In this document: positions 1 through 64,000 of the stretch, one piece after another | Layout of the letters: each line of letters begins with the position of its first letter | Numbering within the stretch: position 1 is the first letter of the stretch | Assembly (NCBI GenBank): GCA_022573815.1 | Contig: JACZTG010000006.1 | Span: 62,119-126,118 of the forward strand | Length of the DNA: 64,000 nucleotides | Source of the DNA: Fidelibacterota bacterium | GTDB lineage: Bacteria; Fidelibacterota; SORT01 | Reading direction: 5' to 3' | Notes under the pieces: generated by a model | The model's input: the letters and a program-made list of their open reading frames with translations, nothing else | Told to the model about the DNA's origin: nothing | The model's database searches: none | Translations under genes and position numbers: made by a program

Positions 1-184
1 TATCAGTCATTCGAAGAATAATTGCATTAACCAGATTCCTAAGAACTACTTTTTTATCATCCTCTAATTCTTGAACGACCTTGGAATTGTACATAAGCTT
101 CTCCAGACCAAATAACGTTTCGGGTGTCTGGGAAATTAAAGGTTTCAGGATTTCCTTTGCTTTAGTAACAAGTGCTGAATCCAT
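1..184 (-). CDS. hypothetical protein, N-terminal fragment (gene runs off the window edge)
   Basis: Minus-strand ATG at 184-182 with AGGAG about 5 nt upstream. The frame stays open to position 1 (MDSALVTKAKEILKPLISQTPETLFGLEKLMYNSKVVQELEDDKKVV...). No family recognised. Confidence 0.4.
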   Translation of the reverse strand, partial: MDSALVTKAKEILKPLISQTPETLFGLEKLMYNSKVVQELEDDKKVVLRNLVNAIILRMTD

Positions 185-591
185 TTAACTCCTAAGTTAA
201 TGCGAATGTAATGTTCGTTCGAAGCTCATTCATTTCATCAAACCAAAATATAGGTGCGTAGTTTTAAAAGCTATTTTGCCTAATATATGAAATTATGAAT
301 TAAATACAAATAGAATATTGATGTAAATCACACCATTTTAACGACTTACACAATGTTTTCTATCGATTTCAATATCGAGAATATAATAGTAGAAAACCGG
401 CGTATTATTTATCATTATATTCTTCACCCATTTCAAATTCCGGAACCCGTTGGACCAACGATAATCAAATTTAATTTATTGACTTATAGCCGAATTCATT
501 TTATACTGACTGTCTGAGATTCATAAAATTAAGCCTTATATATACGAAATGCTAATAACATTGATGATGATAATTTCAAAGATATAATTAT

Positions 592-1914
592 ATGTTGGAC
601 CAATACAGATATAAAGCCAAAGACATTCGAGGGAAAGTCCTTATTGGTTATGTAGAAGCCAAGAATAAAAAGGAAGCTAAAACTCAAGCTGAATCCATCG
701 CTCGAAAAAGAAGGCTTCAGGTAGTAACAATTGAGAAAAAAGTAAAATTCCTTTACCGCACAAGGCGCGGTACTCAGGAAATTCAAACCGGGGAGCAGCT
801 CGCTTACAGCAAAGAAGAGCTTCAGGCAGCGCTCGAAAAGCTCGGTTTTAAAGTACTTAAAGTTCAGAAAAAACTTTTTGATTTTAAAGGATCTGTCCCC
901 TCCGCAGAGATCGCTTCATGGATCAGACTTTGCGCGGACTTGCTGAAAGAAAACCTTCCGTATGACGAAATATTGAACTTATTGGGAGAGGACACTCCAA
1001 ACAAGCGTCTTCGTGAAGTGATAAAAGAGATAAGTAAAGACCTTAAAGAGGGAAAAGATGGAAAAGAAGTGTTCGGAAAGCACGAGGACGTCTTCGGAAA
1101 ATTCCCGGCATTTATGTTGGCTGTAGCCTCCACAAGCGGTAATATGGCGGAAGTTTATGAGAGTACCGCCAAGTTTATGCAGCGTGACGAGGATTTTAAA
1201 CGAAATCTTAAAAAAGCGTTATTGACGCCGTTAATAACTCTCGGTGTCATAGGTTTTGTGGTCGGTTACTATGTAATGGTCATCTTCCCCGAAACAGCCG
1301 GCATTTTCAGAAAATTCGGGAAAACATTGCCTCCTATGACCACGGCAACTCTTAAGCTCAGTGATTTTCTACAGGAAAATTGGATGTTGGTTTTATTCAT
1401 GATATTAGCGCCAATTATATCATTTGTATTTTTTATCAAGACTCCAAAGGGAGGTCTCTGGCTCGATAAACACATCATCCATTTACCTATTATGGGTGAA
1501 TTAATCCATAAGATGAGCATAGAGATTTTCGCTCGCGTTTTTTACTCTCTTTACAGCGGCTCGGGAGAGAATATAGAAGTAATAAGAATTGCTTCGGAGG
1601 CGTGTAGAAACAGATATATGGAAAAACAGATGAAGGAGGTGGGAATTCCAATGATGCTTGCGGAAGGTAAGGGCATTGTGGAAGCCATGGAAGGCACAGG
1701 TGTCTTTACTACCACCGCCATTTCCCGGTTCCGGTCAGGAGCTGAATCGGGCTCGCTGCGTTCAAATGCCCTTCAGCTGGCGAACTATTATGAAACCGAG
1801 ACAAGCTACCGAATGGAAAAAGCCATTAGTATGATAGATTTGATGGTCACAATGATCATCATGGTAGTTATGGTAGGATTGACTATTGTTTCTGCCGAAA
1901 CTTCAATTATGTGA
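592..1914 (+). CDS. pilC: type IV pilus / type II secretion platform protein, PilC/GspF family
   Basis: 440 aa. Soluble N-terminus typical of PilC (YRYKAKDIRGKVLIGYVEAKNKKEA), two T2SS-F type repeats, and hydrophobic helices after each repeat. Confidence 0.85.
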   Translation: MLDQYRYKAKDIRGKVLIGYVEAKNKKEAKTQAESIARKRRLQVVTIEKKVKFLYRTRRGTQEIQTGEQLAYSKEELQAALEKLGFKVLKVQKKLFDFKGSVPSAEIASWIRLCADLLKENLPYDEILNLLGEDTPNKRLREVIKEISKDLKEGKDGKEVFGKHEDVFGKFPAFMLAVASTSGNMAEVYESTAKFMQRDEDFKRNLKKALLTPLITLGVIGFVVGYYVMVIFPETAGIFRKFGKTLPPMTTATLKLSDFLQENWMLVLFMILAPIISFVFFIKTPKGGLWLDKHIIHLPIMGELIHKMSIEIFARVFYSLYSGSGENIEVIRIASEACRNRYMEKQMKEVGIPMMLAEGKGIVEAMEGTGVFTTTAISRFRSGAESGSLRSNALQLANYYETETSYRMEKAISMIDLMVTMIIMVVMVGLTIVSAETSIM

Positions 1915-1919
1915 TATTC

Positions 1920-2465
1920 TTAGTGCTGTTTAATCAGCTGACGTTCTAATTCAATAACCTTTTTATTTGTGGCAATAAGTTTTCTTCTTAAAATTTCCAT
2001 CAGGTTCATCATATAAATATCAAAAAGTTTTTGTCCGTTCCTACCGAAAAAGTCCTTTAGAATATCTCGTGTATATCTGAGTAAACGGGCAGGTTTCTCT
2101 ACTCTGACTGACGCTATCCGGTAGTGATCTCTAAACAAAATCAACTCACCGAACACATCACCCTTTTCTAAGGTGGCCATCTTGATATCCTGGCTGTAAA
2201 TTGATACGGAGCCTTCACATATGAGAAACATATCTGTTCCTACCTGACCTTCTTTCATAATATTTTCATGCAGTTCATATTTTTCGTCGAATCCCGCAGC
2301 AAGGAATTTTTTTGCTATGTCAGGCGGAAAATGAGCAAGCAATAACGGCGGTTTTTGAAAATACAGCAGCGTACCCGTGTGCTGCGACCAAACACTCAGC
2401 GAATTTTCTTTTATCTTCTCATTGTTTTCTATAGCTTTTCCATTATCTGAATTTGTTTTTATCAA
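1920..2465 (-). CDS. cyclic nucleotide-binding (CAP effector) domain protein without an HTH
   Basis: 181 aa with a cNMP-binding signature (GDVFGELILFRDHYRIASVRVEKPARLL). No DNA-binding domain follows. Last gene of the pilin-pilB operon (4-nt gap to the upstream gene). Confidence 0.75.
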   Translation of the reverse strand: MIKTNSDNGKAIENNEKIKENSLSVWSQHTGTLLYFQKPPLLLAHFPPDIAKKFLAAGFDEKYELHENIMKEGQVGTDMFLICEGSVSIYSQDIKMATLEKGDVFGELILFRDHYRIASVRVEKPARLLRYTRDILKDFFGRNGQKLFDIYMMNLMEILRRKLIATNKKVIELERQLIKQH

Positions 2466-2469
2466 TTTA

Positions 2470-3024
2470 TTAACCCGCTAAGTTTTTAGGTGAAAATCTT
2501 CCTTCCCAACGCGCTTCTCCGTAAGTAGTATCAAACGGAATCATAGTCTGAACGGTGAAGGCAATTCTAATTGAACGTACATTCGCCGGGACAGCTGTCA
2601 CAGTACCATTAGCCGCATAATAAGATAAATTCCAGGTCGTCATTCCTAATGCCACATCACTTGCCGTTCCATTTACATCTCTGTAAAGATAACGGTCATT
2701 TGGGTTATCGGTGTATGACGGCTCGGACGTAGGTCCAAGATAAAAGCCTACGGTGTCCACAACGCCATCATCATCCACGTCACCTAAAAATTCTATAGTC
2801 GTACTGGTCATAGTTCTTATGATTGTCGTACCTGAAGCGACTTTATAACCCATTTTCCGAAAATCATAATCAAGTATACTCACTATAACGGTGACGTTTT
2901 CCTGGGCGTTAGTCCCAAGGGAATTCATAGTCGCGGTTTCCATGATCTCGGTATTTAATGCAAGAATGGACAATAGTAGCATACCGCCGATAAGAAAAGA
3001 GCCTGCCATTTCAATATCTGGCAT
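2470..3024 (-). CDS. leaderless minor pilin-like protein (PilW/GspJ-like C-terminal region)
   Basis: 184 aa. The N-terminus MPDIE-MAGSFLIGGMLLLSILAL has Glu at residue 5 followed by a hydrophobic helix. The C-terminal beta-rich part resembles PilW/GspJ (VRSIRIAFTVQT). An in-frame TAA lies 1 codon upstream. An alternative ATG exists at 3009. Confidence 0.5.
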   Translation of the reverse strand: MPDIEMAGSFLIGGMLLLSILALNTEIMETATMNSLGTNAQENVTVIVSILDYDFRKMGYKVASGTTIIRTMTSTTIEFLGDVDDDGVVDTVGFYLGPTSEPSYTDNPNDRYLYRDVNGTASDVALGMTTWNLSYYAANGTVTAVPANVRSIRIAFTVQTMIPFDTTYGEARWEGRFSPKNLAG

Positions 3025-3027
3025 AAT

Positions 3028-3531
3028 TTACTCCCTTATAAATGAATAAACATAACTCAGACGAATAGCATTGGGTAAATAATCGCTGGTTAATGTTAAA
3101 TTCATTCTTTTTAATGTGGTTTGGGATGCCGAAAAAGTCACAAGGTCGGCTGATGTCACATAACCTACGGTACAGGCGATGGCATACGTCCACCCCCTCT
3201 TTTCGGTGCCCGTTGTATCAATAATAGTCAAGCCATGAAAGTCATCTATATCATTATAAAGGGGATAGTCTTCTCCCCCATCTTCGCCAAGGTTTCCGGG
3301 CGCTGTAAATCCTCCCGGAACAGAAGCTGGAATCATGGATACTGAATTTTCATCAAACGCTTTTAATCCTGCGTCAGATATCACTTCCTGCAAAAGTGAA
3401 ATAGCCGTAATCTCGAATTCACTTTCGAGGACCCTGCTGCTATTTTCAAGGAGTGCTCTGTTCACTGTAAGCGAAAACCACCCGAATATTGAAAGAGCTG
3501 CAAGTACTAATAATAGTTCTGCTTTACCCAT
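3028..3531 (-). CDS. leaderless minor pilin-like protein
   Basis: 167 aa. The N-terminus MGKAE-LLLVLAALSIFGWF lines up with a mature pilin FTLIE-LLIVVAII. An in-frame TAG sits immediately upstream of the ATG. An AAGGAAA SD is present, and the gene starts 9 nt after the pilB stop. Confidence 0.5.
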   Translation of the reverse strand: MGKAELLLVLAALSIFGWFSLTVNRALLENSSRVLESEFEITAISLLQEVISDAGLKAFDENSVSMIPASVPGGFTAPGNLGEDGGEDYPLYNDIDDFHGLTIIDTTGTEKRGWTYAIACTVGYVTSADLVTFSASQTTLKRMNLTLTSDYLPNAIRLSYVYSFIRE

Positions 3532-3540
3532 CTATTTCCT

Positions 3541-5313
3541 TTAATCATCAACCGTTATCGCTGCAATTTCGTCAACGGATGTTATTCCTTCTTTTATTCG
3601 ATTTATACCTGAAAATCTAAGCGTCAGCATACCGTCTTTGATGCCCTGTTCCAATATTGCTTTTTCGTTTATATCCTCACCTGACGCAACAATTATCTCC
3701 CGGAGTTCTTTTGTAAAATATAGCCCCTCCATTATCGCTGTTCTGCCTTTATAGCCGTTACGACATTTATTGCAGCCCACCGGTTGAAATAAATTCTTTT
3801 CAGTCTCCAGCTCTTCATCGGTAAAACCAAGTTTCTTGGCGAAAGTCTTTGTCTCATCATTCATTGGAATTTTACACTCATTACACAACCTTCTCACAAG
3901 TCGTTGAGCCATAATTATATTTACAGAATATGCTATAAGGAATGGCTCTACCCCCATCTTAAAAAGCCTGGAAATGGCGCTTGGAGCATCATTGGTATGA
4001 AGTGTCGAAAAAGTTAAATGCCCGGTATTTGCTAATTTAATTGCGATTTCAGCCGTTTTCTTATCCCTGATCTCACCCACAAGAACGATATCAGGATCGT
4101 GCCTCAAAATAGCGCGCATTGCTAAATCAAAGCCCATTTTGTCGCTAATTTTTAATTGACGCGCGCCCTTGATAAGATATTCAACAGGTTCTTCTACGGT
4201 CAAGACGCAAACTTCAGGAGTAATTACCGCATACAGCGCTGCTATTAGAGTTGTGCTTTTCCCGCTGCCTGTAGGTCCTGTTACAATGATAATTCCGGAA
4301 GGTTTGCTGATCGCTTTATGGAAATCTTCGCTTGCTTTTGGCTGAAGGCCAAGTTTTTTTAAATCTGTAACAACCTTTCTGTCATCAAGTATTCTGATAA
4401 CCACACTTTCAAACTTCCGGTCGAATTCTTGTCCTACAATAGGAATAAGTGACACACGATACCGAATCAGATAATCATCAACACTGCGCTGAATAAATCC
4501 ATCCTGTGCCATATCGCGTTCAAATCGGTCAACATTGCGAGTTTTATCTTTGAAAACCGCGATGATTGCTTCGGGTTTGACCCCTTTTTGCGTATGCCAG
4601 ACCGATAGTTTTCCATCAATTCTAAACAAAAAATCAGTTGTCGTTGATGAACTCGGGATTATATGAATATCACTTGCATCCTGCCTTACAGCCTCAACGA
4701 GAACGCCTTCAACCAATGCCGTTAAAGCGCTTTGATTGATTTCGGCGTCTAATGCGGACTCATCAACTTCCTCGTCCTCTCCTTGCTCTTCTTCATCATA
4801 ATCAATCTCATCAAGAATACCGAGAAAATCGTTCAACCCTGAAAGTATCTTACTTATTAATTCCTCTACGGATTCTTTCTTAGTGTAGGCAATTTCATAA
4901 TTGCGATAATTCAATTGCTCCACTATCCCCTGTAAACTCGGGTCAGTCGGGTCGGCGGCAATAAGAGTTAATATTCCTTCCCCGTTAGTACGCTCAAATT
5001 TTAACGGCAACATCTTCGCGCGAATCATAGAGGTTCTGTTATCATCGCTCATTTCCTCTAAAAATCCCTTAATAAACTCATACTGTTCTTCAGGGATCTC
5101 ATCAACCGTAACTTGGACTTCCTTTATAGCATATAGAGAGGTTAGAGCTTGTAGAACCTTATGCCTGTCTACATCCAAATCCTCATAAAGAACTTCCCCG
5201 ATTCTTCTTCGGTCATTTTGAGGTTCTTTAGATTGAATTTCTAAGGCTTGCTTGAGAAGCTCTTCCGTAATAATGCCTTTCTGTACCAGAACATCTCCAA
5301 TACGTAAAGCCAT
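3541..5313 (-). CDS. pilB: type IV pilus assembly ATPase, PilB/GspE/MshE family, with an N-terminal T2SSE_N/MshEN-like domain
   Basis: 590 aa. Walker A GPTGSGKSTT, Asp and His boxes, and a tetracysteine cluster (CNECK...CNKCRNGY). The N-terminus RIGDVLVQKGIITEELLKQALEIQ matches the MshEN 24-residue motif. Confidence 0.9.
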   Translation of the reverse strand: MALRIGDVLVQKGIITEELLKQALEIQSKEPQNDRRRIGEVLYEDLDVDRHKVLQALTSLYAIKEVQVTVDEIPEEQYEFIKGFLEEMSDDNRTSMIRAKMLPLKFERTNGEGILTLIAADPTDPSLQGIVEQLNYRNYEIAYTKKESVEELISKILSGLNDFLGILDEIDYDEEEQGEDEEVDESALDAEINQSALTALVEGVLVEAVRQDASDIHIIPSSSTTTDFLFRIDGKLSVWHTQKGVKPEAIIAVFKDKTRNVDRFERDMAQDGFIQRSVDDYLIRYRVSLIPIVGQEFDRKFESVVIRILDDRKVVTDLKKLGLQPKASEDFHKAISKPSGIIIVTGPTGSGKSTTLIAALYAVITPEVCVLTVEEPVEYLIKGARQLKISDKMGFDLAMRAILRHDPDIVLVGEIRDKKTAEIAIKLANTGHLTFSTLHTNDAPSAISRLFKMGVEPFLIAYSVNIIMAQRLVRRLCNECKIPMNDETKTFAKKLGFTDEELETEKNLFQPVGCNKCRNGYKGRTAIMEGLYFTKELREIIVASGEDINEKAILEQGIKDGMLTLRFSGINRIKEGITSVDEIAAITVDD

Positions 5314-5463
5314 CTGCTAATTGCCTCCTTTTTCCGCGATAATAGTTGCCCGAGAGAGGACTGAAAGTCTGAGGGTTTGCTCTTTTTTCTTCATTGAAAA
5401 ACTACTTCAGGCGCCTTGCTGTTATAACATTGCGCCTCATCAATATTTAATTCTTTTAATATT

Positions 5464-5498
5464 TGCGGGTAGCTGCAATAATCATGGTACTACCCGCA
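5464..5498 (-). terminator. stem-loop between the pilin-like gene and pilB (candidate attenuating terminator)
   Basis: 9-bp stem TGCGGGTAG / CTACCCGCA with a 17-nt loop, 42 nt downstream of the pilin stop, followed by an A/T-rich tract but no clean U-run. Confidence 0.35.
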
Positions 5499-5539
5499 AT
5501 ATTAGTTTGAATTAAATCAACAATGCTACCACTCAACTC

Positions 5540-5926
5540 TTACGGCAAGGTTATTGTCGGTGTACCCGAAACTCCCTGCTGAGTAATAGTGGCAACGATA
5601 ATAACGCCTTCGTTTGCGCCTGTAGCTGTAAGGACGAACGATGTGGCCGTAACACCTGACATAAGGAAATTACCGTTGGCGTTTGATGAATCAGCGCCAA
5701 AAGTTATTACATCGGTTGTTCCAACAAAGCTTCTCGCTCCACCGCCTAATGCCGCCGGTTTGCGCCAATAAGAAGCTGCTGACGATGCGACGTTATTCAC
5801 ATCCTGTAAAAGCGCGTCTCGCTCTGCGTTAACGGCGCCTGTCGTGAACATATTGATACCCACAACAACCGCAACACCAACGATAATGGTGCCGAGTACG
5901 ATTAGTAATAATTGCTGTTGTCCCAT
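5540..5926 (-). CDS. leaderless major pilin-like protein
   Basis: 128 aa. The N-terminus MGQQQLLLIVLGTIIVGVAVVVG is a pilin-type hydrophobic helix starting at Met1. A strong SD (AGGAGG) is present and an in-frame TAA lies 1 codon upstream. It has the first-gene position upstream of pilB, plus its own promoter and a downstream hairpin. Confidence 0.55.
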   Translation of the reverse strand: MGQQQLLLIVLGTIIVGVAVVVGINMFTTGAVNAERDALLQDVNNVASSAASYWRKPAALGGGARSFVGTTDVITFGADSSNANGNFLMSGVTATSFVLTATGANEGVIIVATITQQGVSGTPTITLP

Positions 5927-6049
5927 TTGTTAACCTCCTATTAATGGTTTGAGACTTTTACTTATTTTCAAAAGACTGCTATTACCTCTAATTGACTAAA
6001 GTGATTAATATTAACCAATCCAGCGGTTTTAATTGTTCATAGTCTCTTG

Positions 6050-6078
6050 ATTATACAGACTTTAGTATTATAAGTCAA
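6050..6078 (-). promoter_or_regulatory. sigma70-type promoter for the pilin-like gene
   Basis: On the minus strand: TTGACT (6078-6073), a 17-nt spacer, then TATAAT (6055-6050). This implies a 5' UTR of about 115 nt. Confidence 0.4.
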
Positions 6079-6432
6079 GCATAAATACTGCGTTTGCTGT
6101 AATAAAACACTGTCTGTATGTCGTGTAAGTCTATTAATTATTTCTTACACAAACAAATATATGCTAATTTACTATCTGATTTGTATCCTGAATCACAATT
6201 TTTAATGAATGTTACCTCCGTCACACTATTCATAATCTCTTTAATTATATTTGATTCTGAACCGCCCAATGCCTATAATAGTTTGTAGGCAGATGTCAAT
6301 GGGTGGAATATTCTAACGTGGTTGTTAGTATGTATGTTGCAGTCCTGTCTTTAAGAAACGCCTTGTATTGGCTGCTTAAATTGTATTGGACCGCGAACTA
6401 AACTGGTAAAATTAAGAATTGGAGTATGCGCC

Positions 6433-6960
6433 ATGAGTCTTAAAAAAATTTCACAGTTACTTCTTATAATATTAATAGGTCCTTTCCTACTTCCGGGAGC
6501 AATTCTCGCTCAGGATGGTGAAATCGAATACACACAATTATTCACAAGCACGGATGCTTCTCAATGGGATGTTGAAGGTTTCGTCACCCCCTCAATGGAC
6601 GACGGACTGCTCTCTTTTTTGTTTGTATTCAATGAGGATAATCCCGTCAGGTCGGTACCTGATACGATTCATTTACAATTAAAAGATCATGTAGATATTA
6701 GCAACTGCTCTACCGCTTATGTTCGGTTCAGCAAACAAGATATTCTTTTAGATGAGGATTCATGGATTGTAAGTAACATCAGGGTGTATGCAAAACACGA
6801 AAGCAGTGGTGGATGGTTCAGAGTTTATGAAGATATATCCCATCTCGCAGGATGGGTCCATAACTTGGAATTACGTTTTAGAGTTGCCGTCAGAACTGAT
6901 GATGTATATCCGGGTTCCTTCAAACTGACAAATATTCGTGTTGAAGGTGTGTGCGGATAA
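6433..6960 (+). CDS. secreted hypothetical protein
   Basis: 175 aa with a Sec-type signal peptide (LLLIILIGPFLLPGAILAQ/DGE) and a GGAG SD upstream. No family recognised. First gene of the plus-strand cluster. Confidence 0.6.
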   Translation: MSLKKISQLLLIILIGPFLLPGAILAQDGEIEYTQLFTSTDASQWDVEGFVTPSMDDGLLSFLFVFNEDNPVRSVPDTIHLQLKDHVDISNCSTAYVRFSKQDILLDEDSWIVSNIRVYAKHESSGGWFRVYEDISHLAGWVHNLELRFRVAVRTDDVYPGSFKLTNIRVEGVCG

Positions 6961-7016
6961 TGGTTTTTAGTGATTTAGTTATTGACAGTAAGGTTAATTT
7001 TTAAGCTGAAAAGATA

Positions 7017-8054
7017 ATGGGCAGAGCATCCTTATTGATAGTATTGGGATTTATCGTGATATTCGGAATGGTCCGGAGTAACATAACTAAGACCTCCGAA
7101 AACGCATCTGCTAACTCTTCAGAGTACGCCGAAACTATAATTGCTCGTAACATTGCCAACAGCGCAGCTGAGTATGGACTTTCCGTTTTTTCCAATACAG
7201 GAAATGACTCATCATATTCAAACTCTGACTTTATGGGCGGCTCTTTCACAGCTTACTTTACAGATCTCGGAGACACATTAAGATTAACCGTTACAGCTAC
7301 TTTTGAGGGTGAGAGCTATACGAATCGTATTGATATGATTTATACCATTGATTTCTTCCCGGATGCCACCGGCGGAGCGTCCATTGCTGGAGGCTCAGGA
7401 ATGATGGAGTTTGACCTTGGAGGCACAGTTTCTATAACAGGGAATGACACCAACTTTGACGGTACAGACGGCCCCGGACCCGATTTATCAGCGTTCACAC
7501 TGAGCAGTGACTTAGACAGCGCATCACTCGCTGCCGATTCCAGTTTCTTAACCGGAGACCCCCCTATTGAAGTAAGTTCGGATACAAGCGCGCTATCAGT
7601 AACCGAGCTTGTTGATTTCTATGGTACAATAGCAGATACCACACTTGCAGCGGGCACTTATAATGGAAATACTTTCGGCAGCGAGGCTAATCCTATGGTT
7701 GTTTACTGTAACGGGCATTTGGTCTTAGGGAGTGGAACTGTCGGCTATGGTATATTAGCTGTTGACGGCTCCTTAGCTATGGGCGGCAGCTCAGTCTGGT
7801 ACGGTATGGTACTGGTTAATTCAAGCGACGGTTATGATGCCTATTCCGCAAGCGGAAATCCGGCTATCTACGGTTCCTTTTCTCTTGGCACCAGTGATAC
7901 CACAACAACTTTAAGAATGACAGGAACAACGGACATCTATTACAGCACACAGGGCATAGCTGTTGCATTAACAGCGTTTAATGCCGGCATTGACGGTGTG
8001 GGCGGCGGATATGGAGCCGAAAGGACGATCAGCGAAATGATCTGGTATGAATAA
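7017..8054 (+). CDS. PilX_N-like anchored pilus-associated protein, paralog 1
   Basis: 345 aa. N-terminus MGRASLLIVLGFIVIFG (PilX N-terminal-like helix) with an in-frame TAA 4 codons upstream of the ATG. Shares motifs with the next gene (TNFDGTDGPGPDL, GYGILAVDGSL, GNPAIYGS, C-terminal IWYE). Confidence 0.6.
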   Translation: MGRASLLIVLGFIVIFGMVRSNITKTSENASANSSEYAETIIARNIANSAAEYGLSVFSNTGNDSSYSNSDFMGGSFTAYFTDLGDTLRLTVTATFEGESYTNRIDMIYTIDFFPDATGGASIAGGSGMMEFDLGGTVSITGNDTNFDGTDGPGPDLSAFTLSSDLDSASLAADSSFLTGDPPIEVSSDTSALSVTELVDFYGTIADTTLAAGTYNGNTFGSEANPMVVYCNGHLVLGSGTVGYGILAVDGSLAMGGSSVWYGMVLVNSSDGYDAYSASGNPAIYGSFSLGTSDTTTTLRMTGTTDIYYSTQGIAVALTAFNAGIDGVGGGYGAERTISEMIWYE

Positions 8055-9094
8055 TGGGTAGAGCTTCATTAATAATGGTTTTGGGATTTATCGTTATATT
8101 CGGCACTTTACGGAATAATCTCAATAAAACCGCTGAATCATCCTCTCTAAATTCCTCTGTATTTACGGAGTCCATACTTGCTCATCACGTTACCAACATC
8201 GCAGCAAATTATATTATGTCAATTCATTCTGAGACTGGTATAAGTAGCGAGGAATACAGCGACAGCAGTTTTCTTGATGGATCATACACAGCATCCATTG
8301 AATCAGTAGCTTATGATTCGATACTTGATTACGATACTCTTCTAATCAGGGTAACTGGTATTTATGAGGATGAATCTGACACTGTACGGGTTCAATTCGT
8401 CAGTAAAAGCCTTCTTGTTCCGAAGATAACCGCATCTGTGGCGATCGAGTCGGATTGTACAATCTTCGACTTTGCCGGTAATCCACAGATCCGCGGGATT
8501 GATACGAATATGGACGGCACTACAGGTCCCGGCCCCGATCTTGCCGGATTAACGCTTTCAAACAGTGATGACAGTACACGTTTTGAGACTGTTGCTTCAT
8601 CAAATCCAACCTGGGTTCAGGGCAACCCTGTGGTAGAAGTGAGTCTTGATACCCCTCTCATAGATCTCAGCGATCTTGTGGAATATTATTCAGGATTGGC
8701 TGATCTGTCTTACACCGGTGGATCCTTTAATGGAGTCAGCTGGGGCACTCAAGAAAATCCCATTATTGTTTATTCGAACGGCAATACAACTTTCGGAGGA
8801 AATTCTGTCGGATACGGAGTTCTTGCTATAAATGGATCGCTGACAATGACAGGTAATCCTACGTGGTATGGCCTTATTATAGCTTCCGGTGGCGAGTCAC
8901 TTATTATAGATGCAAGTGTCGGTAATCCCACCATTTATGGCGCTCTTCATATCGGCGCCACTGTTACCCAACTGGAGCTGAAAGGCACGGCAGATATTTT
9001 TTACAGCAGTGAAGCCATCAATATGGTACGCACAGCGCTTATTAATGGAGGAAAAGATAAAAGAATAATCACCGAGAAAATCTGGTATGAATAG
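8054..9094 (+). CDS. PilX_N-like anchored pilus-associated protein, paralog 2
   Basis: 346 aa. N-terminus MGRASLIMVLGFIVIFG. TAATG stop/start overlap with paralog 1. Shared motifs TNMDGTTGPGPDL, GYGVLAINGSL, GNPTIYGA, C-terminal IWYE. Confidence 0.6.
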   Translation: MGRASLIMVLGFIVIFGTLRNNLNKTAESSSLNSSVFTESILAHHVTNIAANYIMSIHSETGISSEEYSDSSFLDGSYTASIESVAYDSILDYDTLLIRVTGIYEDESDTVRVQFVSKSLLVPKITASVAIESDCTIFDFAGNPQIRGIDTNMDGTTGPGPDLAGLTLSNSDDSTRFETVASSNPTWVQGNPVVEVSLDTPLIDLSDLVEYYSGLADLSYTGGSFNGVSWGTQENPIIVYSNGNTTFGGNSVGYGVLAINGSLTMTGNPTWYGLIIASGGESLIIDASVGNPTIYGALHIGATVTQLELKGTADIFYSSEAINMVRTALINGGKDKRIITEKIWYE

Positions 9095-9160
9095 CTGCTT
9101 AATTCTGAATAGAAATCGGTAAATCTTGCCTCTTTCACTTCTCCGATAAAACAAAATATC

Positions 9161-9189
9161 TTGACTTATCCCGTCTTGCTGTCTAATAT
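9161..9189 (+). promoter_or_regulatory. sigma70-type promoter upstream of the 833-aa adhesin-like gene
   Basis: TTGACT (9161-9166), a 17-nt spacer, then TAATAT (9184-9189), about 30 nt upstream of the ATG. Confidence 0.35.
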
Positions 9190-9218
9190 ATTCCACTTAA
9201 GTTAAATAAAATTATAGT

Positions 9219-11720
9219 ATGAAACTATTCGTCGACAAAATAAAAATTAAATGGTTGTTGATTGCCATTCTGTTAGGAACGCTCATTATTACCCTATCCT
9301 GCGAAACCATAGTCAACGAGGCGACCATAACCGGAACAGTCATTAATGGTCAGACGTTCCAACCTCTCGTCGGGACTTTCGTCAGAGCGTTTGGATTTGC
9401 CGAATCGGCTCTCACCGACTCGGCAGGAGCCTATGAACTTCTGATTTCTATTGACCTACCCGATGTCAGTGAAGCCACACTCGAGTTTTCTAAATCCGGA
9501 TTTATAACTGATACGCTCAACAATGTAGGATTAGACATTGGCAACAGTGTTACTGCGCCACCCATTACGCTATTTCCCGTTCCAACTGCAACCACCTCAG
9601 GCACGGTTGTGATTGAAGGTAATGCTGTAAACGCTCTTACAAACGAAAATATCGAAGGCGCATTTGTCCGTGTATTGGATCATGAAAGCGATGGAACTTT
9701 AACAGATGCAAACGGACACTATGTATTAAGTTTTTCAATTGTTGTAGGGGATAGTATTTCAGTCACTGTAGAAATTTCCAAGGCAACATTTCTTCCTGAT
9801 AAAGTCACAAACGTCGCCATCTCGTTCGCTGACACGGTAAAGGTGCGTACCGCAAATCTAATTCCCATCTCCAGTGTAGGAGGCGTTGTTGCGCTTAAGG
9901 GTAAAGTAGTGAACGCTATTACCGCAGCTCCGCTGGAAGGAGCGCTCATCAGAGCTCTGAAACATCCTGAAACTACATTGAGCGACAGTTCAGGGTCTTA
10001 CATTTTATCAGTTACACTTGATCCGGGTCAAATTAATGTCCTGACTCTGGATATAAGTAAAGAATCTTTTGCTCCTGATACTCTTTCAAGTATCGGTGTA
10101 GTTGTGGGAGATACCGTGAACGCTCCGCCTGCAAGTCTTATTCCGTTAGTAATATCCCAGGGACTCGGCGGAATCAGAGGGACTGTAATTAACGGTATTA
10201 CTGAAGCTCCCATTGAAGGAGCCTTTGTAAGAACCTTGAATCATCCTGAGTCTGCGCTTACAGACGCACAAGGAAATTATGCCTTTGCGGTCAAAATTAC
10301 CGGTAATGAATCTAAAGTAATTAATCTTGAGATTATAAAACAGGGATTTTTAGCTTCCACACTTCCGAATTTAGCGTTGGTTATCGGTGATACCATCGAC
10401 GTTCCTCCAACTAATCTTCTGCCCATAGATCCGGATGGCTCAAGAGCCATAGTAAAGGGAGTCGTAGTTGATGACGTATTTTTTGATCCGATCGAAGGCG
10501 TACAGATCAGGGCTATCGGGCACGATGAAACAACGCTGTCTAATGAACTTGGTATTTTCACACTCAGCCTTGTTATAAAAATTAGCGAGAGTGACACCGT
10601 AGATCTGGTATTTTCGCATGAAGAATTTGTTACCGATTCTGCGTCCAATGTAGCATTGACGGTTGACAGTACAATAACCATAGCTGTTCAGGCGTTAACT
10701 CCGAAAAACCGAGCAGGTCCGCCTTCTAACGCTATCATCTTTAGAGTTTCTCGGACATCTATAAGTATTAAAGGTGTTGGTGGTGAAAAGGAATCTTCCG
10801 AGATTACCTTTCAGCTGCTAGATAAAAATGACACACCCCTGGATCGGTTCAAATCCGCTGTGGTCTCTTTCTCATTGTCTGGTCCCGGAGGAGGGGAATT
10901 CATTTCTCCTTTAACAGCAACTACAGATGATTCCGGTCTGGTCAGAACTACACTCAACAGCGGCACAATTGCAGGTGTTGTCCAGGTGACGGCATCTTTT
11001 GATCCGGGAACCGGATTAATTAAAGTTAAGGCACCGCTTATTTCAATACATGGCGGTCAACCCGATTCAGACCACTTCACAATTACTTCCATACTAAATA
11101 TTGCCGGATTAGTAAGTATTAGGGACGACTCTGTCAGAGTTATCGTGGGAGATAAATTTTCTAACATCGTCCGACCGGGAACTGCCGTCAGCTTCCGTAC
11201 AAGTGCCGGAGTCATACAGGGTTCGGCAGTTACAGATGAAAACGGAAAGGCCTCTGTACTACTAACCTCATCTAATCCAAAGCCATTACCCGCTGACAGC
11301 GGCTTCGTAACCATAACTGCGGAGACAAAGGACGAAAACGGGAACTCCATATTCGCGACTTCGCTTATGCTTTGGTCAGGGCTTACACAGATTCAAATGG
11401 TAGGTTTTCCTGGAACTTTTGCAATTGCTGATGCTGGTTCGCAGACCTTTACAGTAAAGGTGAGCGATGCAGAACACGGCAGGCCTCTTGAAGGAGGTAC
11501 CTCAATAGAAGTAAGTACGACCGCTGGCCAAGTAACTGGTGATATAGGAGTTACGCTGCCTGATACCCAATCGAGGGGACCAAAAACTACACTTTTCACT
11601 TTCAAAATAGTTGATAACAATCCGGGCGACATAGATCCACCTGTTCCGGCAGCAGTTACAATACTAGTTATAAGTCCGAATGGAAATGACCTTCTTACTA
11701 TAACGGGATCCGTGGATTAA
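9219..11720 (+). CDS. large surface protein with five CarboxypepD_reg-like repeats followed by bacterial Ig-like (Big_1-like) domains
   Basis: 833 aa. The N-terminal signal has a possible lipobox (IITLSC). A roughly 93-aa module recurs five times (G[TK]V[IV]N..T..P[LI]EGAF[VI]R.L.H.ES.LTD..G.Y). The C-terminal half has invasin-like Ig motifs (VSFSLSGPGGGEF...TTDDSGLVRTTLNSGTIAGVVQVTAS). Confidence 0.7.
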   Translation: MKLFVDKIKIKWLLIAILLGTLIITLSCETIVNEATITGTVINGQTFQPLVGTFVRAFGFAESALTDSAGAYELLISIDLPDVSEATLEFSKSGFITDTLNNVGLDIGNSVTAPPITLFPVPTATTSGTVVIEGNAVNALTNENIEGAFVRVLDHESDGTLTDANGHYVLSFSIVVGDSISVTVEISKATFLPDKVTNVAISFADTVKVRTANLIPISSVGGVVALKGKVVNAITAAPLEGALIRALKHPETTLSDSSGSYILSVTLDPGQINVLTLDISKESFAPDTLSSIGVVVGDTVNAPPASLIPLVISQGLGGIRGTVINGITEAPIEGAFVRTLNHPESALTDAQGNYAFAVKITGNESKVINLEIIKQGFLASTLPNLALVIGDTIDVPPTNLLPIDPDGSRAIVKGVVVDDVFFDPIEGVQIRAIGHDETTLSNELGIFTLSLVIKISESDTVDLVFSHEEFVTDSASNVALTVDSTITIAVQALTPKNRAGPPSNAIIFRVSRTSISIKGVGGEKESSEITFQLLDKNDTPLDRFKSAVVSFSLSGPGGGEFISPLTATTDDSGLVRTTLNSGTIAGVVQVTASFDPGTGLIKVKAPLISIHGGQPDSDHFTITSILNIAGLVSIRDDSVRVIVGDKFSNIVRPGTAVSFRTSAGVIQGSAVTDENGKASVLLTSSNPKPLPADSGFVTITAETKDENGNSIFATSLMLWSGLTQIQMVGFPGTFAIADAGSQTFTVKVSDAEHGRPLEGGTSIEVSTTAGQVTGDIGVTLPDTQSRGPKTTLFTFKIVDNNPGDIDPPVPAAVTILVISPNGNDLLTITGSVD
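9321..10710 (+). repeat. five tandem ~280-bp coding repeats inside the adhesin-like gene
   Basis: The protein-level modules start near aa 35, 128, 223, 318 and 410. They are diverged at the DNA level. Boundaries are approximate. Confidence 0.55.
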
Positions 11721-11734
11721 TAAGAATTTCCGCG

Positions 11735-12697
11735 TTAACGCCCGTTCTTTTTAAGCATATTCAAAATTCCGAACCGCCCCCTGCCGAACTCTTCTGATAG
11801 AAGCTGAATCGCTTTTCCTTTTAAGACAGAATTAGCGGCTAACTTATCAAATCTTTTCATTAGTTTTTTTATTTCCGCTTTTTCCCATCTTTTACTGCTG
11901 TTTATCGGACTTTTTTCATCAGGGATAGCGATGTTCTCCAAAATTCCGCCGAATTTGATGTTGTCTATCTCTTTTATCTGATGATTAAAAGCTATTTCAC
12001 TTTTTTCAAAACCTACAGCTCGTCTGCCCAGACCAAGTGCGACTTTCGCCGTTCCGAATCCGCCGAGAAAAAAGTCACACACGCTGTCCCCCTCATCAGT
12101 GCTGTATAATATTATTTTTTTCAACAGCTCTAAAGGAAGCTGGTTTTTATTTTTTACCTGACCTTTTTTATACTCCCTGTTAATGATCCATACATCTTCC
12201 CTGTCGCTGTAGTTTTTCGATTTTCCGCTTTCGTCCAGATCCTCTCTTCCGAATCGAACGAATTGATTGAATGTTCTATCTCCTCCCGGTTTTTTATAGT
12301 AAAGAATATGATAATGTGAAGATATGTACTTCTTTTTCGTATAGACTCCGAAGTTATATTTCCAGATCAGATGATTCACTTCCTCCAAAGAACTGTTTTT
12401 TAATCCGTTAAGGATGTGAATTAAATTCGTGTAACCCGATACGATATAGATACTTCCCCCCGGTCGTAAGACCCGCTCAGCCTGCTCTATCCACCTTAGG
12501 CTGAAGTCGGGATATTCATCAATCGGAACTTCAATGTATCCGTCAAGAACGTAACTCTCTTCCCTGTTATAATGCTGATGAAGCTTATCCCCTTTGATTC
12601 CATAGGGAGGATCCGTAATTATAAGGTCAATGGAATCATCTTTCAGATGTTTGATTGCGCCATCAATGCAATCTTCATTGTATAGAGAATATTTCAA
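11735..12697 (-). CDS. beta-class N6-adenine/N4-cytosine DNA methyltransferase (orphan)
   Basis: 320 aa. The DPPY catalytic motif is near the N-terminus (DLIITDPPYGIKG) and the SAM-binding FxGxG-like motif is near the C-terminus (VCDFFLGGFGTAKVA). A tail of about 70 aa follows. Confidence 0.8.
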   Translation of the reverse strand: MKYSLYNEDCIDGAIKHLKDDSIDLIITDPPYGIKGDKLHQHYNREESYVLDGYIEVPIDEYPDFSLRWIEQAERVLRPGGSIYIVSGYTNLIHILNGLKNSSLEEVNHLIWKYNFGVYTKKKYISSHYHILYYKKPGGDRTFNQFVRFGREDLDESGKSKNYSDREDVWIINREYKKGQVKNKNQLPLELLKKIILYSTDEGDSVCDFFLGGFGTAKVALGLGRRAVGFEKSEIAFNHQIKEIDNIKFGGILENIAIPDEKSPINSSKRWEKAEIKKLMKRFDKLAANSVLKGKAIQLLSEEFGRGRFGILNMLKKNGR

Positions 12698-12902
12698 CTG
12701 ATTAACGGGGATATTAACATATTTATTTGAAAAATTAGCATTTTATTCCATCAGTGGCAATATCGTTTGTTTTTTTCTTAATATCGGAGATTGAAATATA
12801 TTACAGCAGTTGTTAACAGGACTTTATCCGCTAACCTTATTAGATTTTCTCCCGATAATATAATAGTGCGTATTGAAGCATAATATATAATTCAGTGATA
12901 AT

Positions 12903-15722
12903 ATGTCGAATGAATTTATGACCGTGATTAAAGAAATATTAAAAACTTTAAAGCCTTCCACACCGGAAACGGTTAGCCGTGTGCGCACTAATTTAAAGAA
13001 TGGTAATGGAGTTGCTACATTAGTTAAACCTGAGGCACCCAGGGTAATTTCAAAAGAAGAAATATCAGCTCTTCAAAAGTTAGCAGATTCCATCGGTCTC
13101 GAAATAAAAAAATTGTTACTCAAATTCGGGGCAATAAATCCCACACCGAATGCAAACACCGAATCGTCCGTCGAAGAACCGTTGACTTCTGCAACCGGAG
13201 AGTCATACATCAAAGCTACAAAAGCGCTCCTCAACCACAATTTATCGCGTTTATTGTTGCTGATTGAAAGTTCGGGAGCGGTGCCGCCTAAAAACGTGGA
13301 ATCTCTTAGGACGGAGTATCAGAATCTGATTAATTTCGATCCTCGTTCGCAAAACGAAGTGGAGATGTTTGTCAAGCAATTGAATTCATTTTTTTCTCAG
13401 CTGGTTTCCTCGGTCGAGAACCTCACTCACCGCGATATGACATCCGTTAAATTAATTATGGAAGATATATTCAAGTTGTTCGCCTCTCCGCCCCTTGTCA
13501 AGAGCTCATTGGGAGAGATGAATTTAGCGTCCATGATTAATTCAGGTGTGAACCAAACTATGGAAAAGCCGGCGTTCGATATAGCGTACCTGAAAGTTCT
13601 TTCCGGCATTCCAACTCCGGAGGCAGATTATCTGCCGGCGCTTTCCAAAGACCTCGGCGTTGTTGCAAATTTCATCAGCAAAAACGGAGCGTTACCTAAT
13701 CCGGCGCTTCAGAAAGTAATTGAACTTTTGGGAAATGGGTTCGCTGAGCCGTTAAACCGAAATGAGCTGCGAAAATATGTGAAATCAATTGGATTCGATT
13801 TAGAGAATAAGATATTCAACAGCATTAACAAGACTCCCTCATACTTAGAGACGAAATTTTCTCCTGTCAGAAGAATAATATTCAACAATCTGAGCGCTAA
13901 TCTGATTTCCATATCCGCCGACCGACAAACAGCTGAGAATTATAAAATTTTTCAAAATGGCGCAAAATTATACAGGAGTCTATTTGAATCAAACCGTCCC
14001 GCTGAAAAAGGATTGTTGCTTGCGCCGGGAACATCATCAATGGAATTGCTTTATAAGGTAAGAATGTCGCAGTCTTTGCTACATCGCGGCGTTTCTCCCA
14101 CATCGCGCAATTTACTCGCTGCCGAAGCATTGTTGGAAAATAATATTTCAATCACAAGGAAGGCGGTGGATTCACTTTTCAGAGCTATATCAAGTCTCGA
14201 TTCCGATATCGGCAGTCAGGCTGAATTAAAACATCTGATGAAAACCACAATTTTGTTAAAACAATTGAAGTTGCCGCTAAGCCCGGAAAATATTCGCTTT
14301 ATAACAGATATAAAAAATGTACAATCCTCCATATCGGGAGATTTAAATAGACTTTATACCGAGCTTCCCAATGGCAAATTATCCGGCTCAAAATCTCTGA
14401 ATAAATTTCATAACTTATCGTTGAAAATATCAGGTACGCACAAAAATACAAAAGGAGAATTACGAAGTTTGGTTGAGTTTGCAAAAATGGCAGGCATTGA
14501 AGTTCCGGAAAGCAGCTCCGGAAAACTGGGTAGACTATTATCAAAAAGCAAACACTCGTCATTTAAGGAATTAACCGGTTCCATAAATTCCGCGATTGAT
14601 TCAGCTTTACAATCTGTCAAATCAGGTAAGTCAATCGCTTTAGAGATAAATAAGATAAGAATATTAGGTCAACTCGCAGCTTCCCTTGGCGCCAACTCCA
14701 ATAACAGTGTTGCTCCAACGAATGCAAATTTAGAAAGTCTGCTCAAAGAAACAGGTATTGTCAAAACGGATTTTGAAATGAAAATCGTTTCCCGGTTGGC
14801 TGCTGCCAATGCGGATATATCTCGAGCAACTGTGCTGAAAATTTCTAATTATCTTCTGAATACGCTTAAGCTAAGCCCTGATTCCGTTAGTTCCGAGCTT
14901 ATAGACAGAGCAGTCAAAGCTGCGAAGCTGGAACTGCCATTAAATAAAAACTCCTGGAAATCCCTTGAGTCTATGGACCCGTTGTCCCCCGAAAAATCAA
15001 CTCTCATCTCTAATTATTTAATGGCGATGAACAAACAATCTCCGGAAGGACAAAACGATAACGGCTTGAAACAAATATTAGAACTCCTATTCTCTTTATC
15101 TAAGGGTTCAGCTGATAAAGCTACCTTCAAAATGGGTCGTTCGCTTTTTGAAATGCCTTTTCAGAATCATACTCTGAGGAAAAGATCAAACCTTTCATCG
15201 AAACTTAATAAAATATTTAACGGCTCTGTAAAAGGTACACTTCTCAGAACATTAAGATACGTTAAACTCCAACAGAATAAAGTCGCGCCACAGCAGCAAA
15301 ACTCGATTTTAAAGAGTATCATGGGCGCTTTGGAACAGATAGAGCAATTACAATCGAACATAACTCAAAAAGGAGAGGAATTGCTGTTCTCTTTTCCTTT
15401 TCCGGACACACCTCATGACGGTCACGCTTCATTGCGGTTCTCTAAAAAAGAATTGGATGACGGGAGTGAGGAACTGAATTTATCTATTAAACTCGCTCCC
15501 GAACCGCTTGGTCCTGTAAGTATATATATCCAAAAAAACTCATCCGCTTTCAATCTGACTGTTGACCTCGAAAGGGGAGAGTATATGAATTTACTGCGAA
15601 AAAACTTACCACAATTGATTCAACGTTTTGAAAATATGGGATTGGGCGTTCCACACATATCTTGCACAAGCAAACCGAAGCAATCTATCTCTGTAGAAAA
15701 CCTGAATAGACTTTACGCTTGA
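12903..15722 (+). CDS. FliK-like protein (C-terminal hook-length-control Flg_hook-like domain)
   Basis: 939 aa, Ser/Asn/Leu/Lys-rich and mostly helical. The C-terminal segment LNLSIKLAPEPLGPVSIYIQKNSSAFNLTVDLERGEYMNLLRKNLPQLIQRFENMGLGV follows the Flg_hook pattern (L.L.P..LG.v.v.......v.f........L...L..L...l...G). Internal units such as LLENNISITRKAVDSL and KLELPLNKNSW resemble FliK repeats. Confidence 0.55.
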   Translation: MSNEFMTVIKEILKTLKPSTPETVSRVRTNLKNGNGVATLVKPEAPRVISKEEISALQKLADSIGLEIKKLLLKFGAINPTPNANTESSVEEPLTSATGESYIKATKALLNHNLSRLLLLIESSGAVPPKNVESLRTEYQNLINFDPRSQNEVEMFVKQLNSFFSQLVSSVENLTHRDMTSVKLIMEDIFKLFASPPLVKSSLGEMNLASMINSGVNQTMEKPAFDIAYLKVLSGIPTPEADYLPALSKDLGVVANFISKNGALPNPALQKVIELLGNGFAEPLNRNELRKYVKSIGFDLENKIFNSINKTPSYLETKFSPVRRIIFNNLSANLISISADRQTAENYKIFQNGAKLYRSLFESNRPAEKGLLLAPGTSSMELLYKVRMSQSLLHRGVSPTSRNLLAAEALLENNISITRKAVDSLFRAISSLDSDIGSQAELKHLMKTTILLKQLKLPLSPENIRFITDIKNVQSSISGDLNRLYTELPNGKLSGSKSLNKFHNLSLKISGTHKNTKGELRSLVEFAKMAGIEVPESSSGKLGRLLSKSKHSSFKELTGSINSAIDSALQSVKSGKSIALEINKIRILGQLAASLGANSNNSVAPTNANLESLLKETGIVKTDFEMKIVSRLAAANADISRATVLKISNYLLNTLKLSPDSVSSELIDRAVKAAKLELPLNKNSWKSLESMDPLSPEKSTLISNYLMAMNKQSPEGQNDNGLKQILELLFSLSKGSADKATFKMGRSLFEMPFQNHTLRKRSNLSSKLNKIFNGSVKGTLLRTLRYVKLQQNKVAPQQQNSILKSIMGALEQIEQLQSNITQKGEELLFSFPFPDTPHDGHASLRFSKKELDDGSEELNLSIKLAPEPLGPVSIYIQKNSSAFNLTVDLERGEYMNLLRKNLPQLIQRFENMGLGVPHISCTSKPKQSISVENLNRLYA

Positions 15723-15793
15723 ACTTGTCGTAACATCGCTATATAATCATAATTGATTCAGAAAATAAATTTTAAGGGTGAGATAAAAAGTTA

Positions 15794-16204
15794 TTGAATT
15801 ATCAGAACAGTGAAGTAATCCGAAAGCTGCTTCAAGAGAGTCACACTATCGCGGTATATGGAGCATCAGATAAAGCGTGGAGAACAAGCAACAGTATAGC
15901 CAAATTTCTCTTGAACGTAGGATATGAGGTAATACCGGTCAATCCCAATTATGAAACGGTCTTGGGAATGAAATCTTATTCCAGTCTATTGGATATCGAA
16001 ACGGAAGTTGATATTGTGGACGTTTTCAGAAAACCTTCAGAAGTATTCTGTGTTGCAGAAGAAGCTGTTTCTATCGGGGCAAAAGGTATCTGGTTTCAGG
16101 AAGGTGTAATAAATAACCAGGCGGCAGAACACGCCCATAATAGCGGTCTTGACGTCGTTATGGACAGATGCATTATGAAAGAATATAATCGTCTGATTGC
16201 CTAA
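15794..16204 (+). CDS. CoA-binding domain protein (YccU-like)
   Basis: 136 aa with IAVYGASDKAWRTSNSIAKFLLNVGYEVIPVNP, typical of CoA_binding_2. Apparent TTG start. Confidence 0.7.
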   Translation: MNYQNSEVIRKLLQESHTIAVYGASDKAWRTSNSIAKFLLNVGYEVIPVNPNYETVLGMKSYSSLLDIETEVDIVDVFRKPSEVFCVAEEAVSIGAKGIWFQEGVINNQAAEHAHNSGLDVVMDRCIMKEYNRLIA

Positions 16205-16575
16205 ACAAATTTAGCGAGTTCTATAACTGACATCAAAGAGCTTATCCTGTCGAGGTTAAAAGGTTTCCTGACATAATCATAGGCTCCGATGCTCAATGAT
16301 TTTTTTGCCATTTCCTCAGTAGCATATCCCGACATCATAATAATCGGCACATTCTCATTGTATTTTTTTATCATTTGAAGTATTTCAATTCCGTCCAATC
16401 CCGGCAGCATTACATCCAAAAATATCAAATCGGGGATTTCCCTGTTGAGGTGATAAATTGTTTGTCCAACTCCGTCTGCTTCAATTATTTCTTCGCATTT
16501 GGATTCAAGAAAGAGTGACAGAGTTTTTCTTATATCCTCTTCATCGTCAACTATCATTATTTTTTTAAAAGCCAT
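16201..16575 (-). CDS. single-domain response regulator (CheY-like receiver)
   Basis: 124 aa with MIVDDEEDIRK, the phospho-acceptor context FLDVMLPGLDG, and a conserved Lys (YVRKPF). Confidence 0.9.
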   Translation of the reverse strand: MAFKKIMIVDDEEDIRKTLSLFLESKCEEIIEADGVGQTIYHLNREIPDLIFLDVMLPGLDGIEILQMIKKYNENVPIIMMSGYATEEMAKKSLSIGAYDYVRKPFNLDRISSLMSVIELAKFV

Positions 16576-16598
16576 TTTTTTTCCTTAAACTGATTAAA

Positions 16599-19010
16599 CT
16601 AATTATCTGATTTTTTAACTATTTCCTCTTCGGTAATCGGCGTTTCTATGTATAGAAACGGTGATTTAGCTAATTCTATTACTTTTTCCTCAGGATATTT
16701 ATCGCCGTCCTCATTATACAATATTTTCAGTTTTGGACGCATTGGATGAGAGCCGTCAAGACCTATTACCTGACCGATTTCACCATTATTCAATCTCACA
16801 AGCGATTCCAAAGGAAAGACAGATATTTCCCGGACTAACGCTCTGAGAAATTTGACATCAAAGTACGTGTCTTTGAGAGCTACCACCTTTTGGAGCGCTT
16901 CATACGCAAGGTATTCATCTCTATACGTAGAGGGATGAGACACCGCCTCATACATATCTATGATAGAAATTATCTTGGCGTAATCGTGTATCTCGTCTTT
17001 CGCTGTTCCGTTAGGATAGCCTGTCCCGTCATACCTTTCATGTTCCTGCAACACTACTGAAGGCAAAAAGTTGAATTGTGTTAACTCCGGATTAGATTGC
17101 AATGCTTTTGCAATGTACTCGCTTCCGATGCTCGGGTGTGTTCTGAGTGTTGCGAACTCTTCATCGGAAAGTTTGCTTTTGGCATGCCTTATTCCTTCAG
17201 GCAAAAGCAGCATTCCCACATCATGCAGGAGCGCTGAAACAGCTAACTCGGTAAGTAATTTATTTTCATAATTTAAACCTGTAGCCAACTTGACCGAAAA
17301 GATTGCTACATTTATGGAATGGACCGGGAAATCATGAGCTTCCCGTCTTCCTATCGCTTTAATATGAAGATAATTCGATTGCTGCACTGAACTGACAATA
17401 TTCCTTGCATCAGAAATCAATTTATCAAAACCGATAGCGCCGCCTTCGGTAACTCCGGTCTCAAATTCTTTCAAATCGGAAATAGTCGTATTATATACTT
17501 CCTTATCATCCACTCTCGCCTCATAATCATATCCAGCCAATGCCGCCTCATTCACATCCACCTGGAGTGCGTCTGCTTCAGATGGAATAGGAGGTGCGAC
17601 CTGAGGTTGAGTTTGAATCGGAACGGGAGGAGGAATAACAGGCGGAGCTTGCACAGGCTGTTGGTCAGCCGGAATAAGCGTACCGGTTTCGATTGCCTGT
17701 TGATGCGTTACCGGCTGTTGAGGCAGCGGCTGCGCTGTTTGCTGAGGTTGAGCCTGAGGTGGAATATCAGCAGGATTCGGCGGCGTGACAGTTTCAGCAG
17801 GAGCGACAGGTTGAGCCGGCAGTGGCGATACCGGCGGAGGCTGAATATTAGCGCTTTGCACCGTGCTATCTGTTTCTACAGGAGGAATAGGTGGAGCAGG
17901 AGTCTCCATTTGAGTAGCGGCTTGCCGCCGCGTGTTCTCCTGAGCCACTTTGCTATCCGTGCTGCTTCCGAATATATCATTGATCATGGATTCTGTGCCG
18001 GGGTCGTTAACGGCGTTCGGAACAGGAGCTTCTGTTTCAGGTTCGATAACGGGAGGAGATAAATTGCTTTGACTATCGTCCAAAGGAAGAGGTTCAGGCA
18101 AAGCGGGCGCACTATGTTCATCTACTTCTAAGGTGCTGACAGCAGCTGCTTCTTCCCCGGAGGGAGATTCGGGTTTTTCATCAATAGGAGGTGCCGCGTT
18201 GTCCTGGATTTGTGAAGATTCTTGAACAGCGAACGGATTCGCTTCCTCCACGATGGCGGATCGGGGTTGCCCGGGCTGAGCTTCTTCCAAAGCCGGTTTA
18301 TCTTCCGGGAAAGAAGTATCCGTCTCTGCTGAACTCAAATCATCAACTGGATTTAGCTCCTCCATTATAATAGATTCTGACTGTTCGGTCACTGTTTCCT
18401 CTTGGGAATCGGGTGTTTCAGTAGGCGCCTCTTCAGCGTCTCCCAAGCCCAATTCATCAACAGGTATAGATTGAGCTCCCGCCCCGATCACCGTTTCCTC
18501 ACGGTCATCTACTTCTTCAAACTCATTTAAATCTGAATTATCCTCATTTTCCGGTTCAATCTTGGTTCTCGCTAATAGCGCCATCACTCTGCTTCTTAAG
18601 TCCGATGGATTGATGGGCAGAGTAATGTAATCATCAGCGCCGGTTTCCATCCCCATCACCTTATCGGGACCGTCAGATGAATTACTTATGAGAAGTACCG
18701 GTACATCTCCGAGAGTTGCATCTTCTTTTATCCTGCGTGCCAGGCTCAGCCCGTTCATTATCGGCAGATCAATCTCTGAAATAACCAATACCGCCGATCT
18801 TTTGTTGAGAAATTCATCCGCAGCTTCGCCGGATGTGACAAAAATAAGTTCTAAACCGATACTTTCTAAAGACTGCTCAATCGTACTTTGGATCTGAGAA
18901 TCCCCTACCACAGCCAATATACCTTTAGCTTCCGCTACAATGTTTTGTTTTTCTTTCGTTGCCGATGGGGCGCTGCTTGAAGAACGGAATAAATCTATTG
19001 ACCTCATCAT
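16599..19010 (-). CDS. response regulator with an HD-GYP c-di-GMP phosphodiesterase domain and a long disordered linker
   Basis: 803 aa. REC domain (VLVISEIDLPIMNG), then about 340 aa of acidic followed by Pro/Gln-rich low complexity, then HD-GYP (LLHDVGM ... HERYDGTGYPNG). Confidence 0.85.
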   Translation of the reverse strand: MMRSIDLFRSSSSAPSATKEKQNIVAEAKGILAVVGDSQIQSTIEQSLESIGLELIFVTSGEAADEFLNKRSAVLVISEIDLPIMNGLSLARRIKEDATLGDVPVLLISNSSDGPDKVMGMETGADDYITLPINPSDLRSRVMALLARTKIEPENEDNSDLNEFEEVDDREETVIGAGAQSIPVDELGLGDAEEAPTETPDSQEETVTEQSESIIMEELNPVDDLSSAETDTSFPEDKPALEEAQPGQPRSAIVEEANPFAVQESSQIQDNAAPPIDEKPESPSGEEAAAVSTLEVDEHSAPALPEPLPLDDSQSNLSPPVIEPETEAPVPNAVNDPGTESMINDIFGSSTDSKVAQENTRRQAATQMETPAPPIPPVETDSTVQSANIQPPPVSPLPAQPVAPAETVTPPNPADIPPQAQPQQTAQPLPQQPVTHQQAIETGTLIPADQQPVQAPPVIPPPVPIQTQPQVAPPIPSEADALQVDVNEAALAGYDYEARVDDKEVYNTTISDLKEFETGVTEGGAIGFDKLISDARNIVSSVQQSNYLHIKAIGRREAHDFPVHSINVAIFSVKLATGLNYENKLLTELAVSALLHDVGMLLLPEGIRHAKSKLSDEEFATLRTHPSIGSEYIAKALQSNPELTQFNFLPSVVLQEHERYDGTGYPNGTAKDEIHDYAKIISIIDMYEAVSHPSTYRDEYLAYEALQKVVALKDTYFDVKFLRALVREISVFPLESLVRLNNGEIGQVIGLDGSHPMRPKLKILYNEDGDKYPEEKVIELAKSPFLYIETPITEEEIVKKSDN

Positions 19011-19092
19011 ACTGAACCAATAGAAAAATATTTAACTCTCAATATAGCTCTCAACAATTTGCTTTTTCATACTTTTCATACCGACTTCTAAT

Positions 19093-19887
19093 CTATATTA
19101 CCATATTTATAAGTGCAGAATCAACTATTTTAATGTTTCTTCGCGCCGCTGTCATCAATGCAAGATCGCATATGCTGTTAATTTTCCGCGGAACTCCATA
19201 GGAAGCATTGAAAACAGCCTCTATCGCATCGTCATTCACAATTTTAGAATCCAGACCTGCTATGCTCAGCCTGTGTGATATATACTTCCCCGTTTCTTCC
19301 AAGTTGAATGAATGGAGATGATATTTTATCGCAAAACGTTGCTCAAATTGAGGCATCTTTGTAACTCTCTCTCTCAATTCGGGTTGACCGACAAGCAAAA
19401 TCGTAACTAAAAACCGGTCATTCAGCTGGTGATTCAGCAACAGTCTGAGTTCTTCAAAAACGTTATCATTTCTCATTAGTTGAGCTTCATCTATCATAAT
19501 TATTACTTCTCTGCCGGACTGAAATTTTCTGTAGAGAATGTCTTCAATCTGTTTGGAAAGTTCCACTCTGGATTTTTCCGACGCTTCTTCGCCGAGTTGG
19601 TAGATAATTTCAGCCAGTAACTCTTCCGGCTCGTAATTCGGGTTGTTCACCACCACGATTTCTCTGTCATCGTTCATCGTTTTTCCGGCTATGATTCTCA
19701 GCAGAGTAGTTTTTCCGCACCCATACTCGCCTGTCAGCATCGCCCCCCCTTTATTTTCCGTGACGGCGTACATCATCCGTTCGTAGCCTTCTTTATGCCC
19801 GTCTGAAAAATAGAAATATTCCGGGTCGGGTGTATTTTCGAACGGTTTTTTATTTAGCCCCCAATACTCAAGATACACGATTTTCAA
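19093..19887 (-). CDS. ExeA/GspA/MshM-like AAA ATPase
   Basis: 264 aa. YWGLNKKPFENTPDPEYFYFSDGHKEGYERM and the Walker A GEYGCGKTT are typical of ExeA-family secretion-associated ATPases. Confidence 0.75.
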   Translation of the reverse strand: MKIVYLEYWGLNKKPFENTPDPEYFYFSDGHKEGYERMMYAVTENKGGAMLTGEYGCGKTTLLRIIAGKTMNDDREIVVVNNPNYEPEELLAEIIYQLGEEASEKSRVELSKQIEDILYRKFQSGREVIIMIDEAQLMRNDNVFEELRLLLNHQLNDRFLVTILLVGQPELRERVTKMPQFEQRFAIKYHLHSFNLEETGKYISHRLSIAGLDSKIVNDDAIEAVFNASYGVPRKINSICDLALMTAARRNIKIVDSALINMVI

Positions 19888-19899
19888 TCCCCGTTTCTT

Positions 19900-20769
19900 T
19901 CATGACCTGCTTTCAACACCCCAGTTCAGCTTAGTTCTCAACGTGTCGAAAAAGGATTTATCCTTCCATTTTATAAGTTTGATGTTTTCTTCCGCTCTGC
20001 TTATACTAATTGATTGGTCGCTCTTGATTTTTACGCTCTCCTGCCCATCAATGGACAACAGCATATCGTCGGGTGAATCCTCAAAAGTGATTTGTATTTT
20101 CGAATCATACTTCAGAACCACCGCGCGTTGCGACAGGCTGTGAGGAGATATGGGAGTTATAAGCATAGTCTGCAAAGGAGGAACGATAATAGGTCCGCCG
20201 GCAGAGAGCGAATATGCCGTAGAACCTGTGGGTGTTGCTACAATTATCCCGTCAGCGGTATAGTTGTTAAAAAAAGCGCCGTCTACGGTCACCGAGAGGT
20301 TCCTCATCCGTGTGTAAAAACCTCTTTCAATTACTATATCGTTTAACGCTCTGTATTCCTTTCCCGGAGTGGCGTCTGTAGTTGCCTTCAATACCATCCG
20401 TTCCTCAACAAGGTATTCTCCATCCTGAATAAATTGAAGCCTGTCGTATATCTCTTCCACAGCTACCTCGGCAAGGAAACCTAAACCTCCAAGATTTATA
20501 CCCGCGATAAGTACGCCGCTGTTTCCTACAACTCGCGCAGCGCTTAAGATAGTGCCGTCACCGCCGAGAGCTAAGATAATATCGCAATTTTCAGGAATAG
20601 ACTCTCTTGAAGCGCTGTTTATCCCTTTTAACGCTTCACTTCCGATTTCGAGAAGATCGGATTCAACTATAACATTGTTTTCATGGCTCTCCAACCATGA
20701 AATCAGATCCGGAAGAATTTTAAGAAGTTCTTTTCGTTTCTTGGGATTGGCAATTATTCCGTAATTCAA
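19900..20769 (-). CDS. nadK: NAD kinase
   Basis: 289 aa with the GGDGT motif ([13 protein letters not shown]) and a typical NAD kinase C-terminal domain. Confidence 0.9.
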
Positions 20770-20774
20770 CGCAT

Positions 20775-20990
20775 CTATTCCTCGGAATCATCTTCGTCAT
20801 TTAATAATTCCACTCTCTCTGCCGCATTTTTCAATACTTCCCGACAATATTTGGATAGGGTCACTCCCTCCTCGAATAACTTCATGGAATCTTCCAGTTT
20901 TGTATCGCTACTGTCAAGTTCTTTCACGATTTCAGAAAGTCTGTTGAGCGCATCCTCGAAAGATTTACTTTTAGCTATTTTATCTGACAC
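20775..20990 (-). CDS. xseB: exodeoxyribonuclease VII small subunit
   Basis: 71 aa with [35 protein letters not shown]. Overlaps the xseA stop by 11 nt. Confidence 0.85.
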
Positions 20991-22194
20991 CGTTCGATAC
21001 CTCCTTTACGTTCCCGATTAAATTGCCCACATGTAATTTAATATTTATCTCTTCGCCTTTTTCAACCTGGTTAAATGCTGAAATAACTTTTCCGCTTGCA
21101 ACAGAACTGACGACCGAATATCCTCTTGCCAGCACCGCATCGGGATTTAGAGCATCCAAATTATTGCTCAGACTTTCCACCCTGAGATTTAAAAGATTTA
21201 AATTATGTTCCTGCTGCATAAAAATCATATTCAAATGGTCGCTTATTTTCTTTTTTTCTTCTTCAATCATAGAATTATATCGTTCCCAGCTGAAATTTCG
21301 TTCGTATTCATCAATTTGCCGTTCGTATTCCCTAATATAGTCTGAAATCAGTTCATATACTGTTTTTGAATATTCACCTATAGCATAGAGCAGATCGTCC
21401 ATTTTGGGCGCGGCAAGTTCCGCTGCAGCCGATGGGGTAGGCGCTCGAAGATCAGCTACAAAATCCGCTATGGTATAATCAATTTCATGGCCTACTGAAC
21501 TGATTACCGGAGTATTGCAATCAAAGATGGCTCTTGCCACCACTTCCTCGTTGAACGACCATAGATCTTCGATTGAGCCTCCTCCTCTTCCTATTATTAT
21601 CAGATCCACTTCGCCTTCAGAATCCATTTTTTTCAGTGCGGTTGCTATCTCCTCAGCCGAGCCGACCCCCTGCACCCGGGTCGGTTCCAGCTTAACTGTC
21701 ACGTATGGCGCCCTGCGATTCAAGACATTGATTATATCAGATATTACCGCTCCGTCAGGAGATGTTACCACTCCGATAATGAACGGAATCTGAGGGAGAG
21801 CGGTTTTCTTATCCTCATCAAACAATCCTTCAGCGGACAATCGCGTTTTTAATTTTTCGAATTGTTGATAAAGGTCGCCCACGCCCGCAGGCTGAACCTG
21901 AGACGCAATCAGCTGGTACTTTCCCGATTTTTCATAAACCGAAATTCCGCCGTTAACGCGCACATTCATTCCTTCTTCGGGTTTAAAAAGAAGTGAAGCG
22001 GCGTTTTGTTTCCAGATAACGCAGGGAAGCTGCGCATTGGAATCTTTGAGACTAAAATAAGCGTGACCGGATGCGGCTTTTGTCCATGAGGATATTTCTC
22101 CCTCGACCCACACAGGAGGAATATTCATTTCTAAAATTGATTTAATAAGCGTAGTAACTTCAGATACCGAGTATATCTTGGTTTCTGCGCTCAT
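20980..22194 (-). CDS. xseA: exodeoxyribonuclease VII large subunit
   Basis: 404 aa. OB-fold N-terminus (YSVSEVTTLIKSILE...VWVEGEIS), catalytic core (GRGGGSIEDLWSFNEE) and a coiled-coil tail. Confidence 0.9.
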   Translation of the reverse strand: MSAETKIYSVSEVTTLIKSILEMNIPPVWVEGEISSWTKAASGHAYFSLKDSNAQLPCVIWKQNAASLLFKPEEGMNVRVNGGISVYEKSGKYQLIASQVQPAGVGDLYQQFEKLKTRLSAEGLFDEDKKTALPQIPFIIGVVTSPDGAVISDIINVLNRRAPYVTVKLEPTRVQGVGSAEEIATALKKMDSEGEVDLIIIGRGGGSIEDLWSFNEEVVARAIFDCNTPVISSVGHEIDYTIADFVADLRAPTPSAAAELAAPKMDDLLYAIGEYSKTVYELISDYIREYERQIDEYERNFSWERYNSMIEEEKKKISDHLNMIFMQQEHNLNLLNLRVESLSNNLDALNPDAVLARGYSVVSSVASGKVISAFNQVEKGEEINIKLHVGNLIGNVKEVSNGVR

Positions 22195-23069
22195 TCAGGA
22201 AGAGTAGGCTTGCCGGCTAATTCCCAGGCGGTGGCCCAATAGCGGCCGATGTCAGAAGATGATGAATTCATTTGATTCCAGCCGATTTTTCCCAGATCTG
22301 AATAAAGAACTTCCAAATAAGCCGGAATACCTTTTGCCCTATAATCATTGAGGGAATCTATCTGAACGGTCGTCAATAGCTTTCTCGCTTCTGTTTCGGA
22401 TTCAAGGATCGGAATAACAAGCTTGTAGCTGTGCAGCATAGTATCAAATGCATGGTTTAGCGGGTCATCTATTGAGGTTGCTCTCCCGAGCGCAGGCTTA
22501 TATGAAGCCATATTCGCATCTATCATTCTGCTTTCAAACTGCTTATGAACGCCAAAATTATTTGTATATTGCCCGTTATAGTTTTCCACAGAATGAAGAG
22601 GGCTATGTGCGTCCGCCACATAATGACCCAATGCTGCCGCAGTTATGCGAATCTTTTCACCATCTCCTTCCCTCATCTCATCAGCAAGTTTTCGGGTGAA
22701 TTCGGCAATACGCCATGGGAGAGTCCCGCTGATATTTACCATATCTGCGCCAAATTTTTTAACGGCTTCATCGTAATCCCTCGGTAATTCGTTAAATGGA
22801 TACGTACCGTACAAATCCATATCTATAAAATGGCGCCAAAATTCTTTTTTATCGGTAGATTTCCATTTGTCAGCATCCACCGCATGCTCGGAGATATAGA
22901 CTCTTTCCTCTTCGAAAAACGCTTTCATTCCCACAGGAAGAGTATCTATCGCGTCAGAATTTATCCTTACATGGGCTTTAAAGCCCCATCCTTGTAGGAA
23001 ATTGAATGGCATTAGAACTATAAAAGTGAAAGTGATAATCGTTATTATTTTAGCTGCCACCTTTTCCAC
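22191..23069 (-). CDS. secreted S1/P1 nuclease / zinc phospholipase C superfamily protein
   Basis: 292 aa. A signal or anchor helix is followed by GWGFKAH (the W..H zinc-ligand start of mature S1/P1 enzymes). HFIDMD, HYVADAHSPLH and GVHKQFE resemble S1/P1 metal-binding motifs. Confidence 0.5.
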   Translation of the reverse strand: MEKVAAKIITIITFTFIVLMPFNFLQGWGFKAHVRINSDAIDTLPVGMKAFFEEERVYISEHAVDADKWKSTDKKEFWRHFIDMDLYGTYPFNELPRDYDEAVKKFGADMVNISGTLPWRIAEFTRKLADEMREGDGEKIRITAAALGHYVADAHSPLHSVENYNGQYTNNFGVHKQFESRMIDANMASYKPALGRATSIDDPLNHAFDTMLHSYKLVIPILESETEARKLLTTVQIDSLNDYRAKGIPAYLEVLYSDLGKIGWNQMNSSSSDIGRYWATAWELAGKPTLPE

Positions 23070-23145
23070 CTCGCTTTCTCAGCCGATCAAATTTATCTGA
23101 GTCTAATTGTTATTTAAACTGATATATATATTTAGATGCTAAAGA

Positions 23146-23241
23146 TTAACGGTTTTTCTTCTTATGACGATTCATACGAAGCCGTTTCTTACGCTTATGA
23201 GTATTGATTTTCTTTCTTTTTCTCTTCTTACCGCATGGCAT
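23146..23241 (-). CDS. 31-aa highly basic micro-protein resembling ribosomal protein bS22 (AURKAIP1/COX24-like)
   Basis: Hand-translated: MPCGKKRKRKKINTHKRKKRLRMNRHKKKNR, then stop. AGGAGAA lies about 11 nt upstream of the ATG. It is below the ORF-track cutoff and sits upstream of the S1/P1-like gene and downstream of hup. Confidence 0.6.
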   Translation of the reverse strand: MPCGKKRKRKKINTHKRKKRLRMNRHKKKNR

Positions 23242-23273
23242 AAAGCAGGTGTTCTCCTATTTTTTTTGAATGT

Positions 23274-23567
23274 TTATTTCTCTATTTTCAAGTTCTTTGA
23301 AATCAGCTCTTTCAGCAATTTGGATGCCTTAAATACAGGCACATATCGCTCCGGAAGGTAAATTACTTCACCCGTCCCGGGATTCCTCGCTTTTTTCGGC
23401 ATCCTTTTTTTCACGCTAAAGCTTCCGAAACCCCGAAATTCAACTTTTTCACCCTCTTGCAGGGCGTTTTTAATCGTACTTAAAAAGCCTTCTATTACTG
23501 CTTCAGTTTCTACTTTTGTCAGTCCAGTTGCTTCTGCTATTACATCGACAATGTCGGCTTTTGTCAC
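23274..23567 (-). CDS. hup: HU-family nucleoid-associated DNA-binding protein
   Basis: 97 aa with MTKADIVDVIAEATGLTKVETEAVIEGFL...FRGFGSFSVKKRMPKKARNPGTGE. Confidence 0.9.
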   Translation of the reverse strand: MTKADIVDVIAEATGLTKVETEAVIEGFLSTIKNALQEGEKVEFRGFGSFSVKKRMPKKARNPGTGEVIYLPERYVPVFKASKLLKELISKNLKIEK

Positions 23568-23581
23568 TTTAATCCTCCGGG

Positions 23582-24475
23582 CTAAAAATTTACGTTCAGT
23601 TTATATTCAGGTAATGCTGTCGGTTGCAATATATCAATCAGGTTACGAGCATCTCCGAACAATAAATCAATAAGCGACGATCTCCTTTTTCTCGCTTTGA
23701 TAAGGGTAGGTTCCCCCGTCTTATTTGCGAGTTCCACTGCATAATCAATAGCGTCATCATAAGTTCCCAGAGTATCAACAAGTCCCAGCTCCTTTGCCTG
23801 TGAACCGGAATAGATTCTGCCATCGGCCAATTCACGGACTCTCTCTATGGATATCCCTCTTTCTACGGATACCGCGTTTACAAATTGAGCGTAAAGATCA
23901 TCAACCACATCCTGAAATATTTTTCTGTCATCCGGTTCAAGTTTCCGATAAGGCGAGCCGCTGTCTTTTCGCGGACCGCTTGTGATGTTCTCAAACCCTA
24001 ACCCGAGTTTCTTCATCAGCCCTTCATAATTCGGCAGACCCACAATTACTCCTATGGAACCGGTAACTGTGGCGGGACTGGACATTATCTTATTAGCTCC
24101 TAAGGCAACATAATATCCACCACTCGCTGCCATCGGCCCCATGGAGGCTACTATAATTTTACCGGAATCCCGAATTCTTCGTACTTCTTCATATATTTCC
24201 TGAGATGCCGAAACTCCTCCTCCCGGACTTGAGATTCGGAATAAAATCGCATCAATGTCATCATCCGCCGCAAACCGCTTAAACTGCTTGATTATCGGTC
24301 TTGATTCGTAGATCGGACCAATTAGTTCTACTATAGCTATTCTGGGCTTACCGGAAGATAACTCTAATTTTCCGTGTGAAAAATAGTTATAAGAAATCAG
24401 CAGCAGAAACAGAAACACGAAAAAAGCGCCTGTTAGAAGCGTTACCGTCAAAAGTTTATTTTTATTTGCTGCCAT
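23582..24475 (-). CDS. sppA: signal peptide peptidase SppA, 36K type (S49)
   Basis: 297 aa. N-terminal TM helix, ISSPGGGV, and MGPMAASGGYYVALGANKI with the catalytic Ser context. Confidence 0.85.
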   Translation of the reverse strand: MAANKNKLLTVTLLTGAFFVFLFLLLISYNYFSHGKLELSSGKPRIAIVELIGPIYESRPIIKQFKRFAADDDIDAILFRISSPGGGVSASQEIYEEVRRIRDSGKIIVASMGPMAASGGYYVALGANKIMSSPATVTGSIGVIVGLPNYEGLMKKLGLGFENITSGPRKDSGSPYRKLEPDDRKIFQDVVDDLYAQFVNAVSVERGISIERVRELADGRIYSGSQAKELGLVDTLGTYDDAIDYAVELANKTGEPTLIKARKRRSSLIDLLFGDARNLIDILQPTALPEYKLNVNF

Positions 24476-24480
24476 CTGTC

Positions 24481-26493
24481 TCAGTTATAAATTTTGAGCC
24501 TGTCCCCGGGTTTTATCTGGGAATCTTCCGCCCAGGGATTCCATGCAATCATTTGTGATAGCGTTACACCATTCTTTTTTGCAATATCCCAGAGCGTATC
24601 TCCTCTGCGTACCGTATGCACCTTCAAATCTTTAGCACTCACCGTCGATTGGTTTTGTGTCACCTTCATCGTCCAGAGTTGTATTACTCTACCCTTTTTA
24701 ATTTCGCTGCTTTTAAGCGAATTCCAGAGTCTGATTTCATCTGATTTTACGTCGTATTTATTTGCAAGCGAGGATAAACTTTCCCTCTCTTCTATCCGAT
24801 GATGCGCGAGAAAGAGGCGGGGATCAGCCACCGAAAATTTAGGTTGTGAAATGTTCAAATACTCCGGATAATAAATCTTTATCAGTTCTCCCGCATAGAT
24901 CGGTTTACTGTACCTCAGTCCGTTCCACTTTCTGAGCTTAAGAGCCGTAGTGTTGAAATATTCCGCGATGTGGCCCAGCGTATCACCCTTTCTGACGCGG
25001 TATTTCAGAGCTTTACTCTTTTGGGGAACGGATGTCCGGCTCTCTATCCTTTTTGATGGAGCGGCGCCGAATACTTTTCCTCCGGTCGGAATAACAAGCA
25101 GTTTGCCTGCCCTGATACTGTTCCTGTTGCGAATGTCGTTTAATGAAACTATCTGACTCACCGAAACACCGTATTTAGTGGCAATGGTTGAAAGCGCTTC
25201 GCCCCGTTTAACTTTATGTCTCACATAACCCGTTCTTTCCGATTCAGGCAGTGCGGCGAAGTTCTTTTTGAACCGTTCCCTGGTGCCTTTTGGCAGAAGT
25301 AATGAGTAGCCCTTGTTCCTCGGTGGAGTGGATTTTCGCCTGAGTTCCGGGTTCAATGAGATAAGTTCTTTAAGACTGACTTCCGCCGCCTTGGAAATTA
25401 CGCTTAGCTTAATGCTTCCCTTTATAATAACTTCTTCGAATGACAGCGGAGATTCCGGGGTAACGTTAAACCCGAAGGCTGTCGGGTTTTCTCCTATGAT
25501 AGTTGCCGCTATAAAGGATGGAACGTAGTTTCTCGTCTCTCTCGGAAGAGTGGTTAACTCCCAATAATCATTGGTTCCTTCTCTCTTTAATGCACGCTTC
25601 ACCCTTCCCTCTCCCGAGTTATAAGCTGCCATAACAAGATACCAGTCACCGAATTGAGCATATAGATCTTTTATATATTTTGCCGCTGCATAGGTGGATT
25701 TTTTCGGATTTCTTCTCTCATCCACCCACCAGTCTCTCTTCAGTCCGTAAAGCCTGCCTGTTCCGTAAATAAACTGCCATGGGCCTGCTGCGTGCGCCCA
25801 TGAATAAGCTCTTGGCGAAAACCCGCTTTCAACCATGGCTAAATAAACCAGTTCCTTGGGTAAATCTTCTTCTTCAAGTATTTTTACGAACATCTCCTCG
25901 TAAACGCCTTTTCGCTTAAGCCAGAGCTCAAACGATTCAGACGCCTCTGTCTGGAAAAACCGTATGATTCTCATAACTCTGGAGTTAATATCCAGGGGGA
26001 TCTTTGTATCCAGGTTATCCGCAAATTCCTGCAGCACTTTCATTCCCAATCCGTCTGCGTCATCAATTGAATCGAAAAGTTCTAATTTCTCCATCAAAGA
26101 CATATCTGAGCCATTGCCGTATTTTAACTGCAACCTGCGGAGTGAAAATTGATAATCTTTCGAGACTTTATTGGCAGTCGCCTGAAATTCGTCATCAAAG
26201 AGCGCCGAAGTCCATTCGTGTATCTCTATCTCACCAAGGATTGAGACTGCCATTTCATATTCCTCTTTCATCCGAAGAGTATCGGACCTCTCTTCTGCGA
26301 TCAGAGCCTGAGCATAATGTATTTTGGCATCACGAAGGTCTTCCCAGCTGTCATCAAGAACAGACCTGCTCGTCATCGGACCAGCAGCCGTGTCGGATAA
26401 ATTGTTATCCGAATTAGCAGCCGGGGAACAGCTCCACAGAGCAAGTAGCAATATTAAAGCACCGAACTTATTATATATCATACTCTTACACAC
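24481..26493 (-). CDS. lytic murein transglycosylase (MltD-like) with four LysM domains
   Basis: 670 aa. SLT catalytic region (LVYLAMVESGFSPRAYSWAHAAGPWQF) followed by four LysM repeats (HKVKRGEALSTIA, YRVRKGDTLGHIA, HRIEERESLSSLA, HTVRRGDTLWDIA). Confidence 0.85.
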   Translation of the reverse strand: MCKSMIYNKFGALILLLALWSCSPAANSDNNLSDTAAGPMTSRSVLDDSWEDLRDAKIHYAQALIAEERSDTLRMKEEYEMAVSILGEIEIHEWTSALFDDEFQATANKVSKDYQFSLRRLQLKYGNGSDMSLMEKLELFDSIDDADGLGMKVLQEFADNLDTKIPLDINSRVMRIIRFFQTEASESFELWLKRKGVYEEMFVKILEEEDLPKELVYLAMVESGFSPRAYSWAHAAGPWQFIYGTGRLYGLKRDWWVDERRNPKKSTYAAAKYIKDLYAQFGDWYLVMAAYNSGEGRVKRALKREGTNDYWELTTLPRETRNYVPSFIAATIIGENPTAFGFNVTPESPLSFEEVIIKGSIKLSVISKAAEVSLKELISLNPELRRKSTPPRNKGYSLLLPKGTRERFKKNFAALPESERTGYVRHKVKRGEALSTIATKYGVSVSQIVSLNDIRNRNSIRAGKLLVIPTGGKVFGAAPSKRIESRTSVPQKSKALKYRVRKGDTLGHIAEYFNTTALKLRKWNGLRYSKPIYAGELIKIYYPEYLNISQPKFSVADPRLFLAHHRIEERESLSSLANKYDVKSDEIRLWNSLKSSEIKKGRVIQLWTMKVTQNQSTVSAKDLKVHTVRRGDTLWDIAKKNGVTLSQMIAWNPWAEDSQIKPGDRLKIYN

Positions 26494-26590
26494 TTTTATT
26501 TAACAAACCGCTTGAAAAATATACTCTATCTCCTGTATTGTCAATCACTTTTTAAATATTCCTTCATCGTTTAAGTGTGGTGACAGCATA

Positions 26591-27064
26591 TTAGTTACCT
26601 CCCGAAATCTTCTCTATTAGACTGTTTGTAGAGTAGCCTCTCCTGAGCTCAATCGATAGGACTTTCCCCCCGTATGACTCTACAAACTCCCTCCCTACGA
26701 TTTCATTTAATGAATAATCGGAACCTTTGACTAAAAAATCCGGTTTTAAAATTTTTATCAATTCCAAAGGCGTCTCTTCAGGAAAGATTACAACCGCATC
26801 CACACATTTAAATCCGGAGAGGAGTTCGGCTCTGTCCATTTCGCTGTTCAGCGGTCTCCCTTCACCCTTTAGAAGGTTGGCGGATGAATCCGAATTCAGT
26901 CCGACAATAAGAAGATCCGCCATTTTTTTGCTTTTAGTCAGGTAATCAAGATGGCCTACATGCAGCAGATCAAATACTCCGTTTGTAAAAACCACTTTTT
27001 TTCCATCTGTGCGAGCCTCTTCCCTCAGCTGGAGAGCATCTTCCGCCCGTATCGCTTTACCCAA
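26591..27064 (-). CDS. rfaE: D-glycero-beta-D-manno-heptose 1-phosphate adenylyltransferase (RfaE domain II type cytidylyltransferase)
   Basis: 157 aa with FTNGVFDLLHVGHLDYL, VGLNSDSS and GEGRPLNSEMDRAELL. Confidence 0.75.
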   Translation of the reverse strand: MGKAIRAEDALQLREEARTDGKKVVFTNGVFDLLHVGHLDYLTKSKKMADLLIVGLNSDSSANLLKGEGRPLNSEMDRAELLSGFKCVDAVVIFPEETPLELIKILKPDFLVKGSDYSLNEIVGREFVESYGGKVLSIELRRGYSTNSLIEKISGGN

Positions 27065-28487
27065 AGGAAATTCCCCTGGACTCCAACGACAACGGACAGT
27101 TAAGAGATTCCCTCCTTGAGCACCAGCGGTTGTAAAGCTGCAGCATTCCTTGCTGAATCAGCGATGAACCGGAAAACATAGGATTGTCCGGCGAGCTGGG
27201 CAGAACGAATCTTCTCACATGTTTTAATATAGAGTTATCCTGCTCAGCCGGATAAACAAAGAGAGTCCGATTAATTCTGCTTGCGAGGACGCTATCCTGT
27301 TCCTCTTCCGCTAAGACGCTTAATATCGGAAGTACTACGTTCAGAACAATTGATCGTGCTTTGTTTTTTCCTATCAGGGCCGTCTCTCTCGGCATATTCT
27401 TTCCAAACCTGGCCATTTTACTCCAGTAACCGTCTCCGGCTAAAATAAGGGAATTTTCGATAACCTTGATGAACCGCTCCGGATTAAGAGATTTTTTCGC
27501 GGCGAAAGATGCCAAATGCAGAAACCTGTCCGGATCATATCGCAGCAAAAATTCTCCTAAAGCCGCCATACGACGCGTCGGAAAATTCAGAGGGCGAAGT
27601 CTGAAAAAATTCCACTCATGGCCTTTCATAGGATGGGGCAGCTCTGATTTATCATACTTTTTCCAATTCTCTGCGATCTTTCGCCGCATTTCATCCTCTT
27701 CACCTGTTTCATACAAACCGGATATGCCATACAAAATTGAATTTAGAAGTAGTTTTTTGCCCTGAAAATCGGAAATATTCTGTGTGATTTTCTTAATTTT
27801 ATTCAATGGAAGCAATTTACAAAATTTACTGAATTGGTTCGAATTCTTGGAATATCCCAACGCTCGTGCGAATCCTCTATAAAACAGTTCGCCGTAACTT
27901 AATCCCGTTTCTCTTTGAAACTTGAATTCATTCTTTTTTTTATTGAATCGATCCTTGCCCAGCCGCAGAAGAAGCATATATACCTCTCCGGAATTCATTC
28001 TTGTCATCTCGTGATAACAGCCGTCATCCCATGGCCAGGATAATTTATTTTGAATCCTTGCTTCCCAATCCGGAGAAAGCGGAAATTTAACCGTGGGAAT
28101 ATTTTTCCCGTCACTGGTCAGACAGATTGTCTTTCCTGAATCGAACACTACAACGTGAAGGATTACGTCATTGTATGAAGGATTGGTGTGATGCATATGG
28201 TTATACCAGGATTTGGAATCCAAGTGAATCTCCACGTCTCCTCTCAGCGCCTCCCCGTTTATCAGCAGCATTGCATCTTTGAAATCCGGTCCGGAATCTC
28301 TGTTCACGACTCCCGGCTCGATCACCACCACTTTTTTCCCATCGCCGGTATACAGCTTTCCCGATAACGATTTACTCCACTTCAACCACCGGAGAGCGAT
28401 ATCGCTCTCTTTAAGAGATTCACCTGTATAAGGTTTGATTGATTCGGAAATAGCCCGATATGAGCTGTTGCTTCGGCTATATAACAT
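27057..28487 (-). CDS. DUF2851 family protein
   Basis: 476 aa. The N-terminal pattern GKKVVVIEPGVVNRDSGPDFKDAMLLINGEALRGDVEIHLDSKSWYNHMHHTNPSYNDVILHVV matches my recollection of the DUF2851 signature. Confidence 0.6.
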   Translation of the reverse strand: MLYSRSNSSYRAISESIKPYTGESLKESDIALRWLKWSKSLSGKLYTGDGKKVVVIEPGVVNRDSGPDFKDAMLLINGEALRGDVEIHLDSKSWYNHMHHTNPSYNDVILHVVVFDSGKTICLTSDGKNIPTVKFPLSPDWEARIQNKLSWPWDDGCYHEMTRMNSGEVYMLLLRLGKDRFNKKKNEFKFQRETGLSYGELFYRGFARALGYSKNSNQFSKFCKLLPLNKIKKITQNISDFQGKKLLLNSILYGISGLYETGEEDEMRRKIAENWKKYDKSELPHPMKGHEWNFFRLRPLNFPTRRMAALGEFLLRYDPDRFLHLASFAAKKSLNPERFIKVIENSLILAGDGYWSKMARFGKNMPRETALIGKNKARSIVLNVVLPILSVLAEEEQDSVLASRINRTLFVYPAEQDNSILKHVRRFVLPSSPDNPMFSGSSLIQQGMLQLYNRWCSRRESLNCPLSLESRGISFG

Positions 28488-29190
28488 CTTCCGGCACCAT
28501 ATTTTTCATAACGGCATCTCTTGTGGCTTGCACAAGAGCATTCCGATTGGAATTTTCAAGCCCGTCCGTTGATATCGGTTTGCCGATTGTTATTATAATA
28601 TTACCCGATTTCATCAATCCGCCCTTAGGAGCCAGCTTTCTGCTCCCCGAAATGGAGATCGGCACAATCGGAATCCCCATTCTTATTGCAAGAATAATTC
28701 CGCCTTTTTTGAATTTACCTATTTCTCCGGTGAGACTGCGTGTTCCTTCGGCGAATATCATCACCGATGAGCGGGTTTTCTTTAGCCTAACCGACGCTTG
28801 ATCAATCGATTTTACTGCGGATTCAAGATTTTGTCTGTCAATTCTAATATGGCCCGCCGCTAACATCGCCTGACCGAACAACGGAATCTTGAATAATTCT
28901 TTTTTTGCTAAAAACCGCAGCTTAAACGGCAGCGTCGCCATCGCTGCGGGTATATCAAGCAGACTGGCATGGTTGGATACGAACGCATAACTTTCGCTTA
29001 TTTCTAAATGTTCAAGACCTCTCAACTCAACTTTTGCGCCTGCCAGCTTCAGGATAACTCGAGCCCATACTATTATTATTTGTTCCATAGATTTACCTGT
29101 TCGATCCAAAATTAACGCCAGCAATCCGATAATACTTGCAAATCCTGTGAAGGGAACACCTAAGATTATTATAAACACCTTTCGAAACAT
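28477..29190 (-). CDS. plsC: 1-acyl-sn-glycerol-3-phosphate acyltransferase
   Basis: 237 aa with an N-terminal TM helix, the HX4D motif (NHASLLD) and FAEGTRS. Confidence 0.85.
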   Translation of the reverse strand: MFRKVFIIILGVPFTGFASIIGLLALILDRTGKSMEQIIIVWARVILKLAGAKVELRGLEHLEISESYAFVSNHASLLDIPAAMATLPFKLRFLAKKELFKIPLFGQAMLAAGHIRIDRQNLESAVKSIDQASVRLKKTRSSVMIFAEGTRSLTGEIGKFKKGGIILAIRMGIPIVPISISGSRKLAPKGGLMKSGNIIITIGKPISTDGLENSNRNALVQATRDAVMKNMVPEDVI

Positions 29191-29197
29191 AACTAAG

Positions 29198-30475
29198 CTA
29201 TGATCCTTCCGGCTTGATTATGGCGGTTCCCACATACGGCACCAATGGTTCCGGGAGATGGACATATCCTTCGTCCGTTTGGTGTGTTTCGAGCAGAGCC
29301 ACCATCAGCCGTGACGTAGCAAGTCCGCTTCCGTTCAGCGTATGTACGTAACCGATCTCTCCATCGCTGTTCCGATATCTTATATTACCTCGTCTCGCCT
29401 GAAAGTCTTCAAAATTGCTGCATGAGGAAACTTCCAAATATTTTTCCTCACCGGGCGCCCACACTTCAATGTCATAGCATTTTGCGGCGGCAAAGGAGAG
29501 ATCTCCCGTTGATAGTTCGATGATCTTGTAATGCAGCTCTAATCGTTTCAAAATTTCTTCGGCATTGGAAACAATGCTCTCTAACGCCTCATAAGACTCT
29601 TCGGGACGACTGAATTTCACCAGCTCCACCTTGTTGAATTGGTGGACTCTCAGGAAACCTCTCGTATCTTTTCCGTATGAGCCTGCCTCCCGCCTAAAGC
29701 ACGCGGAGTAAGCGACGTAAGATATCGGGAGCGAGGCGTCATCTAATATCTCATCACGATGGATATTCGTTACCGGTACTTCCGCAGTGGGAATCAGGTA
29801 GAGATCGTCCTGAGAAACAACGTACATATCTTCCTGAAATTTCGGAAGTTGGCCTGTAGTCAGAGCGCTTTCATAATTTACTAAAAAGGGTGGAAAGATC
29901 TCGGTATATCCGTTTTCTTCCGTTTGAAGGTCTAACATAAAATTAATTAATCCTCTCTCAAGTTTTGCTCCCAATCCGATGTAAAGCGGAAATCCCGACC
30001 CGGAAATCTTTGAAGAGCGTCCGAAATCGAATAAGCCCAGTGATTCGCCCAGCTCAAGGTGGTCTTTCAACTCAAAATCGCTCTCAATCTTTTTCCCCCA
30101 CTCTCTCACCTGCTTATTATCGCCGGCATCTCTGCCGATAGGGACCGATATGTGGGGCAGATTAGGGAAAAGGAGCATGATTTCCCTCAGCTCGGTTTCC
30201 ACCTCTTTTAGCGGTTGATCTAATTCTTTTATCTTGGCGGAAACGCTCCGCATTTCAGAAATCCGGTCATTTGAATTTTTTCCCTCTTTTTTAGCGCTGC
30301 TTATCTCGTCTGAGACCTTGTTTCTGATGGAACGCAGTGATTCAACCTCTTCAAGAATCGTCCTCCTCTTTTTGTCAAGTTCGAGGACCGACTTTATATC
30401 TACCTTCTCCCCTTTTGATTCGAGAGAAGTTGCGACCAGTTCGGGATTATTTCTTATTACTTTAATATCCAGCAT
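29198..30475 (-). CDS. serS: seryl-tRNA synthetase
   Basis: 425 aa. N-terminal coiled-coil arm (MLDIKVIRNNPE...) and class II motifs (FRREAGSYGKDTRGFLRVHQF, GSGLATSR). Confidence 0.95.
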   Translation of the reverse strand: MLDIKVIRNNPELVATSLESKGEKVDIKSVLELDKKRRTILEEVESLRSIRNKVSDEISSAKKEGKNSNDRISEMRSVSAKIKELDQPLKEVETELREIMLLFPNLPHISVPIGRDAGDNKQVREWGKKIESDFELKDHLELGESLGLFDFGRSSKISGSGFPLYIGLGAKLERGLINFMLDLQTEENGYTEIFPPFLVNYESALTTGQLPKFQEDMYVVSQDDLYLIPTAEVPVTNIHRDEILDDASLPISYVAYSACFRREAGSYGKDTRGFLRVHQFNKVELVKFSRPEESYEALESIVSNAEEILKRLELHYKIIELSTGDLSFAAAKCYDIEVWAPGEEKYLEVSSCSNFEDFQARRGNIRYRNSDGEIGYVHTLNGSGLATSRLMVALLETHQTDEGYVHLPEPLVPYVGTAIIKPEGS

Positions 30476-30566
30476 CGGATTGGAATATATTCATTTTCCC
30501 CCAAAATACAAAGCTCTCACTCCATCATTTCAAGAAGTTCATTATAACGGAAAAGGAGGAAAGTTT

Positions 30567-32141
30567 TTAGATATCTATTCTATAGGTGAAATAAAAGCGG
30601 TTATCAAAAACGACGACCCCTTCTTGCTTGCCGAAATTGTTCCAATTCATCCGTTGAAATTCTGCCTGAAAATATTGATCTTTCGCGAATTCCACACTGT
30701 ATCCTGCCGTAAATGTCAGGCGGCGTTCAACAACGCCCGATAAAAACTCTTTCAAATCTCCCGTTACCGGTCTTGAGAAAGTATCATCAAGCTGTCCTCT
30801 GCGTAACATGGCAAACGACAGTTTCAGCTTTACCCTCCAGTCAAGTGTGTTCACATAGGACAGAAACAGCTCATCGGAGTCGGGCCCTGCCCAGTGACCC
30901 ATGGGACGGTCATAATTGAAATACTCGTTACCAGATCTCACGTGCGTATATACGTATGGCTCTATCCGGGAATATTCGATCCTGAGAGTGGAATTTTTCA
31001 TATTCAGCGGCTTTGTAAACAGAACGCCGCTCAATACCGCCCATTTATTCCCCCAGTGCGTAAACGGATTTTTTAGCAGTTTATAGTCGTCTATGAATAA
31101 TTCCGCATATACGCTCGTATTTGATAACCTGTCATATGTGATGTCGAAGTTGATAGAATTATTGTCTCTGTCTCCAAGATGGTGCTCGGCAATGTGGAAC
31201 GGCATCAATGGAAGCGAATAAAGAATTTCGAATTTTGATCTGTTATATACCACGGTTTCGCCCGCTCCGATCCTCAAGCCTGTGATAGGGATAATATCCA
31301 GCCGATGGGCTGCTATCTTCTTATTTCCGCCTCTCCCGCGAATATCACCGATAAACCCGGAATAGCTGAGTTTTCTATATCTCACATCAAGCCTTATCAC
31401 ATCCATAGGCGGATTATTTGAGGAAAAGGTGAGTCCGCTCCTTCTCCCGGGCCCCCAGGTTATATTCTGCCGTCCTACAGTGATGTCAAACCAGGGCGCT
31501 CTGTATTTAAAGTATGAGATTGCGTCATCCCTATAGAGATTGCCGTCGTACGCCACAGCCGGCAGACCTTGAGACGGGTCAAAATTGTTTTGCGCTAATA
31601 CTCCCCCTTTTTCGAGAGTGTTGGTGAACCAGAGATAGAAATATAAATTACTCCCCAAGTATCCTCTTATCCTTGCTCCTCCCGTGGTTCGGGATATGTT
31701 TTGTTCTTCACGGTTATCATCTAAAAAACCGAGATCGTTCTCCTGATTGAAAAACGCATCAATGCTGAACCAGGATTCATCTTCACTCCACGTAAATAAA
31801 TGACGCTCTCTGAATTCATCAAGCACCTTCGTTTCGGGACTGTCGGGATCAGACAATATATCTCCTTTCAGCCGTTGAAGAATTTTCTGTTCGGTGTGAG
31901 ACAATAGCTCCGGGTTTTTTGTCTGTTTCTCTTCGGCCATCATCAGCAGCTCCCCGAACCGCTCTCGTGTTACCGGCTTCAATCCGGAAGAAAATCCGTC
32001 TATCATCCCTCTGGCGGAAAGCAGATCCAGGTAATCATAGCCCCAATGATTGGGATCGATATCCGTTGATTGAGCTGCGGAATGCGAATAAAGCAGGAGT
32101 GTAATGATCAGCGTCGAGAAGAACCTTTTCATAAATATCAT
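30567..32141 (-). CDS. outer-membrane capsule assembly protein, Wzi-like
   Basis: 524 aa. A signal peptide is followed by HWGYDYLDLLSARGMIDGF, then a beta-barrel-like alternation ending in aromatics. Lies in an EPS context. The true start may be the second Met (MKRFF). Confidence 0.5.
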   Translation of the reverse strand: MIFMKRFFSTLIITLLLYSHSAAQSTDIDPNHWGYDYLDLLSARGMIDGFSSGLKPVTRERFGELLMMAEEKQTKNPELLSHTEQKILQRLKGDILSDPDSPETKVLDEFRERHLFTWSEDESWFSIDAFFNQENDLGFLDDNREEQNISRTTGGARIRGYLGSNLYFYLWFTNTLEKGGVLAQNNFDPSQGLPAVAYDGNLYRDDAISYFKYRAPWFDITVGRQNITWGPGRRSGLTFSSNNPPMDVIRLDVRYRKLSYSGFIGDIRGRGGNKKIAAHRLDIIPITGLRIGAGETVVYNRSKFEILYSLPLMPFHIAEHHLGDRDNNSINFDITYDRLSNTSVYAELFIDDYKLLKNPFTHWGNKWAVLSGVLFTKPLNMKNSTLRIEYSRIEPYVYTHVRSGNEYFNYDRPMGHWAGPDSDELFLSYVNTLDWRVKLKLSFAMLRRGQLDDTFSRPVTGDLKEFLSGVVERRLTFTAGYSVEFAKDQYFQAEFQRMNWNNFGKQEGVVVFDNRFYFTYRIDI

Positions 32142-32150
32142 GCCGGAATT

Positions 32151-33551
32151 TTAGTGCCCTTTGCCGCTGAAGATAACTTTGATTGTTGACAGGATGATCT
32201 TGAAGTCCATCCGGAGCGACATATTTTCAATATAAAAGAGATCATATCTAAGTTTTCTTTTTACATCATCCAAAGATTCGTCGTATTTGTGTTTAATCTG
32301 CGCCCACCCTGTTATGCCGGGGCGAATTCTCATTCGCTTACTGTAAAGAGAAACTTCTTTTTTCAGCTTTTCCACGAAAAACGGTCGCTCGGGGCGCGGT
32401 CCCACCAAACTCATATTTCCCATCAGCACATTAATGAACTGCGGGACTTCGTCCAACCTGCTCTTCCTGAGAAAATATCCGACCCTTGTGATACGCGGGT
32501 CGTCTTCCGCAGCCCAAACAGGTCCTGTATCACTCTCCGCTTCTGCGCTCATTGACCTGTATTTAAATATCTCAAAAATTTGTTCGTCTCTTCCCGCCCG
32601 TTCCTGACTGTAAAGAATTTTTCCTTTTGAATCAATTTTGATGATAATGCCCAACAAAAGCCATATAGGGGAAAAAATCGTCAGCACGATTGTGGAGACA
32701 ACAATATCCACAACCCTTTTCATAGACCGTTCCCAGGCCGGCATCAATTCAGGAAGGATATCAATGAGAGGAAGTCCGTAAATCTGGTTTGTTCGTGCCT
32801 GTCCGCTTATGATATCGTACATATCAGGACTTATTTTTATCCCGACTGACACTCCATTAACATAATTTATCACGTCTAACAACCGTTCATGGTCATTTGA
32901 CGATAGTGAGAGGATTACTTCTTTTATACCATATTCCTTAATTATCTTCGGAAGATCTGATATAGAACCTAATACCTCTCCTCCGCTATCTGATTTTCCC
33001 ACATCTTCAACCCGCGTGGATATATATCCGATCACCTTGTAACCCAATCCGGGAAAAGAGCTGATCCTCGAGGATAACGCTCTACTCCTATCGTTCCACC
33101 CGACCAATATTGAAGGAAGTAATCCGATACCGTTGATAAATTGTTTCCGCAGCATCGATCGAAAAATAATACGGCCGCCGGAAACCGTTATTACCATCCC
33201 AAGCCAATATGTAATGACAAGCAGCCTGCCGAATGACATTAGCTCTGTTATCTGTATCGTAACGATAAACAGTATCAATGTCCCCACAGATACCGTTTTA
33301 AAAACGCTCATCGCTTCATCGAGTCGAGAAGAAGGGCTTTTTATATTATAGAGTCCCGCAAACCAAAAAACGAGAACCCATGCACCCGACATCGATAGAA
33401 AGGGTAAAATAATTTCTCCGAAAGAAAGCGGCACGGGATTATCCACTACCCCTAACCTGAACTTGAAAAGATAGAAAATTAACAACGCCGCAAGCGATGT
33501 GAAAAAATCTAAAAGAACCAATAAAATGGTTTCGTTCTTTTTAAGAATCAA
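32151..33551 (-). CDS. polyprenyl-phosphate glycosyl-1-phosphate transferase (WbaP/exopolysaccharide initiating sugar transferase)
   Basis: 466 aa. Four to five N-terminal TM helices and a C-terminal Bac_transf domain (SLVGPRPERPFFV ... RPGITGWAQI). Confidence 0.85.
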   Translation of the reverse strand: MILKKNETILLVLLDFFTSLAALLIFYLFKFRLGVVDNPVPLSFGEIILPFLSMSGAWVLVFWFAGLYNIKSPSSRLDEAMSVFKTVSVGTLILFIVTIQITELMSFGRLLVITYWLGMVITVSGGRIIFRSMLRKQFINGIGLLPSILVGWNDRSRALSSRISSFPGLGYKVIGYISTRVEDVGKSDSGGEVLGSISDLPKIIKEYGIKEVILSLSSNDHERLLDVINYVNGVSVGIKISPDMYDIISGQARTNQIYGLPLIDILPELMPAWERSMKRVVDIVVSTIVLTIFSPIWLLLGIIIKIDSKGKILYSQERAGRDEQIFEIFKYRSMSAEAESDTGPVWAAEDDPRITRVGYFLRKSRLDEVPQFINVLMGNMSLVGPRPERPFFVEKLKKEVSLYSKRMRIRPGITGWAQIKHKYDESLDDVKRKLRYDLFYIENMSLRMDFKIILSTIKVIFSGKGH

Positions 33552-33619
33552 AAAGTCATATCCCTATACAAAATAACCTGTTCTTCTTATTCTTTATTAA
33601 TAAGAATGTGACCGACTTA

Positions 33620-34879
33620 TTAAAAAATACCGGCGGCTTTCGCAGATAAAATTAAGGACGTAATGGGCAATATGATGTTATACATATCTCTGAACGAGCG
33701 GCTGAGCTTCCTCGGTACCATAACATTGTCTCCCCTTTGTACGATGATCTTTGAATTTCCTTTTACGACCGAACCATCCCTGATAACTTTCACCTTATTT
33801 CCCTTTCCGCTGTCTCTCGGGCCCCCGGCGTAACCGAGATAATCTTCAGCCGTCATATCGGGAATGTACGGGTATGCACCGGGATGTGCCACCTCCCCAG
33901 TTATGTACACCATTTCATTGAAAAGCGGAATGATTATCCTGTCTCCCGGCAACGGTCTGAAATTTTTCATTTCCGAGAGCGATCTGCCTACCTGAATGAT
34001 TCTATTGTTTTCTCCGCTTCCACGTCTGACATAAACACTACTCATATCCGAAAGCCTTGAATAGACTCCGGTTCTTACCAAAAGATCGGAAAGATATTCA
34101 TTATCCTTTAAATAGAACGATCCTGAACGTGAATCATAGGATTCAATAGTCACTACGCTCCCGGATAGATCAAGAGTCGGAACGTTAATCACGTCGCCGT
34201 TGGATAATCGAATATTATTATCTGTAACACCCTTGTTTATATATTCCAGATAATCAAAAGTTTTGACAACCCCGGAACTGGATGTGACGGTTATATTTGT
34301 CCCGTCTGCAAGTCCATCCAATCCGTGCGCCATATCAATGATATCAGCAATCCTGTCAACCGCCCTGGCCTTATACGTGCCCGGCAGGGAGACATTGCCT
34401 GTAAGATACACCCTGAATAATCTCAGCTGCTCTAACGATACGGAAACATCAACGTCGGAATATATTTTCTTACTGAATCTTAATATTTTATTTATTGCCG
34501 CTTCAAGCGTCAGACCGCTAATATATACAGATCCTACCGTCGGAACTTCAAGATTACCCACAGGAGATACTATTGCTTCATATTGTTCATTTACGCTTCC
34601 CCATATATTTATCGAAAACAGATCTCCCGGTCCGACGATATATTCCTTCGGGTTTAATGCACCATCAAGAACCTGATCCAATAATTCTTTCATCCTCTCC
34701 TGCATTTTCTCTTTTCTATCGGCGAGTCTTTTTTGTCTTTCTTTATTCATCTCAATTCGTACTCTGTCCATTTCCGTAGTCGCCCGTCTCTGAGCCTGGA
34801 TTTGGACTGTATTAACCAGTAAAAACAGCAATATCAGCGCCAATTGAGTCAGTATGAATCGGGTAAAATTGTTCTTCAC
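33620..34879 (-). CDS. polysaccharide export protein (Wza-like, Poly_export plus SLBB domains)
   Basis: 419 aa. Signal peptide, YIVGPGDLFSINIWG, repeated SLBB-like GDxIxVP motifs, and a C-terminal hydrophobic helix. Confidence 0.8.
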   Translation of the reverse strand: MKNNFTRFILTQLALILLFLLVNTVQIQAQRRATTEMDRVRIEMNKERQKRLADRKEKMQERMKELLDQVLDGALNPKEYIVGPGDLFSINIWGSVNEQYEAIVSPVGNLEVPTVGSVYISGLTLEAAINKILRFSKKIYSDVDVSVSLEQLRLFRVYLTGNVSLPGTYKARAVDRIADIIDMAHGLDGLADGTNITVTSSSGVVKTFDYLEYINKGVTDNNIRLSNGDVINVPTLDLSGSVVTIESYDSRSGSFYLKDNEYLSDLLVRTGVYSRLSDMSSVYVRRGSGENNRIIQVGRSLSEMKNFRPLPGDRIIIPLFNEMVYITGEVAHPGAYPYIPDMTAEDYLGYAGGPRDSGKGNKVKVIRDGSVVKGNSKIIVQRGDNVMVPRKLSRSFRDMYNIILPITSLILSAKAAGIF

Positions 34880-34986
34880 CGTATGTAAGTCCTTGTAATT
34901 ATTAAATTTATCATAAAGTCTACTTCAGGTATAATAGCTGTTATCCCTTGCTATCAACGCATTATAATTATTTTTGTTCCTAAATC

Positions 34987-35997
34987 TCATAATTCCATCC
35001 CATAATGGTTTTTATAATACTCGAGGTATTCCCCCGATTTCAACGGCTCCCACCAGCTTCTGTTATTCATATACCACTCAACAGTGTTTTTCATAGCATC
35101 TGCGAAGTCAGTTTCTGCTCTCCACCCGAGATTCAGTAATTTTGCGCAGTCAAGGGCATACCGCCGGTCATGTCCCGGCCTGTCGTCCACATATTTAACG
35201 AGCTTGCTGCTCTTGTCAGTCAATTCGAGTATCGTATCCGTAATAGTGATATTCGTCAGTTCGTTTCCGCCGCCTACATTATAAACCTCACCGTCTACAC
35301 CGTTGGAAATTATGAAATCAACAGCTGCACAATGATCCTCCACGTAAAGCCAATCACGAACGTTCAGTCCGTCTCCGTACAATGGCAAAGGTTTGTCATC
35401 CATCGCATTTGTAATAAATAAGGGTATAAGTTTTTCCGGATATTGGTGGGAGCCGTAGTTATTCGACGCCCGGGTTATAACAACAGGAAGATCGTAAGTT
35501 TTGAAGTAAGAATACGCTAACCGGTCCGCCGCTGATTTGCTCGCTGAATACGGACTGCTCGGCATAAGGGGATCGGTTTCCCGAAACGGATCGCCCAGTG
35601 TACTGCCGTAAACCTCGTCCGTACTTATTTGAACGAACTTCTCAATTTCATGTCTTCTTGAAGCTTCTAAAAGTATAAATGTTCCGATTACGTCTGTTTG
35701 AATAAAATCTGCCGGTTGTCCGATTGACCTGTCCACATGGCTCTCAGCAGCAAAATTCACGACAATATCCGGATTATGAAGTTGGAACAGCTCATTAATC
35801 CGATCTTCTTCGCAAATATCATCCTGACAAAAGATATGTCGTTCATCGTTCGACCGGTTTTTTATATTCTCAGGATTTCCCGCATATGTTAATTTATCGA
35901 TGTTAACAATTTTAACATCGTCGTATTTATCTAATATAAAATTGACGAATCTGCTGCCGATAAATCCGGCGCCCCCTGTTACAAAATATGTCTTCAC
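34987..35997 (-). CDS. rfbB: dTDP-glucose 4,6-dehydratase
   Basis: 336 aa with VTGGAGFIGS, the YSASK catalytic motif, and a typical RmlB end (GW.P...F..GL..TV.WY). Confidence 0.9.
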   Translation of the reverse strand: MKTYFVTGGAGFIGSRFVNFILDKYDDVKIVNIDKLTYAGNPENIKNRSNDERHIFCQDDICEEDRINELFQLHNPDIVVNFAAESHVDRSIGQPADFIQTDVIGTFILLEASRRHEIEKFVQISTDEVYGSTLGDPFRETDPLMPSSPYSASKSAADRLAYSYFKTYDLPVVITRASNNYGSHQYPEKLIPLFITNAMDDKPLPLYGDGLNVRDWLYVEDHCAAVDFIISNGVDGEVYNVGGGNELTNITITDTILELTDKSSKLVKYVDDRPGHDRRYALDCAKLLNLGWRAETDFADAMKNTVEWYMNNRSWWEPLKSGEYLEYYKNHYGMEL

Positions 35998-36015
35998 CTA
36001 TTTTCTCATTCTCTG

Positions 36016-37335
36016 TTATGCTATATCATCTAAGGTTCTGCCTACAGAAATATAATTAAACCCGGAATCCTTCATACTCCGTGGATCATAGATATTCCTG
36101 CAATCAACCACATTCGGTTCCGCCATTTTCTCTTTTAATTGCTCTAAATCAATCTGCCGCAGTTCATTCCATTCGGTCATCAGCATAATTGCATCCGCTC
36201 CTTCGCAAGCGTCCATCATATCCTCAAAGTAGGCAATTTCAGGAATAATTTTCTTTGAATTTTCTAATGCAATCGGATCATACGCGTGAACGGTGCAACC
36301 CTCTTTCAAAAGAATCTTGATAACTTCGAGGGACGGTGATTCTCTTACATCATCAGTATTGGGTTTAAACGCCAATCCGAGAACCGCTACCTTTTTTCCG
36401 CCTAACTCAGGTAAAAGACTTTTAAGTTTATCTACCATAATCTGCCTTTGCTTGACATTCACGTCCATTGCCGCTTCGACTATAAGAGAATTCACACCAT
36501 GATTTTTGGCAAGGTGAACGAGTCCCATTGTATCCTTTGGAAAACACGATCCTCCGAATCCGGGACCGGGATGAAGGAATTTCGGACTAATCCGGCCGTC
36601 AAGTCCCATCGCCCTGGCTACCACATGTACGTCAGCGCCAGTTTTATCGCAGAGATTGGCGACTTCGTTTATGAAGGAAATCTTTACTGAGAGAAACGCG
36701 TTTGAGGCGTATTTTATCAGCTCGGCCGTTTCTATTGAAGTCTTTATTATTGGAGTTTCAATAAGATATAACGGTCTATATATTTCCGACATAATATCAA
36801 AGGCCTTTTCTGAATCACTCCCCAAAACTATTCGATTTGGTCGCATAAAATCATTTATCGCCGAACCTTCCCGCAGGAATTCGGGATTTGAAACAATTTC
36901 GAAATCCTGTTCCGAGCTCGAATTTTCCTTTATAATTTTCGCAATTTTACGACCTGTGCCAACCGATACGGTGCTCTTAATTACTATAATTTTAAATCCG
37001 TTCAGCTTTTCTCCGATAGTTTTTGCAGCGCTCTCTACATATTGCAGGTCAACTTCCCCCTCTGGAGTGGAAGGCGTTCCAACCGCAATGAAGATAATCT
37101 CCGATTCGCTTATAGATTTAGCCACTTCAGTGGAAAAACTCAGCCGCCCTTTCGATACGTTATTTTGAACGAGTTCTTTTAATCCCGGTTCAAAAATAGG
37201 TATCTCGCCATTATTGAGCATCGCAATCTTTGATTCGTCAATATCTACGCAGATTATCTGATTTCCCAGGTCTGCCAAACAGGTTCCGGTTACCAACCCG
37301 ACGTAACCTGTACCTAAAATGGTAATTCTTCTCAA
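36016..37335 (-). CDS. ugd: UDP-glucose 6-dehydrogenase
   Basis: 439 aa with ILGTGYVGLVTG and the catalytic Cys context GFGGSCFPKD. Confidence 0.9.
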   Translation of the reverse strand: MRRITILGTGYVGLVTGTCLADLGNQIICVDIDESKIAMLNNGEIPIFEPGLKELVQNNVSKGRLSFSTEVAKSISESEIIFIAVGTPSTPEGEVDLQYVESAAKTIGEKLNGFKIIVIKSTVSVGTGRKIAKIIKENSSSEQDFEIVSNPEFLREGSAINDFMRPNRIVLGSDSEKAFDIMSEIYRPLYLIETPIIKTSIETAELIKYASNAFLSVKISFINEVANLCDKTGADVHVVARAMGLDGRISPKFLHPGPGFGGSCFPKDTMGLVHLAKNHGVNSLIVEAAMDVNVKQRQIMVDKLKSLLPELGGKKVAVLGLAFKPNTDDVRESPSLEVIKILLKEGCTVHAYDPIALENSKKIIPEIAYFEDMMDACEGADAIMLMTEWNELRQIDLEQLKEKMAEPNVVDCRNIYDPRSMKDSGFNYISVGRTLDDIA

Positions 37336-37447
37336 TTTTACTCCATTATTTTAGCCAAGATGCTAATTTACAAGCGCTTATGTTAGGTGTCAAGAATTCG
37401 ATACATTATATATTATTCAGTGAAACGGATATTAGACGCTGCATATT

Positions 37448-39619
37448 CTATAATAACCCTCCGCGCTTTCTCATATACCATTCCACGGCAAGGAGAGAAA
37501 GCAGAATAAACATCAATATTTGATTACTCCACGCTTCGAAAGTTCTGTCCGATTTTTCTATTATCACATCGCTTGCGATGTTCAATGAATCCGGATTAAA
37601 AGACTCAAACGGGTAATATATCCCTCCGCTTTTTTCCGCTATAGACTTGAGCAGCTTTTCGTTTCTGAATAAATTATCGAACTCGGGTGAATAAGTTTCT
37701 ACTCCAAATTTTCCTTCGAACTCGCCTATCAGTATATCACCTCTTTTCGCAACCGCTTTATAGTAGAATTCTCCCGGCTGTTTCGATCGGTATTCGCCTA
37801 TATAGCTGCCATTCGCGCGATTTTGCAAGTCAAATTCAAATACTTTGGACATATCTGATTCAAAATTGATCTCCACTGACAGGTTAGCGTCATCTATAAG
37901 ATTGTATGAATCATCATACACCTGAGCTGTGAACCGTATCTTCTCACCCTGACTATATATTTTCTTTTCGGTTACCACATTGATTCTTTTAGGAAGCTCG
38001 CTGGATGATAGCCATTTTACGCCGTTAATCAGAGTGTTCTTCCAGGTTGACGAGGGTTCGCCGACAGCTCTGAGCAACCGATCAAAATTACGGGAATCTA
38101 CTGTCATTATCATCGCGCTCTTTTTCGGACCTTCCCCCGAGACTATCAGCGCCGGAAAATTGGTATCACTATTTATCTTCCTTGTCTCGATTGACATCAA
38201 CACTTTGCTTGTTTCCTTCAATTTCCAACTCAAGAGAGGAAAGTAAGCAGGAGGCATATTATGCCATGCTTCTAATGTTTCACTCAGAAAATCAGATTGC
38301 TTGGTAAATGGATGGAATTTTCCGTCATCTTCCAATTTCAGATTTCCTTCATTATATCGAACAGCGCCGGGTACGCTCATTGATCGGACAGGGAGAAACG
38401 ATTCGAATGAACCGAGTTTGTCAAAATCTGTGCTGCCGCTGTTTATAAACAACAGCGAAACCGGCTTTCCCGTTAATTCTTGCAGAAGCATTCCGATATC
38501 ATTCTCCGAACTCTGATCCGAAGGAAAACCGACAAAGATAAAGAGGTCGAAATCCGATTCTAACAGAAGAGTACCTCTTTCATACCACTTGTTATTACCC
38601 GATTGAACCATTGAGGTGACATCGAATTCCTCTCGGCTGTTGAGCAAATCTTTCACAAAAACATATTCGGCGGACGGCGCTCCGCCAAGAAGAAGCAAAT
38701 TCTTCTTTTTTGAGATAACATTAATTATTTTTCTTCGCCTATTATTTGAATAGGTAGATTCACCTTCAAGATTTGATAATTCAATCTGAAGATTCTTTTC
38801 TCCTTCGCTGTCGAATGACAAATAAAAATCCACATCCTTCAGAAAGCCGTCTTCAGGAAGAGATATATTTTTTATTTTCTCTGATATCCCCTCCCCGTAC
38901 ACTCTTATTTCTGCGTTTTTACCGCTAAACCCGTCAGATAACAGCGACAGCGTGATTTTCATCGAATCACCTAAAAACATCACAGATTTAGCGTTCACGG
39001 ACGAGATTCGTATATCCCGACTTTTCTCTTTCTTGCCGATACCCACCACATGAATAGGAACAGCGGAAAAATTAGATTTCAAATCCGGCGGCTCACCCTG
39101 ATTCCACTGCCCGTCACTAAGCAATATAACGGCGGACACCGTTTCAGATCTGTTCTCCTTTAACAATTTTTTCAGTGATTTTGATATATCGGTTAAATCC
39201 CCTTCTGCACGGTCATCTGCGCTTAAATCTCTTAATTCTGAATCAAATATATATTTTTTAACTTCTACTTCAGTTCCGATTGCAGAAGTTATTCGATGAA
39301 CCATTTCAACTGTTTCGATGAACGGATTATTTTCATATTGAGCCATACTTTTACTTCCGTCAAGAAGAATTCCTACTACCTTCTTTTTTTCCGACAGAGT
39401 GGACCAGTTGATAACTACCATCGAAAGCTGGATACTCAGGAAAATAAAAACTAATGAGCGTAAGGTTCGGAGAATTATCCGAAATGATTTGGATTTCGGA
39501 GGGTAAATGTTTTTATAAAAATAATAGACTACGAATGCGGACAGCGTTGTTAATAAAAGGGTAAGAGGCACGCCATTAACAGTTGTTAAGGAAAAGCCTT
39601 TAAAAAAATCCATCATCAA
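37448..39619 (-). CDS. membrane-anchored VWA domain protein (BatA-like architecture)
   Basis: 723 aa. N-terminal double TM, VWA with MIDAS-like DGSKS, a large extracytoplasmic region, and a C-terminal TM ending in EWYMRKRGGLL. Confidence 0.55.
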   Translation of the reverse strand: MMMDFFKGFSLTTVNGVPLTLLLTTLSAFVVYYFYKNIYPPKSKSFRIILRTLRSLVFIFLSIQLSMVVINWSTLSEKKKVVGILLDGSKSMAQYENNPFIETVEMVHRITSAIGTEVEVKKYIFDSELRDLSADDRAEGDLTDISKSLKKLLKENRSETVSAVILLSDGQWNQGEPPDLKSNFSAVPIHVVGIGKKEKSRDIRISSVNAKSVMFLGDSMKITLSLLSDGFSGKNAEIRVYGEGISEKIKNISLPEDGFLKDVDFYLSFDSEGEKNLQIELSNLEGESTYSNNRRRKIINVISKKKNLLLLGGAPSAEYVFVKDLLNSREEFDVTSMVQSGNNKWYERGTLLLESDFDLFIFVGFPSDQSSENDIGMLLQELTGKPVSLLFINSGSTDFDKLGSFESFLPVRSMSVPGAVRYNEGNLKLEDDGKFHPFTKQSDFLSETLEAWHNMPPAYFPLLSWKLKETSKVLMSIETRKINSDTNFPALIVSGEGPKKSAMIMTVDSRNFDRLLRAVGEPSSTWKNTLINGVKWLSSSELPKRINVVTEKKIYSQGEKIRFTAQVYDDSYNLIDDANLSVEINFESDMSKVFEFDLQNRANGSYIGEYRSKQPGEFYYKAVAKRGDILIGEFEGKFGVETYSPEFDNLFRNEKLLKSIAEKSGGIYYPFESFNPDSLNIASDVIIEKSDRTFEAWSNQILMFILLSLLAVEWYMRKRGGLL

Positions 39620-39621
39620 AT

Positions 39622-40632
39622 CTACTGTGGAATTACCTCACCAATTGCAAGATTTGGATAGACATTCATACTTAAAGGAGAGAATATTCCCCGCTCCAGA
39701 TAATAAGAGCCTACCGCTGCGATCATCGCGCCGTTATCGGTGGTGAGTGACAGAGGAGGGAAAACAACCTCGATTCCCTCTGCCTCTCCTTTCGACGATA
39801 ACTCGGCTCTCAGTGCCGAATTTGCCGATACACCTCCGCCAACCGCAATCCGGTTGAGATTCAAATGATTTGCCGCGTTAATAGATTTAGCAGTGAGCAC
39901 ATCCACAACCGCTTTCTGAAACGATGCGGAAATATCTTCAAGATGTTTTTTTATCGCAGACTCTTTTTGCTTTTTCAGATAATAAAGTACCGATGTCTTT
40001 AACCCGCTAAAGCTAAAGTCATATCCCTTTCCAAGAAGCGCCCGGGGAAATTTGATGTAATCCGGATCTCCATTTTGAGCGGATTCATCAATCTTAGGGC
40101 CTCCCGGATATTCCATTCCAAGCATTTTCGCTACTTTATCAAATGCTTCTCCCGCTGCATCATCCAAAGTGGCGCCGATTATCTTATATTCTCCCCAGTT
40201 GATAACGTGAATGAGCTGAGTGTGTCCTCCTGATATTAATAGAAACAAAAAAGGTGGGTTGAAATCAGGATTGGACAATCTGTGGGCAAATAAATGTCCT
40301 TCTAAATGATTTACGGCAATATATTTTTTATCCGAAGCGAGGGAAAGTCCCTTGGCAAAGTTCAGTCCGGTAAGCAAGGAACCTGCCAGACCCGGTCCGC
40401 AGGTTACCGCAATTCCGTCAATATCTTTAAGCGAAGTGTCAGCATCAGCGAGCGCTGCTTCTACTATAGGAACGATTGCTCCTATTTGCTCTCTCGACGC
40501 AAATTCCGGAACTATTCCACCGTACTTCTTATGAACTATTTGGGATGAGACAATATTCGATAATATTTTATACTCCTCAATTACCGACGCAGCTGTCTCA
40601 TCACATGAGGTCTCAATTCCCAGAATTCTCAC
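39622..40632 (-). CDS. tsaD: tRNA N6-adenosine threonylcarbamoyltransferase
   Basis: 336 aa with ILGIETSCDETAASV, HLEGHL and GGVSAN. Confidence 0.95.
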   Translation of the reverse strand: MRILGIETSCDETAASVIEEYKILSNIVSSQIVHKKYGGIVPEFASREQIGAIVPIVEAALADADTSLKDIDGIAVTCGPGLAGSLLTGLNFAKGLSLASDKKYIAVNHLEGHLFAHRLSNPDFNPPFLFLLISGGHTQLIHVINWGEYKIIGATLDDAAGEAFDKVAKMLGMEYPGGPKIDESAQNGDPDYIKFPRALLGKGYDFSFSGLKTSVLYYLKKQKESAIKKHLEDISASFQKAVVDVLTAKSINAANHLNLNRIAVGGGVSANSALRAELSSKGEAEGIEVVFPPLSLTTDNGAMIAAVGSYYLERGIFSPLSMNVYPNLAIGEVIPQ

Positions 40633-41617
40633 TTTTTACCCGTTCCCTTATCACAATCACTTCTACCGTGGAAGGATTTAGATTATTCCATTTTATTACA
40701 TCTTTCGGTACTTCGATATTTAGTTTATAAAGACGCTGGTTTTCTTTCCAGTCTCTCGCGTAATCTATGGAAGCGTTTATGTCTTCACTATCCAAATTGG
40801 TCAAAAATGTTATACCACCCTGAAGTTCCACTGATACCTTAGAGGGATTTACGATAGCTTTGAGATTTTCCGGCACGTTTTTGACTATAACCTCAATTCC
40901 TTCTATAGTCCGCACTCCAATACTTTGTATACTCGCTGTCAGCCGAACGTTTGAGGGATCTAATTGAACCAATTCGGACTTTTCGATATAGAGGTCGATA
41001 GTTTCGTTAACGCTGTTTCTCCTCGCCTCAAAACTTTTTTCTTCCGTGAATATCTGACTGATATTATTTAATATGGATGCCGGACCGGAAATTTTTACGA
41101 CAGAAGGTTCAATCTTAAATCCACCAACCTGGATATAGCCGGGATCCATAGAGACCTTTACATTCGGAGATACTGTCACTTTTTTTTCAATAAACGAGTC
41201 CAGGCGTACTCTTATCGTATCGGGTGAGACTATCTCAACAAGCTCTAATCCGAAATCGCGGGGCACTGAAAGCCGATCCGGAAATCTCTTTAAATAAGGC
41301 TCAAGCTCGAAGTCATAAAAGAAGCGTATCCGACTCATCTCAAGCATTATCCCCACATCAGCAAAAGTCGTGCGGAGCATATTATTCAAGAATTGCCGTC
41401 CGGTGCCACGCATTCTTACTTTGGCAAAATCGGGAATTTGCTCCGCCAACACCCTGTCGGGTTGGACATTTCGGAGCTTTATCGGAACCTCTATAACATG
41501 AACATACTCGCTCCCGGTAACTACAAATATCCAGAGAGTAAGCGCTATGGCAAGAGAACTAATCTTGATTGAGAGATTATTCGAAATGGTCCCAATAAAT
41601 TTACGGAAAAAATTCAT
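40613..41617 (-). CDS. YbbR-like domain protein
   Basis: 334 aa. The N-terminal anchor NLSIKISSLAIALTLWIFV is typical of YbbR/CdaR proteins and is followed by repeated beta-rich modules. Overlaps tsaD by 20 nt. Confidence 0.55.
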   Translation of the reverse strand: MNFFRKFIGTISNNLSIKISSLAIALTLWIFVVTGSEYVHVIEVPIKLRNVQPDRVLAEQIPDFAKVRMRGTGRQFLNNMLRTTFADVGIMLEMSRIRFFYDFELEPYLKRFPDRLSVPRDFGLELVEIVSPDTIRVRLDSFIEKKVTVSPNVKVSMDPGYIQVGGFKIEPSVVKISGPASILNNISQIFTEEKSFEARRNSVNETIDLYIEKSELVQLDPSNVRLTASIQSIGVRTIEGIEVIVKNVPENLKAIVNPSKVSVELQGGITFLTNLDSEDINASIDYARDWKENQRLYKLNIEVPKDVIKWNNLNPSTVEVIVIRERVKSENSGN

Positions 41618-41760
41618 ATTATATTAGAAGTGCAGGTTATGTATAACTTTAATTTATGCTGATAATTAGTTTCAGACCAAATATTTGATCTTAATACGTC
41701 GCTGATCCCGTCAACCGGGTATCGACTATTTTCTGAGGTTAAGGCTATCAAAACTTTCCC

Positions 41761-41808
41761 TGCAGCCGTTATTAATATCCCTTGATTCTTCAAGGGATTC
41801 AGGCTGCA
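41761..41808 (-). terminator. extended hairpin downstream of rpsA
   Basis: Inner 9-bp stem ATCCCTTGA/TCAAGGGAT (41777-41798, 4-nt loop), extended by an outer 7-bp stem TGCAGCC/GGCTGCA. It lies about 50 nt after the rpsA stop. An A/T-rich tract follows but there is no clean U-run. Confidence 0.4.
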
Positions 41809-41855
41809 TTACCCTATTTATCCCACAAATTCATAGGAGTTACAGTGCGACTCGG

Positions 41856-44135
41856 TTATTCAGATTCCTTATCATCTTCATCGCTGTCACTCTCTTTTTC
41901 CTCTTCTTCCGCCGTTTCTTCTGAATCTTCGCTTTTTTCTTCTGAATCAGAATCTTCCTTAGCTTCTTCTTCAGCGACATTCTCAGAATTATCTTCAGAT
42001 TTCTCTTCTGAATCGGAATCTTCTTCGGCGCTCTCTTCGGAATCTTCGACTATTTCCGGATCATCCGAACCGGATTCATCTGCATCTTTCGCAACGGCCG
42101 CTTCTTCACCAACTTCTGCGGCGACAGCCGCTTCGGCGTTCTCGGCTCTTTTTTGTTGAGCTTTCTCAAGACGATCAGCGGGTTCTTCTTCACCGGAGTC
42201 ACTTAAATAATCCACATAGGAAAGAATTATCTTTTTTTCCTCTTTGCTGAACTCAATTACCTTCAGCTTCAGCTCATCCCCTTCTTCAACGATTTCCGCG
42301 GCACGCCTGACTTTATGATTGGTAAGCTTTGAAAGAGGAACAAAGCCTTCGGCACCTTCAGGCAGATCAACCGTTACTCCTTTGTCCAGCACTTTTGTTA
42401 TCGTGCCATCCGTATGCTGATCAAGTCCGAATTTTTCTTCTAATAACGGCCACGGGTCTTCAGAAACCTGCTTCACACCGAGCGATATTCTTCTGTTCTC
42501 TCTGCTGATATCAAGCACCATTACTTCAATTTCATCAGCCTTTTTAACTATTTCTTTCGGGTGCCGCACTTTCTTGGTCCAGGAAAGATCAGAGATATGC
42601 ACTAATCCTTCAACACCCTCTTCCATCTCCACAAAGGCTCCGAATTGCGTTAAATTTCTCACAACTCCGGAATGGATTGTACTAACCTGATATTTTTCTT
42701 CTATGTTTTCCCATGGATCAGGAGTAAGCTGTTTAAGCCCAAGAGATATTTTCTTTTCCTCGGGTAATATTTTCAGTACCTTTGCCTCCACCTCACCGCC
42801 AAGAGAAAGTATATTCGACGGATGTCTAATATGCTGAGTCCATGACATCTCCGAGATATGTATCAATCCTTCAACGCCCTTTTCCAGCTCTACAAAAGCG
42901 CCGTAGTTCGTTATGCTCACCACCTTGCCCTTGATGACAGAATCAACAGGGAAACGATCTTCAATACCTTCCCAGGGATGCGGCTGAAGTTGTTTGTATC
43001 CCAGAGATATTCTGTCAGTCTCTTGATTATAATTCAAGATAGTTACTTCAATCTCTTCATCAATGGACACTACTTCTGATGGATGATTTACCCTACCCCA
43101 CGAGAGATCCGTAATATGCAAGAGACCGTCAACACCGCCAAGATCAACAAACACGCCGAAATCAGTAATATTTTTCACTCTTCCTTTCATTACTTGACCC
43201 TGCTCGATTCCTGAGAGAACTTCCTGCCTCTTCTCTTTCATATCTTCTTCAATGAGCTCACGGCGGGAAACTACGATATTTTTGCGCGCTTCGTTCAGTT
43301 TCACAATTTTAAATTCAAACTTGTTTCCGACGAATTGATCAAAATCCTGTATCGGTTTTATATCAATTTGGGAACCGGGAAGAAAAGCGTCCAATCCTAA
43401 CAGATCAACTATCATTCCTCCTTTGACCCTTCTTAATATTCTTCCTTCAAAAATTTCGTCGTTATTGAATCCTTCTACTATCCGCTCCCATATTCTCATG
43501 AAATCGGCTTTTTTCTTCGATAACACAAGCTGACCGTTTTCATCTTCCAACCGTTCGAGATAGACCTCAATAGTATCTCCCACTTCCGGGAGTTCATCAC
43601 GTTTAAAATCTTCTATCGGCACAATTCCTTCGGATTTAAACCCGATATCGACAATTGCCTCATTGTCATTGACAGCCAAAACTCTGCCTTCAGTTACATC
43701 GCCTTCGGAAATATCATTAAGCGAGTCGTTGTAATATTTCTCCAAATCGCTGTTGTCCGGAGCATTTTCAGCAACCATCTTTTCCAGCTCTTCTACGGTA
43801 ACCGTTCTTATTTCATCATTGGTAATCGGAGGATCCGTTGGCGCTACATATTCCTCTTTGGGGAGGTCTTCCGTCTCTTCCTCGTCAGCGCTTTCTCCGT
43901 CAGATGGAGCGGTTTCTGCGGCTGTCTCCGGTTCTGCCGCTTCTACTTTTACTTTTTCTTTTAATTTTCTGACTTTTTTTACTTCTTTAACTTCTTTTTC
44001 TTCCGCCACTTCTACATCCGGTGATTCTGCTTCTTTAGTGGTTTCTTCTGCCTGCGTCGCTACTTCTTCTTTTACTTCCACTTCTGCGACATCAGGGTTA
44101 GTGGGTTCAATAATGCTTTTCTCTTCATCCGGCAT
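41856..44135 (-). CDS. rpsA: 30S ribosomal protein S1 with acidic N- and C-terminal extensions
   Basis: 759 aa. Six S1 (OB) repeats (for example GRVKNITDFGVFVDLGGVDGLLHITDLSW) are flanked by Glu/Asp/Ser-rich tails of about 120 aa and 110 aa. Confidence 0.9.
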   Translation of the reverse strand: MPDEEKSIIEPTNPDVAEVEVKEEVATQAEETTKEAESPDVEVAEEKEVKEVKKVRKLKEKVKVEAAEPETAAETAPSDGESADEEETEDLPKEEYVAPTDPPITNDEIRTVTVEELEKMVAENAPDNSDLEKYYNDSLNDISEGDVTEGRVLAVNDNEAIVDIGFKSEGIVPIEDFKRDELPEVGDTIEVYLERLEDENGQLVLSKKKADFMRIWERIVEGFNNDEIFEGRILRRVKGGMIVDLLGLDAFLPGSQIDIKPIQDFDQFVGNKFEFKIVKLNEARKNIVVSRRELIEEDMKEKRQEVLSGIEQGQVMKGRVKNITDFGVFVDLGGVDGLLHITDLSWGRVNHPSEVVSIDEEIEVTILNYNQETDRISLGYKQLQPHPWEGIEDRFPVDSVIKGKVVSITNYGAFVELEKGVEGLIHISEMSWTQHIRHPSNILSLGGEVEAKVLKILPEEKKISLGLKQLTPDPWENIEEKYQVSTIHSGVVRNLTQFGAFVEMEEGVEGLVHISDLSWTKKVRHPKEIVKKADEIEVMVLDISRENRRISLGVKQVSEDPWPLLEEKFGLDQHTDGTITKVLDKGVTVDLPEGAEGFVPLSKLTNHKVRRAAEIVEEGDELKLKVIEFSKEEKKIILSYVDYLSDSGEEEPADRLEKAQQKRAENAEAAVAAEVGEEAAVAKDADESGSDDPEIVEDSEESAEEDSDSEEKSEDNSENVAEEEAKEDSDSEEKSEDSEETAEEEEKESDSDEDDKESE

Positions 44136-44835
44136 AAACTTGCGACTCCTTCTGAATTTCCATCTGGATTACTCGGGTTAAGTGTTTAACTTGCTCATCA
44201 ATTGTCATCTCAGTAGTGTCCAATTCAACAGCGTCTTCCGCTTTTTTCAGAGGAGAAATCGCTCTTGTGGAATCTCTGAGGTCTCTTTTCTTTATTTCAT
44301 TTTCTACTTCTTCAATAGAACTGTTATTTTGGTTCGGCTCCATCTCCTTATATCTTCTTTTGGCTCTTACTTCCGCAGATGCGGTGAGAAAGAACTTGAA
44401 TTTAGCATTTGGAAATACAACTGTGCCGATATCTCTTCCTTCTACAACAAAATTTTCGTTTTTTACCATTTCACGCTGCAATTTCACCATCAGATTCCGC
44501 ACACTGGGAAATCTACTGATGATTGAGGTCAACTCCGATACTTCATCTGTCCGTAACTGTTCAGAGACTTCTTCACCATAGATGAAAATCTTCATTTTAG
44601 CTGAAGAACATTCTACTGACAATTTACTCGTTTCAACCGCAGAAAAGACAGTGTCCTCATCTTCGGCGTTCACCTTAGAATTCTTCGCTGCAAGAGCTGC
44701 CGCTCTGTACATTGCGCCGGTATCAAGATACTTAAAACCCAATGATTCTGCTACTAACTTAGCGGTAGTGCTTTTCCCTGAAGCAGCAACCCCATCAATA
44801 GTTACAACGATATTTTTTTCATCAAAATTCTTCAT
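44125..44835 (-). CDS. cmk: cytidylate kinase
   Basis: 236 aa with VTIDGVAASGKSTTAKLVA and YLDTGAMYRA. Shows the classic cmk-rpsA linkage. Confidence 0.9.
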   Translation of the reverse strand: MKNFDEKNIVVTIDGVAASGKSTTAKLVAESLGFKYLDTGAMYRAAALAAKNSKVNAEDEDTVFSAVETSKLSVECSSAKMKIFIYGEEVSEQLRTDEVSELTSIISRFPSVRNLMVKLQREMVKNENFVVEGRDIGTVVFPNAKFKFFLTASAEVRAKRRYKEMEPNQNNSSIEEVENEIKKRDLRDSTRAISPLKKAEDAVELDTTEMTIDEQVKHLTRVIQMEIQKESQVYAG

Positions 44836-44881
44836 GATAGCTTTTTAAGGTATAAATAGGATAATGCGAATGCAAGTGATT

Positions 44882-46591
44882 TTATTTCATTCTAAAACCG
44901 CTTTCCTCCGCCTCAAATATCCATCCGACGATCTTTCCGATAGAAAACTGGTCTTCTCCAAACCAAAATCGTTTCGTTCTCTCGTGGTATGATGAACTGT
45001 CAGCGCTGTCTTGAGAATCAATCTCGGCAATAATTCTATTTGCTCTTCCAATCCACGTCTTCATATTTTTTACTCTCAGGTCTATCCATCCCCGCTCGCA
45101 CCAACCGTCTATCATCTCCTCCGACAGTGGTTTTTCCCATCTTTCCCCACGGAGGGGGGTCTTGATTTCAGGCCCTCTTATGAATTTATTTCCTTCGGGC
45201 AGTAAGATAGGCAGCCCGATTGAAATAATTGTAGATCGAATCCATTTATCCTCTCTTATCAATTTATCTAATTTTTCGGACAAAATTTCGGGGTCAGCAT
45301 TTGCTATTGACTTAAGGTCGCCGTCCAATCTCTTGAGCATATATGCTTCATATAACAATTTTGTCAATCGGGGCGGTCCTAAATTCTCAAAAGCGATACT
45401 GTCATGCTCTGATTCAGCTTCAAGATCTTTCATCTCATTCAGAGCGATTTCGCGCATCATTCCCGCTCTGTAAGTAGGGGATAGAATGGAGGCGTCCAAA
45501 GCGGAAATGACGTCTCTTCCGGTATTTATTCCCTTGATCTCCTGCAGCACAATTTCGGCTATTTCTTCAGGGGTAATAAATTCCATTTGTCCAAGAGTAG
45601 TTATAGCCTCAAATTCGCCCAAAGAAAAATAACCGTTTTCTCCGGCATCAATGTACACGCTTTCAATAAATTCACCTTTCAGTTCAGTCCAACTTCCCTG
45701 ATCGAATATCGATTTGTTTTCATCGAACTCAACAGCCTCTTCGGGTACCGAATCAAATAAATTTATATAGTTGGCTCCTCGTTTAATTTTCCCGACTCCA
45801 ATATCTTTCCATGCTATAGCCGTTGCGGGTTTTACTTCCTTCACAATTGAAGCGCCCGGAGTCCTGCCCATTAAAAACAGAAGAAGCGAGTGAGCGCCTG
45901 CTATAGCGGATTTCGTTAACAGCATCTTAGACGGTTTTTCTTCGCTGTGAGTATATGGTATGTTAAAACCCATTCCTCCCGTTCCCGTAGTTCCTATCTT
46001 CAAATACATCTTTACTTCATTTGATTTTAAAGATTCAAATAATACCTGAATATGCTTTATCAGCTGTGGAAGGTTTAGCGATGCAAGAGTAAGGTCAAGC
46101 TGCTCCGAAAGGTCGTCAATTTTGGATGTGCCGTCCTTGATTCCATCCATAATTTTTCTTATTTCTGCCACATTCCCGTATACATTCTGATATGCTATCG
46201 CAGTGGCGGTGTTTATACAGTCTATAACACAATGGGGTTTATGCTTATCCAACAGGTAGTATAGCGCTGTTAATTTTAACGATTCCGAGTCGAGCTCGGA
46301 CGTCATATCATCAATCAGCAGACTTCGCATCTCTTTATTTTTAAGCAATTCCCATCTGGGAGTTTCCATAAATTCCTTACGAACAAATATGTCGCCCCAA
46401 TCCCAATCAACTTCAATATTTTTCCCGCTTACCTCTTTCTCCACCCAATCAAACATCGATCTGGAATCTTCCTTCCGCAGAGAACAAACCACTATCTTCG
46501 CAGGGTTTTCCGGTATCAGCCGCCTGCAAATTGATTGCCCCACCATTCCCCAGCCGCCCAGTACCATTATAGTTTTCCCGGTTATGTCCAC
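44882..46591 (-). CDS. hypothetical protein with an N-terminal Rossmann-type dinucleotide-binding motif
   Basis: 569 aa. KTIMVLGGWGMVGQSICRRL resembles GxGxxG. No family recognised for the remaining 500 aa. Confidence 0.45.
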   Translation of the reverse strand: MDITGKTIMVLGGWGMVGQSICRRLIPENPAKIVVCSLRKEDSRSMFDWVEKEVSGKNIEVDWDWGDIFVRKEFMETPRWELLKNKEMRSLLIDDMTSELDSESLKLTALYYLLDKHKPHCVIDCINTATAIAYQNVYGNVAEIRKIMDGIKDGTSKIDDLSEQLDLTLASLNLPQLIKHIQVLFESLKSNEVKMYLKIGTTGTGGMGFNIPYTHSEEKPSKMLLTKSAIAGAHSLLLFLMGRTPGASIVKEVKPATAIAWKDIGVGKIKRGANYINLFDSVPEEAVEFDENKSIFDQGSWTELKGEFIESVYIDAGENGYFSLGEFEAITTLGQMEFITPEEIAEIVLQEIKGINTGRDVISALDASILSPTYRAGMMREIALNEMKDLEAESEHDSIAFENLGPPRLTKLLYEAYMLKRLDGDLKSIANADPEILSEKLDKLIREDKWIRSTIISIGLPILLPEGNKFIRGPEIKTPLRGERWEKPLSEEMIDGWCERGWIDLRVKNMKTWIGRANRIIAEIDSQDSADSSSYHERTKRFWFGEDQFSIGKIVGWIFEAEESGFRMK

Positions 46592-47286
46592 TTTATCTTT
46601 TCCCTGACCGATTTAAGTTCATTTTTAGTTAAATCCCGATATTGTCCGATTTTTAATCCTCTGTCACTCAATCCCGCAAAGCTGCTTCTGTGTAATCTCT
46701 TAACCCGATAGCCCATAGCCTCAAAAATCCTTTTTACCTCTCTGTTTTTTCCTTCAGTAAGCGTGAGCGTAACATTCTTGCCTCCGGTTGAAATCAGATT
46801 CTGCACTTTTGCCACTCCATCCTCAAGCCTTACGCCCTTCCTGATTATTTTCACATCTTTCTTTTCGAATTTACGACTTAACCGCGCTTCATATACCCTT
46901 TCAATTCCGCGTGAGGGATGTGTGAGATTATTAGTCAATTCTCCGTCATTTGTGATGAATATTACCCCCGTAGTATTGTAATCGAGCCTTCCCACAGGAT
47001 GAAGACCTTCGGGATTTTTTATCATATCAATTATCGTTACTCTTCCTCTATCGTCGGAAACCGCGCTTATAGTTCCTGACGGTTTATTCAGTATATAATA
47101 TCTGTTTTCACTTATGACTTTTACGGGGAAATCGTCTAACGTAACGAAATCGGTTTTATCGTCCACCTGGAATCCGAACTCCTGAACTAATTCACCGTTT
47201 ACTTTAACCCTGCCTTCGGAAATCAGGACATCGCTCTTTCTACGGGATGCAGCTCCGGCTTTTGAAAGATATTGGTTCAATCTCAA
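46582..47286 (-). CDS. rluB: pseudouridine synthase, RsuA/RluB family
   Basis: 234 aa. S4 domain (RLNQYLSKAGAASRRKSDVLISEGRVKVNG) and the catalytic GRLDYNTTGV. Confidence 0.85.
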   Translation of the reverse strand: MRLNQYLSKAGAASRRKSDVLISEGRVKVNGELVQEFGFQVDDKTDFVTLDDFPVKVISENRYYILNKPSGTISAVSDDRGRVTIIDMIKNPEGLHPVGRLDYNTTGVIFITNDGELTNNLTHPSRGIERVYEARLSRKFEKKDVKIIRKGVRLEDGVAKVQNLISTGGKNVTLTLTEGKNREVKRIFEAMGYRVKRLHRSSFAGLSDRGLKIGQYRDLTKNELKSVREKIKWT

Positions 47287-47831
47287 CTTTCGGAAGCTCC
47301 CAATATTTCTTCAATCTCTTTAAGCTCGGGTAAATCTTTTAAGTGGTTCAAGCCGAAATACCGCAGGAACTCGGATGTAGTACCGTATAGTATCGGTCTT
47401 CCGGGAGAATTTTCTCTTCCCTTTATATTTATAAGGTTCCTTTCGAGAAGCGTTTTTATTACTCCATCGCTGCTGATACCCCGTATTGATTCCATAGTAG
47501 GCTTGCTTACCGGCTGCCTGTAAGCTATAATCGACAGTGTTTCCAATGCTTGAGACGATAACCGGAGTCGCCCTCTTCCCACAAATATCCTTCTGACCCA
47601 CTGCTCATATTCGGGCAGGGTAATCATCTGGTAACCGCCGGCAACTTTTGTTATCTGAAAGGATCTGCCGCTTTCTATGTATATATTATTCAATTTATCT
47701 ACTGTTGCGTCAACATCCAATTCTTCTCCGCCTTCGATGCACTCCCGAATCCGTGACAAACTTACGGGTTCCGGGGAAGCGAAAATAATAGCTTCGATTA
47801 TTCTGTCAACCGAACTTCCGTTACTTTTCAT
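47283..47831 (-). CDS. scpB: segregation and condensation protein B
   Basis: 182 aa with IEAIIFASPEPVSL and ETLSIIAYRQPVSKPTMESIRG. Confidence 0.9.
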   Translation of the reverse strand: MKSNGSSVDRIIEAIIFASPEPVSLSRIRECIEGGEELDVDATVDKLNNIYIESGRSFQITKVAGGYQMITLPEYEQWVRRIFVGRGRLRLSSQALETLSIIAYRQPVSKPTMESIRGISSDGVIKTLLERNLINIKGRENSPGRPILYGTTSEFLRYFGLNHLKDLPELKEIEEILGASES

Positions 47832-48567
47832 GAGTCGTTTTCCTTATGATGATTTCCCCTCCGAAGCTTTCTTGCGTGACCGTCACCTTATTTGATCTCA
47901 TCAATTCCAACAGCGCTAAAAAAGTTAATACAACAACCACCTTGTGAGTTAAGCTTTTTGCCAACTCCATAAAAGAAAACTCTGTTTTTTCTCCGAAAAA
48001 TCCCTCTATGACACCCATTTGTTCTTCGATGGTGACATCTAAAGTTTCCACTTCGTGCGTAGTCGTTACAGGCATTTCGGAAAGGACTTTTCTAACTGTT
48101 TCCAGCAGGTCATAAAGTGTTACGTCTTTTAATGAATCCTCTAAGGTGGGCCCGCCGTATACTTCCTCCATACTTTGAACTCTGGGAAACATTTTTATTC
48201 TGCCTTCCTCTATATCGCTCAGTTCGCCTGCGGCTTCTTTAAACCGCTTATATTCAATAAGCATATCCACGAGTTCCTGCCTCGGGTCTTCCATTTCCTC
48301 TTCATCATCCACAGGCGCTGCGGGAAGGAGCATCCTTGCTTTAATCCGCATAAGAGTGGCGGCTATCACGAGAAAATCTCCGGCAAGCTGGAGGTTTAAC
48401 GTTTTCATAAGAGTCAGGTAATTGAGAAAATCCTCGGTGATTTTTGAAATTGGAATATCGTAAATATCGAGTTCATCCCTCTTTATCAAAAAGAGGAGAA
48501 GGTCCAACGGACCCTCAAACGCAGGCAGGGTAACCCTGTATTGATCAACTAATAGAGGTGTGACCAA
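47821..48567 (-). CDS. scpA: segregation and condensation protein A
   Basis: 248 aa with LPAFEGPLDLLLFLIKRDELDIYDIPISKIT. Confidence 0.9.
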   Translation of the reverse strand: MVTPLLVDQYRVTLPAFEGPLDLLLFLIKRDELDIYDIPISKITEDFLNYLTLMKTLNLQLAGDFLVIAATLMRIKARMLLPAAPVDDEEEMEDPRQELVDMLIEYKRFKEAAGELSDIEEGRIKMFPRVQSMEEVYGGPTLEDSLKDVTLYDLLETVRKVLSEMPVTTTHEVETLDVTIEEQMGVIEGFFGEKTEFSFMELAKSLTHKVVVVLTFLALLELMRSNKVTVTQESFGGEIIIRKTTHEK

Positions 48568-49552
48568 ATTTCATTGCCTCGTAAACTGCGGACATCGTTT
48601 CCGATGCCTCTTTTTTTGCTTTTAAATCACCTTCGTGTATTATATCCCGAATTGCATCAGGTTTAGATTCATATTCCGCCCTTCGTTCTCTTAGAGGGTC
48701 GAGGTAGCTGTTTAATTTCTTAGCAAGATTTGTTTTACAATCTACACAGCCCAAGGTCCCCGCTTCACAATCCGGGCGAATTTGCGCTACATCATCTTTA
48801 TTAAATATATTATGATACGCGAACACAGGACATATATCGGGATGTCCTTTGCTGTCTTTATAAATTTTTTCGGGGTCGGTGATCATACTCATTACTTTTT
48901 TCGTTAAAGCGGCGCTATCGTCCGACATCAGAATTGTGTTGCCCACGGATTTGCTCATCTTTTTATTATCAAGCCCCGGCAGACGGCTGAATTCGGTCAA
49001 CTTCCCTTCAGGCACCGGGAATACGTTTCCATATGTGCTGTTGAATTTTCGCGCCAATTCCCTCGTGATTTCGATATGAGGCAGCTGATCTTCGCCTACA
49101 GGCACAAGGTTGGCTCTGTAAATAAGTATATCCGCAGCCTGCAATACTGGATAGCCAAGATGCCCGAACGACAAATTATCATCACTGTTCGTATCCCGCA
49201 CGCGTTCTTTGAGCGTTGGATTTCGTTCAAGGCGAGGGACGGTGATAAGCATTGAAAGCAGGAGGTTCAATTCGGCGTGTTCTTTTATATGTGACTGAAC
49301 GAATATGACACTTTTTTCCGGGTCGATCCCCGCTGAAAGCCAATCCAATACTACTTGGGTTGTTATCTCATTCAGATCGCCGCTTGAATTATAATCTGTA
49401 GTGAGGGAATGCCAATCAGCGACCATATGAAAATTATTATATCCTGAATTCTGAAGTTCGACCCAGTTTTCAAGAGCTCCCACGAGATTCCCAAGGTGTA
49501 ATTTGCCTGTGGGTTGCATCCCGCTGAGAATACGCTTCCCATCAGGTGACAT
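48545..49552 (-). CDS. trpS: tryptophanyl-tRNA synthetase
   Basis: HIGH-like GKLHLGNL and KMSKS motifs. I prefer the ATG at 49552 (MSPDGKRILSGMQPTG), 2 nt after the HNH gene stop. The longest ORF would start at 49582. Confidence 0.93.
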   Translation of the reverse strand: MSPDGKRILSGMQPTGKLHLGNLVGALENWVELQNSGYNNFHMVADWHSLTTDYNSSGDLNEITTQVVLDWLSAGIDPEKSVIFVQSHIKEHAELNLLLSMLITVPRLERNPTLKERVRDTNSDDNLSFGHLGYPVLQAADILIYRANLVPVGEDQLPHIEITRELARKFNSTYGNVFPVPEGKLTEFSRLPGLDNKKMSKSVGNTILMSDDSAALTKKVMSMITDPEKIYKDSKGHPDICPVFAYHNIFNKDDVAQIRPDCEAGTLGCVDCKTNLAKKLNSYLDPLRERRAEYESKPDAIRDIIHEGDLKAKKEASETMSAVYEAMKFGHTSIS

Positions 49553-49554
49553 TA

Positions 49555-50085
49555 TCAATCCATAAATAGATAGGGACGCCACTCCTTTATTGGCGTACGT
49601 ACGAACCGCTGAATAAATGTTATTCTGCTCGGCACTCTCGGTTTCGAAAGTAATTTAAGATTGGCTTCCCGAAGTGTACGATTTCCCTTTTTATTGTTGC
49701 ACGATACGCACGCTGTGGTGAGATTTTCCCAACTGTCTTTACCGCCTTTTACTTTAGGAATAATATGGTCTACAGTTAAGGGAGAACTCTTTGTCCCGCA
49801 GTATTGGCAGGATAGAGAATCTCTTTTAAGTATATTTTTTCGAGTCAGCACAATACTGTTTCGCGGCAGATTGATATAGCTGTAAATTCTAATCACCGCC
49901 GGCATTTTAATTGAATAGGAAACTGACCTTATCTCATCATCAAATTGTTCAACTGAATGCGCCTTTCCGAGAAAAATAAGAATTATCGCCCGCCGCATAT
50001 TACAAATTTGCAGCGGCTCATAACTCTGGTTAAGCAATAATACCTGTGTGTTCATCTTTCCGTTGGAGCTTAACAATTCAGTCAT
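49555..50085 (-). CDS. HNH endonuclease family protein
   Basis: 176 aa with CQYCG...DHIIPKVKGGKDSWENLTTACVSCNNKKGNR (HNH with zinc-binding cysteines). Confidence 0.75.
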   Translation of the reverse strand: MTELLSSNGKMNTQVLLLNQSYEPLQICNMRRAIILIFLGKAHSVEQFDDEIRSVSYSIKMPAVIRIYSYINLPRNSIVLTRKNILKRDSLSCQYCGTKSSPLTVDHIIPKVKGGKDSWENLTTACVSCNNKKGNRTLREANLKLLSKPRVPSRITFIQRFVRTPIKEWRPYLFMD

Positions 50086-50966
50086 TGCAGCATATCTCCC
50101 ACACTGCGGACATACATATACCGCTTTCGCAATTCTATGCTATGCTTCGGGTCATCGCTGTCTAAACCGTTGATTCTCACAATACCCGACGAGTGAATAA
50201 ATCTGCCTTCACCGAGGTAAATTCCTATATGATTAACTTTATCTTTACCGTTGTCGAAGAAAACCAGATCGCCTTTTTCAGCCTCGTTGTAATCCTCACC
50301 TATCTTTTCCCCCACCTTGACTTGCTGATATGTATCTCTCGGCATATCAATGCCATTTAATTCAAACACTGTCTGAACGAAACCGGAGCAGTCAAATCCT
50401 GCCGTACTTCTTCCTCCCCACAGGTAAGGCGCCCCGAGAAAAAGCTGTGCCGTTTGGGCAATACCTTCCCTCGTTCCCGCAGATTGAAGCTGAAATTGCC
50501 TGCTGTGAGTCCAGCCATTTATACCGTCGGGAAGTTTCAGCTCGACCCATGAACCCTTTCTTGACGCTATAGGAAGTTTCACTCCCATATGAGCGGTTCT
50601 AATTAGCGATGCGCTTTTAAATGGAGCGTCTAAAATCTCAGCAGACCTGTCTCCGAAGATAAATTTATCGGATTTTCTCCATTCATCGGCTTCTTTCTCG
50701 CTAAAACCTTTTACCATTCCCGGAGATATATAGCCCACGTATCCATCTGTCTCAAGTTTTACCTTGTACCAGCCGTCGTCTTCCTCTATGAATCGGACTA
50801 TTTCTCCCAAACGAGCCTGAGTTATTTGCTCAGACCGTTGGTCCGGTTCGGCACGCATCGGCGCCACGGCGATCATTATTATATAAAAAGGCAAGAAATC
50901 CATTACTATTCGATATTTTCCTCTCTTTAATTTGTGAAATTTAGCTAATGAATCCAATATTGTCAA
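50082..50966 (-). CDS. NlpC/P60 (C40) peptidoglycan peptidase with SH3-like domains
   Basis: 294 aa. N-terminal SH3b-like repeats and the catalytic GGRSTAGFDCSGFV ... NHIGIY. Confidence 0.85.
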   Translation of the reverse strand: MTILDSLAKFHKLKRGKYRIVMDFLPFYIIMIAVAPMRAEPDQRSEQITQARLGEIVRFIEEDDGWYKVKLETDGYVGYISPGMVKGFSEKEADEWRKSDKFIFGDRSAEILDAPFKSASLIRTAHMGVKLPIASRKGSWVELKLPDGINGWTHSRQFQLQSAGTREGIAQTAQLFLGAPYLWGGRSTAGFDCSGFVQTVFELNGIDMPRDTYQQVKVGEKIGEDYNEAEKGDLVFFDNGKDKVNHIGIYLGEGRFIHSSGIVRINGLDSDDPKHSIELRKRYMYVRSVGDMLQ

Positions 50967-51085
50967 GGCTTTTACCTTATTCGTTTCACAGGAAAATAAT
51001 TCGATTTTCCAACTTAAATTATTCCTTTTTATAAAACTGTTGCCATTTAATATGACCGAATATATTTTATATATGTTAACTATAT

Positions 51086-51262
51086 GATCTGCCCGGTAAA
51101 GGGAAGCCCGTTAGAAAGCATTAGCTGTCGATTCGGGCGCAGCCCCGCTACTGTATGTGGTTTTAATTCGCAAGATGCCACTGTTCTAAAAGTTAGAATG
51201 GGAAGGCGCGAAAGAAAGTTTCAGCCACGAGTCAGGAAACCTTTCCGGTCGGACAATCGCTT
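51086..51262 (+). promoter_or_regulatory. cobalamin (B12) riboswitch
   Basis: The conserved cores are visible: GGTAAAGGGAAGCCCG, GCGCAGCCCCGCTACTGT, GCCACTG, GGGAAGGC and the B12 box AGTCAGGAAACC. It lies upstream of a TonB-dependent receptor gene. Boundaries are approximate. Confidence 0.85.
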
Positions 51263-51481
51263 AAACCTTCGAGGGGAAGGTGAGGAGTATGAAAAGAGAT
51301 CGGTTTTTACCTTACCCCGGCAACATCGCCGGGGATATTCGTAACTGCCTATTTTACACTGCCAAAACTTTTGGCGGTTTCTCAAAGCAGCTGTCTGCCC
51401 TATCTACCGAATCAATATGCGATTGCCGTAATCAATCAGAAAGCGGGCAAAACGACTAAATGCACCGGAGGTAATCGGAAA

Positions 51482-53380
51482 ATGAAATCAATTATACGCT
51501 CAATTTTTGCTGTTTTTCTTATCACAGCCACAACGCTCGCTCAGACCGCTGTCGATGAAGAAAAAAACATAATTTACTTTTCCCCCGTGGTAGTAACCGC
51601 GAATCGGATTGAAGTTCCATTAGACAGGGTATCAAGTTCGGTTACTTTGATTACAGCAGACGCTATTGAGAAACAACAGGTAAGCGATGTTTCCGAACTT
51701 CTTCGGAATGTTTCCGGCGTTGATATAGTGCGAACAGGCTCTTCCGGGAAACTCACATCATTATTTATGAGAGGAACAGACAGTAAACACACTCTTGTAA
51801 TGCTCGACGGCGTTAAGTTGAATGACCCTTTAAACGGCGGCTTCGATTATACGAACCTCAGCACAGATAACATTAAAAACATCGAAATCGTTAGAGGCGG
51901 GCAGAGTACACTTTACGGTTCCGAAGCAATCGGCGGAATAATCAACATCACCACAAAAAAGGGCTTCAATGACTTCAAGCTCTCGGCGAGTGTAGAAAGC
52001 GGATCATTCGGCACGTTAAAAGAATGGGGAAATATCTCCGGAAGTACCAACTTACTAAATTATTCTCTCTCATTTTCTCGCCTCGACACAGACGGCTTGT
52101 TCGAAAACGATGACTTCTCCCGCTCAACATTCTCCGCCAACATTGCTACAGAATTCAACTCTGCTACCAAACTCACGTTTACCGGCAGAATATCTGATTC
52201 TGACGGAGGAACTCCGGGGCAACGCTTTCTTACTTTCGATCCAAACGCCAGAACTGCAAACAGAGTAAAAGCCGGCTCGGTATTGTTTAATCAGAAAGTT
52301 TCCTCCAAATGGCATCACAAGTTAATTATCTCCCGTTCTGAAGGAGATATTGATTTTGACAATTCGGTCGTTGAAGGTGATTTAAATCCGTTTGGAGCGG
52401 ATTCCTCCGAATTGACATCATCTATCAGCTCAATTGATTGGCAGAATGATTATCATATAAACCCTTATTTAGTTATCACATCAGGAGTGGAATGGGAAGA
52501 ACGAAAAGGAAAAAGAGAATCAGCTTTTACCAATTTTGATAATCTGACGAACACACGTTCTATTTATTTATTGAACCATATTAGATTTAACGATGATTTC
52601 ACAGTTTCAATCGGTGTCAGGTCCGATGACCACAGCACATTTGGAAGTAACACTAATTACCGTCTTACTTCATCGTATATCCTATCTAATTCTCCCGGTA
52701 ATGAAACCAAGTTGCGAGGCAGCATTGGAACCGGATTTCGTGCTCCATCTATAAACGAATTATTCTGGCCCTCTACGATATTTGAAGGAACGGAGTATTT
52801 CGTAGGGAACGTAAATCTCCAGCCCGAAGAGAGTACCGGTTTCGACATTGCTGTTGAACAAAGCTTTATCCAAAACAAATTTTTCCTTTCGTTGGATTAT
52901 TTCGAAAACACTTTCACAAGTCTGATAAGCTTCGGCGCGATGGGATACGAAAATATCGAAGAAGCTGCCTCACAGGGATTGGAATTCAGAACTCGGGCAA
53001 ATTTAAATAATCAACTGACCGCTTCCGGTAATTACACCTATCTCAAAACTGAGGATAAATCTACAGGCGATCCTTTGCTGAGACGACCCAAACACAGCGG
53101 TGGGCTGAACTTTAGTTACAGTCATAAAAGCTCCCTACAATTGAATCTCGGCGTTACTTTTGTGGGAGAACGGTTTGACAGCGACTTCTCAAGTTTTCCA
53201 GCTGTATATGAATTCATTCCCTCGCATAAAACGTTTAGAATAGCCTCTTCATATAAACTAAGTGAAAATGTCCGGTTAAATTTTAAAATTGAAAATCTAT
53301 TAGATGAAGAGTATTCAGAAGTCGCAGGCTATCCTTCTCCCGGCAGAGCAGTTTATGGCGGGATAACTCTGAATTTATGA
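51482..53380 (+). CDS. btuB: TonB-dependent vitamin B12/corrinoid receptor
   Basis: Start taken at MKSIIRSIF (GGAGG SD upstream, signal peptide ending TLAQ). Plug motifs are present (VVVTANR, LLRNVSGVDIV, MRGTDSKHTLVMLDGVKLNDP). The C-terminus is an aromatic-rich barrel ending in ITLNL. The gene is riboswitch controlled. Confidence 0.85.
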   Translation: MKSIIRSIFAVFLITATTLAQTAVDEEKNIIYFSPVVVTANRIEVPLDRVSSSVTLITADAIEKQQVSDVSELLRNVSGVDIVRTGSSGKLTSLFMRGTDSKHTLVMLDGVKLNDPLNGGFDYTNLSTDNIKNIEIVRGGQSTLYGSEAIGGIINITTKKGFNDFKLSASVESGSFGTLKEWGNISGSTNLLNYSLSFSRLDTDGLFENDDFSRSTFSANIATEFNSATKLTFTGRISDSDGGTPGQRFLTFDPNARTANRVKAGSVLFNQKVSSKWHHKLIISRSEGDIDFDNSVVEGDLNPFGADSSELTSSISSIDWQNDYHINPYLVITSGVEWEERKGKRESAFTNFDNLTNTRSIYLLNHIRFNDDFTVSIGVRSDDHSTFGSNTNYRLTSSYILSNSPGNETKLRGSIGTGFRAPSINELFWPSTIFEGTEYFVGNVNLQPEESTGFDIAVEQSFIQNKFFLSLDYFENTFTSLISFGAMGYENIEEAASQGLEFRTRANLNNQLTASGNYTYLKTEDKSTGDPLLRRPKHSGGLNFSYSHKSSLQLNLGVTFVGERFDSDFSSFPAVYEFIPSHKTFRIASSYKLSENVRLNFKIENLLDEEYSEVAGYPSPGRAVYGGITLNL

Positions 53381-53403
53381 TGGCATTCTGTTCAAATGGA
53401 ATT

Positions 53404-55263
53404 TTAATTTATGAAATCCCATTTTACGCCCCAGAAAAATTCGTTTCCCGCAAGATTAAAACCGTCAACTAATTGGTACGGAGTTTGAAAGAGATTATCA
53501 TTTCGGAATAAAATAGTCAGTGATGAAATCTTTGCCGTAAACCAGTAATTGAACAGGGCTACTTTCGGCAGCGGGTCCCCACCCAACGAAATATAAAAAT
53601 CCAACGCCGGATCATAAGTAAACCGATGTCCCGCGCCTAACAACACTTCTTCGGCATACGCCGTGAATATCAGATTATCGTCAAAAAAGTTATGAGTCAA
53701 ACTTCCGTAAGCAATTCCCTTATAGTCTCTTGAAAACGGAATATCGGGATCAAAATCCAGATTCTGCCATCCTGAAGCGCCAAGCGTCAAAACTTCGCCG
53801 AATGACCGTTCAATTTCCGCGGAAACAGCCGGAATTTCGTAGTCATCTCGGACGAAAACCCTCAGATCGTCATTGAACAGCGCTTCCACCACTAACGGAT
53901 TGTTGACCGTTGTCAACTGATACTCCGCTCTGAATTTCAGCTTATTCCCCTGATGATTCAGGCCGAATGAAATTCGATTTATCGTTTCCCTGCTCAAGGA
54001 ATCGCTCAAACCAAAATTAAAGTTATTCATCAGACGGAAATCAATCGGCACGTCAACGGCGGATTTGGAAATTTCGCCGGACAGATTTGTACTGCTTGAA
54101 ATATTTATTTTCACACTTCCGGCAAACAGACCTACAGCGCCAAATTCAGATTCTGTGCTGATTCCTTCGGTAGCCTCAATTGACAGGAAATTTCCGCTTC
54201 GAATCTTTTGTGTGAGATAGGCATATGATTTTTGAAGGTCGCGTAATTCAAATCCTCCACCCCTGATATTATGAAGTTCGGAACGGAATCCTCCATAAAG
54301 CCCGCCGGCTCCGAGGCTGACTATCTTCTGGTTTAGATGAAATCCATAATAATAAGACAGGCTCTGGTCGTCGAATGTTCTTAATGGAAAAAGAGCTGTT
54401 CTGCTGTTATCCTTTCGTCTCAATTCGGAGGTGGAAAGATAGGCCTGGATATTTGTATTTCCTTTCGGCGAGTGAACATTCAAAGTATGATCATAAGTTA
54501 CTTCCCGTAAACTTCCGTCGGTATCATACCTGTATATATTTAAGATTTTCGGACCTGTTAAATTTATCCTCCGAAACGTATGGCTAAGCGAATAACTGCC
54601 GTTCCAACCGCTATCCGTTCTTCTTCCATATATCGCCGAGATTTTTCGTCCGTTATAATTCAGAGTCAGATCCCGTTCTGCCTGATCCCGAATCAATCCC
54701 TGAAACTGAAACACCGAATTCTTGGTCAATCTGCGTGTCAAAATTACATTTATGTCGTCATAATCTCCTCTTCCCCTTCTCGTAACGAACTGTGATATGT
54801 TATCGTTCAGGAATTCCGGTAATATATTAAAATCCACCTTGCTTAACGAAGGTTCGCCGTCAGAATGACTTCCCGCGGCGCTTTCGTAAGAAGTCTCTGT
54901 CAGATTGTATTCGAGGGCAAGACTAAGATCGTATTTCCCCTTTCGCAGGTTTCGCATCGGTCTGCCTTGCGTGAAAACAGTCAGATACCTCGGATTAAGC
55001 CCAATAGGCGCGCCATACCACGCGGAGCCGTATGTCCCACGGGAAAATACCAGAAATTCCGAACTCTGCCACAGCAAGTCGGAAACTCCACGCAGCAACT
55101 CCTCGTCTCTAAGCGTATTTCTGAATTGCCGGGATTCACTGAATTTATAATCATATGTTTCGGCTGTCTGGGTAGAATCAGGCGGTGATTCCGATTCCTG
55201 AGCTAAAACAGTGCCAAAAAAAAAGATTGATAAGAAAATTGATGCGGCTAAATATAATCTCAA
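53404..55263 (-). CDS. outer-membrane beta-barrel protein with a degenerate TonB-dependent-receptor-like plug
   Basis: 619 aa. Signal peptide (VLAQ/E). LRGVSDLLWQSSEFLVFSRGTYGSAWYGAPIGLNPRYLTVFTQGRPMRN resembles a diverged plug. A long beta-strand alternation ends in WGVKWDFIN. Confidence 0.45.
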   Translation of the reverse strand: MRLYLAASIFLSIFFFGTVLAQESESPPDSTQTAETYDYKFSESRQFRNTLRDEELLRGVSDLLWQSSEFLVFSRGTYGSAWYGAPIGLNPRYLTVFTQGRPMRNLRKGKYDLSLALEYNLTETSYESAAGSHSDGEPSLSKVDFNILPEFLNDNISQFVTRRGRGDYDDINVILTRRLTKNSVFQFQGLIRDQAERDLTLNYNGRKISAIYGRRTDSGWNGSYSLSHTFRRINLTGPKILNIYRYDTDGSLREVTYDHTLNVHSPKGNTNIQAYLSTSELRRKDNSRTALFPLRTFDDQSLSYYYGFHLNQKIVSLGAGGLYGGFRSELHNIRGGGFELRDLQKSYAYLTQKIRSGNFLSIEATEGISTESEFGAVGLFAGSVKINISSSTNLSGEISKSAVDVPIDFRLMNNFNFGLSDSLSRETINRISFGLNHQGNKLKFRAEYQLTTVNNPLVVEALFNDDLRVFVRDDYEIPAVSAEIERSFGEVLTLGASGWQNLDFDPDIPFSRDYKGIAYGSLTHNFFDDNLIFTAYAEEVLLGAGHRFTYDPALDFYISLGGDPLPKVALFNYWFTAKISSLTILFRNDNLFQTPYQLVDGFNLAGNEFFWGVKWDFIN

Positions 55264-55808
55264 GCGAATCGTCCCGATTTAATCACCGCTTTCAGAATCG
55301 AGGGCACGGCAATCGAAAATATAAGCGTATTTGATATTACATGAATTGATATAAACAGAGCGCCGAGAGCAATAGTAGCGAACAGCTGGTTGCCTTCGAA
55401 ACCCGCTGCCAGAGGCCATGAAAGTGTCGTAAGCAAATCAAAGAAGATTGTGCATATAAATCCCGAAACTGCAAATGCGATTATCTTGCCTTTCGAAAAG
55501 ACATTCTTATTTCCCCATCTGCCGACTAATCCGCCAACAGCCCCAAAGAGCGACATTCCCATAATTTGGGCGGCAAACAGATAAGGAAAAGCCAAACCCG
55601 AACCCATCGGATTAAACGCGGAATAGATGGTTTCTGCTATAACGCCCACAAGTATCCCTTTTGATACTCCAAGAAAATATCCCGATATGAAAATCGTAGC
55701 CGACACCATCTCGATATTCGGAACGAATATAAACGCGTATCCCATAGCAACGGCGAGAGCGGATAGCATCCCCACCATAGCCATATCTCTGGTTGATAAT
55801 TTTAACAT
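55260..55808 (-). CDS. small polytopic membrane protein resembling an ECF-transporter S component
   Basis: 182 aa with about six hydrophobic helices. An N-terminal LSTRDMAMVGMLSALAVAMGY motif resembles S components. It overlaps the downstream OMP gene by 4 nt. No ECF A or T genes are nearby. Confidence 0.45.
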   Translation of the reverse strand: MLKLSTRDMAMVGMLSALAVAMGYAFIFVPNIEMVSATIFISGYFLGVSKGILVGVIAETIYSAFNPMGSGLAFPYLFAAQIMGMSLFGAVGGLVGRWGNKNVFSKGKIIAFAVSGFICTIFFDLLTTLSWPLAAGFEGNQLFATIALGALFISIHVISNTLIFSIAVPSILKAVIKSGRFA

Positions 55809-55817
55809 TTAATCCCG

Positions 55818-56795
55818 TTATCCTTTGTACAATGGAACTCCGAAATAATTTTCTGCGCTTGTCCATTTCCCATCGTTCTCGTCTTCCGCAATTGTTTTCA
55901 TAAATATATTCATTTTTGAATCCAAATCATCAAGGTAAAACAAAATAAGCGCTTCCTTTATCATCGGCTTCCGTGGAGAACCATACTCGTATTTTCCCTG
56001 GTGAGAGAGGATTAGATGCTCAAGCAGCAGAAGCGTTTCCGCCGGAAAATTATTTATCTCCCTTGCGGCATCTCTCACCATATCCCTTCCGAGGATTATA
56101 TGCCCGATCAGGCTTCCTTCGTCCGTATAGGTCGTGGCTACTTCACCCGATAGCTCTTTTACCTTTCCGATATCGTGAAGCAATGCGCCTGTGAGCAGCA
56201 AATCCCTATTGAGATAAGGATATTTTTTTGAGAAATAAATCGAATCAATTGCTAAAGATAGCGTATGCTCCAATAATCCGCCTCGAAAGTTATGATGAAT
56301 GAATTTCGCCGCAGGATAATTCTGTATTCTTTTTTCGTTTTCTTCGTAAATGACTTCAAGAATCTTCTTCAGAAACTTATCTTCTACCGAATCAATCAAT
56401 TCCATTACTTCTGTCCACATCTCTTTGGAATCCCTTTCCGAAGAAGGGACAAGGGAGTCCAGTGAAAAACCGTATTCCTCATGTTCCTCCCTGACCTTAC
56501 TGATCTTCGACACATTCAGCTGCATCTTGTTCCGATAAACGTCCGTATGCGCTTTTACCACCACAGCGTCACCCTGCTCAAATTCTTCGGCAGCCTTCTC
56601 AAAGCCCTGCCACATCTTAGCCGAAATCTTTCCCGTCTTATCGGAAAGCGTCATATCCAAATATGAATCTCCCGCTCTCGTCTTCCGCAGTGATTTTTCC
56701 GTAACGAGATAGAACCCTTGCACATCGCTGTCAGGTTTAAATGATGAAATAGGTTGGATTTTCTTAGTCATAAGAAGCTTAATAATATATTTCAT
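55818..56795 (-). CDS. yhaM: 3'-5' exoribonuclease, YhaM family (OB fold plus HD domain)
   Basis: 325 aa. N-terminal OB (YLDMTLSDKTGKISAKMW) and HD domain (LEHTLS ... ALLHDIGK). Confidence 0.8.
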   Translation of the reverse strand: MKYIIKLLMTKKIQPISSFKPDSDVQGFYLVTEKSLRKTRAGDSYLDMTLSDKTGKISAKMWQGFEKAAEEFEQGDAVVVKAHTDVYRNKMQLNVSKISKVREEHEEYGFSLDSLVPSSERDSKEMWTEVMELIDSVEDKFLKKILEVIYEENEKRIQNYPAAKFIHHNFRGGLLEHTLSLAIDSIYFSKKYPYLNRDLLLTGALLHDIGKVKELSGEVATTYTDEGSLIGHIILGRDMVRDAAREINNFPAETLLLLEHLILSHQGKYEYGSPRKPMIKEALILFYLDDLDSKMNIFMKTIAEDENDGKWTSAENYFGVPLYKG

Positions 56796-56920
56796 ACCTC
56801 TAAAATGTCAAGCCCTTTTGAATTGCGCGATTTGTTTACCGGAATTTCGCTTTTAGGTTAATCCTATTATCTATATCTTTGTGCAGAGATAATATTTTCA
56901 ACACTCTTTTGGAGGAAGTT

Positions 56921-57277
56921 ATGGCAGATGGCATCGTACATATAGATATTCCGGTGAAAAACCTTGATACAGCACCTGAATTTTACGCTAAAGTATTCGG
57001 CTGGGAATTAACTCCTATGCCGAATGAGGATTACGTCCTGTTTACCGCTGACGGCGGAGGCATTAGCGGCGGATTCACCAAACCGGAAGTCCATCAGATC
57101 GGTGGCTGTGTGGGATATATTCAAGTTGACAATCTTGAGACTGCTATGGAAAGTGTCGTGGAAAACGGCGGTCAAAGTCAGCTGGGCCGTCAGGAAGTGG
57201 GCGATGCGGGATGGTTCGCGCTTTTCACCGACCCTGAAGGCAATCCGATGGGACTTTGGGAAGTTAAATCCGCCTAA
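56921..57277 (+). CDS. VOC/glyoxalase family protein
   Basis: Start at the ATG 5 nt after GGAGG ([30 protein letters not shown]). C-terminal [12 protein letters not shown]. The longest ORF would start at 56879. Confidence 0.8.
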
Positions 57278-59727
57278 AGCGCAATCTTCCTCAATCTCAG
57301 CGCATTCGCAATTACCGTAACGGAACTGAAGCTCATCGCCGCTGCCGCAATTATCGGACTCAGAAGCAGCCCGAAAATCGGATATAGCGCGCCGGCAGCC
57401 AGCGGAATACCAAGCGCGTTGTAAATAAACGCCCAGAAAAGATTCTGCCTGATGTTTCTCATAGTGCCTCTGCTCAACTTCCGCGCCCTGGCGATTCCCA
57501 TCAGGTCGCCTTTCAATAATGTAACAGTGGCGCTTTCAATGGCGACGTCTGTTCCCGTTCCCATTGCGATACCCACATCCGCCTGAGCAAGAGCCGGAGC
57601 GTCGTTAATACCGTCACCCGCCATTGCGACTATCTTTCCCGACTGCTGAAGCTTTTTGACTATCTCGTTCTTCTCGTCCGGCAGGATTTCCGCTTCTATC
57701 TGTTTTATGCCTACTTTTTTAGCCACTACCTCGGCGGTCTCGCGGCTGTCGCCGGTAAGCATTATAATTTCAATCCCTTCATTTTTCAGATAAAGGATCG
57801 CCTCTTCTGTGGTGGATTTAATAGGATCGGCAATTCCGATGAACCCGGCGATGGTGTCATCTATTGCGACATAGATAACCGTCTCTCCTTCTGACCGTTT
57901 TTTAGCCGCGTCACTCTCAATCGCTGAAAAATCTATACTGTTTTTTTCCAACATTTTCAGATTCCCCACAGATACTTTTTTCCCGTCAACCGTTCCCCTA
58001 ACGCCCATCCCGGTAATAGACTCGAAATCCACTACTTTTCCCAGCTCCAACCCTCTTTCTCTTGCGGCATTAACGATTGAAGCTCCGAGAGGATGTTCGC
58101 TGGATGTCTCAACGCTCGCCACAAGACTGAGAAACTCATCTTCATTGAATTCACTCCTTACACTCATACTCACAAGCTTCGGTTTGCCTTCCGTGAGAGT
58201 GCCGGTTTTATCTATTACCAGAGTATCTATTTTTTCAAGAGTCTCCAACGCCTCGGCGTTCTTGATGAGCAGTCCCGCTGTGGCTCCTCTTCCAGTGGCG
58301 ACCATAATTGATATAGGAGTCGCAAGCCCCAATGCACACGGACAGGCGATTATCAGCACTGCCACAGCGTTCACAAGGGCAAATGCCATCTTGGGATCAG
58401 GACCGTATATGCTCCAAATAATGAATGTCAACGCGCTGATTCCCACAACTATCGGGACGAAATAGGATGAAATTTTATCCGCAAGACCCTGTATCGGCGC
58501 GCGGCTTCGCTGTGCTTCACTCACCATCTTTACGATGCGCGCAAGGAGCGTATCCACTCCGACTTTTTCCGTTTCCATAAGGAAACTGCCCCTGCCGTTC
58601 ACCGTCCCCCCTGTAACCGATTCGCCCACTCTCTTTTTAACTTCCTGCGGCTCGCCCGAAATCATAGACTCATCAATATAACTCTCGCCTTCAGTTAGGA
58701 CTCCATCCACAGGGATTTTTTCACCCGGACGCACGCGAAGAATATCGCCGACGATTACGTCTTCAAGAGGTATATCCTTTTCTTCGCCGTTTGCGCTTAC
58801 CTTTCTCGCCGAGTTTGGAGCCAACCCGAGAAGCGCCCGCAGCGCCCCGCTTGTTTTGCTTCTTGCTCTCAATTCCAAAACCTGTCCCAACAGCACAAGC
58901 GCGGTTATGACAGCCGCCGCTTCGAAATAAACCCCCACTTCACCGTGCGCTCCTCTGAATGCAGGCGGAAATATACCCGGCAAGAAAACCGCCACAAGAC
59001 TGTACAGATACGCAACTCCTGTTCCTATCGCTATAAGCGTGAACATATTCAGCGCTCTGTTCACAATTGAGAACCAGCCTCTCTGGAAAAACGGAGCTGC
59101 TCCCCAAAGTACAACAGGCGTGGCAAGTGCGAATTCAATCCAATGACTCATAACAGGGTCTATTAGACTGAAGCCAAGAAACATCTGTGACATTGTCAGC
59201 AGTAAAAGAGGAAGAGCAAGAGCCGAACTTACCCAGAATCGTTTTGTCATATCTTTGAGCTCTTCGCTCTCCTCGTCATCCAAAGTTACTGTCCTCGGCT
59301 CAAGCGCCATTCCGCAGATCGGACACGAACCCTGCTCATCTTTCACCACTTCAGGATGCATCGGACAGACATATTCGCGTTTTGTTTTCAGTACAGGTTC
59401 CATCAGCTCCAATCCCATTCCGCACGTCGGGCAGGCGCCCGGCGTATTCTGTTTGATGTCCGGGTCCATAGGACAGGTATATATGGCTCCCGTAGCATCG
59501 GTGTGCGTATGCTCGTGATGATGGTGTTCGTGCGAGTCGTGATGATTTCCACCACTATCTTTCGATGGTTCAAGCGGGAATTTTTCAGGCTCTTTATCGA
59601 ACATATCTTTACAATAATCAGAACAAAAATATATTGTTTTACCTTCGTATTCGCTGCTGCCTGCCGCTTTATCAGGTTCCACATCCATATGACAAACCGG
59701 ATCAATTGCCATTTTCAGATCCCTCAT
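57274..59727 (-). CDS. copA: copper-translocating P1B-type ATPase
   Basis: 817 aa with CPC ([13 protein letters not shown]), DKTGT, TGD and GDGINDAP. The N-terminus has a YHS/TRASH-like domain, a His-rich stretch and two CPMxP...CPxCGM zinc-ribbon-like metal-binding modules. Confidence 0.9.
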
Positions 59728-60002
59728 TTTAAAAATTTATTTATTTCATTAAAAAGTTCGTCAACTTTCCTGTCTGCTTCCTTTTCATCACTGTTCACGA
59801 ACGCGTCCCTGACGCAACTTTTCACGTGCCGTTCCATAATAACGAATGCCAATGAGTCCAGCGCCTTCCTGACTGCGGTAATCTGATTGACGATGTCCAT
59901 GCAGTATTTTTTTTCGCTGACCATTCGTTCCAAACCGCCGATTTGTCCTTTAATGGATTTCAATCTTCTCAGCGATTTATTTTGTGTCAGTTCGTCGAGC
60001 AT
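59724..60002 (-). CDS. csoR: CsoR/RcnR family metal-sensing repressor
   Basis: 92 aa with [32 protein letters not shown] and the W-X-Y-Z type ligands C...H...C. Overlaps the copA start by 4 nt. Confidence 0.85.
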
Positions 60003-60026
60003 AACGACTCCTTTTGATAATACCCT

Positions 60027-60043
60027 ATACCCCTATGGGGTAT
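60027..60043 (-). promoter_or_regulatory. CsoR-type operator palindrome
   Basis: ATACCCC-TAT-GGGGTAT is a perfect 7-bp inverted repeat, 25-41 nt upstream of the csoR start codon. It has the same G/C-tract architecture as known CsoR operators. Confidence 0.6.
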
Positions 60044-60058
60044 TGTTTTATATTCGTC

Positions 60059-60086
60059 AATATAACTAATATTTTCCACCTGTCAA
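60059..60086 (-). promoter_or_regulatory. sigma70-type promoter of csoR-copA
   Basis: On the minus strand: TTGACA (60086-60081), a 16-nt spacer, then TATATT (60064-60059). The operator lies just downstream. Confidence 0.4.
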
Positions 60087-60220
60087 GCTAATTTATTTTA
60101 TTGCTCGGAAAGCTCAGGTAGATGTTAGACTGCTTTATCAATCGCCTTACTGCTGCGAGTTTTCCTAACGTCTTTGCGTCCGGCGTTAATCGGACAGGCC
60201 CTGACAGCGCTCAATAAGAC

Positions 60221-60298
60221 AACCACCCCTTTTATCCCCTCCTTTCAAAGGAGGGGCGGATTTTGTCCCGATTGTTCGGGACGAAAGACCGGGTGGTT
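60221..60298. other. 78-nt element able to fold as a three-way junction (unassigned; candidate structured RNA or 3' UTR element)
   Basis: P1 AACCACCC/GGGTGGTT (60221-28 / 60291-98). P2 CCCCTCC/GGAGGGG (60236-42 / 60250-56). P3 GTCCCG/CGGGAC (60265-70 / 60277-82). The element is GC-rich within an otherwise AT-rich spacer. Confidence 0.3.
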
Positions 60299-60424
60299 CA
60301 GGAGTTGAAGATTATCGCTATTGTCTCACAGCTGTCGTTAAAACTGGGAAAGACCGAAAACCTTAACCAGCGAAAATGAGACATCTGATTAACATATGCC
60401 TGTGCAGTTTTGTATTATTTTATG

Positions 60425-61135
60425 TTACGATTTGCCGTTAAAAGGACGGACGAATATCTCCCGGGCAACTTCGCTGTCAAGAGCGATTTCCGTCTCATCT
60501 ACTTTTATGACGAACGAAGGGAATTTCTGATACAATGAGATGACCGCACCGGGCTCTACGCCAAGCAGAGTCAGCCTTTCATACCGTTCGTGATATGCCG
60601 GCGTGGTAAATATAATCTTCGAAGTTTTGCCGACTTCAAGCCGGTTCAAAGGCACAACTACGGGACTCAATTTCGTATTAAATTTCTTGCAACATTCTCC
60701 GCGTGGTATTTTTCTGCCGTGCGGGCAAAAAGTCGGATGCCCTAACAGCGTGCAAATCGAATCCTCAACTTCCGGGCTAAGCACATGCTCAAATTTGCAA
60801 GCCTGCGCTTCCATCTCTTCTTCGGAGACCTGTAACAGGTCTTTCAATAGCCGTTCGGTGAGCCTGTGTCGCCTTATCAGACTTTCGGCTTTAAGCATCC
60901 CTGAATCGGTGAGCTCCATCGTTTCACCGCTGACAATCAGGAGTTTTGATTCTTCCGCGTCCGGCAAAAATTCGGCATAACCGTTCAATGACGCGTGGTC
61001 GCACCGTACGCCGTTTTTCTTTCCTGAACCGTTATCCCCCTCTTCTAAAAGGAGATAAATATGCTCAAGTAGGTGATCCAGCTTCTCTGGTTTCATCATT
61101 CGTTTTTTTCCTGAATAATTTTCTAAATAAATCAA
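60425..61135 (-). CDS. DtxR/IdeR-family metal-binding protein with a C-terminal FeoA (SH3-like) domain and an atypical N-terminal region
   Basis: Dimerisation and metal domain (RRHRLTERLLKDLL...FEHVLSPEVEDSICTLLGHPTFCPHG) and FeoA-like end (LNRLEVGKTSKI...LLGVEPGAVISL). The likely true start is MMKPEKL at 61099. Confidence 0.7.
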   Translation of the reverse strand: MIYLENYSGKKRMMKPEKLDHLLEHIYLLLEEGDNGSGKKNGVRCDHASLNGYAEFLPDAEESKLLIVSGETMELTDSGMLKAESLIRRHRLTERLLKDLLQVSEEEMEAQACKFEHVLSPEVEDSICTLLGHPTFCPHGRKIPRGECCKKFNTKLSPVVVPLNRLEVGKTSKIIFTTPAYHERYERLTLLGVEPGAVISLYQKFPSFVIKVDETEIALDSEVAREIFVRPFNGKS

Positions 61136-61271
61136 CTATGTATGATTTTTCAACATATTCGTACCCGCAATGCGGACAACAGAGGATATTGCATCCTTTA
61201 TTGAACGGGCAGCCCGAGTGGCAAGCCATCTCGGCGTGAGTATATTCGCCTCCGCAGAGTGGACATTTCAT
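61065..61271 (-). CDS. small Cys-rich zinc-ribbon protein
   Basis: 68 aa: MKCPLCGGEY...CHSGCPFNKGCNILCCPHCGYEY. ATGA overlap with the feoB stop, and its 3' end overlaps the DtxR-like gene. Confidence 0.5.
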   Translation of the reverse strand: MKCPLCGGEYTHAEMACHSGCPFNKGCNILCCPHCGYEYVEKSYIVDLFRKLFRKKTNDETREAGSPT

Positions 61272-63223
61272 CCTGTATATCCCACCGCATTGAGCAACAG
61301 ATTAAGTAGTCCGCCGACGATGAACGCTATCGGCAATATCACAGCCGTCATTGCCATTGTCATCTTCATCCCGCGTTCTTTTATCATAATTAGGAAGTTT
61401 GCGATACATGGGATGAACAGCGTCAATGTGACCGACGCAACTAAAATTTGAGCTGTTGTCAGATCCATTCCGTTCAGACCGGCAATTCCATAATCCCTTC
61501 TCAAGAAACCTACTATGAACGCTTGCGTTGCCTTTGCGGGAAGCCCCAACACTGTTTGGACAAGCGGACTGGCAAGCCGTTCAATGACCAGCAGCGCGCC
61601 TGTCGCATCCAACAGATAAAGAAGGAATGTGCCGAAGAAGAAAAGCGGAACCGCTTCCTTCACATACCACTCTGTCCTGGCTAATGTTTTCACCGTTATA
61701 TTACCGATTTTCGGCATTCTGATAGGAGGAAGTTCAAGAATGAAATCCGAGCCTTCGTCCGGCAGTACCTTTGAAGCAAGGAATCCGACCACCACCAAAA
61801 CGCCGAAAACTACCGCTCCCCAGATGAACAGAGCGGATATTGATATTGCGCCTAAAAGACCCATTATAACTCCTAACTGCGCGCTGCATGGGACTCCCAA
61901 CGCTAAGAGCAGAGTCACGAGGATACGTTCCTTTTTCGTATCAAGAATTCGGGTGGTGAGCGTTGCCATCGTATCGCATCCAAGCCCAAGCACCATCGGC
62001 AGCACAGCTTTTCCGTTCAATCCCATAAGCTTGAAAACCTGATTCAGCATTACCGCCAACCGCGGCAGATAACCGGAATCTTCCAATATTCCGAAAGCGA
62101 TGAAAAACGTAACCACAACAGGAAGAATAATCGCAATGGAATACGGAAGAGCCATTGTGAGTAAACCGTATTCACCTACAAAAATATCCCTGATAATTTC
62201 AACAGGCACATACGAAAAGAGCTGGGCGAACCAGACGGAAAGATATTGACCGAACAGGACCTGCTCTAAATAATCAGTTAGAAATCCCGCCCCGAAAACG
62301 CCTACGAATTGATACATCATATAGAGAACAGCAAAAACGAAGCCCAATCCCCAGAACGGGTGCATAGTTAATTTGCCTAATTTTGTGGCAAAATCAGAGC
62401 CGCTGCCTGAACTTTTTCCGGCAGCCATATCCGCAATCCGTCCCGCCTCCTTCATTCTCCGACGTGTGATAACCCTTGATAGAGACTCGCCGAATTTTTC
62501 CTGAGCGGTGTCGACAATTACTTTTAACTCATCAATTTGTTCGGAAGATAATATGTCCTGCAAATACCCGAATATGCTTTCATCACGCGCAAGTACCATC
62601 AGCGATATGGCGCGCCGTCCCTCAATCGAATCCCCCAATAGCTCGCTGATTTCCGTTATGCCCGGCTCGATTATCGGACCGTAGCTGACCTTTATCTTCG
62701 GAACTTTCGGGGATTTGATAGCTTCCGAAAGATCTTTGAGACCTTTGTTTCTGATAGCAACGCTTTCTATAACGTCAACGCCAAGAACCTTTGAGAGCCC
62801 GGCGCTGTCAAGCGAGACTCCCCGACTGAGCGCTTCATCGGTCATATTCATATTAAGAATTATCGGCAGATCCATCTCAGCCAATTGTACCGTCAGCAGA
62901 AGTCCCCTTTTGAGATTCTTGGAATCCACAACCTGAACGATTGATTTTGGTCGCTCCCGAAGCAGAAGGTCCCGGGTCACCCGCTCATCTTCCGAGGAGG
63001 GCAGCAGGTTATTCACGCCGGGAGTGTCAATTATCGTGTCTTTGGTACCGTTGGTTCCTATGGTCCCTCGCGATATTTCGACGGTTGTCCCCGGATAGTT
63101 GGAAACCGTCACATATTTCCCGGAAAGATAGCCGAAAATAACGCTTTTACCCACATTGGGATTGCCGACGAGAACCACGGGAGATGATTTTCTGTTAACG
63201 GGTTTCGCTAAGTGTCCGTGCAA
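61268..63223 (-). CDS. feoB: ferrous iron transporter FeoB
   Basis: 651 aa. N-terminal G domain (VLVGNPNVGKS, YPGTTVE, DTPG) and a polytopic permease domain. Apparent TTG start at 63223, with an alternative GTG about 45 nt downstream (near 63178). Confidence 0.95.
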   Translation of the reverse strand: MHGHLAKPVNRKSSPVVLVGNPNVGKSVIFGYLSGKYVTVSNYPGTTVEISRGTIGTNGTKDTIIDTPGVNNLLPSSEDERVTRDLLLRERPKSIVQVVDSKNLKRGLLLTVQLAEMDLPIILNMNMTDEALSRGVSLDSAGLSKVLGVDVIESVAIRNKGLKDLSEAIKSPKVPKIKVSYGPIIEPGITEISELLGDSIEGRRAISLMVLARDESIFGYLQDILSSEQIDELKVIVDTAQEKFGESLSRVITRRRMKEAGRIADMAAGKSSGSGSDFATKLGKLTMHPFWGLGFVFAVLYMMYQFVGVFGAGFLTDYLEQVLFGQYLSVWFAQLFSYVPVEIIRDIFVGEYGLLTMALPYSIAIILPVVVTFFIAFGILEDSGYLPRLAVMLNQVFKLMGLNGKAVLPMVLGLGCDTMATLTTRILDTKKERILVTLLLALGVPCSAQLGVIMGLLGAISISALFIWGAVVFGVLVVVGFLASKVLPDEGSDFILELPPIRMPKIGNITVKTLARTEWYVKEAVPLFFFGTFLLYLLDATGALLVIERLASPLVQTVLGLPAKATQAFIVGFLRRDYGIAGLNGMDLTTAQILVASVTLTLFIPCIANFLIMIKERGMKMTMAMTAVILPIAFIVGGLLNLLLNAVGYTG

Positions 63224-63226
63224 TGC

Positions 63227-63667
63227 TTATCCCTTCCGCAGCTGGCATTTATCGCATAAACCGAAAATGATGAGGTTATGTTTAGTGGGCATAAATCCGT
63301 ATTCCTTACAAACCTTATCCTGCTGCTGCTCAATTATGTTGTTGTTGAATTCGATTATTTTTCCGCAATTCGTACAGACAAGATGTTCGTGATGCTTCTG
63401 AGCGAGAGTATTCTCGAAATGCACCTGACTCGTTCCCACATTCACTTTTGAGACGAATCCGTTCTCAACCAGCATATCCAACGTCCTGTAAACAGTGGCT
63501 CTTGATACCCTTTTCTTCTCATTACGCATCCGAAAGTAAATCTCGTCTGCGTCAAAATGTTCCGAAGAGCTGTAAACTTCTTTGAAAATGGAAAGCCGCT
63601 CCGGTGTGCATTTCATACCGTTGGTGTGGAGCGTGTCCTTGAATTTTTCTATTAACCGTTTATCCAT
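63227..63667 (-). CDS. fur: Fur family transcriptional regulator
   Basis: 146 aa. Winged helix (RVSRATVYRTLDMLVENGFV), an HHEH metal site, and CxxC pairs (CTNCG, CDKC). The stop is 3 nt upstream of the feoB start. Confidence 0.85.
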   Translation of the reverse strand: MDKRLIEKFKDTLHTNGMKCTPERLSIFKEVYSSSEHFDADEIYFRMRNEKKRVSRATVYRTLDMLVENGFVSKVNVGTSQVHFENTLAQKHHEHLVCTNCGKIIEFNNNIIEQQQDKVCKEYGFMPTKHNLIIFGLCDKCQLRKG

Positions 63668-63682
63668 TTCCTTACCAAATGT

Positions 63683-63703
63683 AATTGAAACTCAATCTCA
63701 ATT
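63683..63703 (-). promoter_or_regulatory. A/T-rich inverted repeat upstream of fur (possible Fur-box-like autoregulatory site)
   Basis: AATTGA-N9-TCAATT lies 16-36 nt upstream of the fur ATG. It only loosely resembles the GATAATGATAATCATTATC consensus. Confidence 0.2.
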
Positions 63704-63791
63704 AGAAACTACACAGACAAATGCAACCATGCAAGGAAAATTATCTACCCTTCTGAGATTTTTCCACTCGTATTAGGGCTTGTGATACTCG

Positions 63792-64000
63792 TTAAGTCAA
63801 CGCGCCTGAAATAAAGTTTAATACAGGTTCTGTTTTCTCTTTGAGATTTTTTCTATTTTTTACACCAAATAGATTATTTAATTCTTTTTCCATTTTATTT
63901 CTTATATCCACATTCATTAAATGTTCTTCAATTTTTTCAGTAGTATTGTTATTGATGTCTGCACCCATTTGCATATCTTCTTGCTTGAGATCACTTAATA
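63792..64000 (-). CDS. hypothetical protein, possibly a C-terminal fragment of a gene starting beyond the window
   Basis: The frame is open from the window edge to the stop at 63792 (...MQMGADINNNTTEKIEEHLMNVDIRNKMEKELNNLF...). It is AT-rich and Lys/Asn-rich. No family recognised. Confidence 0.25.
   Translation of the reverse strand, partial: LSDLKQEDMQMGADINNNTTEKIEEHLMNVDIRNKMEKELNNLFGVKNRKNLKEKTEPVLNFISGALT

Follow-up and report, generated by a model that had tools for sequence, protein, structure and literature searches.

A type IVa-like pilus family whose predicted pilins lack a class III leader

To our knowledge, all described type IV filaments are built from subunits made with a cleavable leader, and the only thing that prepilin peptidases strictly require is Gly at position -1. 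The large competence pilin ComZ of T. thermophilus, for example, is made with a normal prepilin leader. Among the archaeal type IV pilins (EppA/PibD), the pre-sequence can be very short and the residue after the cleavage Gly can be Gln, their leaders having a charged residue before the Gly and a length of at least 3-4 residues. In the type IVa pili (T4aP) of Pseudomonas, Myxococcus, and Thermus, the system comprises PilA, PilB, PilC, PilD, PilT, and PilMNOPQ. The so-called T2SS of Bacteroidetes (Cytophaga hutchinsonii CHU_3191-3201) groups with T4aP (PMC5553014; PMC6668835), and CHU_3197 in this cluster is a Peptidase_A24 gene, while the cluster's major pseudopilin was retrieved by T2S-G queries including PF08334 (PMC5553014). 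More generally, prepilin peptidase genes often lie apart from their pilins and are shared between systems, as exemplified by the loci for MSH (mannose-sensitive haemagglutinin) pili (PMC6668835).

The locus considered here lies in a 64,000-nucleotide stretch of a Fidelibacterota contig, hereafter the window. Its components, in window coordinates, are as follows:

1-184, minus strand: PilT-like retraction ATPase, first 61 codons, running off the left window edge (matches the PilT-like protein of locus L007)
592-1914, plus strand: PilC/GspF-type inner-membrane platform protein, 440 aa (Pfam T2SSF, E 1e-31)
1920-2465, minus strand: cyclic-nucleotide-binding protein, 181 aa (Pfam cNMP_binding, E 7.6e-14)
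2470-3024, minus strand: putative minor pilin, 184 aa, placed by synteny, starting MPDIEMAGSFLIGGMLLL (MPDIEMAGSF...)
3028-3531, minus strand: predicted minor pilin, 167 aa, starting MGKAELLLVLAALSIFG (MGKAELLLVL...)
3541-5313, minus strand: PilB/GspE-type assembly ATPase, 590 aa, with an MshEN-like N-terminal region (Pfam T2SSE, E 3.5e-98)
5540-5926, minus strand: predicted major pilin, 128 aa, founding member of an unannotated family, starting MGQQQLLLIVLGTIIVG (MGQQQLLLIV...)
5934-5939, minus strand: Shine-Dalgarno AGGAGG, 7 nt 5' of the major pilin ATG (DNA read directly)
6433-6960, plus strand: 175-aa protein with a Sec-type signal peptide, 5' of the two large minor pilin genes (ORF)
7017-8054, plus strand: large minor pilin-like protein with a predicted beta-solenoid domain, 345 aa, starting MGRASLLIVLGFIVIFG (MGRASLLIVL...)
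8054-9094, plus strand: 346-aa paralogue of the 345-aa protein, starting MGRASLIMVLGFIVIFG (MGRASLIMVL...)
9219-11720, plus strand: surface protein, 833 aa, with five CarboxypepD_reg repeats and Big_1/invasin domains (Pfam)

The likeness to T4aP extends to the PilB and PilT ATPases, PilC, a secretin, and PilN/PilO-like proteins, to a major subunit with the predicted 'lollipop' fold of pilins, combining a conserved alpha-1 helix with a variable head, and to several minor pilins, a large one of the tip type among them. In contrast to T4aP, the pilins possess neither a class III leader nor the G(-1)/F(+1)/E5 motif, no pilD is found in or near the locus, and the counterparts of PilM/N and PilO can barely be recognised. 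PilB and PilC also fall under the equivalog cut-offs: the ATPase reaches 414 bits on the TIGR02538 PilB model (cut-off 675), and the platform protein matches the NCBIfam GspF and PilC models below theirs. As in MSH pili, the assembly ATPase has an MshEN-type N-terminal c-di-GMP-binding region, its score of 36.5 bits on the MshE-type c-di-GMP motif NF053729 being just under the cut-off of 38, and the locus has no prepilin peptidase gene (PMC6668835). However, MSH pilins have normal class III leaders, cut by a peptidase that the genome encodes for another system, whereas here the leader is missing. Like the T2SS of Bacteroidetes, which belong to the same superphylum, the locus encodes a divergent type IV filament system whose minor pilins and PilM/N/O-like parts are hard to recognise (PMC5553014; PMC6668835), but it lacks an A24 gene and a comparable pseudopilin and possesses PilT. 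Unlike in archaeal type IV pilins, the ATPases and platform are of the bacterial PilB/PilT/PilC type.

A preliminary description had placed a type IV filament locus at 2470-9094. While a PilB/PilC/PilT/secretin machine is indeed present, that span is too small, since the PilT-like gene lies outside it and runs past the left window edge. On the identical contigs L083-85 this gene is complete, encoding 413 aa with a T2SSE domain, and its orthologue in Melioribacter roseus scores 331 bits on the TIGR01420 PilT/PilU model (cut-off 319.1); a PilO-like protein, a TPR protein, and the secretin are encoded directly left of the window. A PilC-type gene adjoins the pilin in 56 of 80 related loci. The cyclic-nucleotide-binding gene is placed likewise in 18 related loci of Marinimicrobia and Balneolaceae, and its product is likely a regulator within the operon. 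In 17 of 80 related loci, Balneolaceae among them, a homologue of the 833-aa surface protein is encoded next to the pilin locus, and this protein is possibly associated with the pilus, by position only. The 175-aa protein matches no Pfam or NCBIfam family, and its gene occurs in only two of the 80 scanned loci (L007 and L009), both from close Marinimicrobia relatives.

The coordinates and direct reading of the DNA agree with the original claim that the five pilin-like ORFs are closely preceded by in-frame stops: TAA one codon upstream of the 184-aa gene, TAG immediately 5' of the ATG (zero codons) of the 167-aa gene, TAA one codon upstream of the 128-aa gene, TAA four codons upstream of the 345-aa gene, and TGA one codon upstream of the 346-aa gene, whose ATG overlaps the stop of the 345-aa gene (TAATG). 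No ATG, GTG, or TTG lies between the upstream stop and the start in any of them, each ORF having been called from the first start codon that follows a stop, and AGGGAG is found 6 nt 5' of the 184-aa gene start. The further claim that the hydrophobic helix begins at Met1 in all five does not hold for the 184-aa protein, where the stretch starts at about residue 9, after the acidic MPDIEMAG. An upstream stop is ordinary for one gene; its presence 0-27 codons upstream, without an alternative start, in all 109 family genes from 81 loci and the window is more than chance, and a longer leader is impossible in every one of them. Further, 83 of these 109 genes have a Shine-Dalgarno-like motif 5-9 nt upstream. 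These data effectively refute the idea that assembly errors, frameshifts, or wrong start calls in one window produced the short N-termini: although database start calls differ (P0202 has an upstream extension and P0391-393 are shorter), the same start recurs in assemblies made independently, in genomes of single cells and of isolates, and in one closed genome. Orthologues from several phyla share the leaderless start, and canonical G/FTLIE-type prepilins, which would have undermined the claim, are absent from the 1.28 Mb of loci.

The 128-aa family comprises 3,242 homologues, which at 50% identity form 1,511 clusters. Scanning reference genomes returned at least 495 matches to this MGQQQ pilin family, whose lineages are Marinimicrobia, Balneolaceae, Ignavibacteria/Melioribacteraceae, Calditrichaeota, KSB1, and Kryptonia; the complete genome of Melioribacter roseus P3M-2 carries a member (P0289). 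The usual gene order, pilin, PilC, PilB, minor pilins, PilT, PilM/N-like, PilO-like, and secretin, is kept in more than 50 loci from the six lineages, and the secretin and PilN/PilO-like proteins are found in related loci. The N-terminus of the family hardly varies: of the 137 representatives taken at 50% identity, all 137 have M1, 134 have G2, 125 have Q3, 133 have Q4, and 135 have Q5, Ala (P0175, MAQQQ) being the one substitution of Gly2 that keeps the motif, and the N-terminus is net-neutral in 109 of 110 major pilins. It had been suggested that residue 5 counted from Met1 stands in the register of Glu5 of mature pilins. The prevalence of Gln5 keeps this suggestive, but the major pilin profile aligned to Geobacter PilA places Met1 three residues upstream of the canonical +1.

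By predicted fold, the case for the 128-aa protein being a type IV pilin is strong. Its AF2 model (pLDDT 95.5) has a helix at 2-55 followed by a four-stranded sheet; Foldseek places T. thermophilus PilA4 on top (E 0.086), and the best PDB sequence-profile matches are to Geobacter PilA (E 0.06-0.09). Both are statistically weak; the sole full-length Foldseek match is a type IV pilin. Among close homologues residues 1-30 are 97.6% identical and residues 61-95 are 69.8% identical, a combination of conserved helix and hypervariable head that, at the sequence level, is a pilin-like variability pattern. The five could conceivably be ordinary N-terminally anchored bitopic membrane or periplasmic proteins encoded beside PilB and PilC, with the true pilins elsewhere: no Pfam or NCBIfam pilin model matches any of them (for the 128-aa family neither collection gives a match, including the models for pilins and pilin N-terminal methylation), the structural matches are weak, and nothing similar to the 184-aa family can be detected. 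We nevertheless consider this very improbable, as the 128-aa model is that of a textbook pilin, with a 54-residue N-terminal helix and a sheet, and its top profile and only full-length structural matches are type IV pilins. Moreover, its gene, with a strong Shine-Dalgarno motif, heads a PilC-PilB-PilT operon in over 50 loci and is often present as two or three copies in tandem; in some loci a Wzy_C O-oligosaccharyltransferase-like gene separates copies. There is also no canonical pilin nearby, and the genome paper of M. roseus, with its 2013 annotation, found neither pilA nor pilD.

The minor pilins are assigned with less assurance. For the 167-aa protein, sequence comparison gives moderate support for a pilin identity: its N-terminal 65 residues match the 345-aa family (hhalign probability 82%, E 1e-5) and residues 1-21 match residues 1-21 of the major pilin (43%). 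Its 16 orthologues align gap-free from Met1 (MGRAE, MGSRE, MNTGQ, MTTGQ), with Glu or Gln at residue 5 in 14 by the existing start calls (15 should L064 begin at an internal Met), Gly as residue 2 or residue 4, and zero net charge over the first eight residues in all 16. The 345-aa and 346-aa paralogues (43% identity) are likewise pilins at moderate confidence, here on structural modelling. The AF2 model of the former (pLDDT 79) has helices at 4-20 and 27-61 that precede a sheet and a beta-solenoid, resembling ComZ (PDB 6qvi) with its N-terminal pilin-type helix, sheet, and beta-solenoid. ComZ is the best Foldseek match by E-value (2.3e-3), but the match is weak (TM ~0.13-0.2) and without sequence similarity; ice-binding beta-solenoids are also recovered (probability 0.99), and a distant homologue has a weak match to DUF4900. 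Among the matches listed, 36 of 40 homologues start MGRA, MGKA, or MGRS, the remaining four being shorter start calls. The 184-aa protein is the weakest assignment, based only on synteny and an N-terminal hydrophobic segment, with no support from Pfam, NCBIfam, PDB, or hhalign. Its gene always follows the 167-aa gene (13 loci), and orthologues start M..(I/L)LD or MGDIQ, keeping an acidic or amide residue at position 5-8; Gly8 of the window protein is not conserved, being replaced by M, I, A, or T. The N-termini of the 184-aa and 345-aa families are not net-neutral.

As the preliminary description had it, no prepilin peptidase gene is present in the window: E. coli GspO searched against all its stop-to-stop segments (phmmer --max) gave a best E of 1, albeit as a single query with no positive control from these phyla. 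One polytopic membrane ORF that could not be placed by eye, at 55260-55808, codes for an ECF transporter S component. A24 prepilin peptidases are absent from the ~10 kb around each of the 81 loci, from the window, and from its left flank. GspO queries, Pfam searches of polytopic ORFs, and precomputed Pfam annotations around the loci revealed none, and no ORF with a G.GD.K motif occurs in the flanking loci (the motif scan left out the window).

Subunits with no leader, or only a Met-Gly leader, are supported, as the preliminary description proposed, and the choice between no cleavage and a cut after Gly2 remains undecided. In the latter case the leader would have shrunk to Met-Gly (M-x-x-G in some minor pilins), with an unlinked A24 peptidase cutting after Gly to leave Gln at +1. 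Such cleavage by a peptidase encoded elsewhere is not excluded, and we regard it as possible, if doubtful. It would account for the near-invariant Gly2 of the major pilin, with Ala as the motif-keeping substitution, for the frequency of Gly in minor pilins, including the M(F/V)G-K/R or MG-R kept in the 345-aa family, and for 167-aa homologues starting MNTG/QTLIT, near G/FTLIE; a cut after Gly2 would also leave the conserved Gly17 and Phe27 at most one residue off the canonical Gly14/Phe24 register in the alignment to Geobacter PilA, and the separate location of many peptidase genes is compatible with it. If cleaved, MG/QQQ would resemble archaeal EppA-type pilins with Gln at +1. However, a two-residue uncharged leader is shorter than any prepilin peptidase substrate that we know of, no A24 gene occurs in 1.28 Mb around the 81 loci, and pilD is reportedly absent from the annotation of the complete M. 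roseus genome. Moreover, the 184-aa family has no conserved Gly before the helix, and in the 167-aa family Gly is at 2 or 4 although the helix begins at a constant distance from Met1. As both these families are gap-free from Met1 without a conserved Gly, a constrained N-terminus fits them better than a cleaved leader.

We propose, with confidence that is evenly balanced, a type IVa-like pilus whose pilins do not need prepilin-peptidase cleavage; the absence of processing is inferred, and whole genomes were not scanned, whereas the gene content, the start sites, the predicted fold of the pilin, its conservation, and the lack of pilD near the loci are shown directly. The literature searched yielded no prior description of a leaderless pilin family, in line with the initial supposition that it was undescribed. 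The major pilin begins Met-Gly-Gln-Gln-Gln and passes directly into the hydrophobic alpha-1 helix, and the minor pilins, of three kinds (167 aa, 184 aa, and ~345 aa), begin likewise. Under the no-cleavage proposal, the residues before the helix being without net charge, there would be no charged leader to remove. The pilins would be inserted into the inner membrane via the alpha-1 helix and extracted into the filament by PilB and PilC without A24 cleavage. At most Met1 may be trimmed by the housekeeping deformylase and methionine aminopeptidase, the latter enzyme acting optimally on proteins with Gly as the second residue. This reading has no experimental data on the mature N-terminus behind it. 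The invariant Gln5 is inferred to take the polar role of Glu5 in classical pilins, a role that in the 167-aa family would fall to Glu5 paired with Lys or Arg at position 3-4. The function, too, is an inference: the pilus probably serves to adhere to particles or to twitch on them, with cyclic nucleotides or c-di-GMP exerting control.

The five pilin-like proteins of the window are encoded by open reading frames that an ORF listing recovers exactly as the preliminary description had placed them:

2470-3024, reverse strand: 184-aa putative minor pilin, starting MPDIEMAGSF
3028-3531, reverse strand: 167-aa putative minor pilin, starting MGKAELLLVL
5540-5926, reverse strand: 128-aa major pilin, starting MGQQQLLLIV
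7017-8054, forward strand: 345-aa pilin-like protein, starting MGRASLLIVL
8054-9094, forward strand: 346-aa pilin-like protein, starting MGRASLIMVL

The in-frame stops claimed to close off each gene upstream are present in the DNA at 1, 0, 1, 4 and 1 codons from the start (TAA, TAG, TAA, TAA and TGA for the 128-, 167-, 184-, 345- and 346-aa genes, respectively), and no alternative ATG, GTG or TTG lies between the stop and the called ATG in any of the five window genes. A perfect AGGAGG stands 7 nt 5' of the ATG of the 128-aa gene and an AGGGAG 6 nt 5' of that of the 184-aa gene. We rejected an internal start of the latter at Met6 (MAGSF...), since the AGGGAG serves the first ATG and M(P/G)DI(E/Q) is kept in close orthologues. 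The further proposal that the hydrophobic helix begins at Met1 in all five proteins stands except for the 184-aa protein, which is hydrophobic only from about residue 9, after the acidic MPDIEMAG.

Starting without a leader is characteristic of the family. Across 81 related loci and the window, all 109 family genes have an in-frame stop 0-27 codons upstream without an alternative in-frame start, which excludes a longer leader in every one of them, and 83 of the 109 carry a Shine-Dalgarno-like motif 5-9 nt upstream; the leaderless N-terminus and its upstream stop are thus conserved throughout the orthologous loci. Orthologues with a canonical leader, which would have counted against the preliminary description, did not come to light: no G-[FMLIV]-[ST]-L-I-E followed by a hydrophobic run occurs in 1.28 Mb of these loci or in the window. 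That the short N-termini merely reflect an artefact of assembly or start calling is very unlikely. The criterion for a class III leader (short, positively charged and ending in Gly(-1)) is unmet, as only one or two residues (Met-Gly) precede the polar/hydrophobic start, and the segment before the helix in the major pilin bears no charge.

We judged membership among the type IV pilins by the class III signal peptide, Pfam N_methyl and NCBIfam TIGR02532. None of the Pfam and NCBIfam models, these two included, matched any of the five proteins at E<1, and with no family-model match the criterion of a mature F/M-x-x-x-E5 motif is likewise unmet. The evidence for a pilin fold is structural and rests on prediction. 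Modelled by AF2 from a 47-sequence alignment, the 128-aa protein (pLDDT 95.5) is predicted to form a single helix (residues 2-55) and, after it, an antiparallel sheet of four strands, the architecture of a type IV pilin. The AF2 models of the 128-aa and the 345-aa protein satisfy the fold criterion, a long N-terminal helix (about 50 residues, hydrophobic over the first 20-25) packed on an antiparallel sheet, the helical part of the 345-aa model being in two pieces. In a Foldseek search of the PDB, the top hit and sole full-length match of the 128-aa model was PilA4 of T. thermophilus, with weak scores (E 0.086, probability 0.75), and a search of the PDB with the sequence profile of the family gave Geobacter PilA as its three best, also weak, matches (E 0.06-0.22). 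The pilin fold presumed in the preliminary description is borne out, at the level of prediction, for the 128-aa protein. A Sec signal peptide or lipoprotein was rejected for want of a positive n-region, a Cys or an AXA-like site, and the continuous helix of the model also speaks against it. Identification of the five proteins as ordinary N-terminally anchored membrane proteins, to which the lack of family-model matches might point, is very unlikely.

By its predicted fold the 128-aa protein is a pilin, and its family, so far unannotated and here named MGQQQ after its N-terminus, has 3,242 homologues in a word-indexed database and 1,511 clusters at 50% identity in an exhaustive search; one JGI entry carries the label PilE. 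Among 137 diverse representatives, chosen as those aligning from residue 1, the N-terminus is M1 (137/137), G2 (134), Q3 (125), Q4 (133), Q5 (135) and L6-L8 (about 130). The fifth residue, with Met1 as the first, is Gln instead of Glu in 135; of the window's five proteins, only the 167-aa and 184-aa ones have Glu5. Identity among 118 close homologues is 97.6% over residues 1-30 and only 69.8% over residues 61-95, a constant helix with a variable head being the usual pilin pattern. The databases hold thousands of major-pilin variants of near-identical length, each with >80% identity, and contigs of several independent assemblies end inside or at the major pilin gene (window 5540-5926, the right ends of the related contigs L083-L085, and positions 5520-5699 of locus L009 and 3400-3615 of locus L024), which points to a micro-diversity of the pilin head (residues 61-95) strong enough to break assemblies. 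The Marinimicrobia single-cell genome MT.SAG.2, from which locus L007 comes, has a second locus, L002 (10001-11024), that encodes two further MGQQQ paralogues apart from the PilB/PilC operon.

The remaining pilin-like proteins are supported to differing degrees. The 345-aa and 346-aa proteins are paralogues (43% identical), and MGRA, MGKA or MGRS is kept in 36 of the 40 homologues listed for them (38-99% identity), the other four being shorter start calls; more distant homologues, of 412-458 aa, start with MFGKG, MVGKG or MGRN. The AF2 model of the 345-aa protein (pLDDT 79) places a sheet and a beta-solenoid after helices at 4-20 and 27-61, and its Foldseek matches, all weak, are headed by the competence pilin ComZ of T. 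thermophilus (E 2.3e-3), with ice-binding solenoids next (probability 0.99). Model and matches suggest a large, tip-type minor pilin. The 167-aa family, from 16 loci, aligns without gaps from Met1 and starts with MGRAE, MGSRE, MGHRE or MGQRE, or with MNTGQ, MTTGQ, MSLGQ or MGTGQ, position 5 being Glu or Gln in 14 of the 16 proteins as called (15 if that of locus L064 starts at an internal Met). Glu5 is always paired with Lys or Arg at position 3 or 4, which leaves the first eight residues net-neutral in all 16. A PDB sequence-profile search with this family returned nothing meaningful; its first 65 residues align with the 345-aa family in hhalign (82%, E 1e-5) and its residues 1-21 with residues 1-21 of the major pilin at 43%, the 167-aa versus 345-aa comparison being the only informative one between families. 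Genes of the 184-aa family (13 loci) invariably come after the 167-aa gene, and their products have a short N-terminus in which an acidic or amide residue is conserved at 5-8, ahead of a hydrophobic stretch; the Gly in MPDIEMAG is not kept, other members having M, I, A or T. Neither hhalign between families nor a PDB sequence-profile search detected similarity of this family to anything, and the 184-aa protein is considered a pilin by context only.

These genes are embedded in the following machinery:

184-1, reverse strand: PilT-like ATPase, first 61 codons, running off the window
592-1914: PilC/GspF platform protein (T2SSF, E 1e-31)
between PilC and the small pilin-like genes: cNMP-binding protein
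3541-5313: PilB/GspE ATPase (T2SSE, E 3.5e-98)

The combination of PilB and PilC satisfies the criterion for a type IVa machine; PilB adjoins the pilin in 50 of 80 loci and PilC in 56 of 80. Both window proteins score below the NCBIfam equivalog cut-offs and are thus divergent members, and PilB has an MshE-type c-di-GMP motif just below cut-off. Identical contigs from three other assemblies (L083-85) add 10 kb to the left of the window, with the order PilT-like ATPase (the full gene, 413 aa), TPR protein (803-828 aa), 289-aa protein, secretin (416 aa), ABC transporter and sigma-70 gene. The PilT/PilU criterion is met, the orthologue of M. roseus scoring 331 bits against the TIGR01420 cut-off of 319.1. 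The secretin is clearly identified (Pfam Secretin, E 5.8e-27; also called on L081 and L083), and matches to PilN and PilO are weak (E 1e-3, below cut-off). More generally, the loci run from 1-3 pilin genes through PilC and PilB to the minor pilin genes, of 167, 184 and about 420 aa, and the cNMP-binding protein (each of these two groups missing from some loci), and then to PilT (408-414 aa), a protein of 517-538 aa weakly matching PilN, one of approximately 295 aa weakly matching PilO, and the secretin. In Marinimicrobia, the slot of the 517-538-aa PilM/N-like gene is filled by the 803-828-aa protein, whose TPR repeats are C-terminal (L083 5938-8349, reverse strand, about 1.2 kb left of the window). 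Taken together, components and gene order identify a T4aP-like, retractile machine.

A type II secretion system was rejected: Pfam and NCBIfam searches of the window and related loci gave no match to the GspG-type major pseudopilin PF08334 or to GspC/L/M, and PilT is present. The other divergent filament system of the superphylum, the Cytophaga 'T2SS', which groups with T4aP (PMC6668835), also differs, in that its cluster contains an A24 prepilin peptidase gene and its major pseudopilin is retrieved by T2S-G queries including PF08334 (PMC5553014); we therefore rejected it as the same system. The present locus is best classified as a T4aP-like machine with a new pilin family without a class III leader.

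Consistent with the earlier claim that the window encodes no prepilin peptidase, phmmer --max with E. coli GspO against all its stop-to-stop segments gave a best E of 1. A G.GD.K regular expression applied to the flanking loci, phmmer with E. coli GspO as the query and without a positive control from these phyla, Pfam applied to polytopic ORFs left unexplained, and precomputed Pfam matches (L081, L083-85) revealed no A24 peptidase to a distance of about 10 kb around the 81 loci, nor in the window or its left flank. One polytopic ORF of the window that could not be placed by eye was rejected as a candidate, being an ECF transporter S component by Pfam. A conserved four-TM protein of 131-142 aa, encoded 6-9 kb upstream of the pilin genes in 13 Balneolaceae loci (L062 727-1131, reverse strand, and 12 others; cluster 11), has neither a Pfam match nor A24-like motifs. 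Because these searches cover the flanks of the loci, the window and the left flank, and not whole genomes, absence of an A24 gene is indicated rather than demonstrated. In MSH systems, peptidase genes can be unlinked (PMC6668835).

An A24 peptidase encoded in trans could cut after Gly2, or after Gly4 between MNTG and QTLIT in the 167-aa family, a possibility that we consider distinctly less than even and still substantial. The near-invariance of the Gly favors cleavage after Gly2, as does the alignment with Geobacter PilA, in which family positions 17 and 27 correspond to the canonical Gly14 and Phe24: this is an offset of +3, which a cut after Gly2 reduces to +1. The same alignment weakens the preliminary proposal that Met1 occupies the register of Phe1. 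Conservation of Gly2 would also be explained without a prepilin peptidase, Gly at position 2 making an optimal substrate for methionine aminopeptidase. A functional N-terminus that stays uncleaved is consistent with the fixed distance between Met1 and the helix across subfamilies, with the invariance of Gln5 and with the 184-aa family, in which no Gly is conserved. Our preferred inference, on which our confidence is evenly poised and for which there are no data on the mature N-terminus, is that pilin maturation involves no prepilin-peptidase step. Cleavage and N-methylation are addressed only indirectly, by the lack of an A24 gene near the 81 loci and by the published statement on the genome of M. 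roseus, in which pilD was not found. The pilins would insert via the N-terminal helix, preceded by residues that are uncharged on net in 109 of 110 major pilins and in all of the 167-aa family, and at most Met1 would be removed, by methionine aminopeptidase. What has been shown, as distinct from this inferred mechanism, is the start sites and their conservation, the components of the machine, the predicted pilin fold and the lack of a peptidase gene nearby; these uphold the broader reading of a leaderless or minimal Met-Gly filament and do not settle the choice between the two.

The pilus probably serves adhesion or twitching on particles, an inference from the PilT and secretin, the hypervariable pilin head and signs of second-messenger control. 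The last comprise the cNMP-binding protein in the operon, the MshEN-like N-terminus of PilB and, at a distance of about 7 kb from the last pilin-like gene, a response regulator of HD-GYP type; this regulator and its neighbor could control the pilus or exopolysaccharide:

16599-19010, reverse strand: 803-aa response regulator with an HD-GYP-type HD domain and a Pro/Gln/Glu-rich linker of about 400 residues
19093-19887, reverse strand: ExeA/GspA/MshM-like AAA ATPase (TIGR03015, 214 bits, below cut-off)

Several other genes accompany the pilus loci. The window gene at 9219-11720 (forward strand) encodes a large protein that combines CarboxypepD_reg repeats with Big_1 domains; a homologue adjoins the pilin locus in 17 related loci, in Balneolaceae as well as Marinimicrobia, which hints at a functional link to the pilus, perhaps as a surface adhesin. 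Six Balneolaceae-type loci (L059 6550-8052 and five others; cluster 24) encode a 500-aa O-antigen-ligase-like Wzy_C membrane protein between the pilin copies, a placement that recalls pilin O-glycosylases, and it may be a pilin O-glycosyltransferase. Read from sequence only, a 320-aa ORF (11735-12697, reverse strand) standing alone between the pilus genes and a FliK-like gene has a DPPY motif (IITDPPYGI), presumably that typical of N6/N4 DNA methyltransferases. The FliK-like gene (12903-15722, forward strand) encodes a 939-aa protein of an otherwise unknown family whose C-terminus matches the FliK hook-length-control domain (Flg_hook, E 1.2e-11), in a window otherwise without evident flagellar genes.

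Homologue names place the source organism in Candidatus Marinimicrobia (SAR406). A scan for MGQQQLLL, with one genome per species, gave at least 495 confirmed hits; the best 80 loci are spread over Marinimicrobia, KSB1, Balneolaceae, Ignavibacteria/Melioribacteraceae, Calditrichaeota, Kryptonia and unclassified 'Bacteroidetes' MAGs. Among the Balneolaceae are isolates, namely Gracilimonas tropica DSM 19535, Gracilimonas sp. and Fodinibius sp. In the closed 3.30-Mb genome of Melioribacter roseus P3M-2, a tandem pair of MGQQQ pilin genes precedes PilC, PilB, PilT and a secretin; according to the authors of that genome, neither pilA nor pilD was found. With Melioribacter roseus, Gracilimonas tropica and Fodinibius in culture, the system is directly testable. 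Genome reports for these phyla list PilB, PilC, PilT and PilQ and no PilA or PilD, a pattern for which the MGQQQ family accounts, and the I. album genome paper leaves pili unmentioned. A profile of MGQQQLLL could end the 'incomplete' annotation of pili in abundant ocean, sediment and hypersaline bacteria.

To our knowledge, a class III leader together with a dedicated prepilin peptidase defines every type IV filament described (T4aP, T4bP, Tad, MSH, Com, T2SS and archaeal). In comparative surveys of the superfamily, the peptidase counts as an ancestral core component (PMC6668835). In the full-text literature we found no description of the MGQQQ family or of leaderless or peptidase-independent type IV pilins, in agreement with the initial impression of an undescribed system, and we consider the system of high interest to specialists. 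A widespread leader-free lineage would revise the core of the type IV filament. Removal of the leader is usually explained by the removal of charge or by the N-methyl-Phe1/Glu5 pair, and the MGQQQ system offers a natural test of both explanations. We tentatively extend the preferred inference, with slightly less than even confidence, to the whole filament branch of Marinimicrobia, Balneolales, Ignavibacteria, Calditrichia, KSB1 and Kryptonia, which would build retractile pili from pilins that are made mature and never cut by a peptidase. If this is true, type IV filament assembly does not universally require a class III signal peptide and an A24 peptidase, and the N-methyl-Phe1/Glu5 pair would have an uncharged Met/Gly-Gln-Gln-Gln N-terminus in its place.

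Follow-up and report, generated by a model that had tools for sequence, protein, structure and literature searches.

What does a protein with the C-terminal domain of a FliK do in a stretch of genome where no flagellar gene can be found? FliK-family proteins are molecular rulers, and the known job of their T3S4 domain (Flg_hook in Pfam) is to flip the FlhB/YscU gate. The window, a stretch of 64,000 nucleotides from a member of the Marinimicrobia (SAR406), contains a long gene with such a domain, here called X, and a first-pass annotation had remarked that it lies in 64 kb of DNA lacking flagellar genes; in fact, none is present anywhere on the window's contig. Two explanations had been offered, an unusually scattered flagellar regulon or a Flg_hook domain used in a non-flagellar context.

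The open reading frame was found exactly as described at first, and the protein it encodes can be divided as follows:

12,903–15,722 (+): gene X, a soluble protein of 939 aa by ORF call; orthologs measure 925–930 aa throughout the family
12,918 (+): alternative ATG start, giving 934 aa; the starts of the orthologs fall at Met6
12,903–15,170 (+): N-terminal ~755 aa, family-specific and predicted to be all-helical (~30 helices in a low-confidence AF2 prediction, pLDDT 53)
15,171–15,689 (+): FliK2-type C-terminal module (aa 757–929), helices and then a beta-rich T3S4 core that carries the invariant Cys921, from a FliK2-only HMM, hhalign and the model
15,462–15,680 (+): Flg_hook/T3S4 core of Pfam (aa 854–926), matched by PF02120
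15,681–15,719 (+): C-terminal tail with the invariant end L-x-x-L-Y-A (L934, L937, Y938 and A939 are invariant in alignments)

Judging from the orthologs, the true start may be at 12,918. The protein has neither a signal peptide nor a transmembrane segment (the top 19-residue Kyte-Doolittle window reaches 0.98); its location is probably cytoplasmic. In an exhaustive HMMER search of 1.84 billion representatives, its full-length relatives amounted to four clusters, and relatives of the first ~750 residues were found solely within one Marinimicrobia family. A word-indexed homolog search recovered the query alone; a scan of genome contigs with the single protein gave no match, and all matches obtained with the X alignment were family members. 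Searches of the PDB with the family profile and of NCBIfam returned no match and noise, respectively. X is a real, soluble protein restricted to this family. Conservation is lowest in the first ~280 residues (dN/dS 0.27–0.34 for aa 1–280/295); conservation of the ~15 residues at the very N-terminus gives way to a poorly conserved stretch. At residues ~222–314, a helical segment of FliK2 recurs weakly as a second copy (domain E 0.001–0.007). The repeated helical units perceived in the first-pass annotation did not amount to significant internal repeats (best off-diagonal score 53; shuffled sequences reached at most 48), and the length of the protein, deemed excessive for a FliK, is ordinary here, as the canonical FliKs of the phylum span 632–1210 aa. 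The full-length AlphaFold model, with a pLDDT of 53, is too low in confidence to be used for fold searching.

The C-terminus is a different matter. PF02120 recovers the domain at 44.7 bits (curated cut-off 29.8, E 1.2e-11), in agreement with the original call, and the orthologs score 35–42 bits. For residues 740–939, the AlphaFold model attains a mean pLDDT of 77 and exceeds 90 in the core; its best PDB match in Foldseek is PscP (5cuk, probability 0.99, at a weak E-value of 0.015), and FliK (2rrl) follows with a probability of 0.98 and an rmsd of 2.1 Å over 64 columns, at a weak E of 0.38. In the model, the C-terminus adopts the T3S4 fold, a beta sheet packed on helices as in FliK-C and PscP, and so resembles both solved T3S4 domains. 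In Salmonella FliK, the strand with V302 and I304 contacts FlhB (PMC6972891); by inspection, the LGPVSIYI strand of the X domain may be its equivalent. Within the protein, constraint is strongest on the T3S4 part (dN/dS 0.16). Canonical FliKs of Marinimicrobia terminate in GYNTMEVLA or EYLA.

The most conventional reading, namely that X is the hook-length ruler FliK displaced from its flagellar cluster, draws on the presence of Flg_hook and on NCBI, which labels the orthologs “flagellar hook-length control protein FliK”. The host genome, however, refutes it. One compact and complete flagellar/chemotaxis island of ~82 kb resides on another contig (C33), to which all matches of a nine-protein flagellar query supplemented with FlhA and FlhB map, besides a FliG paralog on C50; the regulon is therefore not scattered. 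A canonical FliK of 642 aa is encoded within the island itself (Flg_hook 68–72 bits); it surpasses X in domain score and holds the standard cluster position between FliJ/MgtE_N and FlgD/FlgE. Since this complete regulon already includes another fliK, X is not a displaced one. X and Salmonella FliK (PDB 2RRL) do share, at the C-terminus, a T3S4/Flg_hook core that contains a hydrophobic V-x-I strand, a tail after it and a long N-terminal part, but the N-terminal part of X is predicted to be helical whereas that of FliK is a flexible ruler and linker, and sequence similarity to canonical FliK is limited to the core: with the FliK of its own genome, X is similar over 85 residues only, at 26 % identity. 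In contrast to FliK, X lies outside the fliJ-fliK-flgD-flgE position, among non-flagellar genes, and its presence is independent of FlgE, FlgD and FlhB; it persists where FlgE, FlhB and the rest have been deleted. A displaced FliK thus retains next to no probability, and the database annotation, which calls proteins of the X type simply FliK, stands corrected.

A closer relative resides in the same island, which also holds a pair of the FliK2-FlhX type: a 409-aa FliK2-type gene with the genome's sole flhX-like gene near it. To our knowledge, this widespread pair is still uncharacterised. Elsewhere, FliK2-type genes are positioned directly upstream of a stand-alone FlhB-C gene, within flagellar clusters. 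Profile comparisons identify X as the third Flg_hook paralogue of the genome, of the FliK2 type: hhalign aligned the X family with 23 FliK2-type proteins at a probability of 99.3 % (E 3e-20). An HMM built from FliK2-type proteins alone, with X left out so that the affinity could be tested without circularity, scored X at 84 bits (profile positions 174–351) and its orthologs at 68–98 bits over ~250–260 positions, reaching positions 94–357, compared with 14–41 bits over ~90 positions (~266–358) for canonical FliKs. The closest known system is therefore FliK2 (PP_4328) of the P. putida operon named fliK2-flhX (bioRxiv 10.1101/2021.08.29.457346), together with the 350–410-aa FliK2-type proteins of other phyla. 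Homology to these proteins covers the last 170–300 residues of X, or ~250 profile positions comprising helices and T3S4 core, far past the Pfam domain. The conserved Cys strand is common to both, as is a short tail behind the core. X exceeds them 2.5-fold in length, though: it matches the FliK2 profile from position ~88–174 onward, and in place of the N-terminal beta domain (~1–90), which is lacking, there are ~750 family-specific helical residues. It is located outside the island with no flhX adjoining, the next gene coding for a CoA_binding_2 protein, and it persists in genomes without any FlhB-family protein. Most likely, the ancestor of X would be a FliK2-type gene that lost its N-terminal beta domain and in which helical segments were added or duplicated.

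The genes around X raise the question of whether its role could be sought there:

15,794–16,204 (+): gene for a CoA_binding_2 protein (Pfam), always the next gene after X and on the same strand
11,735–12,697 (−): orphan N6/N4 DNA methyltransferase (Pfam), divergent from X and sharing the intergenic region; a synteny-conserved neighbour

X has an identical gene setting in all six genomes of the family, and the CoA_binding_2 gene adjoins it in 7/7 loci examined. That X is monocistronic, as had been stated, is plausible, yet the CoA-binding gene lies 71 nt downstream with no predicted terminator in between and may be co-transcribed. A filament/adhesin locus is 3.8 kb away, and an MshM/ExeA-like ATPase and an HD-GYP module are close; this neighbourhood is conserved within the family and gave rise to the idea that X gauges or sets the length of the leaderless type IV filament nearby, or is otherwise part of that machine. 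Nothing was found in support of length control. A divergent methylase gene intervenes between X and the locus, no co-variation was found, and type IV filaments, which grow from the base, offer no channel for a secreted ruler. Other families, moreover, have conserved the MshM-HD-GYP pair but have neither X nor the CoA-binding gene nor the adhesin close to it; we regard a part in the filament machine as very improbable. Because only this pair is conserved beyond the family, the locus gives no clue to the origin of X. A specific tie of X to a FliF-C/FliG/MotAB-like operon was rejected, since that operon is phylum-wide and X is family-restricted.

X is present in 6/6 genomes of the family, flagellar genes in only 2/6. 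FlhA, FlhB, FliF, FliG and FliP, as well as FliM, FlgI, FlgG, canonical FliK and FliA, are absent from G001, G003, G004 and G005, all X-bearing relatives being metagenome-assembled or single-cell genomes (MAGs or SAGs); FlhB and the stand-alone FlhB-C protein are both present in the window's genome (G000), and neither was found in G001–G005. The flagellar inventory thus gives a divided answer: flagella are encoded in the window's genome and absent from four of the five related X-bearing genomes. A non-flagellar context is the better supported of the two original explanations, yet this very genome has flagellar genes. The loss has left clean junctions: in both G001 and G005, the latter a single-cell genome, the genes that flank the island directly adjoin each other. 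G001 and genus g3 (to which G003 and G005 belong) do not share breakpoints; the deletions were two independent events. In G003, the island-edge genes are eroded to fragments while X is intact over 927 codons; at ~930 codons, it is likewise intact in G005 and on a third g3-type contig (P0002). G003 contains two haplotypes at the island site, one with intact MotA/MotB-like genes (C24) and one with the deletion junction (C38), whose overlap is 97 % identical, so that island-bearing strains may coexist there.

X sits in the core genome, and codon comparisons indicate that purifying selection on it is just as strong in lineages from which the whole island has been deleted. Its dN/dS is 0.28 within the flagellate genus g2, 0.26 between G000 and G001 in the window's own genus, and 0.24 between G003 and G005 of the flagella-less genus (dS 0.9), a value that could partly stem from flagellate ancestors or recombination with flagellate strains, as the island is recurrently lost. 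Broken copies also occur: in G001, a GAG to TAG change affects the invariant E301; in G004, an in-frame deletion of 2040 bp is accompanied by a nonsense codon; and on one ENA contig the gene is split into 583 + 238 aa. Such breakages are seen solely where flagella are absent or their status is unknown. Together with the fast evolution of X (26–31 % identity between genera, against 62–87 % for neighbouring genes), they could be taken to mean that X is a decaying or functionless relic, a chance-kept ORF or a mis-called gene. The selection data contradict this, with dN/dS values of 0.24–0.28 at dS up to 0.9, and X has been kept at full length in three genera, with 71 invariant columns among the aligned orthologs and a conserved domain and promoter; only a slight chance is left to a relic.

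The region upstream of X bears on a stronger competitor:

12,832–12,858 (+): putative sigma-28-like promoter, TAAC-N15-CCCGATAA, from sequence inspection; the −10 core, CCGATAA at 12,852–12,858, is conserved across genera
12,859–12,864 (+): TATAAT hexamer right after CCGATAA, a possible sigma-70-type −10 element, conserved in g1 and g3 and not in g2

X could be a late (sigma-28) accessory flagellar protein whose T3S4 domain acts, like FliK2, on FlhB-C or on the stand-alone FlhX of the island and which is useful only together with the island; elsewhere it would be a recent leftover nearing loss. The CCGATAA(T) core recurs 44–81 nt upstream of the X start in 6/6 upstream regions from three genera (more consistently than TATAAT, which is missing in g2), and the flagellin and cheA promoters of the same genome share its form (TAAA-N15-ACCGATAA). 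In P. putida, transcription of fliK2 (PP_4328) is FliA-dependent (bioRxiv 10.1101/2021.08.29.457346), so that a sigma-28-type promoter, candidate at motif level for X, has been demonstrated for its closest known counterpart. The disrupted copies in the flagella-less G001 and G004, the repeated gain or loss of the island at one site, where G003 is heterogeneous, and the distribution of Flg_hook, which outside the X family is nearly confined to FlhA-bearing genomes (121 Marinimicrobia genomes; the sole exception, G120, is 85 % complete), all fit an accessory role. The −35 match, however, is only 2–3 of 4, and the loose motif has 7 intergenic matches genome-wide, about chance expectation; the promoter argument hence rests on cross-genus conservation. 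This conservation cuts both ways, as a 56-nt block around the putative promoter is identical between G003 and G005, in a genus without a FliA ortholog. Selection on X is not relaxed in that genus, and the gene has remained whole in G003, G005 and P0002 while the island-edge genes of G003 decayed. On balance, we consider a purely accessory flagellar role rather unlikely, although a sizeable share of probability stays with it.

The reading that we prefer, at about even odds (probability roughly 0.5), is that X is an enlarged FliK2-type T3S4-domain protein now uncoupled from the type III (flagellar) export gate, because purifying selection persists where the island, including FlhB, FlhX and FliA, has been deleted. 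The switch domain of X probably also works without a flagellum. X might act as a cytoplasmic scaffold or adaptor, in which the T3S4 domain and the conserved LYA tail would bind a non-FlhB partner in cells without flagella and the long helical stretch would supply a lineage-specific function; in flagellate strains, X may still dock on FlhB-C or FlhX. The T3S4 fold is also common to HpaC of Xanthomonas, the HpaP-type proteins and the YscP/PscP rulers (PDB 5CUK), of which PscP is the best structural match to X. HpaC shows that a T3S4 protein can be active from the cytoplasm and need not be a secreted ruler (PMC2427183). All of these proteins act on a gate of the YscU/HrcU/FlhB family, whereas four X-bearing genomes are devoid of such a protein.

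Until now, FlhB/YscU-type export gates have been the only known partners of the T3S4 domain, and a narrow literature search turned up no Flg_hook protein described from an organism free of type III secretion. More tentatively, and with somewhat less than even confidence, we propose that the T3S4 switch domain may also serve a purpose unrelated to type III secretion, X binding a different partner within the new helical scaffold of one deep-sea Marinimicrobia family. X would then be the first member of the FliK family shown to function in cells without any type III secretion apparatus. The strong constraint on the T3S4 part in genomes without the island would mean either that the domain has another partner or that island traffic is frequent enough to sustain a helper in the core genome. 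Either outcome bears on how flagellar parts are recycled and on the dynamics of the motility pangenome in an abundant, uncultivated phylum of the ocean.

The open reading frame at 12903-15722 (+ strand; gene X) runs uninterrupted through 939 codons. Its C-terminus, assigned to Flg_hook by the first-pass annotation, indeed matches the Pfam profile PF02120 (aa 854-926; 44.7 bits, gathering cut-off 29.8), and an NCBIfam scan of the protein gave no meaningful match. A model of aa 740-939, computed from an input alignment of 35 sequences, has a pLDDT of 77 with a confident core above 90; the predicted domain retrieved both solved T3S4 domains, PscP (5cuk) and FliK (2rrl), with weak E-values. The model of the whole protein is of low quality (pLDDT 53), with ~30 helices predicted up to aa 820. 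No hydrophobic segment was found in X, the 19-residue hydropathy peaking at 0.98. The surroundings of the gene are as follows.

Neighbourhood of X in the window (Pfam)
before the methylase gene: Ig/CarboxypepD_reg adhesin-like protein
directly before X, divergent from X: N6/N4 DNA methylase
12903-15722, + strand: X
directly after X, same strand: CoA_binding_2 protein
after the CoA_binding_2 gene, opposite strand: CheY-like receiver
beyond the CoA_binding_2 gene, opposite strand: REC-HD-GYP protein
beyond the CoA_binding_2 gene, opposite strand: ExeA/MshM-like AAA_22 ATPase
beyond the CoA_binding_2 gene, opposite strand: NAD kinase

X and the same neighbours recur in each of the five further genomes of this family and on one independent ENA contig. 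The ExeA/MshM-like ATPase and HD-GYP gene pair (16599-19887) is also kept in distant Marinimicrobia families (loci L045-L047; identities 42-46 % and 38-39 %); only in the family of X is it accompanied by the genes for CheY, the CoA-binding protein, X and the methylase. A role of X as ruler of the neighbouring type IV filament, about which the first-pass annotation had speculated, is unsupported; other families have the pair without X.

The genome that holds the window (G000; 2.39 Mb, 96 % complete, window on contig C35) has relatives named Candidatus Marinimicrobia, Mariana Trench single-cell genomes among them. It contains three Flg_hook reading frames and one FlhA. Instead of the scattered flagellar regulon considered earlier, Pfam scans revealed a compact flagellar/chemotaxis/glycosylation island on a single contig (C33, ~25.6-107.6 kb).

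Genes of the island on contig C33 (Pfam)
FlgB/C, FliE-J, MgtE_N protein, FliK, FlgD, FlbD-like, FlgE
MotAB, FliL/M/N/O/P/Q/R, FlhB, FlhA, FlhF, FlhG, FliA
FlgF/G/A/H/I/K/L, flagellin, FliD, FliS, CheA, second MotAB pair

A canonical FliK (642 aa, 68 bits) lies in the standard gene order of the island, between the MgtE_N protein and FlgD, and the ruler position in G000 is thus already taken. X would be simply a displaced FliK if the regulon had no other; with the island's own FliK in place, this reading is refuted. The third Flg_hook reading frame (409 aa, C33:70005-71234) also lies within the island, two genes upstream of a gene for a stand-alone FlhB C-terminal domain (101 aa; PF01312, 58 bits). 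The segment C33:68427-71234 (loci L021, L003) contains the 409-aa FliK2-type gene, a REC-histidine kinase gene and the 101-aa FlhX-like gene, that is, a fliK2-flhX pair with a two-component gene in between.

The similarity between X and the FliK of G000 is confined to an 85-residue core (26 % identity). In an exhaustive HMMER search with a profile of four X orthologues against 1.84 billion representative proteins, only four clusters matched X past the C-terminus, all from Marinimicrobia (two fragments and two full-length proteins of 929 and 925 aa). The remaining 127 matches cover the last 70-200 residues only; the best are proteins of 350-410 aa, whose genes lie in flagellar clusters, 3' of flhA-flhF-flhG-fliA and directly 5' of a ~100-aa FlhB-C gene. 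In Pseudomonas putida such a pair is fliK2-flhX, which depends on FliA and has no characterised function (bioRxiv 10.1101/2021.08.29.457346). Two tests with FliK2 models that excluded X group it with this type: (i) hhalign of the X family aligned X 619-937 to positions 59-359 of 23 FliK2-type proteins (probability 99.3 %, E 3e-20); (ii) an HMM of these 23 proteins gave the X orthologues 68-98 bits, with matches spanning as many as ~260 positions, as against 14-41 bits over the ~90-position core for canonical Marinimicrobia FliKs. X aa ~222-314 form a weak second copy of a FliK2 helical segment, including its G-[FY]-D-x-E motif. The FliK2 proteins possess an N-terminal beta domain, whereas X has none. 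At NCBI the X orthologues are labelled simply FliK.

The canonical FliKs of 12 other Marinimicrobia (L024-L035) measure 664-1209 aa; almost all of them terminate in (Y/F)GYNT(M/L/V)E(V/I/Y)x(A/V), a tail outside the Pfam domain. In other flagellate Marinimicrobia (e.g. G011:C1:409718, G032:C11:12694), the FliK2 profile matches the N-terminal beta domain only, in reading frames of 95-127 aa or ~365 aa located 5-6 kb downstream of flhA; in most families the C-terminal part is either missing or diverged past detection.

In a sample of 121 genomes from the phylum, those with Flg_hook are nearly the same as those with FlhA, the family of X excepted, where FlhA is found in G000 only.

X and flagellar genes in the family of X (genera g1-g3)
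G000 (window), g1: X 939 aa; complete island on C33
G001, g1: X 73 % identical, one in-frame TAG; no flagellar genes found, clean junction
G002, g2: X 32 % identical, N-terminus cut by contig end; partial flagellar cluster, same site
G003, g3: X 927 aa; no flagellar genes found, eroded island-edge fragments
G004, g3: X 238-aa remnant; no flagellar genes found
G005, g3: X 930 aa; no flagellar genes found, clean junction

A concatenated query of FliF, FliG, FliP, FlhB, FliM, FlgI and FlgG recovered all seven proteins in G000 and had no match in G001, G003, G004 and G005; PF01312 and FliA searches of these four genomes found no FlhB, FlhX or FliA. The lack of flagella that the first-pass annotation had envisaged thus does not apply to the genome of the window, but to four relatives, in which X is still there. 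G002 carries FliF, FliG, FlgE, FliM and a 664-aa canonical FliK at the chromosomal site of the island, on a contig that stops inside fliM.

In G000 the island is flanked by a gene for an 883-aa outer-membrane protein and by HisS-like and HAL-like genes. In both G001 and G005, the latter a single-cell genome, a single contig carries these flanking genes side by side; at least for these two genomes, a binning error therefore does not account for the missing island. At the G001 junction the edge MotB-like gene is wholly gone; in G005 and on G003:C38 a 3' fragment of it is left, with breakpoints ~50 nt apart. The differing breakpoints in G001 and g3 indicate at least two independent island deletions. 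G003:C38 also retains eroded pieces of right-edge island genes; the g3 deletion is therefore old enough for adjacent remnants to decay. A second G003 contig (C24) has intact MotA/MotB-like genes and overlaps C38 at 97 % identity, so this assembly blends two haplotypes, a caveat on island absence in G003. The entire ~82-kb island for flagella, chemotaxis and flagellin glycosylation is polymorphic for presence or absence at a single chromosomal site, even between members of one genus (G000:C33:25.6-107.6 kb compared with G001:C7, G005:C19 and G003:C24/C38; loci L041-L044).

Selection on X was estimated by the Nei-Gojobori method.

dN/dS of X
G003-G005, both without flagella: 0.24 (dS 0.91)
G000-G001, with and without flagella: 0.26
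two g2 sequences, flagellate genus: 0.28 (dS 0.085)

These values give no sign of relaxed constraint on X without flagella. The T3S4 domain is its most constrained part (0.16 in both long comparisons); genes neighbouring X have 0.02-0.09 and the HD-GYP protein 0.23. Three broken copies count against unrelaxed constraint: (i) in G001, GAG is changed to TAG at the invariant Glu301; (ii) in G004 (L016 10587-11330), an in-frame deletion of exactly 2040 bp, showing 9-nt microhomology, leaves 238 aa, in which the first 117 residues are fused to the T3S4 module, and an extra stop 8 codons before the end removes the LYA tail; (iii) one ENA contig has X split into 583 + 238 aa. The short G004 form is either a natural mini-version or an artefact of single-cell amplification. 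The broken copies favour the main rival explanation, namely that X is an accessory flagellar protein kept through frequent island turnover.

A sigma-28-like box upstream of X points in the same direction. CCGATAA(T) is common to the six orthologous upstream regions of three genera, 44-81 nt 5' of the start codon, which are unalignable elsewhere. Its context in G000 is TAAC-N15-CCCGATAA (window 12832-12858); the flagellin and cheA promoters of this genome read TAAA-N15-ACCGATAA, the classical sigma-28 promoter form. The -35 match upstream of X is 3/4 in both flagellate genera and 2/4 in g3, and g2 lacks the TATAAT hexamer that follows the core in g1 and g3. Genome-wide, the count of a loose sigma-28-like motif in G000 is not above chance. 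A 56-nt block around the motif (TCATCTATCTCCGATAATATAATTAAAACAAAGCTTTAGAATAGTAAAGATTTACT) is identical in G003 (L014 2205-2311) and G005 (L015 13085-13190) despite a dS of ~0.9-1. Its invariance in g3, which has no FliA orthologue, suggests that the promoter is functional there and would be read by another factor; the block may contain a regulatory site or 5'-UTR element besides.

Outside the window, G000:C50:31833-35481 (L049 4833-8478) holds an operon with MotA-like and MotB-like genes, a 389-aa protein with a FliF C-terminal domain (YscJ_FliF_C) and a complete FliG paralogue (N, M and C domains), preceded by four lipoprotein-like reading frames. This type of FliG paralogue (34-49 % identical) occurs in ~80 of the 121 Marinimicrobia genomes, flagellate or not. 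The operon resembles a rotor/stator-like module, non-flagellar and phylum-wide.

These results establish X as a third Flg_hook paralogue, of the FliK2 type, that is real, under selection and specific to its family. Its gene belongs to the core genome and remains in place where the entire flagellar island has been cleanly deleted. The Flg_hook domain, the FliK2 family and flagellar loss are already known; new are the giant orphan architecture of X, the position of its gene away from the island and, most of all, the fact that genomes devoid of FlhB-family proteins maintain a T3S4 protein, of which a narrow literature search turned up no earlier account. The present function of X presumably needs no type III export gate, and its T3S4 domain would act as a module that binds some other partner, carried by a new helical scaffold.
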